Shown: piece by piece, positions 1-25,861 of the stretch
Layout: the number at the start of each line of letters is the position of its first letter
Position numbering within the stretch: the first letter of the stretch is position 1
DNA from: an uncultured archaeon
GTDB lineage: Archaea; Aenigmatarchaeota; Aenigmatarchaeia; CG10238-14
Length of the DNA stretch: 25,861 nucleotides
Direction of reading: 5' to 3'
Assembly (NCBI GenBank): GCA_964481805.1
Contig: CAYZVE010000001.1
Location: 13,192 to 39,052, forward strand
Made by a program: the position numbers and the translations under genes
The notes under the pieces: model-generated
Told to the model about the DNA's origin: nothing
Databases searched by the model: none
Seen by the model: the letters and a program-made list of their open reading frames with translations, nothing else

Positions 1-319
1 ATGTAAAGATAGTCGACGTCACGATTGTTGAGGTGCTTTCTGTTGTTGTCGTGGTTGTGGTTGTTGTGTAGTCTCGGATTGTGGATGTAAAGATAGTCGA
101 CGTCACGATTGTTGAGGTGCTTTCTGTTGTTGTCGTGGTAGTGGTGGTTGTGTAGTCTCGGATTGTGGATGTAAAGATAGTCGACGTCACGATTGTTGAT
201 GTGCTTTCTGTTGTTGTCGTGGTAGTGGTGGTTGTGTAGTCTCGGATTGTGGATGTAAAGATAGTCGACGTCACGATTGTTGATGTGCTTTCTGTTGTTG
301 TCGTGGTTGTGGTGGTTGT
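1..319. repeat. 84-bp tandem repeat, about 3.8 copies visible (units start at 1, 85, 169, 253)
   Basis: Units are nearly identical and encode DYTTTTTTTTTESTSTIVTSTIFTSTIR on the minus strand. The variable positions (unit positions 32, 56, 62) are all third codon positions. Confidence 0.97.
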
Positions 320-550
320 AGTAGTTACTGTAACGGTTCCATCCTGAATCTCAATTTCCCCCTCTGAGATTTCCAAAACCCCAATTTCAGCCTTAATAAA
401 AGGCATACTCACAAACAAAACAAAAAAGAACGAAAGAAAAACTAAGGTTAGACTGATATTTATTGGGTTTTTTCTCAGCAACTTATCATTCGAGTGGGGT
501 TCAAAGGTAGTTAGAACCTGATTTTTATTATTATTTACATTCTCAAACAT
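1..550 (-). CDS. Secreted or membrane-anchored Thr/Ser-rich (mucin-like) surface protein; 3' end lies outside the window; absent from the ORF track
   Basis: Hand translation from ATG at 550 is open to the window edge: MFENVNNNKNQVLTTFEPHSNDKLLRKNPINISLTLVFLSFFFVLFVSMPFIKAEIGVLEISEGEIEIQDGTVTVTTTT..., i.e. basic residues plus a hydrophobic signal-like segment, followed by 28-aa Thr-rich repeats. Confidence 0.85.
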   Translation of the reverse strand, partial: MFENVNNNKNQVLTTFEPHSNDKLLRKNPINISLTLVFLSFFFVLFVSMPFIKAEIGVLEISEGEIEIQDGTVTVTTTTTTTTTTTESTSTIVTSTIFTSTIRDYTTTTTTTTTESTSTIVTSTIFTSTIRDYTTTTTTTTTESTSTIVTSTIFTSTIRDYTTTTTTTTTESTSTIVTSTIFT

Positions 551-597
551 CAACCAAAACCCCAAATCTTGCGCGCCTGAATTATTAATATTATAAC

Positions 598-1141
598 TGT
601 CGAATGAGATAAGAACAGGGAAATCGAGGACTAAAATTCAAAAAGGAGGGGTGCTTTTAAGTTATGATTTGCTAACTATTTTCTTCATATGTCGATAATA
701 GAAAAAGTTAATATCGACAGAAAACAAATAATTCATTGGTGTCGAATGTTTAAATTTAAAAAAAATGACGTTGATTTCGACGATATTCTGAAGCAGTTGA
801 ATATGTATACGATGCAGGTTGCGTTAGAATTAGAAGCAATAAAGGGCCTAGGCGATAAGTTTGGTGACATAAACCAAAGGCTCTCAAACCTTGAAAAGAA
901 GATGGACGGGGAATTTGAAAGCAGAAATAACTTCGTACCTTTGATCCTTAAGAACAAAGGTGCCATAAAACTCATTCTACAAAGACATGGAAAAATAAGT
1001 TCATCCAAATTAAGCCAAATCATTAAATTATCTAGGACAAGATGCAATGAATACCTTATCGAAATGGAAAAAGATGGTATTTTAGTGTCGAAAATGGAAG
1101 GAAAAGAAAAATTTTACACCATCAGACGATAGGTTCGACAC
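598..1141. repeat. Dispersed array of TGTCGA(A/T) motifs, mostly as inverted pairs
   Basis: TGTCGA at 598, 690, 740, 1086; reverse complement TCGACA at 714 and 1135; near-match TTCGACG at 776. GTGTCGAA occurs exactly at 739, 1085 and, inverted, at 1134-1141. Confidence 0.75.
689..1132 (+). CDS. Coiled-coil plus C-terminal winged helix-turn-helix DNA-binding protein (ArsR/MarR/TrmB-like fold); true start may be ATG 746
   Basis: C-terminus ISSSKLSQIIKLSRTRCNEYLIEMEKDGILVSKMEGKEKFYTI has the HTH plus beta-wing pattern; heptad-like N-terminal helix; GGTG (738-741) precedes the in-frame ATG at 746. Confidence 0.8.
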   Translation: MSIIEKVNIDRKQIIHWCRMFKFKKNDVDFDDILKQLNMYTMQVALELEAIKGLGDKFGDINQRLSNLEKKMDGEFESRNNFVPLILKNKGAIKLILQRHGKISSSKLSQIIKLSRTRCNEYLIEMEKDGILVSKMEGKEKFYTIRR

Positions 1142-1239
1142 ATAGAATTGATTAATTTTTTCTTTTATTCAACTTTGTCTTACAATTTTCAAGGGAATTT
1201 TCCAATAAAATCATGCCCTTTTTTATGTTGATAAGATTA

Positions 1240-1911
1240 TTAGTAAACTCCTCGTATCAAATCTTCCAAAACTATCTTTGGATCCCTTGATTTAACAACA
1301 GCTGAGGCAACTATAACCCCTTTTACACCAAGTTCAATAGCTGTTTTAATATCCTCACCAGTAGAGATTCCCGCACCACATAGTGGTATAATTTCAGGAT
1401 CAATATTACTAACAATCTCAACAAAGTTTTTAACGGAATTAGGCTTTATTTTTGATATAGCCCTGCCAGTTCCTATCAGTTCTGGGATTTCATATGCAAT
1501 AAAATCCGGTTTAAATTTTGCAATTTTTTTTGCTAATTCTATTTCTGGTGTGCAAATAACTGTTACTAATTTATTCCTTTTTGCAATATCAATGCTCCGT
1601 TTTATTTCTTCTAGGTTTAATCTATTTTCTGAGTGGTTTATAAGTGTGCCAACCGCACCAGCTTTTTTTGCAGCTAGCGCAAGTTCATGACCAGTGTAGG
1701 CTCCTGGCTCAATAGGTTCAATACTTTGTGCAAATATAGGAATTTTTAATTCCGAACTTATACGAAAAATATCAGCGTCTTGAGGTGCTATTGTAATATT
1801 AACACCATGTTTCTCTGATAATTGTTTGCAAATTCTTGCAATTTTAAGTGCATTATCACCCGTCCCTTCAGCATAACTTTTAAAATTAACTATAATCAAT
1901 GGAAGTTTCAT
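1240..1911 (-). CDS. tpiA: Triosephosphate isomerase, archaeal type
   Basis: Catalytic motifs VNFK, NHSE and AYEIPELIGTG, plus GAGI; 223 aa; 4-bp ATGA overlap with fba. Confidence 0.97.
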   Translation of the reverse strand: MKLPLIIVNFKSYAEGTGDNALKIARICKQLSEKHGVNITIAPQDADIFRISSELKIPIFAQSIEPIEPGAYTGHELALAAKKAGAVGTLINHSENRLNLEEIKRSIDIAKRNKLVTVICTPEIELAKKIAKFKPDFIAYEIPELIGTGRAISKIKPNSVKNFVEIVSNIDPEIIPLCGAGISTGEDIKTAIELGVKGVIVASAVVKSRDPKIVLEDLIRGVY

Positions 1912-2678
1912 TTTTTAACCTCATGGATAATCTTCCTAACCTCTTTTAGTATAAAAGCCCCATTTTCTTTTCCCCAAACATTCCTTCCAACAGCCATGCC
2001 AGCTGCACCTGAATCCATGACATCCTTTACCATTTGAAAAAATTCTGAATCGTCTCCTTTTATTTCTCCCCCAGCAACAGCAATAGGAACAAAATTAGAA
2101 TATTTAACTACTTTAGAAAAGGTCTCCTTTGAACCGGTATAATAGGTTTTAACTATATCTACACCCAATTCTGCCCCAACTCTAGCAGCATACCTTACAA
2201 GATTTGGATCATTCTTCTCTTTCCCTTTAACTCTTGGGTACATAAACCCTATTAATGGCATCTCTCTCTTTAAACACTGTTCTTTGATTTCACAAAGATT
2301 TTCTAGCATTTTATCTTCATTTTCAGAGCCGACGTAAACTGTGCATGCAACTCCAATTGCTCCTATGATTTCAGCTTCTTTAACTGTTGATGTGACTGTT
2401 TGTATCCTTTTTTGTGACAAGTCTGTCCTCCCAGTAACTTTTATTATCAGCGGCAATTTCCTATTGAATCTTCTCACATATCTTGCAGAACCAGGATGCA
2501 ATATCAAGCCATTAACATTTCCTTCGCAAGCAATTTTTGAAATTCTAAGCGGATCTAAATTTATTCCTTCATACCTATCGGGACCATGTTCTACGCAGTG
2601 ATCAAAAGCCATAAGGAGAGTTTTTTTTGTTTTCGGGTTTATTATTTTATCCAATCTTTTTTGTTTCTTACTAAACAT
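1908..2678 (-). CDS. fba: Class I (archaeal DhnA/FbaB-type) fructose-bisphosphate aldolase
   Basis: AFDHCVEHGP, MYPR, Schiff-base VDIVKTYY, AGG and GRNVW motifs. Start placed at ATG 2678, preceded by AAGGTGG (ORF track extends to 2693). Confidence 0.92.
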   Translation of the reverse strand: MFSKKQKRLDKIINPKTKKTLLMAFDHCVEHGPDRYEGINLDPLRISKIACEGNVNGLILHPGSARYVRRFNRKLPLIIKVTGRTDLSQKRIQTVTSTVKEAEIIGAIGVACTVYVGSENEDKMLENLCEIKEQCLKREMPLIGFMYPRVKGKEKNDPNLVRYAARVGAELGVDIVKTYYTGSKETFSKVVKYSNFVPIAVAGGEIKGDDSEFFQMVKDVMDSGAAGMAVGRNVWGKENGAFILKEVRKIIHEVKK

Positions 2679-3633
2679 TAGACCACCTTTCAATCAAATT
2701 AATTATATCTTTTTCAGAAGGTAAATCTTTCGTTGCACCGATACTTTCTATATTTAATGCAGCGGCAGCATTACCAAATTTTAAAGCATCCTCAAAAGAT
2801 TTTCCCTTCATGAACCAATGTAAAAAACTGGCAGTAAAACTATCACCAGCGCCTGTGGTATCTTTTATCTCGCTTTTAAAAGGCTTCATCTTATAAAGTT
2901 TATTTCCGTCAGAAGCTATCAATCCTTTTTTTCCCAATGTAATAATGGCTGACTGAACGCCAAAACCCAATATTCTTTTCAAGGCCTTTTGTTCATTTTT
3001 AGTATTCATTAATTCGCAAATTTCTTCTTTATTCATTATTGAAATATCGCATTTCCCCATCAAACCCAGCAACTCTTTCTTCCTATATTTAATCATATTT
3101 ATACTTGGATTTGCCAATACCTTTCCACCATTTTCTTTTATTATCCTAATGACCATTCTAACAGCATCCAAACTTTTGTCACTAATGACAGTGGTGAAAA
3201 TAAACCACTTTGCATTTTTAATATATTTCTCCGATATGTCATCCGAACCTAAGCTATCATTCGCCCCCCTAAATGTTAAGATACTTCTCTCTCCGTCTGG
3301 TGTTATAAAAACCTGAGAAAACCCTGACATAACATTTTCACTTTTTTTGAGGAATCCTATATCTACCCCTTCTGCCTTAAAATTATTACTTATTAACATG
3401 GAATTTGGATCAGAGCCAACCTTTCCAATAAAACCAACCTTACTCCCTAACTTAGACAAACCTACAGCAACATTATGGCCAGAACCACCAACATTAAATT
3501 TCAGCCCTTCTAATTCTGTTTTCGTGCCAAAGGGAAACCCTAAAAACTGTTTGCGTTTTGACCTAATATTTCTTAATCTGCTGCTATGAATTACAACATC
3601 AACCATTACTGACCCAATAACTACAACATCCAT
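2671..3633 (-). CDS. PfkB/ribokinase-family sugar kinase 1 (candidate ATP-dependent phosphofructokinase or fructokinase)
   Basis: GGSGHNVAVGLSKLG and DTTGAGDSF PfkB signatures; overlaps the fba start, so co-transcribed with fba-tpiA. ATG 3633 is more likely than GTG 3642. Confidence 0.9.
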   Translation of the reverse strand: MDVVVIGSVMVDVVIHSSRLRNIRSKRKQFLGFPFGTKTELEGLKFNVGGSGHNVAVGLSKLGSKVGFIGKVGSDPNSMLISNNFKAEGVDIGFLKKSENVMSGFSQVFITPDGERSILTFRGANDSLGSDDISEKYIKNAKWFIFTTVISDKSLDAVRMVIRIIKENGGKVLANPSINMIKYRKKELLGLMGKCDISIMNKEEICELMNTKNEQKALKRILGFGVQSAIITLGKKGLIASDGNKLYKMKPFKSEIKDTTGAGDSFTASFLHWFMKGKSFEDALKFGNAAAALNIESIGATKDLPSEKDIINLIERWSNV

Positions 3634-3703
3634 GCCATGCACTATATTTATTATCTGAAAATAAGAAGAAATAGGTTATGGGATACACTCGAATCAAAAA
3701 GGA

Positions 3704-3713
3704 AAGTTTATCT
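3704..3713 (+). promoter_or_regulatory. Candidate BRE/TATA element for ppsA
   Basis: AAGTTTATCT, starting 36 nt before the ATG, with a purine-rich run upstream. The identical 10-mer starts 35 nt before the GT3 ATG. Confidence 0.45.
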
Positions 3714-3739
3714 CTACTCAAAATAAATTAATTGGTTAT

Positions 3740-6004
3740 ATGAAATTTGTAAAATTTTTGAGTGAACTATCAAGAAACAGCTTGACAGAAGCTGGTGGAA
3801 AGGGGGCTAACCTTGCTGAAATGTATAATATGGGTTTGCCTGTACCGAATGCTTTTGTTGTGACTTCTAATGCTTACAAATATTTTCTTGAAAAAACTCA
3901 AGTCAAAGTTGCAATATTCGACATTCTCAAACACACTGATGTCAATGATTCTGATAGACTCCAAAAAAACACAAGAAAAATTAGAAAAATGATTGAAGAA
4001 ATTGAAGTCCCTCCTCAGATTAAAAATGAGATTATTCTAGCATACAGACAGCTATCAAAAGAATTTAAAAAAGAGAATGAATGGGTTGCTGCAAGAAGCT
4101 CTGCTACTGCCGAGGATCTACCAGGAGCTAGTTTTGCTGGTCAACAATTAACTGTCCTAAATGTTAAAGGAGAAGAAGGTGTTATTAATGCTGTTAAAGA
4201 GTGTTGGTCTTCTTTGTTTACTGCGAGGTCGACTTTTTATAGAGAAAGCAAAGGGTTCAAGCATGAGAAAGTCCTTATAGCAGTTCCTGTCCAAAAGCAG
4301 TTAAACTCAGAAAAGGCTGGAGTTGGATTTACTATTGAGCCCTCTTCAGGTAACAAGGATCAGATTGTAATAGAAGGTTCTTGGGGACAAGGTGAAAGTG
4401 TTGTATCTGGCGCTGTTACCCCAGACAAATATATTATTGACAAGAGGACTGGTGATATAATAGAAAAGAAAATTAACAAAAAAACAGAGATGAGAATACT
4501 TGATCCGGAAAAAGGTGGATTAATATATAGAAAAGTCCCCAAAACTAAACAGAAAGAACAGTGCTTGAATGATTATGAATTGTCTCAACTTTATGAACTG
4601 GGACTTAAATTAGAAGAGCATTATAAAACTCCACAGGATTTTGAATGGGTTGTTGAAGATAGTAAAGTTTATCTTGTACAAACAAGACCCATAACTGTCA
4701 TTTATAAAGATGTTGAAGGAGAGGATGTTGATACTACTAAAGCCCCAGTACTAAAGGGTATACCAGCATCACCTGGTGTTGCCTCTGGTGTTGTAAAGAT
4801 TATTAAAAGACCTTCTGAACTTGATAAAATAAAGAAGGGCGACGTTCTAGTCACAAAGATGACTAATCCAGATTATGTCCCAGGAATGAAAAGAGCTGTA
4901 GCAATTATTACTGATGAAGGTGGCCAGACATCTCATGCTGCGATTGTTTCCCGTGAACTTGGTGTCCCATGTATTGTTGGGAGCGAGTCTGCAACTAACA
5001 AATTAAAAGATGGAGATGTGGTAACGATTGATGGGGATGATGGTCTTGTTTATATGGGAAAGATGCATGCCAAAGTTATAAAAAAGGTTGAATATAAACA
5101 TGCCAAAACCAAGACGAGAATTTACATGAATCTAGGTGAACCTGAACTTGCTAACAAGTATAAGAGCCTTAATTGTGATGGTATAGGTCTCTTCCGTGCA
5201 GAGTTTATGGCAGCAGAAGTTGGTGAACATCCAAAAGCTTTGATTGAAAAAGGTGGAGGAGAAAAATTTGTAAAAATATTTGCTGATGGGATTAGAAAAG
5301 TTGCAAAAGCGTTCTACCCGAGACCTGTTGTTTACCGTGCACTTGACTTCAAAACAAACGAGTATGCTGACCTTAAAGGTGGGAACAAGTATGAACCAAA
5401 GGAAAGCAACCCGATGATTGGATGGAGAGGAGCTTCAAGGTATATAACTGAGCCAGAAGTTTTTAGATTAGAGTTAGAGGCAATCAAGAAAGTTAGAGAA
5501 GAAGGTTTTAAGAATGTACATTTGATGATTCCATTTGTAAGAGCGACATGGGAACTAAGGCAGATTAGAATGATTATTAAAAATATGGGTCTTCTTGATA
5601 ATAAAACCTTCAAATTATGGATAATGATTGAAGTTCCATCCTCTGCAATACTTATTGAAAGCTTTATCAGAGAAGGAATTGATGGGGTATCAATCGGATC
5701 GAATGACTTGACGCAATTGGTCTTAGGTGTTGATAGGGATTCATCCACTCTAGGAAAGAGATGGTTCTATGAACTCGACCCAGCTGTGATTTGGTGTTTA
5801 GAAAGGGTTGTAAGGACATGTAAGAAGTATGGTGTAACAAGTTCTATCTGTGGCCAGGCTCCAAGCTTTTATCCTGACTTAACGAGAAAGTTGGTGAAGT
5901 GGGGTATTACTAGTGTTTCTGTGAATCCAGATGTGGTTGATAAAACTAGAAATATTGTTGCTGATTGTGAGAAAGGGCTTATTGGAAGGTTACTTAGAAA
6001 GTAG
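3740..6004 (+). CDS. ppsA: Phosphoenolpyruvate synthase (pyruvate, water dikinase)
   Basis: GGKGANL, RSSATAEDLPGASFAGQQ, phospho-His motif TDEGGQTSHAAIVSRE, SIGSNDLTQ, ICGQAP. Confidence 0.97.
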   Translation: MKFVKFLSELSRNSLTEAGGKGANLAEMYNMGLPVPNAFVVTSNAYKYFLEKTQVKVAIFDILKHTDVNDSDRLQKNTRKIRKMIEEIEVPPQIKNEIILAYRQLSKEFKKENEWVAARSSATAEDLPGASFAGQQLTVLNVKGEEGVINAVKECWSSLFTARSTFYRESKGFKHEKVLIAVPVQKQLNSEKAGVGFTIEPSSGNKDQIVIEGSWGQGESVVSGAVTPDKYIIDKRTGDIIEKKINKKTEMRILDPEKGGLIYRKVPKTKQKEQCLNDYELSQLYELGLKLEEHYKTPQDFEWVVEDSKVYLVQTRPITVIYKDVEGEDVDTTKAPVLKGIPASPGVASGVVKIIKRPSELDKIKKGDVLVTKMTNPDYVPGMKRAVAIITDEGGQTSHAAIVSRELGVPCIVGSESATNKLKDGDVVTIDGDDGLVYMGKMHAKVIKKVEYKHAKTKTRIYMNLGEPELANKYKSLNCDGIGLFRAEFMAAEVGEHPKALIEKGGGEKFVKIFADGIRKVAKAFYPRPVVYRALDFKTNEYADLKGGNKYEPKESNPMIGWRGASRYITEPEVFRLELEAIKKVREEGFKNVHLMIPFVRATWELRQIRMIIKNMGLLDNKTFKLWIMIEVPSSAILIESFIREGIDGVSIGSNDLTQLVLGVDRDSSTLGKRWFYELDPAVIWCLERVVRTCKKYGVTSSICGQAPSFYPDLTRKLVKWGITSVSVNPDVVDKTRNIVADCEKGLIGRLLRK

Positions 6005-6016
6005 TTAAGAATTTGT

Positions 6017-7546
6017 TTATTTCCTCAAAACTTGAGAAAATTTTGATAATTTTTCCATGTCCATATTAGTTTTTGGATAGGCTATACTTTCATTCAAAAG
6101 GAAATTAATTTCTGAATTTGACTCTAAAGGTTCTCTGAGTTTTAATAGTTCTTGGTAATTAATTTCTGAATTTGACTCTAAAGGTTCTCTGAGTTTTAAT
6201 AGCCCTTCTATCTCATTCCCACCCAATTTTTCTGTTATATTTATCCCTTTACTAACTTTGCCCAAACTTTCCTCTTCTTTCTTTCCATTTAATGCGTTAT
6301 ATTTTCCGAGTTCCTCTGCAAGCTTGACTTTTATATCTGAAATAGCAGAGATTATACTAATGAAACCATCATGTGGAGTTGAAAATGGTGAGAAGTAGCG
6401 ATGAACATCACCATCTCCCCAAGATTTGTTGCATATGTAATAAAAGTGATCACTTTGTTGTAAAAGTCTCCAAAATCTTAAGAATGATTTTCCATTCTTT
6501 TTAACCATATTTTCTATATTCATTAATTCTTCAAAAGCCATTTGTTGCATGGAATTGCCAATCCAAGCCGATTTATCCCTCTCTATATCGGCCCATGAGA
6601 TAGTATTGCTCTCATGAACATCCATTTCACCAACTGGTTTGTGTTCTTCGACAACTTCAGAAGGTGTTTTGAAATCAAGGTTGGTCCAGTCAAATACTTT
6701 CCAAGGTAATGCTTTCAAGAAGAAGAATATACCTGAATTTTCAGGCTGATGTTCACCAAAAGTTTCAAAATCAATGAAAACATTTGTATATTGGCCAGGA
6801 GTTGCTGATAACCAAACAGAATATTTTTCTGCAGTTAATGGCCATTCATTCCATTCCTTTGATGAGAATCTATAGCCAATGTCATCACTCAACCTGTAGT
6901 TTCTCGTTAACACCTTTATCCTTTTTTCAAGCGGCTTATCATTCTCCTTCACTGGCCCTCTCGCATAAACATAATTTGGAGATCTCCATTCTAGAATCTT
7001 TTCAGTTCCTTCTGTAAATATAGATTTGAATCCCAAATCTTCAACCGTTTTTGCGATTAGGTTGTTATACAGCATCTCTGTATTTACAAAATTTTTTGGC
7101 TCGATTCCAAAATAATCTTTTATTGCCTGTTTCTGCATTTTTATTTGTTCTATGAATTCATCGTGCGTCTTAAAAAGGCCAGCCAAGGAATGAAAATATG
7201 TGCTTCCGAAAAATTCTACCATGCCAGATTCGGCAAGTTGCTTAAAGTTCTCCAATAAATTGGGCTGCCATTTTTCGCATTGTTCTAACCAAACACCAGA
7301 AATATTGAAGCTACATTTGAATTTTCTTTTTTCTTTTTTAAAGGTGTCTATACTTTCAAGGAGTATATCTGTTGTCGGGAGATAACATTTTTTTGATGCA
7401 CGGTCAAAAATGAATTTATTCAGGCCATCATTAAAAAAATGGTCAAAGGATTTTTTTCTAGCTAACTCGCTATCGTTATTATAAGATGAAAAATGATTAA
7501 TCCTAGAGGGTTGGTGAACCTCAAAACACAAAACTATTGACGACAT
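6017..7546 (-). CDS. GH57 alpha-amylase-like hydrolase 1 with a C-terminal extension
   Basis: GH57 conserved regions FEVHQP, NTEM, DFETFGEHQ and QSDHFYY. ATG 7546 has AGGTGA 5 nt upstream (the track's GTG 7555 is part of that Shine-Dalgarno). Confidence 0.92.
   Translation of the reverse strand: MSSIVLCFEVHQPSRINHFSSYNNDSELARKKSFDHFFNDGLNKFIFDRASKKCYLPTTDILLESIDTFKKEKRKFKCSFNISGVWLEQCEKWQPNLLENFKQLAESGMVEFFGSTYFHSLAGLFKTHDEFIEQIKMQKQAIKDYFGIEPKNFVNTEMLYNNLIAKTVEDLGFKSIFTEGTEKILEWRSPNYVYARGPVKENDKPLEKRIKVLTRNYRLSDDIGYRFSSKEWNEWPLTAEKYSVWLSATPGQYTNVFIDFETFGEHQPENSGIFFFLKALPWKVFDWTNLDFKTPSEVVEEHKPVGEMDVHESNTISWADIERDKSAWIGNSMQQMAFEELMNIENMVKKNGKSFLRFWRLLQQSDHFYYICNKSWGDGDVHRYFSPFSTPHDGFISIISAISDIKVKLAEELGKYNALNGKKEEESLGKVSKGINITEKLGGNEIEGLLKLREPLESNSEINYQELLKLREPLESNSEINFLLNESIAYPKTNMDMEKLSKFSQVLRK
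6103..6202. repeat. Direct repeat: 2 x 46 bp identical, 54-bp period, in frame within the GH57-1 tail
   Basis: aattaatttctgaatttgactctaaaggttctctgagttttaatag at 6103-6148 and 6157-6202; encodes LLKLREPLESNSEIN twice. Confidence 0.95.
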
Positions 7547-7584
7547 ACTGTTCACCTAATATTTTAATTTTTGATTAGATAAAG

Positions 7585-8721
7585 CTATTTAAGCAAATTA
7601 TTGATTTCATCTTTGCTTCTTATTTTATTAACGAGTTTCCCAACGCTTGGGTCAAAACCTCTCTGTAACGCAAGATAATAACTTAGCCATTCCAACTGTG
7701 AGGAGTACAAGAATGGGGACAACAAATCACCCTCAATGTCTGAAAATAAATATTGAGCTTTTTCATTCAAGAATTCAAATGGGTCAACGATAATTAATTT
7801 TTTCTCTCCAGCATGTTCCAGCCAAAGATTTTTAATCATTTCGAAATTTTTGTTTGAAGTTTCCCAATTTCTTTGAGGTTTGAGTAATATTAAGGGGTTT
7901 GGCTCAGATTCAAGAGTTTCTATGAGGCTGTGAATAAATTCTTCGCCCTCAACATCGCAAGCATTAACCTTGGCGGATTCCATCATCATAATCTTCGCTT
8001 GTTTTCTTGCGGCTGGATGCCTCGGGCCATCGCCAACAATATAGAAATTTTTATATTTTCTGAGTTTTTTTGACTTTTCCTGAGCCCATTTCTTAACTGC
8101 ATTTGAATTACTAAGCTCATTCACAATATTGGGTATATAATTAACTTGTAACTCAATAAACTTTTTAGAACAATTATTAACAAAAATAGTGAACAGGTTC
8201 AATGCTGCAAGTGATGCATGGAAAGACCCAGTGCTTGCCAAAGACCTTTCTGGATAGTTTTTGGTGTGTGTTCTTATTATATAACCATTTTTATAATTTT
8301 CACAAAATTTGATCAGGCTATCATCTTTTCCTTCCTTGAGGTTGGTCAAAGCTACCACATTGCATTTCTTTTCAATGGCAAATTTGCATGCTTCTAAAGT
8401 ATCATATGTGGTTCCAGATTGGCTGATAAAAATCACACATGTTTTGCTATTAAGAAATTTTGGTGGATAGTTTTTAAACATCCAAGATTGAATGGCGTCT
8501 ATCGGTTTTTCAGAAACATGCCTCCACAAATACCCTGAAGATAGAGAAACTATGTGCTTATCCCCACATCCAGAAAAAACAAATCTATCGCATTTTTTTA
8601 ACTTTTTTGAAATATTTTTTATATTTTCTAACTCATTTTTTATCGTTAATTCTATTGATAACCCTTGATTCTCTATCTCTTGTTTCATGTTCATTGAGTC
8701 TATAGGTTTTCTGATTATCAT
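7585..8721 (-). CDS. Double SIS-domain protein, GlmS isomerase-like without a glutaminase domain
   Basis: MKQEIENQ, GCG, ISQSGTTYDT, ASTGSF, EFIH and SPFLYSSQLEWLSYYLALQRGFDP align by eye with the C-terminal half of GlmS; AGTGA Shine-Dalgarno before the ATG. Confidence 0.88.
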   Translation of the reverse strand: MIIRKPIDSMNMKQEIENQGLSIELTIKNELENIKNISKKLKKCDRFVFSGCGDKHIVSLSSGYLWRHVSEKPIDAIQSWMFKNYPPKFLNSKTCVIFISQSGTTYDTLEACKFAIEKKCNVVALTNLKEGKDDSLIKFCENYKNGYIIRTHTKNYPERSLASTGSFHASLAALNLFTIFVNNCSKKFIELQVNYIPNIVNELSNSNAVKKWAQEKSKKLRKYKNFYIVGDGPRHPAARKQAKIMMMESAKVNACDVEGEEFIHSLIETLESEPNPLILLKPQRNWETSNKNFEMIKNLWLEHAGEKKLIIVDPFEFLNEKAQYLFSDIEGDLLSPFLYSSQLEWLSYYLALQRGFDPSVGKLVNKIRSKDEINNLLK

Positions 8722-8765
8722 TTCTTCACTAATAAATTATTATCTTCTTAAAAGAAATATTTATT

Positions 8766-10064
8766 ATGAAATCCGTTTATGTCCCATGGCTACATATGCA
8801 TCAACCATTAGTTTGGCGAGGAGACGAATTAATTGGAAACCTTGAAAAGATGCTGGGTTCAGAGGACCAAAAAGAATCATGGGAAGCAAAGATAATGTTA
8901 AGATCATATAAAAATCCAGTCAAATATGTCGAAAATTTAAGAAAAGAACGATACCCTGCCAAAATTATGCTTGACTTTTCGGGATTATTATTGGAGAGTA
9001 TTGAAAAAATTAAAAAAAGACTTGAAAAAATGGATGTAGATGGTGAAAAAATTGGGAATATAATCAAGCTTTACAAAGATGTTATGCATAAATATCCAGA
9101 GTCGATTGAATTTGCAGGTACAGCTTATTCTCATTGTTACTTCCCTATTACCCCAGAAAGAGACTGGGAATACCAAATAGAGGAATGGAGAAATGTGTTT
9201 GAAAAATTATTTGGGAAAGGAAACTTGAAGAACGTTAAGGGTTTTTGGCTTCCTGAAATGGGGATACCTGGAGATGATGGTAAACTTTCTTATCTCATTA
9301 AATTACTTAAGAATTCTGGTTATGAGTGGTTAATTTTACCAACAGAAGCTTTGAAAAATGAAAAACAAATGAGTTTTGAAGAGAGAGTAATAAAAACAAG
9401 CCAACCACATTTATTAAAAACTAATACCGAATCAATCCCTGTTATATTCAGGATAAGATATGATTTCATTGATCAGCAAGCTGGCTGTGACGCAAAAGGT
9501 GTCTATGAAAAATCTCTGTTAGCTGCAAGTATTTTTGGAAAGATCAGTAATAAACCAGCTTTAGTTGTTCCTGCTTCTGATGGAGAAAATGGCAATGTTA
9601 TGATGAATGAATTTTTCCCTTCAACTTTTGAGAGATTCTTCAAAGAACAAATTAATGATGATGTTTCTTCCATGACTGTCACAGAATTCCTGAAGAATTA
9701 TTACCAAAAAATAGATTCTGAAATTAAAATAACAGAAGAAGGTAGTTCATGGATCGGTAGCCATAAAAATTGGCAAGAAGGTGACGAAAGGATTAAAATC
9801 AACAAAAAAATCTCCCAACTGAGTCAAAGGCTTGATGTAATTGGAGAGAATTTGAAAAAGCTTAAATCGGATAGAAAAATTAAAGAAAAATATGAATATG
9901 TAAAAAACCATTTATTGATTGCAGAAACGAGTTGTTACACCTATTGGGGAGTTGATTTTTGGTTTGACCAGGCAAGAAAATTAATAAAATTACTTGAAAA
10001 AGAGATGGATGAGTTGAATTATTTATTTGATAGGAACCTTTATTTTAAGGCAAAACAAAATTGA
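8766..10064 (+). CDS. GH57 family glycoside hydrolase 2
   Basis: LHMHQP, GFWLPEM, SDGEN and AETSCYTYW match the GH57 conserved regions. Confidence 0.85.
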   Translation: MKSVYVPWLHMHQPLVWRGDELIGNLEKMLGSEDQKESWEAKIMLRSYKNPVKYVENLRKERYPAKIMLDFSGLLLESIEKIKKRLEKMDVDGEKIGNIIKLYKDVMHKYPESIEFAGTAYSHCYFPITPERDWEYQIEEWRNVFEKLFGKGNLKNVKGFWLPEMGIPGDDGKLSYLIKLLKNSGYEWLILPTEALKNEKQMSFEERVIKTSQPHLLKTNTESIPVIFRIRYDFIDQQAGCDAKGVYEKSLLAASIFGKISNKPALVVPASDGENGNVMMNEFFPSTFERFFKEQINDDVSSMTVTEFLKNYYQKIDSEIKITEEGSSWIGSHKNWQEGDERIKINKKISQLSQRLDVIGENLKKLKSDRKIKEKYEYVKNHLLIAETSCYTYWGVDFWFDQARKLIKLLEKEMDELNYLFDRNLYFKAKQN

Positions 10065-10077
10065 TAATAACAAATTA

Positions 10078-11262
10078 ATGGAGGGAATTGAAATCAGAAT
10101 TGCTCATTTTTCATGGGAATCTCTTCATTCCATTCATGTAGGTGGAATATCTCCTGTAGTTACTGAACTTGCTGCCGCTCAAGAAAGGATGGGGCATGAA
10201 GTTCATGTATTTACGAGAATTGGTCCTGGGCAAAAAGAATATGAAAAAATTGATGGTGTGCATTATCATAGATGCCCATTTGCATTCAGCCCAGATTTAT
10301 TCCAGGAAATGCATAATATGTGCAAGTCAATGTCAAAGGCGTTCTCTGGTTGTGAAGATTTTTCTGGGAAATTTGATATTGTTCATGGCCATGATTGGCA
10401 TGTTGTCCCAGCATTGGATGAAATTAAAAAAGCAAGGAATAAAAAAATTATCTGGACATGCCATTCAAGCCAATTTGGGAGGGATGGTAATAAATTTTAC
10501 AATGGAGCTGCTGAATCTATTCGTGGTTTAGAGTGGTATGGAACATACATTACAAATATAGTCACCACATGCACAAATACAATGAAAAAAGAGGTTCAAT
10601 GGTTGAATAGGGTCCCTGAAGAAAAAATGAAAGTGGTTAACAATGGGATAAACCCATATTCATATAATAATCATGTTGATATCGGAAAAGTGAAAGAAAG
10701 TTTAGGTATAGGTGTCATGGACCCAACTGTCCTTTTCATCGGAAGAATTACTCATATGAAAGGCCCTGACATCCTAATTGAAAGTATACCTACAGTTTTA
10801 AAAGATTACCCAAATGCTAAATTCATTTTTGTTGGTACTGGTGATATGAAAAGCTATTTGAAAACCAGAATTAACCAACTTGGTATAAATAATGCTGTAA
10901 AATTCACTGGTTGGATATCTGATGAAAGAAGAAGAGAAGAATTACTTAAGGCATCAGACGTCATTTGTGATCCAAGCAGGAACCAACCATTTGGTATGAT
11001 TATATTAGAAAGCTGGGCGTCTAATAAACCAGTTATTGCAGTTCATGGGACAGGTTCTGGTGAATTGGTAACGCATGATGTAAATGGGCTTAAAATTTAT
11101 GAAAACCCTGATTCAGTGTCATGGGGCATCAAAAATATTTTTTCTGATTTTGATAAATCCAGATGGATGGGAAATAATGGGAGAAAGGAAACAGAGGGAA
11201 GATTTGCATGGGAAAATATAGCTAAACAAATGTTATCTGTTTATGAGGATGCGTTAAAATGA
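10078..11262 (+). CDS. GT4 (GT-B) glycosyltransferase, glycogen-synthase-like, with E->Q in the EX7E motif
   Basis: SWESLHSIHVGG, HGHDWH, GRITHMKGPD, PSRNQPFGMIILE. ATG 10078 follows the upstream stop at 10064 (track start 10027 overlaps the previous gene). Confidence 0.9.
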   Translation: MEGIEIRIAHFSWESLHSIHVGGISPVVTELAAAQERMGHEVHVFTRIGPGQKEYEKIDGVHYHRCPFAFSPDLFQEMHNMCKSMSKAFSGCEDFSGKFDIVHGHDWHVVPALDEIKKARNKKIIWTCHSSQFGRDGNKFYNGAAESIRGLEWYGTYITNIVTTCTNTMKKEVQWLNRVPEEKMKVVNNGINPYSYNNHVDIGKVKESLGIGVMDPTVLFIGRITHMKGPDILIESIPTVLKDYPNAKFIFVGTGDMKSYLKTRINQLGINNAVKFTGWISDERRREELLKASDVICDPSRNQPFGMIILESWASNKPVIAVHGTGSGELVTHDVNGLKIYENPDSVSWGIKNIFSDFDKSRWMGNNGRKETEGRFAWENIAKQMLSVYEDALK

Positions 11263-11477
11263 AATGCTGGTTCTGTGATAAGGAAGCAAGAGGTGTCTGT
11301 ATATTCTGCGGGAGAGGAGTCTGTCATGAACATGCAAACAAAGATGAAATAACCCATGCAAAATCGGACACTTCAACAGGCTACACTACTTATTTCAAAG
11401 TTCAAAATGCACTGAAATGTTCAGATTGCAAGGGAATTTGGGAAAACTGGGAAAGGGGAAAAATGATTTTAAAATAG
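11259..11477 (+). CDS. Small Cys/His-rich putative zinc-finger protein (72 aa)
   Basis: CWFC-x7-CIFC-x4-CHEH plus a distal CSDC; ATGA overlap with the GT4 stop suggests translational coupling. Confidence 0.8.
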   Translation: MKCWFCDKEARGVCIFCGRGVCHEHANKDEITHAKSDTSTGYTTYFKVQNALKCSDCKGIWENWERGKMILK

Positions 11478-12533
11478 TTTCAGGAATTTTCCTGAGATAA
11501 GAAACATAACATGGGACCATGCCAAAGGTGAAACTGAAACCTGGACATTATTTTCAAAAATTTGTTCTGGGATGTAATCTTCCACTTTATCAACAACCCA
11601 GAAAAAATAATCTTTGGCCTTCTTTTTATCTCCAAAAATAGAAAAGTATATCGATGCCCAAAAATTCAAAAGTGGCCATGCACCAGCCCCTTTCTTTCTG
11701 TGAAAACCTTCATACATCCAGCCATCATATTCATCATGCTCATACCTGTGCATTCCACCATTTTTTACCAATTTATTCTCTATCTCTTTTACCGTAGAAA
11801 TCATCATAGGGTCATTTGCACCTATTGTATTAAATGGGTAAATTAACCCGAACATAGATGCATCAATCCTTTCATCACTTAAAATGCCATGAGACCTGAC
11901 AAAAAATTTCCCATTATAATGTTTTTTAAGAATTTCTTTCATTTGGTTGGATGTTTCAAGCCATTTAGGATTCTCTATGATTTCATTTGCCAGTTCCAAA
12001 CCTTTTGAACAGGCTGCAAGATCATACGTGAAATTATCCTTCAAATCAGGGAATGTATGCCTCTCTTCCCATAAATCATTTGTTATTAATTTGAAATGGC
12101 CCTTATTCCAATTATTACATAAACCATCTGCTGTCTTCGTGATTAATTCTTCAAACTCAAATGCCCTGGATAATTTTTTTTGGTAATGGTGATGAATTGC
12201 AAAAAGTATTGAACCTCCCTGATCTGGCTGAAATCTTGTTTCGGCTTTCAATCCATTTGGAAAATATTTTTCAAAAAATAACCCTTTCCTTCTGAACCCT
12301 TCCGCTCTGTTCAAGCACCATTCAAAAAAATTTTCTTGGATTTTTTTAATTCCAAAAAGATCTGCAGATATACAGACAAAAGATGCATCCCTTGGCCAGA
12401 CATAAAAATAATGTTTTGCTTCTGATGGATAATATTTTTTTGTTGAGTTGGCAGCTACTATTGATCCATTATCTAAGCAACAATCTTTTATAATTTCAAT
12501 GCTTCTTTTTTTCAATTGTCGTATTTTTTTCAT
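11469..12533 (-). CDS. GH15 glucoamylase/trehalase-like hydrolase
   Basis: YVWPRDAS, DLWEE (acid), IPEQ (base), PLAWSH; no signal peptide; ATGA overlap with PfkB-2. Confidence 0.9.
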   Translation of the reverse strand: MKKIRQLKKRSIEIIKDCCLDNGSIVAANSTKKYYPSEAKHYFYVWPRDASFVCISADLFGIKKIQENFFEWCLNRAEGFRRKGLFFEKYFPNGLKAETRFQPDQGGSILFAIHHHYQKKLSRAFEFEELITKTADGLCNNWNKGHFKLITNDLWEERHTFPDLKDNFTYDLAACSKGLELANEIIENPKWLETSNQMKEILKKHYNGKFFVRSHGILSDERIDASMFGLIYPFNTIGANDPMMISTVKEIENKLVKNGGMHRYEHDEYDGWMYEGFHRKKGAGAWPLLNFWASIYFSIFGDKKKAKDYFFWVVDKVEDYIPEQIFENNVQVSVSPLAWSHVMFLISGKFLKLF

Positions 12534-13462
12534 ATTTCCCCTTTATCTATGAAGTTTTTAACCTCTTTGTATGTCGGATATCTTTCTAATCCAAATTTAG
12601 TTATTGACATAGCCGCAGCCGCATTAGCAAACAAAGCTGCTTCTTCATTTGATTCTCCCATTAAAGATTTTTTGATTAATGCGGCAAGAAATACATCACC
12701 AGCTCCTGTTGTATTTATTGGGTTTACGGGAAATGATCTTATTAATTGGCTTTTATTTTTATTTGCCAATAAACATCCATCTTCTCCAAGTTTCAGGCAA
12801 ACATTTTTAGGCCCAAACATTAATAATTTAACTGCAATTAAATTTGGATTTTCAGTAAATGCTATAGATTTTCCCTCTTCTAAATCAGGGAAGAACCAGT
12901 CTGTCATTTTTAGTACCTCAAGTAAATCTTTTAATCTATCTGGAGTCCAACCATCAGGATCCCAATTAGGATCAAGTGCTGTTTTCATATCTTTATCTTG
13001 TGCGTATTCAAACAAATTTCTGACGCTGCCTCTTAGGCTGTTTAATAAATTAAATCCAGATAAAACAAATACCTTGCCAACTATTTGTTCTATAGAAAAA
13101 TCTTTGGTTGATAATGTATCGTTTGTACCTTTAAAAGTAATAAATGATCTGTAATTTTGAATGGATAATGCAAAAGTTATACCCGTCATTTCATTATTTG
13201 AAATTTTTATTTTTCTATCCACACCAACATTTTTTAATGTATTTAAAATTAAAGGTGAAAATACATCATTCCCTATCTTACCCATTAATCTTGTTTTCAG
13301 CCCCAATCTTGCACAAGCTATGGCTGTATTACAAGCAGAACCTCCTGTGTTAATGTCAATATAAGGTACAACACATTGTTTGTTTTTTTCTGGCAATTTA
13401 TCAAACTTGTATGTTATCATATCTACATTTATATCTCCAAGAACAGTAACATCAATTGCCAT
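12530..13462 (-). CDS. PfkB/ribokinase-family sugar kinase 2 (candidate glucose/hexose kinase)
   Basis: GGSACNTAIACARLG and NTTGAGDVF signatures; lies between the phosphohexomutase and GH15. Confidence 0.9.
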   Translation of the reverse strand: MAIDVTVLGDINVDMITYKFDKLPEKNKQCVVPYIDINTGGSACNTAIACARLGLKTRLMGKIGNDVFSPLILNTLKNVGVDRKIKISNNEMTGITFALSIQNYRSFITFKGTNDTLSTKDFSIEQIVGKVFVLSGFNLLNSLRGSVRNLFEYAQDKDMKTALDPNWDPDGWTPDRLKDLLEVLKMTDWFFPDLEEGKSIAFTENPNLIAVKLLMFGPKNVCLKLGEDGCLLANKNKSQLIRSFPVNPINTTGAGDVFLAALIKKSLMGESNEEAALFANAAAAMSITKFGLERYPTYKEVKNFIDKGEI

Positions 13463-13464
13463 AA

Positions 13465-14817
13465 TTAAATTATCGGAATTTGTCTATTTAACTCTTTTAA
13501 AATTATATCCCTTATTTGGTTCAATTTTTCTTTGGTTATAGCTTCAAATCTTGCAGATAATTCTGGTTCTGTATTTGAAGCCCTTATCAAACCCCAGCCG
13601 TCTTTGAATTCTATCCTGACACCATCTATTGTAACCAGTTTATATCCTTGGTATTTTAAAGTTCTCTTAATCCTTTCAATAACTTTGTATTTCTTTTCAT
13701 CAGGGCATGGTATTCTTTCCTCTTGAGTGGACTGGTATTTTAAGAATGGTTTGACCAAATCAGAAAGTTTTTCTTTTTCTTTTGTTAGATGTTCAATAAA
13801 TTTTAACGCGGCAAATATACCATCTTCATAATAATTATTTTCGGTAAAGTAAAAATGCCCGCTTAACTCCCCCCCTAAAAGAGATTTTATCTTTTTCATT
13901 TTAGTTACTATATTCGGATAGCCCACCTTACTCATTATTGGGATTCCACCATTTTCTTTAACATATTCAATAAACATTCTAGAAAATTTTACTTCATGGA
14001 CAATTTTGGGTTTCTTATAGTTTTCTAACATGTGTTTGGCAAAGAATATCATTGCTATATCGCTTCTAATTACATTTCCTTTCTCATCGATAAAGGCTAC
14101 CCTATCTCCATCATTATCAAATGCTATTCCAATATCAGATTTTGTCTTAATGACTTTTTTCTTGAGGTCAATTAATGTTTCTTCCATGGAAGGGTTTGGT
14201 ATATGGTTAGGAAATCTTCCGTCCAATTTGCAGTAAAGTTCTTTAACGTCACATCCCATGTCATTCAGGAGTCTAGGCACAATTTCTCCACAATTTCCGT
14301 TGCCGGCGTCAACAACAATCTTCATTTTTTTCTCAAATTTTACTTTACTTTTAACGAATTCCAGATACTCATTAACTATATTTTCTTCCTCTAAATTTCC
14401 CTCCTTCCTTTTAATAAATTTCCTTTCCTTTATCAATTTCTTCATTTTTAAAGTAGTTTTATAATGAAAAGGAATTGCATTTTTATTCCTAAACTTAAAA
14501 CCGTTATATTCTGGGGGGTTATGAGAAGCCGTTATCATAACTCCAGCATCCATTTTGTGATGGTATACTGCAAAATACAAGAGCGGGCTAGGAACCACCC
14601 CTATATCTGTGACATTGCAGCCAGTCGATCTTAATCCAGAGATAAGGCCTTCTTTTATATCTTTACTGCTTAATCTTACATCCATGCCAACAGAAACCGA
14701 TTTTTTTCCTTTTAGAATAGTTCCAAATGCAGCACCAACATTCTCTGCATCACTAATCAAAAAATCCTTGCCAACCACCCCTCTTATATCATATTTTCTG
14801 AAAATTGTGCCTTTCAT
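13465..14817 (-). CDS. pgm: Phosphoglucomutase/phosphomannomutase
   Basis: FRKYDIRG, phospho-Ser TASHNP, metal loop DNDGDR, GELSGH, RASNTEP. Confidence 0.95.
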   Translation of the reverse strand: MKGTIFRKYDIRGVVGKDFLISDAENVGAAFGTILKGKKSVSVGMDVRLSSKDIKEGLISGLRSTGCNVTDIGVVPSPLLYFAVYHHKMDAGVMITASHNPPEYNGFKFRNKNAIPFHYKTTLKMKKLIKERKFIKRKEGNLEEENIVNEYLEFVKSKVKFEKKMKIVVDAGNGNCGEIVPRLLNDMGCDVKELYCKLDGRFPNHIPNPSMEETLIDLKKKVIKTKSDIGIAFDNDGDRVAFIDEKGNVIRSDIAMIFFAKHMLENYKKPKIVHEVKFSRMFIEYVKENGGIPIMSKVGYPNIVTKMKKIKSLLGGELSGHFYFTENNYYEDGIFAALKFIEHLTKEKEKLSDLVKPFLKYQSTQEERIPCPDEKKYKVIERIKRTLKYQGYKLVTIDGVRIEFKDGWGLIRASNTEPELSARFEAITKEKLNQIRDIILKELNRQIPII

Positions 14818-14853
14818 TTAATTATCAATAGAAATTTTGAAAAGAAATACGTT

Positions 14854-14863
14854 AAGTTTATCT
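14854..14863 (+). promoter_or_regulatory. Candidate BRE/TATA element for the GT3-galT-debrancher operon
   Basis: AAGTTTATCT, identical to the ppsA upstream element and at nearly the same distance from the ATG. Confidence 0.45.
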
Positions 14864-14888
14864 GAGACGAAAGCTATAATATCTCTAT

Positions 14889-16736
14889 ATGATAGAAAAG
14901 GGTCCTGAAACCTGTTTTGAGGTTTCATTTGAATGCGGGAATAAGGTTGGCGGTATATATACAATTCTCCAATCAAAAAGTGAGGAGATGAAAAAAAAAT
15001 ATGGGGAGAATTACTGGACAATAGGCTTCTTTAATCCTAAAACATATCTAGACAATTTTGAGGATATGAAGCCTTCAAAAGAACTGGAAAAAGTTTTTAT
15101 TGAATTGGAAAAAGAGGGTATCAAGTGCTACTATGGAAAGTGGTTCCAGGCGAATGATGTCAATTTGATTCTGATAGATCCCAAGGAATTCAGGGAGAAA
15201 AAAGTTAATGAAATCAAAAAACACCTTTGGGACAATTATAATATAGATTCATTAGATGTCGGCTTTGATTTTGATGAACCAATTTCTTGGAGTTATGCAA
15301 GTGGGATGTTAATAGAAAAAATGTCATATATGAATGAATTCAAAACTAAGAGGATAGCTGCTCATTTTCATGAATGGCTATCTGGAGTGGGATTACTTTA
15401 TTTAAGAAAAAAAAATCTTCCGATAGGCCTAGTTTTTACGACTCATGCAACTAGAATAGGCAGGGCGAAATCCAATAATGGAGAAAATCTGATGAAAGAA
15501 ATTACTGAAAATCTTAGGAGTGGAAAACAGTTTGATGATAAGGAAGCCTACAAATATAAGCTTCAGGCCCAACATATGGTAGAATTGAATTCAGCAAAAT
15601 ATGCAGATATTTTTACAACTGTAAGCAATATTGTTAAAGAAGAGGCTAAATATTTTCTAAAAAGAACGCCAGAAATTGTTGTCCCAAATGCATTAGATTT
15701 ATCAGATCCATCAGATTTATATACAACTAGAACATTAACAATTCTTCATGAAAAATACAGGGATAAAATAAATAGATTCTTGGAGGCTTATTTCTCGCCA
15801 TATTATTCAATGAAAATGAAGGATAATCTGGTCATTTTTATTTCTGGAAGATATGAATTCCTGAATAAAGGAATTGACTATTTTATTAATTCCCTAAAAC
15901 TTCTCAATGAGAAACTTAAAAAAGGAAAATGTGAAAAAACGGTATTTGCTTTTATCTTAATACCATCTGGAATCAAAGGTCCAAAAAATAGTATTCTAGA
16001 AAATATGGTTCAATACCAAAAAATGATGGATTTGGCAGGGGAAAAATTATTAGATATACCGCATGATGTTGTATCAGAGATGCTCTATAATAAGAAAATA
16101 GATATCGAGAAAATATTAGGTAAAGATTTTTTCATGAAAATGAGAGTTTTATCAAATTTCGTCCTTAAATTTCGGGGTAAAAATCCGCCTTTATGTGCCT
16201 ATGATTTGGATTATAATGAAAATACAGACGCGATATTGAATAAACTCAAAGAATTGGGATTGACAAATAATGAAGCAGATAAGGTGAAGGTAATATTTTA
16301 TCCAACATATCTTTCCTCATCTGATGGTCTGCTAGGAATGGAGTATAACGATTTTGCAATCGGTTCTTCTGTTGGAGTTTTTCCTTCGAGATATGAGCCT
16401 TGGGGATATACGCCATTTGAAACAGCCGTATTAAGGACATTAACAATAACTACAGATGTTGCTGGTTTTGGGGACTTCATCCTTAAAAATGTTCCTAAAA
16501 AGAATCCAATAAAAGTTTTGCATGTTATGAATAGAACAGAGGAAGAAGTTTCAAATGAATTGGCTGATGCGTTAGAATTCTTTGTATTTGTTGGAAAAGA
16601 GGAAAGAACCAGGCTTAAAATCAGAACAAGGGAAGCAGTAGATATTTTAGATTGGGAAATCCAAGCAGTTAATTATTTCAACTCTCATAATCTTTCAATT
16701 AAAAAAATGTTAGAAAGGGTTAAAAAAAATGGGTGA
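14889..16736 (+). CDS. GT3 family glycogen synthase (fungal/animal/Bacteroidetes type)
   Basis: FEVSFECGNKVGGIYT, HEWLSG, FTTHAT, GRYEFLNKG, FPSRYEPWGYTP. Confidence 0.93.
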   Translation: MIEKGPETCFEVSFECGNKVGGIYTILQSKSEEMKKKYGENYWTIGFFNPKTYLDNFEDMKPSKELEKVFIELEKEGIKCYYGKWFQANDVNLILIDPKEFREKKVNEIKKHLWDNYNIDSLDVGFDFDEPISWSYASGMLIEKMSYMNEFKTKRIAAHFHEWLSGVGLLYLRKKNLPIGLVFTTHATRIGRAKSNNGENLMKEITENLRSGKQFDDKEAYKYKLQAQHMVELNSAKYADIFTTVSNIVKEEAKYFLKRTPEIVVPNALDLSDPSDLYTTRTLTILHEKYRDKINRFLEAYFSPYYSMKMKDNLVIFISGRYEFLNKGIDYFINSLKLLNEKLKKGKCEKTVFAFILIPSGIKGPKNSILENMVQYQKMMDLAGEKLLDIPHDVVSEMLYNKKIDIEKILGKDFFMKMRVLSNFVLKFRGKNPPLCAYDLDYNENTDAILNKLKELGLTNNEADKVKVIFYPTYLSSSDGLLGMEYNDFAIGSSVGVFPSRYEPWGYTPFETAVLRTLTITTDVAGFGDFILKNVPKKNPIKVLHVMNRTEEEVSNELADALEFFVFVGKEERTRLKIRTREAVDILDWEIQAVNYFNSHNLSIKKMLERVKKNG

Positions 16737-17721
16737 AATTAGAAAGGATTATCTTTTGGATAGATGGGTAATAATTTCTGAAAATAGGAAATTTAGACCA
16801 CAATTAGAAAAAAAAATAGAGGAAAAAGGACCTAAAAACTCAAAAGATTGTGTGTTCTGTCCAGGAAATGAAGGGATGTGCCAAGGAGCAGTTATAGAAA
16901 AGCCATCTGGAAAAAACTGGAAAATAAGAGCGGTTGAAAATAGATACCCTGCTGTTACTAAGAATATAGGATTTGAAGAGAATTTTGAGAGGCTGATCAA
17001 TAAAAAAACTAGTTATGGTTCTCATTATTTGATAATAGACGTTCCACAACACAATCTTCATCCTGGTTTTTATGACAAGGATCAATGGAAACTTTGGTTT
17101 GAAACAATAAAAGATATTTTTAACAAGGAAGCTGCAGATGAAAATATTCAATATATTTTGGCTTTCAAGAATCATGGGATTGAAGCAGGAGCTTCTCAAC
17201 CACATCCACATTCACAAATAATATCTTTGCCTGCCGTTCCGCTCTTGATAAATGAAGAAATGTCGGCGGCTGATGATTATTATACTTTTGAGGGAAAATG
17301 CATTTTCTGTGAAATCATCAAAATGGAGAGTGAATTCAAAAAAAGGGTTGTTTTTGAGAATGAGCATGTTATAGCATTCTGCCCCTACGCACCTTTATGG
17401 CCGTTTGAAGTATGGATATTTCCAAAGGAACATAACCCCTCTATACAGATGCCAAGAAAATCTGAAGATGAGATACTTGCAGCTCTTGGTATAGTGCTTA
17501 AGACCTATTATAAAGTTTTGGACGACCCGCCATTTAATTTCTATTTTCATACAGCATATTTAAGAATGAGAGACCATGTGGCTCAGAAATATCATTTTCA
17601 CATAGAAATCAACCCAAGATTAGAGAAAGATGCCGGATTTGAGCTTGGGGCTGGAATGAATATAACCACTATTTCTCCAGAGGACGCTGCAAAAATTTTG
17701 AGGGAAAATCTTGAAAAATAA
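16729..17721 (+). CDS. galT: GalT-family (HIT superfamily) hexose-1-phosphate nucleotidyltransferase
   Basis: ELR-like start (EIRKDYL), Zn motifs CVFCPGNE and CIFC, catalytic GASQPHPHSQ; 8-bp overlap with GT3. Confidence 0.92.
   Translation: MGEIRKDYLLDRWVIISENRKFRPQLEKKIEEKGPKNSKDCVFCPGNEGMCQGAVIEKPSGKNWKIRAVENRYPAVTKNIGFEENFERLINKKTSYGSHYLIIDVPQHNLHPGFYDKDQWKLWFETIKDIFNKEAADENIQYILAFKNHGIEAGASQPHPHSQIISLPAVPLLINEEMSAADDYYTFEGKCIFCEIIKMESEFKKRVVFENEHVIAFCPYAPLWPFEVWIFPKEHNPSIQMPRKSEDEILAALGIVLKTYYKVLDDPPFNFYFHTAYLRMRDHVAQKYHFHIEINPRLEKDAGFELGAGMNITTISPEDAAKILRENLEK

Positions 17722-25861: not shown

What the first reader, a model, noticed from the sequence alone, without database searches (positions are those of the whole stretch)
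598..1141. Winged-helix gene embedded in an array of TGTCGA inverted repeats
Seen: six exact TGTCGA/TCGACA hexamers plus one near-match in about 545 bp; I noticed only about 3 in the other ~25 kb by eye. A rough expectation at ~33% GC is about 0.2 per 545 bp. They form converging pairs: TGTCGATA-N14-TATCGACA (690-719), GTCGAA-N29-TTCGAC (741-781) and GTGTCGAA-N41-TTCGACAC (1085-1141, straddling the stop codon), plus TGTCGAATG repeated at 598 and 740. Sites at both ends of the gene with variable spacing do not fit a single dimer operator. Established: lambda O and several partition genes carry their own binding iterons in or beside the ORF. Inference: a self-contained protein-plus-cis-site module (looping autorepressor, centromere-like or origin-like element, or invertible segments) that may be undescribed.
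Basis: partly seen in the sequence, partly recalled or inferred. Interest (0 to 1): 0.72.

Follow-up and report, generated by a model that had tools for sequence, protein, structure and literature searches.

The report
Archaeal regulator gene with TGTCGA operators
A small DNA-binding regulator gene of an Aenigmarchaeota (DPANN) archaeon lies inside a cluster of TGTCGA sites that recurs, partly through rare codon choices, at over a hundred related loci; the sites are most likely the protein's own operators, controlling its gene and a neighbouring giant surface-protein gene.

Summary
Six of the window's 11 TGTCGA/TCGACA hexamers lie in 598-1140, and all stated pairs and coordinates check out.

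The gene probably starts at ATG 746, not 689 (128 aa). Four sites therefore sit in the 195-bp divergent promoter region. Sites 690 and 714 bracket the likely BRE/TATA, and 740 abuts the start codon. The other two straddle the stop codon.

Comparative data settle the question. About 100 non-redundant related loci, mostly Aenigmarchaeota MAGs with protein identity down to about 30%, carry the hexamer at 9.2/kb around the gene. Distant flanks have 0.21/kb. Site positions change between clades but the array persists. Intragenic sites are held by rare codons (CGA, TCG, CTG), which are the four most biased codon columns of the gene. Both orientations occur, which points to double-stranded DNA.

The protein is a long helix plus a winged helix with an invariant recognition helix (KLSRTRCNEY). 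It belongs to no curated family.

Best model: an undescribed multi-operator, probably looping, autoregulator. It probably also controls the conserved divergent giant surface-protein gene. Binding by the protein itself is inferred, not shown. I found no support for an origin, a centromere or invertible segments.

The parts
746..1132 (+). Gene for a 128-aa protein: N-terminal long helix (likely coiled-coil dimerisation), flexible linker, C-terminal winged helix-turn-helix with recognition helix KLSRTRCNEY
   Evidence: Pfam HTH_24 scores 31.1 bits against a cut-off of 21.9. Homologues are 128 aa and start at this Met. In L007 and L038 an in-frame stop lies 2 codons upstream of the Met. The AlphaFold model has H7-55, linker 56-65 and wHTH 66-126, mean pLDDT 81.
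598..603 (+). TGTCGA site 1 (-148), abutting the A/T-rich TATA-like stretch 581-597 of the leftward promoter for the divergent gene
   Evidence: It is conserved at -148/-146 in clade relatives L007, L038 and L039. The promoter assignment is inferred from the sequence.
690..695 (+). TGTCGA site 2 (-56), left arm of the operator TGTCGA-N18-TCGACA
   Evidence: The same N18 bracket around a TATA box occurs in L039, L112, L119, L121 and L122.
701..714 (+). Probable BRE (GAAAAAG, 701-707) plus TATA box (TTAATAT, 708-714) of the wHTH gene, enclosed by sites 2 and 3
   Evidence: The block GAAAAACTTAATA is conserved in the clade relatives. This is inferred; no transcription start data exist.
714..719 (-). 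TGTCGA site 3 (-32), right arm of the bracket, overlapping the last base of the TATA box
   Evidence: It is conserved at -30 to -33 in L007, L035, L038, L039 and L040.
740..745 (+). TGTCGA site 4 (-6), directly abutting start codon ATG 746 and overlapping a GGTG Shine-Dalgarno-like element and the predicted transcription start region
   Evidence: It is conserved at -6/-3 in every clade relative that has this region; this shows up as a 'CRM' pseudo-translation.
777..782 (-). One-mismatch site CGTCGA (core GTCGA) at codons 11-13
   Evidence: It is weak and its conservation was not tested.
1086..1091 (+). TGTCGA site 5 (+340), in codons Val113-Ser114-Lys115 (GTG TCG AAA) and using the rare Ser codon TCG
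   Evidence: It is at +340 in all seven clade relatives at 60-75% aa identity. TCG makes up 7% of Ser codons in flanking genes.
1135..1140 (-). TGTCGA site 6 (+389), 3 nt after stop codon TAG 1130-1132, converging with site 5 (49 bp start-to-start)
   Evidence: It is at +389 to +401 in clade relatives. Other clades have sites at +377, in the last codons xxT CGA CAx, and at +397 to +425.
1156..1166 (+). T-rich run (TTTTTTCTTTT), probable archaeal terminator of the wHTH gene
   Evidence: Read from the sequence; inferred.
1..550 (-). 5' part of the divergent gene: start ATG 550, signal anchor, then Thr-rich 28-aa repeats. It is the orthologue of a giant Ig/MG2-domain surface protein. Each 84-bp repeat carries a GTCGAC palindrome (12, 96, 180, 264).
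   Evidence: The divergent neighbour is conserved in 76 loci.

Best explanation
The TGTCGA hexamers are operator half-sites for the protein encoded at 746-1132. That protein is an undescribed archaeal regulator built from a long dimerising helix, a flexible linker and a winged helix.

Each winged helix reads one hexamer. Because the two DNA-binding heads hang on flexible linkers, a dimer or higher oligomer can take sites in either orientation at a few preferred spacings (about 24, 45-49 and 92-94 bp).

In this window, two sites bracket the BRE/TATA box of the gene's own promoter (TGTCGA-N18-TCGACA). A third covers the transcription and translation start. A fourth abuts the promoter of the divergent giant surface-protein gene. 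Occupancy there would keep TBP/TFB and RNA polymerase off both promoters, giving negative autoregulation and co-repression of the neighbour.

The converging pair at the 3' end (+340 and +389) acts as auxiliary operators. They raise occupancy by looping the roughly 400 bp of gene body to the promoter, as lac O2 does. They may also act as roadblocks.

Shown here: the array, its conservation, its selection at synonymous sites, its geometry relative to the TATA boxes, and the protein's architecture. Inferred: that this protein is the binder, the sign of regulation, and looping.
For: 1. The array travels with the gene. Around it there are 600 sites in 65 kb (9.2/kb), against 85 in 403 kb (0.21/kb, chance level) in distant flanks of about 100 non-redundant loci. 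TGTCGA is the most enriched hexamer in the non-coding flanks, 305 observed against 4.5 expected.

2. It persists in very distant relatives: L119, L121, L122, L123, L117 and L125, the last at 67% GC. L118 carries the variant TGTCGG.

3. Sites turn over between clades while the array is kept. For example, +283/+354/+377 in most clades correspond to +340/+389 in the window clade.

4. An unbiased codon scan of 29 representatives at <=75% identity found that the four most biased columns are the motif codons. These are R126 CGA 23/27 (background 2.4%), R119 CGA 20/26, S95 TCG 20/29 (5.6%) and L94 CTG 18/29 (7%) (all 93 genes).

5. Both orientations occur inside both genes, as expected for recognition of double-stranded DNA.

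6. The sites sit at core promoter elements. The N18 bracket around BRE/TATA recurs in six distant lineages. Elsewhere the TATA box abuts TGTCGA or lies 6-12 nt after it.

7. The recognition helix KLSRTRCNEY is invariant across the family. The protein is a helix, a linker and a wHTH.

8. The only other HTH at the locus, on the upstream protein, tracks a different motif (the TGTACA palindrome). It is absent from the window clade, which keeps TGTCGA.

9. A precedent exists for arrays of 6-bp sites next to an archaeal BRE: EarA (PMC5512572).
Against: No binding data exist, so the link between protein and motif is correlative.

Two family members with the same or a similar helix have no array: L115, and L120, which is operonic.

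There is no clean covariation between recognition-helix variants and motif variants. L119 (RTRSSEY) still uses TGTCGA.

The flanks of the hexamer are unconserved, so a 6-bp site is short for specific recognition unless binding is cooperative.

In many clades the hexamer lies just upstream of the BRE/TATA. That geometry also fits activation by TFB/TBP recruitment, so the sign of regulation is open.

The enrichment extending about 1.3 kb into the neighbour's coding region in most clades is more than a simple operator model needs.

Only local DNA could be examined, so a genome-wide regulon cannot be excluded.
Confidence: 0.6

Rival explanations
1. The hexamers are functional protein-binding sites, but the binder is another factor: a global regulator, a chromatin protein, or a methylation-sensitive factor acting on the embedded TCGA. 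The wHTH gene and the giant gene would then be its targets.
For: Nothing shown here ties the protein physically to the motif. L115 and L120 have the protein without the array. The array extends far into the neighbouring gene.
Against: Across loci with 27-67% GC, and with or without the giant gene, the one constant is the wHTH gene itself. A global factor should leave sites at other promoters, yet 403 kb of flanks are at chance density with no downstream clusters. The other local HTH tracks a different palindrome.
Confidence: 0.13
2. The array is a centromere-like or chromosome-organising site, comparable to parS inside spo0J or the AspA/SegB sites. The wHTH would nucleate a spreading or bridging complex used for segregation or domain organisation rather than gene control.
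For: There are many sites over 0.5-2 kb, including inside coding sequence, which recalls parS clusters. Foldseek lists the pNOB8 centromere-binding protein AspA among generic wHTH hits (E about 1e-3). A MinD/ParA-type ATPase lies next to the gene in the divergent branches L032-L034 and L122, and within 2 kb in L125.
Against: About 95 main-family loci have no ParA/SegA-type gene within +/-5 kb. In the window the only such gene is 20 kb away (20990-21760) and scores best as the NUBPL/Mrp type. The sites sit precisely on the BRE/TATA elements. The conserved partners are a surface protein and a small membrane protein.
Confidence: 0.08
3. The hexamers act in the RNA. Converging copies (UGUCGA...UCGACA) would pair into hairpins, or the motif would be bound in the mRNA, to control stability or translation. 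The rare codons CGA and TCG might slow ribosomes.
For: Converging pairs could form 6-8-bp stems, such as 1085-1092 with 1134-1141. The selected codons are rare ones.
Against: The same hexamer is kept rather than covarying. Both orientations occur in both genes at similar rates: 81 sense against 91 antisense in the upstream gene. Many sites lie upstream of or around the TATA boxes, so they are not transcribed. Rfam finds nothing in 1-1500. The flanks that would extend a stem are not conserved.
Confidence: 0.05
4. The array marks a replication origin with iteron-like sites for a winged-helix initiator encoded at the origin, as with lambda O, plasmid Rep proteins or Sulfolobus WhiP at oriC3.
For: There are repeated sites in and beside the gene for a winged-helix protein, and the intergenic DNA is A/T-rich.
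Against: The protein is 128 aa with no initiator or AAA+ domain. No orc1/cdc6 gene lies nearby. GC skew simply follows gene strand. The sites are 6 bp in mixed orientation, not regularly spaced direct iterons. The family is not found on viral contigs.
Confidence: 0.03
5. The inverted hexamers are recombination sites flanking invertible DNA segments, giving phase variation of the surface-protein promoter.
For: Inverted repeats flank the promoter segment 696-713, and the neighbour is a surface protein, a typical phase-variable gene.
Against: Six independent assemblies from different samples are identical over 551-1240. The arms are only 6-8 bp. No recombinase was found among the annotated window genes (ORF 24568-25827 has no Pfam hit) or among the conserved neighbours. 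Many sites are direct, not inverted.
Confidence: 0.03

Closest known systems
lac/gal/deo-type repressors with auxiliary operators and DNA looping (lac O2 lies 401 bp downstream inside lacZ; gal OI inside galE). From established knowledge, not tested here.
   Same: There is a main operator at the promoter plus auxiliary sites a few hundred bp away inside or after coding sequence. The distance from the promoter group to the 3' group is about 400 bp. The intragenic sites must coexist with codons.
   Different: This is an archaeal BRE/TATA promoter, not sigma-70. The half-sites are 6 bp in variable orientation, not 20-bp palindromes. The loop would enclose the regulator's own gene. The protein fold and family are unrelated to LacI/GalR.
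Archaeal autoregulators that bind several sites at their own BRE/TATA: Lrs14 and Ss-LrpB of Sulfolobus (from memory; general repression rule cited in PMC5512572)
   Same: It is a small winged-helix protein with multiple sites overlapping or flanking the BRE/TATA of its own gene. Cooperative multi-site binding is likely.
   Different: NCBIfam Lrs14 gives no hit for the window protein, and the Lrp model scores 18 bits against a cut-off of 233. There is no RAM domain. Those systems have sites upstream only. Here sites are also kept inside the ORF, after the stop codon and in the neighbour's ORF.
EarA of Methanococcus maripaludis (PMC5512572)
   Same: An archaeal regulator acts through an array of 6-bp consensus sites placed next to the BRE of a surface-structure operon.
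   Different: EarA is an activator with four sites just upstream of the BRE of the fla operon, not at its own gene. No homology to it was shown here, and its motif differs.
Centromere-binding proteins whose sites lie in or beside their own genes: ParB/parS within spo0J, and AspA of pNOB8 (PDB 5k5q)
   Same: A DNA-binding protein has clustered sites at its own locus, partly inside coding sequence. AspA appears among the structural matches.
   Different: The main family has no partner NTPase in the neighbourhood. The Foldseek match is generic wHTH (E about 1e-3). The sites sit on promoter elements.
ArsR/SmtB and MarR winged-helix repressors (best structural matches: CadC 1u2w, HlyU 4k2e)
   Same: The winged-helix core fold matches.
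   Different: TM-scores are 0.4-0.5 and cover the wHTH only. The NCBIfam ArsR/SmtB model scores 15.7 bits against a cut-off of 55. Dimerisation here would be through a 50-residue N-terminal helix rather than the ArsR alpha1/alpha5 or MarR helices.

Membership tests
Lrp/AsnC family | N-terminal HTH of the AsnC/HTH_24 type | tested here: met
   PF13412 HTH_24 scores 31.1 bits against a cut-off of 21.9, but the domain is at the C-terminus (residues 77-113 of the 128-aa form).
Lrp/AsnC family | C-terminal RAM (alpha-beta sandwich) effector/oligomerisation domain | tested here: not met
   There is no AsnC_trans_reg hit. The model shows only a long helix plus the wHTH. The NCBIfam Lrp model scores 18.3 bits against a cut-off of 233.
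ArsR/SmtB family | Score above the family threshold, with the alpha1-alpha5 dimer architecture | tested here: not met
   NF033788 scores 15.7 bits against a cut-off of 55. Foldseek E is about 6e-4 and TMq 0.44, covering only the wHTH.
Lrs14 family | Match to the NCBIfam Lrs14 equivalog | tested here: not met
   The window protein has no hit at E<=0.1. The distant relative P0042 scores 15 bits against a cut-off of 90.
Partition (centromere + CBP + NTPase) systems | Adjacent ParA/SegA-type NTPase gene in the same cassette | tested here: not met
   The window has none within 20 kb; the MinD/Mrp-like gene is at 20990-21760. About 95 main-family loci have none within +/-5 kb. One is present only in L032-34 and L122.
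Partition (centromere + CBP + NTPase) systems | Clustered specific binding sites at or in the CBP gene | tested here: met
   This feature is shared with operator arrays, so it does not discriminate.
Iteron-type replication origin | Initiator (Rep, Orc1/Cdc6 or WhiP-like) encoded at the site | tested here: not met
   The 128-aa protein has no initiator domain, and no orc1/cdc6 gene was found in the window.
Iteron-type replication origin | Regularly spaced direct repeats flanking an unwinding element; strand-skew switch | tested here: not met
   Orientation and spacing are mixed. GC skew follows gene strand with no switch at 600-1100.
Invertible promoter (inverton) | Both orientations present in populations; nearby recombinase | tested here: not met
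   Six assemblies are identical over 551-1240. No recombinase was found among the annotated window genes or the conserved neighbours. Read-level data were not available.
Autoregulated multi-operator repressor (functional class) | Sites overlap the core promoter of the regulator's own gene and co-occur with the gene across taxa | tested here: met
Autoregulated multi-operator repressor (functional class) | The encoded protein binds the sites and changes transcription | not testable with these tools
   This needs EMSA, footprinting or DAP-seq, plus in vitro transcription.

The most novel reading that the evidence does not exclude
The array is not just an operator. It would be a locus-restricted nucleoprotein domain of 10-15 hexamers over about 2 kb, written into two coding sequences by synonymous-codon selection. 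The coiled-coil wHTH would bridge or coat this domain to give a heritable on/off state of a giant host-interaction surface protein in DPANN archaea. Methylation of the embedded TCGA could be involved, as Dam/Lrp does at pap. In some lineages the same domain might double as a chromosome landmark used with a MinD-like ATPase.
Probability: 0.15. Interest if true: 0.85.

Novelty: new variant of a known kind. Interest (0 to 1): 0.62.

Why it matters
Almost nothing is known about gene regulation in DPANN archaea, and none of the Aenigmarchaeota genomes recovered here comes from a cultured isolate (all are metagenome assemblies).

This work defines a regulator family from sequence alone: 129 clusters at 50% identity, with an invariant recognition helix. 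It also gives a candidate DNA motif, the family's promoter architecture, and a likely target, the giant surface protein that such symbionts are thought to use for host contact.

The case is also an unusually clean example of binding sites kept inside coding sequence by selection on synonymous sites. The four most codon-biased positions of the gene are exactly the motif positions, over divergence down to about 30% protein identity.

The prediction is directly testable with one recombinant 128-aa protein and short DNA duplexes.

Tried and rejected
- Extended motif: the bases flanking the hexamer are not conserved. The 8-bp complementarity of the window's pairs is therefore local, and the unit is (T)GTCG(A/G).
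- Known RNA: Rfam finds nothing in 1-1500 at E<=1.
- Known protein family: the PDB sequence search gives nothing below E 0.01. Foldseek gives only generic wHTH. NCBIfam has no family above cut-off.
- Mobile element: there are no relatives on IMG/VR viral contigs.
- Origin: GC skew tracks gene orientation only.
- Inversion: my first inverted-junction query was uninformative, because with perfect inverted arms the inverted sequence equals the native one on the other strand. I relied instead on the identity of six assemblies over 551-1240.
- Helical periodicity: there is a weak signal at 11.75-12 bp (R 0.24). It is confounded by codon phase and shared ancestry, so I make no claim from it.
- Covariation of recognition helix and motif: L118 (RTRCSEY) uses TGTCGG, but L119 (RTRSSEY) uses TGTCGA. 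With so few loci this is inconclusive.
- First clustering null: overlapping words gave 13 of 300 simulations at or below the observed score. These probably came from self-overlapping A/T words, which I did not check. I replaced it with non-overlapping counts.
- Literature: searches for the motif and for the family found nothing relevant.

Full report
**Observation.** TGTCGA or its complement occurs 11 times in the 25,861-bp window. Six of these lie at 598, 690, 714(-), 740, 1086 and 1135(-). Shuffles predict 4.08 for the whole window, or about 0.09 per 545 bp. Apart from words inside the 84-bp tandem array at 1-325, this is the most clustered hexamer in the window. In a null that searches all hexamers and all positions, 2 of 500 simulated sequences reached the same score. 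An earlier version of that null used overlapping words and gave 13 of 300. The window alone is therefore significant but not overwhelming.

**Gene model.** ORF 689-1132 (147 aa) carries a C-terminal HTH_24 winged helix. Sixteen of 19 database homologues are 128 aa and align only from Met20. In relatives L007 and L038 an in-frame stop lies two codons before that Met. The conserved block GAAAAACTTAATA, a BRE/TATA-like element, lies inside the supposed N-terminal extension. The start is therefore most likely ATG 746.

The divergent minus-strand gene starts at ATG 550, which leaves a 195-bp intergenic region. Four sites fall in it:
- 598 abuts the A/T-rich TATA-like stretch (581-597) of the leftward promoter.
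- 690 and 714 bracket the BRE/TATA (701-714) as TGTCGA-N18-TCGACA.
- 740 abuts the start codon and overlaps a GGTG Shine-Dalgarno-like element.

Sites 1086 (codons GTG TCG AAA) and 1135 (3 nt after TAG) converge across the stop codon. A T-run follows at 1156-1166.

**Taxon and context.** Named homologues are from Candidatus Aenigmarchaeota. The rest of the window is a glycolysis and glycogen cluster. Six independent assemblies carry the identical locus.

**Comparative test.** I fetched 108 related loci from genome and metagenome collections and a further 17 for more distant family members. All 108 encode the recognition helix SRTRCNE.

In about 100 non-redundant loci, the region from -200 to stop+80 holds 600 TGTCGA sites in 65 kb (9.2/kb). 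DNA more than 300 bp downstream or more than 2 kb upstream holds 85 in 403 kb (0.21/kb). That is chance level, with no secondary clusters downstream. In the non-coding flanks TGTCGA is the top hexamer, 305 observed against 4.5 expected. GTCGA is the top pentamer. Flanking bases are not conserved.

Positions are conserved within clades. Most clades have sites at about -130(+), -85(-), -55 or -35(+), +118(-), +283(+), +354(+), +377(-) and +397 to +425. The window clade has -148, -56, -32, -6, +340 and +389. Sites therefore turn over while the array is maintained.

**Selection inside coding sequence.** Over 93 genes, the motif-forming codons are strongly preferred:
- Leu94 is CTG in 74 (8.9% of Leu codons in flanking genes).
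- Ser95 is TCG in 80 (7.2%).
- Arg119 is CGA in 75 (3.5%).
- Arg126 is CGA in 81 (3.5%).

An unbiased scan of every codon column in 29 representatives at <=75% identity ranks exactly these four columns first (G = 149, 131, 88, 63). Ile39 ATC, part of the +118 site, also ranks high.

The enrichment continues into the divergent neighbour. A second peak lies at -800 to -600. There, Val followed by Asp or Glu uses GTC in 83 of 163 cases within the first 1.3 kb, against 11 of 160 further in. Sense and antisense orientations are about equal (81 against 91). This argues for a double-stranded DNA element rather than an RNA one.

**Promoter geometry.** The bracket TGTCGA-N18-TCGACA enclosing a BRE/TATA recurs in the window, L039, L112, L119, L121 and L122. 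Other lineages have the TATA box directly abutting TGTCGA (L008, L011, L017, L032-34, L123), often as TGTCGACCGACA. Others have TGTCGA 6-12 nt upstream of the TATA box (L010, L016, L018, L019, L028, L049, L104).

In upstream non-coding DNA, converging pairs prefer 24 or 44-47 bp, and diverging pairs prefer 24 or 49 bp. Over the whole array the spacing peaks are 20-24, 45-49 and 90-94 bp.

**Protein.** AlphaFold (17-sequence alignment, mean pLDDT 81) gives a helix at 7-55, a low-confidence linker at 56-65 and a winged helix at 66-126. Foldseek finds only generic ArsR/SmtB, MarR, AspA and Z-alpha winged helices at E about 1e-3. PDB sequence search and NCBIfam give nothing above threshold.

A profile search of 1.84 billion representatives finds 129 clusters (77 at E<=1e-10), 120-240 aa long. 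Most of the 23 sampled keep GLSRTRCNEY. Distant members keep the sites:
- L125 (67% GC, helix RVRANEY, next to a 5,048-aa divergent gene) has TGTCGA at -251, -216 and -58 and TGTCGG at -79.
- L118 uses TGTCGG/CCGACA upstream and three copies just after the stop.
- L115 and L120 have none.

**Neighbours.** In 76 loci the divergent neighbour is a giant surface protein with MG2/Ig-like domains. In most clades it has an N-terminal cytoplasmic HTH and a membrane anchor. That HTH co-occurs with a separate TTGTACA-N4-6-TGTACAAC palindrome: 48 loci have both, 16 have neither and 9 are discordant. Both are absent from the window clade, which keeps TGTCGA. This dissociates TGTCGA from the other HTH at the locus. 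A small membrane coiled-coil protein is conserved downstream in 33 loci, but not in the window.

**Interpretation.** The simplest account is that the hexamers are half-sites for the encoded protein, which autoregulates and probably co-regulates the divergent surface-protein gene. In the window the bracket around the BRE/TATA and the site on the start region favour repression. The 3' pair about 400 bp away fits auxiliary operators that loop to the promoter, as in lac, gal and deo. A coiled-coil dimer with flexibly tethered heads explains the tolerance of both orientations at a few discrete spacings.

Binding, the sign of regulation and looping are all inferred. The extension of sites into the neighbour's coding sequence hints at a larger nucleoprotein domain, which the simple model does not need.

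**Rivals.**
- Another binder cannot be excluded. It is disfavoured because the wHTH gene is the one constant at these loci and the flanks are at chance density.
- A centromere-like role has only weak hints. A MinD-like ATPase is adjacent in L032-34 and L122 and within 2 kb in L125, but none is near about 95 main-family loci.
- The origin, inverton and RNA readings each fail specific tests.

**Known relatives and novelty.** Functionally this resembles multi-operator looping repressors and archaeal autoregulators such as Lrs14 and Ss-LrpB. EarA gives a precedent for arrays of 6-bp sites beside a BRE (PMC5512572). It meets the thresholds of none of the protein families I tested. Literature searches found no description of the family or the motif.

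I rate it a new variant of a known kind: an undescribed regulator family whose operator array is conserved across a phylum and partly encoded through synonymous codons.

Noticed in passing
window 1-325 (within minus-strand gene 1-550): There are 3.9 copies of an 84-bp tandem repeat at 97% identity, encoding Thr-rich 28-aa units (TTTTTTTTTESTSTIVTSTIFTSTIRDY) of the divergent surface protein. Each unit contains a GTCGAC palindrome (12, 96, 180, 264), which is the motif core on both strands, encoded by the rare Ser codon TCG. Public contigs holding this protein end about 420-740 bp upstream of the regulator gene, which suggests the repeat breaks assemblies.
   Followed up: partly
related loci, e.g. 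L024 3875-4828(-), L011, L016, L057; about -165 relative to the regulator start: In most other clades the divergent giant protein starts with a cytoplasmic winged helix (PEGLT..GLHRHT) followed by a membrane anchor. A palindrome TTGTACA-N4-6-TGTACAAC sits in the shared intergenic region. The two features co-occur (48 both, 16 neither, 9 discordant), which suggests a membrane-tethered transcription factor with its own operator.
   Followed up: partly
related loci, -1300 to -300 relative to the regulator start (inside the upstream gene): A second peak of TGTCGA density (6-10/kb at -800 to -600) lies inside the neighbour's coding sequence. Val-Asp/Glu uses GTC in 51% of cases there against 7% further into the same genes.
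   Followed up: yes
window 689-745: Public gene calls give this protein as 147 aa from ATG 689. Homologues and the promoter position indicate a 128-aa product from ATG 746, so the database start is probably wrong.
   Followed up: yes
window 1240-24258: This is a dense carbohydrate cluster: TIM, class I (DeoC-type) aldolase, two PfkB kinases, PEP synthase, three GH57, SIS, GT4/GT5, GH15, phosphoglucomutase, glycogen synthase, GalT-like, debranching enzyme, GAPDH and PGK. That is a complete glycogen and lower-glycolysis set in a DPANN genome.
   Followed up: partly
window 20990-21760 (-); L032-L034 about 250 bp downstream (convergent); L122 1607-1915 (+); L125 4970-5420: A MinD/ParA/Mrp-type P-loop ATPase (SGKGGVGKTT) lies 20 kb from the regulator in the window. 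It lies directly beside the regulator gene in the most divergent branches of the family.
   Followed up: partly
related loci, downstream convergent gene (e.g. L024 5478-6227, L018): A small membrane protein with a coiled-coil tail (100-170 aa, no Pfam hit) is conserved downstream in 33 loci. In the window TIM takes that position.
   Followed up: no
codon 89 of the regulator gene (nt +267; window about 1013-1015): Ser89 is AGC in 11 of 22 representatives (background 14%). It is the fifth most biased codon column and is not part of any TGTCGA site. This is unexplained.
   Followed up: no
window 733-1047 (-): A 104-aa antisense ORF overlaps the regulator gene. Nothing supports it as a gene, and conservation follows the plus-strand frame.
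   Followed up: no
L118 (P0033), L032-L034, L123: Variant operators occur in GC-richer relatives: TGTCGG/CCGACA in L118 (helix RTRCSEY) and the compact palindrome TGTCGACCGACA just after the TATA box in L032-34 and L123.
   Followed up: partly

What the first reader, a model, noticed from the sequence alone, without database searches (positions are those of the whole stretch)
7585..8721. Stand-alone GlmS-like SIS protein: candidate non-canonical phosphoglucose isomerase
Seen: no glutaminase domain. By-eye alignment to E. coli GlmS (numbering from memory) keeps E488 (MMMES) and H504 (EFIHS) exactly 16 residues apart, and a Lys 11 residues after the G of GFDP, matching K603. However, the CGTS loop reads CGDK, SQSGET reads SQSGTT and K485 is Met. 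Established: the GlmS isomerase half interconverts F6P and G6P without an amine donor. The cluster covers the steps on both sides of G6P<->F6P but has no PGI, cupin PGI or GMGGS-type PGI/PMI. Inference: this may be a new PGI family or a GlcN6P-deaminase-like entry enzyme.
Basis: partly seen in the sequence, partly recalled or inferred. Interest (0 to 1): 0.68.

Follow-up and report, generated by a model that had tools for sequence, protein, structure and literature searches.

The report
Candidate fourth-type phosphoglucose isomerase (GlmS-like)
This gene encodes a small, sharply defined family of GlmS-like sugar-phosphate isomerases, found only in DPANN and Asgard archaea, that most likely supplies the glucose-6-phosphate/fructose-6-phosphate step that published reconstructions of these genomes report as missing; this rests on gene context and is not yet proven by an enzyme assay.

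Summary
Window 7585-8721 (-) encodes a 378-aa double-SIS protein with no glutaminase domain. It keeps the GlmS catalytic trio (E248=E488, H264=H504, K366=K603). It has CGDK for CGTS, SQSGTT for SQSGET and Met for K485.

It fails the curated cut-offs of every named family tested: GlmS, FrlB, GlmD, NagB-II and PGI/PMI. It belongs to a rare clade, about 30 representatives among 1.84 billion, with invariant signatures GxGDK, IMxME, EEFxHSLIE and KxR.

The clade occurs in 26 species genomes of DPANN and Asgard archaea.
- In Aenigmatarchaeota, "Parvarchaeota" and Nanoarchaeota it sits inside glycogen/glycolysis clusters (GH57-SIS-GH57, PfkB-SIS).
- In a Woesearchaeote it lies between a GAPOR-like gene and FBP aldolase/phosphatase.
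- In Asgard archaea it follows a phosphohexomutase.

Two published Aenigmarchaeota MAGs that carry it (DRTY-6_1 bin 65, DRTY-7_1 bin 34) have no annotated PGI.

Best reading: a new PGI type built on the GlmS isomerase fold (confidence about 0.55). The main rival is an ammonia-dependent GlcN6P synthase or deaminase. The Asgard neighbours score as GlmM and GlmU-like, which keeps that rival alive. No biochemical evidence exists.

The parts
7585..8721 (-). Stand-alone double-SIS protein, 378 aa (candidate GlmS-fold phosphoglucose isomerase)
   Evidence: ORF and translation; Pfam SIS 4.5e-11; 100% identical protein on 21 public contigs; AF2 model pLDDT 90.3.
8188..8604 (-). N-terminal SIS subdomain (residues 40-178), carrying the phosphate-binding loops
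   Evidence: PF01380 match to residues 40-178; coordinates checked.
7615..8046 (-). C-terminal SIS subdomain (residues 226-369), carrying the catalytic Glu and His and the C-terminal Lys
   Evidence: Weak PF10432 bact-PGI_C match to residues 226-369 (22.6 bits, below the cut-off of 24.5); full-length alignment to the GlmS isomerase domain.
8557..8571 (-). GCGDK loop (residues 51-55). This is the family signature GxGDK, replacing CGTS of GlmS (T302->D54, S303->K55) and GMGGS of PGI/PMI
   Evidence: G51, G53, D54 and K55 are invariant in 29 sequences. D and K are present in 64 of 66 aligned family members; outgroups have T/S and S/A.
8407..8424 (-). SQSGTT phosphate-binding loop (residues 100-105; S347, Q348, S349, T352 of GlmS kept; E351->T104)
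7978..7992 (-). IMMME (residues 244-248). E248 is the catalytic base equivalent to GlmS E488. M245 and M247 replace K485 and K487
   Evidence: E248 invariant. M245 and M247 are family-specific; GlmS and most stand-alone relatives have Lys.
7918..7944 (-). EEFIHSLIE (residues 260-268). H264 is equivalent to GlmS H504 (ring opening). HSL replaces the HGP of GlmS, FrlB and AgaS
   Evidence: The model has lower confidence here (block 261-270, pLDDT 65).
7618..7626 (-). C-terminal K366-I-R368. K366 is equivalent to GlmS K603. R368 is an invariant family-specific Arg
   Evidence: MAFFT alignment with E. coli GlmS; both residues invariant. The tail has low confidence (block 361-370, pLDDT 58), as expected for a mobile lid.
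6017..7555 (-). GH57 glycoside hydrolase immediately downstream on the same strand (probable start ATG at 7546, after AGGTGA); probable two-gene operon with the SIS gene
   Evidence: PF03065; 29-38 nt gap; SIS followed by this GH57 in all 9 Aenigmatarchaeota species loci.
8766..10064 (+). Second GH57 gene, divergently transcribed from a 44-nt A+T-rich intergenic region
   Evidence: PF03065.
1240..6004 (.). Lower and upper glycolysis block: TIM (1240-1911, -), class I FBP aldolase (1908-2693, -), PfkB-family kinase (2671-3642, -), PEP synthase (3740-6004, +)
   Evidence: NCBIfam scores.
10027..20993 (.). Glycogen block: GT4/GT5 glycogen synthase, DUF2180, GH15, second PfkB kinase, phosphohexomutase (13465-14817), GT3 glycogen synthase, GalT-like, archaeal debranching enzyme, third GH57
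21940..24258 (+). Type II GAPDH (21940-22971) and phosphoglycerate kinase (22990-24258)

Best explanation
The gene encodes a cytoplasmic, probably dimeric, aldose-ketose isomerase acting on fructose-6-phosphate, most likely a phosphoglucose isomerase (G6P <-> F6P). It is built on the GlmS isomerase-domain (double-SIS) fold and is not one of the three recognised PGI types.

Inferred mechanism, by homology with GlmS:
- The phosphate is held by the SQSGxT loop (S100, S102, T105) and by K55 of the GxGDK loop.
- H264 (from the partner subunit) and K366 on the mobile C-terminal tail open the sugar ring.
- E248 shuttles the proton between C1 and C2 through a cis-enediolate.
- The Lys pair K485/K487 of GlmS is replaced by Met. 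New invariant charged residues (D54, K55, R234, K240, K251, R368) are presumed to take over stabilisation of the intermediate.

Physiologically, it links the glycogen branch to the glycolytic/gluconeogenic branch encoded in the same cluster. The glycogen branch comprises GH57, GH15, the debranching enzyme, the glycogen synthases and the phosphohexomutase. The glycolytic branch comprises the PfkB kinases, FBP aldolase, TIM, GAPDH, PGK and PEP synthase.

Shown here: fold, conserved residues, clade identity, gene neighbourhoods. Inferred: substrate and direction.
For: 1. Catalytic trio. The three residues named for ketose-aldose isomerisation in GlmS (Glu488, His504, Lys603; PMC9272926) are invariant in the family. 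The GlmS/GFAT isomerase domain itself converts F6P to G6P without an amine donor (hGFAT2 kcat 0.32 per min; Leriche 1996 as cited in PMC7948480).

2. Context in four DPANN lineages:
- 9 Aenigmatarchaeota species loci have GH57-SIS-GH57 near glycogen synthase, PEP synthase, PfkB, FBA and TIM.
- L013 and L025 have PfkB immediately upstream; in L013 the two genes overlap.
- Two 'Parvarchaeota' and three Nanoarchaeota loci place it in GalT / GT3 synthase / GT4 synthase / GH57 / GDE clusters.
- Woesearchaeote L026 has TIM - ferredoxin - AOR - SIS - FBP aldolase/phosphatase (PF01950, 591 bits).

3. Asgard and Jordarchaeia loci place it next to a phosphohexomutase or a sugar-1-P nucleotidyltransferase (rmlA_long 343 bits, above the 320 cut-off) plus a 4,6-dehydratase-like gene. 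G6P is the one intermediate that fits every context.

4. The window holds every step around G6P/F6P except PGI.

5. Published PGI gap. Li et al. 2021 (PMC8407114, Data Set S1) list no pgi1 and no pgi-pmi in DRTY-6_2 bin 202, DRTY-6_1 bin 65 and DRTY-7_1 bin 34, which are 92.6-98.1% complete. These MAGs do have TPI, fbaB, gap2, PGK, ENO, PGM, galT and GYS. Bin 65 (L017) and bin 34 (L019) carry this gene. A third MAG of the same accession series (JAHLMQ01) does too.

6. No known PGI type lies in the window or in 561 kb around 35 related loci.

7. A 2025 review recognises only PGI, cPGI and PGI/PMI (PMC12525153).
Against: - No enzymatic or genetic data exist for any member.
- PGI absence comes from an automated KEGG/COG table of MAGs. 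It was not re-tested genome-wide here, and the window itself covers only 26 kb of its genome.
- In Odinarchaeum the upstream mutase scores as archaeal GlmM (TIGR03990, 567 bits, above the 439 cut-off). The Jordarchaeia neighbour also passes the Arch_glmU cut-off (341 against 292). Both fit a GlcN6P-forming role.
- K603, the Schiff-base lysine of GlmS, is kept.
- The clade is much closer in sequence to GlmS (79 bits) than to PGI/PMI (12 bits).
- The PGI side activity of GlmS is slow, so efficient PGI chemistry on this scaffold is unproven.
Confidence: 0.55

Rival explanations
1. It is a glutaminase-less GlcN6P enzyme. It would be either an ammonia-dependent GlcN6P synthase feeding GlmM/GlmU for UDP-GlcNAc, or a GlcN6P deaminase working like GlmD or NagB-II.
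For: - The closest sequence and fold relatives are GlmS isomerase domains.
- E488, H504 and K603 equivalents are all kept, including the Schiff-base Lys.
- In 7-8 Asgard loci the gene follows a mutase that passes the archaeal GlmM cut-off (567 against 439) and precedes a DPM2/PIG-P-like gene. In Jordarchaeia it is next to an Arch_glmU-scoring transferase.
- Automated pipelines already call members GlmS (K00820 / arCOG00057).
Against: - It scores only 29 bits on GlmD and 38 bits on NagB-II (cut-offs 580 and 430).
- K485 and K487, kept in 43 of 46 and 38 of 46 full-length GlmS and in about 60 of 77 stand-alone GlmS-like relatives, are both Met here.
- Amino-sugar chemistry does not explain the invariable GH57-SIS-GH57 arrangement, the PfkB-SIS pairs, or the glycogen-synthase clusters in four DPANN lineages. 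The placement beside FBP aldolase/phosphatase would fit either reading, because F6P is the substrate in both.
- The same neighbouring transferase also passes the glucose-1-P thymidylyltransferase cut-off, and archaeal mutases of this family are often promiscuous (my own knowledge).
- The window's own glycogen-cluster mutase also scores 408 bits on the GlmM model.
Confidence: 0.18
2. It is a phosphomannose isomerase, or a bifunctional PGI/PMI like the crenarchaeal enzymes. It would make M6P for GDP-mannose and dolichol-P-mannose, with or without G6P.
For: - Full-length but weak matches to the archaeal PGI/PMI model TIGR02128 (45.8 bits) and to PF10432 (22.6 bits).
- The Asgard operon is mutase (PGM/PMM family) - SIS - DPM2-like.
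- The E/H spacing of 16 and a C-terminal Lys are, by my recollection, also features of Pyrobaculum PGI/PMI (E203, H219, K298).
Against: - Both scores are below the curated cut-offs (213.9 and 24.5).
- The family profile against the P. aerophilum PGI/PMI structure 1TZB gives E = 0.46.
- The GMGGS loop is absent.
- Mannose has no role in the glycogen clusters where most members sit.
- No GDP-mannose pathway gene was seen beside DPANN members.
Confidence: 0.12
3. It is an Amadori-product (fructosamine-6-phosphate) deglycase working with the adjacent PfkB kinase, like FrlD/FrlB, or an isomerase for another ketose phosphate.
For: - The top Foldseek hits are FrlB-like 'putative phosphosugar isomerases' 3FKJ and 3EUA.
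- FrlB also lacks Lys at the K485/K487 positions (T and M).
- A PfkB kinase is directly upstream in L013 and L025, and PfkB_a has a partial hit to fructoselysine 6-kinase (88.7 bits, cut-off 247).
Against: - FrlB model score is 58 bits against a cut-off of 430.
- FrlB lacks the C-terminal Lys that is invariant here.
- No transporter or epimerase of frl/fra type is nearby.
- The context is glycogen and glycolysis, not amino-acid conjugates.
Confidence: 0.08

Closest known systems
Isomerase (C-terminal, double-SIS) domain of glutamine:fructose-6-phosphate amidotransferase GlmS/GFAT
   Same: - Same two-SIS fold (Foldseek E about 1e-15, TM 0.72-0.77).
- Best profile match (79 bits, E 2e-21, full length).
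- SQSGxT phosphate loop, the E396/S401/T402 equivalents, and the catalytic E488, H504 and K603 are all conserved.
- GlmS/GFAT has a measurable F6P-to-G6P side activity.
   Different: - No glutaminase domain.
- T302/S303 become D/K, E351 becomes T, K485/K487 become M/M, and HGP becomes HSL.
- The C-tail is KxR instead of KSVTVE.
- It scores 76-86 bits against cut-offs of 381-418. Ordinary stand-alone GlmS-like isomerases score 250-320 bits.
Bifunctional PGI/PMI of Crenarchaeota and Thermoplasma (TIGR02128; PDB 1TZB)
   Same: - Stand-alone double-SIS protein of about 300-380 aa proposed to interconvert F6P and G6P.
- Catalytic Glu and His 16 residues apart, with a Lys near the C-terminus (the PGI/PMI residue numbers are from my own knowledge).
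- Weak full-length HMM match.
   Different: - Scores are below all cut-offs.
- GMGGS is replaced by GCGDK.
- The family profile barely detects 1TZB (12 bits, E 0.46).
- The family is clearly on the GlmS side of the superfamily.
GlmD (Thermococcales) and NagB-II (Shewanella) GlcN6P deaminases
   Same: Glutaminase-less GlmS-like double-SIS enzymes acting on F6P/GlcN6P. NagB-II 8FDB is among the best fold matches (TM 0.76).
   Different: - It scores 29 and 38 bits against cut-offs of 580 and 430.
- It lacks the Lys pair kept by most such stand-alone relatives.
- The genomic context is glycogen and glycolysis, not chitin or GlcNAc catabolism.
FrlB / FraB-type deglycases and 'putative phosphosugar isomerases' 3FKJ, 3EUA, 3G68
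   Same: Top fold and single-sequence PDB hits. They also lack Lys at the K485/K487 positions. They are sometimes paired with a PfkB kinase.
   Different: 58 bits against a cut-off of 430. FrlB has no equivalent of the invariant K366/R368 tail or of the GxGDK loop.

Membership tests
GlmS / GFAT (TIGR01135, NF001484) | N-terminal class-II glutaminase domain with Cys1 | tested here: not met
   The protein is 378 aa and begins at the SIS region. Only 44 nt lie upstream before a divergent gene. All 50 homologues are 321-390 aa.
GlmS / GFAT (TIGR01135, NF001484) | Score above the curated HMM cut-off | tested here: not met
   76.3 bits against 418 and 86.2 bits against 381.
GlmS / GFAT (TIGR01135, NF001484) | Isomerase catalytic residues E488, H504, K603 | tested here: met
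   E248, H264 and K366 are invariant in the family and align to these residues.
GlmS / GFAT (TIGR01135, NF001484) | K485 (and K487) in the LKLKE motif | tested here: not met
   M245 and M247. These are Met in 61 and 65 of 73 family sequences.
Bifunctional PGI/PMI (TIGR02128, PF10432) | Score above the curated cut-offs | tested here: not met
   TIGR02128 45.8 bits against 213.9. PF10432 22.6 bits against 24.5. Family profile against 1TZB gives E = 0.46.
Bifunctional PGI/PMI (TIGR02128, PF10432) | G-[MLIV]-G-G-S phosphate-binding loop (motif recalled from the literature) | tested here: not met
   The loop reads GCGDK, and GxGDK is invariant in the family.
Conventional PGI (PF00342) and cupin PGI | Detectable sequence similarity or the cupin metal motif | tested here: not met
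   No Pfam hit at E <= 1. tblastn with E. coli Pgi and a cPGI motif scan were both negative.
GlmD GlcN6P deaminase (NF041128) / NagB-II (NF046059) | Score above the curated cut-off | tested here: not met
   29.4 bits against 580 and 37.7 bits against 430.
FrlB deglycase (NF008481) / AgaS (TIGR02815) | Score above the curated cut-off | tested here: not met
   FrlB 58.3 bits against 430. AgaS is not listed at E <= 1.
SIS-domain phosphosugar isomerase superfamily (PF01380, double-SIS fold) | Two SIS subdomains with a Ser/Thr-rich phosphate loop | tested here: met
   PF01380 43.1 bits against a cut-off of 25. The AF2 model has two alpha/beta subdomains with pLDDT 90.3. 178 PDB matches at E <= 0.001, and all of the 50 listed are double-SIS proteins.
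Phosphoglucose isomerase as a function (EC 5.3.1.9) | Catalyses G6P <-> F6P at physiologically useful rates | not testable with these tools
   Only context and conserved-residue evidence is available.

The most novel reading that the evidence does not exclude
In these reduced genomes a single GlmS-fold enzyme without a glutaminase domain does double duty. It would isomerise F6P to G6P for glycogen and NDP-glucose and, with free ammonia, also make GlcN6P for UDP-GlcNAc. That would replace both PGI and GlmS, and would explain why the same invariant active site sits in glycogen clusters in DPANN archaea and beside GlmM/GlmU-like genes in Asgard archaea.
Probability: 0.1. Interest if true: 0.8.

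Novelty: new variant of a known kind. Interest (0 to 1): 0.62.

Why it matters
PGI is treated as a near-universal step, and only three enzyme families are recognised for it (PMC12525153). Metabolic reconstructions of DPANN archaea repeatedly report 'incomplete glycolysis' and use such gaps to argue for host dependence (PMC8407114).

If this clade is a PGI, several Aenigmatarchaeota, Nanoarchaeota, 'Parvarchaeota' and Woesearchaeota, and some Asgard lineages, would have a continuous route between glycogen and pyruvate. The same cluster offers two PfkB kinases as candidates for the 'missing' PFK and glucokinase.

It would also be a clear case of a side activity of the GlmS isomerase domain being recruited as a main activity. 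It would give annotation pipelines a model to replace the present labels 'GlmS', 'FrlB-like' and 'SIS domain-containing protein'.

The claim is directly testable with one recombinant protein and standard coupled assays.

Tried and rejected
- I searched with the one full-length GlmS hit (P0051) hoping to find canonical GlmS genes in the SIS-bearing genomes. It turned out to be a Methanobrevibacter GlmS, and the 120 listed hits were all Methanobacteriaceae. The search was uninformative.
- I looked for published statements on PGI in Odinarchaeota or other Asgard archaea. No paper holds the terms, and Spang et al. 2019 is not held. PGI and GlmS status in the Asgard genomes therefore remains unknown.
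- The Undinarchaeota and DPANN comparative papers do not discuss PGI.
- The arCOG table in Li et al. covers only HGT-derived genes, so it cannot serve as a census.
- No RNA runs hold the locus. All 24 runs are groundwater or aquifer DNA metagenomes, so operon structure and expression could not be checked.
- hmmalign in glocal mode did not align the GlmS C-tail, so the K603 equivalence rests on the MAFFT alignment A2.
- An offset error in my first column table was corrected.
- I rejected a GlmS pseudogene or truncated fragment. The protein is full length, and its N-terminus and length are conserved across phyla.
- I rejected single-SIS enzymes (PHI, GmhA, KpsF). Only marginal partial hits were found, and the architecture is double-SIS.
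Full report
**What is there**

Window 7585-8721 on the minus strand is a 378-codon ORF with an ATG start. It lies 44 nt from a divergently transcribed GH57 gene. A second GH57 gene follows it after about 30-38 nt on the same strand. Pfam sees one confident SIS domain (residues 40-178, E 4.5e-11). It also sees a sub-threshold match of residues 226-369 to the C-terminal SIS domain of bacterial PGI/PMI (22.6 bits, cut-off 24.5).

- CGTS -> CGDK (T302->D54, S303->K55)
- SQSGET -> SQSGTT (E351->T104)
- K485 -> M245, and also K487 -> M247
- E488 = E248
- H504 = H264, 16 residues after E248
- K603 = K366, eleven residues after the Gly of GFDP

There is no glutaminase domain and no room for one. The window is archaeal (type II GAPDH, archaeal TIM, MinD and debranching enzyme) and has 30-38% G+C. 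The closest named relatives of the protein are from Aenigmatarchaeota. Identical DNA is found in groundwater and aquifer metagenomes.

**It is not a member of any curated family**

Against NCBIfam the best scores are far below the cut-offs:

| Model | Score (bits) | Cut-off (bits) |
|---|---|---|
| GlmS (two models) | 86 / 76 | 381 / 418 |
| FrlB | 58 | 430 |
| Archaeal PGI/PMI | 46 | 214 |
| NagB-II | 38 | 430 |
| GlmD | 29 | 580 |

A profile of 29 family members matches GlmS isomerase domains in the PDB over the full length (79 bits, E 2e-21). FrlB-like proteins score 54-64 bits, NagB-II 37 bits and GlmD 27-31 bits. The Pyrobaculum PGI/PMI structure 1TZB scores only 12 bits (E 0.46).

An AlphaFold2 model built on the family alignment is confident (pLDDT 90.3, pTM 0.91). 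Confidence drops in the His264 segment and the C-terminal tail. Foldseek places the model among double-SIS structures of FrlB-like proteins, GlmS and NagB-II (E about 1e-15, TM 0.65-0.77). It does not discriminate between them.

**It is a small, sharply bounded clade**

An exhaustive profile search of 1.84 billion cluster representatives finds only 30 with E <= 1e-30. Scores fall from 574 to about 125 bits before the mass of GlmS and GlmS-like proteins begins.

Members down to about 150 bits carry the signature GxGDK, and none of the outgroup proteins listed from P0076 to P0100 carries it at the corresponding position. The one outgroup GxGDK match, in P0081, lies at residue 185, in the N-terminal half.

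A column-by-column comparison shows what is shared and what is specific.
- Shared with GlmS: S100, Q101, S102, G103, T105, D107, E158, S163, T164, E248, H264.
- Family-specific: D54, K55, W66, D231, R234, K240 (Glu in GlmS), M245, M247, K251 (Tyr in GlmS), E260, S265-L266 (Gly-Pro in GlmS, FrlB and stand-alone relatives), E268, W300, W345, R368.

Ordinary stand-alone GlmS-like isomerases score 225-320 bits on the GlmS model. This family scores 50-86 bits. Public annotations of members read 'SIS domain-containing protein', 'glucosamine--fructose-6-phosphate aminotransferase' or 'FrlB-like'. In Li et al. 2021 a gene about ten positions from fbaB is listed as arCOG00057/K00820 GlmS, and this is probably the same gene.

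**Distribution and neighbourhood**

A scan of one genome per GTDB species found 26 loci. They come from Aenigmatarchaeota, 'Parvarchaeota', Woesearchaeota, Nanoarchaeota, Undinarchaeota, Altiarchaeota, Jordarchaeia, Hodarchaeota, Odinarchaeota and Promethearchaeota, plus one MAG labelled Thermoproteota.

I searched these and other fetched loci with the window's own proteins and annotated the remaining neighbours.

- **Aenigmatarchaeota.** All nine species loci, and three more contigs, have GH57-SIS-GH57. Glycogen synthase, PEP synthase, PfkB, FBP aldolase and TIM usually lie within 10 kb.
- **L013 and L025.** A PfkB kinase is immediately upstream. In L013 it overlaps the SIS start.
- **'Parvarchaeota' and Nanoarchaeota.** The gene lies in clusters of GalT-like, GT3 and GT4 glycogen synthases, GH57, debranching enzyme and phosphohexomutase.
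- **Woesearchaeote L026.** The gene is the fourth of five co-directional genes: TIM, ferredoxin, aldehyde:ferredoxin oxidoreductase (GAPOR-like), SIS, FBP aldolase/phosphatase.
- **Odin-, Hod- and Promethearchaeota.** The order mutase - SIS - DPM2/PIG-P-like small protein is conserved beside the S19 ribosomal gene.
- **Jordarchaeia and the 'Thermoproteota' MAG.** The gene is divergent from a sugar-1-phosphate nucleotidyltransferase and a 4,6-dehydratase-like gene.
- **Altiarchaeota, Undinarchaeota and one Nanoarchaeote.** These loci were uninformative.

**The PGI gap**

The window encodes TIM, class I FBP aldolase, two PfkB kinases, PEP synthase, GAPDH and PGK. It also encodes a phosphohexomutase, two glycogen synthases, a GalT-like enzyme, a debranching enzyme, GH15 and three GH57 proteins. 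It encodes no recognisable PGI.

Li et al. 2021 (PMC8407114, Data Set S1) tabulate three hot-spring MAGs with exactly this gene repertoire: DRTY-6_2 bin 202, DRTY-6_1 bin 65 and DRTY-7_1 bin 34. They are 92.6-98.1% complete. All three have zero entries for both archaeal PGI types.

Two of these MAGs are in my locus list and carry the gene (L017 and L019). A third assembly from the same accession series also carries it (JAHLMQ01). I could not confirm which bin that assembly is. The MAGs in that table with a cupin PGI or PGI/PMI call did not appear among my loci, but that is weak evidence. No canonical PGI, cupin-PGI motif or PGI/PMI-type ORF lies in the 561 kb of window plus fetched loci.

**Mechanism**

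The residues assigned to ketose-aldose isomerisation in GlmS are Glu488, His504 and Lys603 (PMC9272926). All three are invariant here. The GlmS/GFAT isomerase domain is documented to turn F6P into G6P without an amine donor (PMC7948480, citing Leriche et al. 1996).

I therefore infer the following:
- Phosphate is anchored by the SQSGxT loop and K55.
- The ring is opened by H264 and K366 on a mobile C-terminal lid.
- Proton transfer runs through E248 via a cis-enediolate.

The loss of K485 and K487 and the gain of D54, K55, R234, K240, K251 and R368 point to a re-wired electrostatic environment. Which residue stabilises the intermediate is unknown. These steps are inference from homology and were not shown here.

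**Why PGI and not the alternatives**

G6P/F6P interconversion is the only single activity that fits every informative neighbourhood. It connects glycogen enzymes to glycolysis in DPANN archaea. It takes the F6P made by FBP aldolase/phosphatase. It also feeds a mutase and an NDP-sugar transferase; the Jordarchaeia transferase passes the glucose-1-P thymidylyltransferase cut-off at 343 against 320 bits.

The amino-sugar alternative is nevertheless real:
- The Odinarchaeum mutase passes the archaeal GlmM cut-off (567 against 439 bits).
- The Jordarchaeia transferase also passes the Arch_glmU cut-off.
- The Schiff-base lysine is retained.

Against that alternative:
- Glycogen clusters have no use for GlcN6P.
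- The Lys pair kept by GlmS and most stand-alone deaminase-like relatives is lost.
- The window's own glycogen-cluster mutase also scores 408 bits on the GlmM model. That model therefore does not cleanly separate PGM from GlmM.

PMI or PGI/PMI and an FrlB-like deglycase are less likely (see rivals).

I put PGI at about 0.55, GlcN6P synthase/deaminase at about 0.18, PMI or dual PGI/PMI at about 0.12, and deglycase or another isomerase at about 0.08. The remainder is unassigned.

**Novelty and limits**

A 2025 review counts three PGI families. I found no paper that assigns a function to this clade. If confirmed, it would be a fourth PGI type, though still within the SIS superfamily that already contains PGI and PGI/PMI. 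I therefore rate it a new variant of a known kind.

The limits are plain:
- There is no biochemistry.
- The absence of PGI comes from MAG annotation.
- I could not obtain PGI or GlmS inventories for the Asgard genomes.

Noticed in passing
window 22987-23260: The PGK ORF as listed starts at GTG 23260 (332 aa). The conserved PGK N-terminus (IKDFQTIDDFDFKGKTVILRVDINSP...) is encoded in frame from 22990, directly after a TAG stop at 22987-22989, and there is no ATG, GTG or TTG. The gene therefore seems to start at ATA 22990 (or ATT 23008), giving about 422 aa. Otherwise the assembly has an error here.
   Followed up: partly
window 2671-3642 (-) and 12530-13462 (-): Two PfkB/ribokinase-family kinases lie in the cluster. 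Related MAGs are reported to lack PFK, and most lack glucokinase (PMC8407114). These two are the obvious candidates, as in the Aeropyrum PFK-B-type ATP-PFK. In L013 and L025 such a kinase is directly upstream of the SIS gene.
   Followed up: partly
window 14889-17721; also L011, L014, L021, L025: A eukaryote-type GT3 glycogen synthase (PF05693) is always paired with a GalT-like HIT-family uridylyltransferase. No NDP-glucose pyrophosphorylase is present in the window. The GalT-like enzyme may be what supplies the sugar nucleotide for glycogen synthesis.
   Followed up: no
window 20990-21760 (-); L011 7668-8429, L012 7697-8458, L027 5370-6089: A MinD/ParA-type ATPase recurs inside or beside glycogen gene clusters in Aenigmatarchaeota and Nanoarchaeota, directly next to the GT4 glycogen synthase in the latter. 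It may be a granule-positioning or partitioning factor.
   Followed up: no
L006 8624-11507, L007 8616-11527 (also L023, L029, L030, L033, L038): Odin-, Hod- and Promethearchaeota share a conserved three-gene unit beside ribosomal protein S19. It consists of an archaeal GlmM-scoring phosphohexomutase, the SIS protein, and a 95-97-aa protein matching eukaryotic DPM2/PIG-P (subunits of the dolichol-P-mannose and GPI-GlcNAc transferase complexes).
   Followed up: partly
L026 4632-9826: A Woesearchaeota MAG has a compact co-directional set: TIM, 2x[4Fe-4S] ferredoxin, aldehyde:ferredoxin oxidoreductase (probably GAPOR), the SIS protein, and FBP aldolase/phosphatase.
   Followed up: partly
window 11259-11477 (+): A 72-aa Cys-rich DUF2180 (zinc-ribbon-like) ORF lies between the GT4 glycogen synthase and GH15 genes. 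It is conserved at the same place in identical contigs L001, L003 and L004.
   Followed up: no
window 6017-7555 (-): The GH57 gene downstream of SIS probably starts at ATG 7546, which is preceded by AGGTGA, and not at the GTG 7555 listed mechanically. Public gene calls give 509 aa.
   Followed up: yes
window 24568-25827 (-): A 419-aa Thr/Ser/Asn-rich protein with a C-terminal hydrophobic anchor and a weak hit to a PACE-CTERM putative S-layer model. It is probably a surface protein unrelated to the sugar cluster.
   Followed up: no
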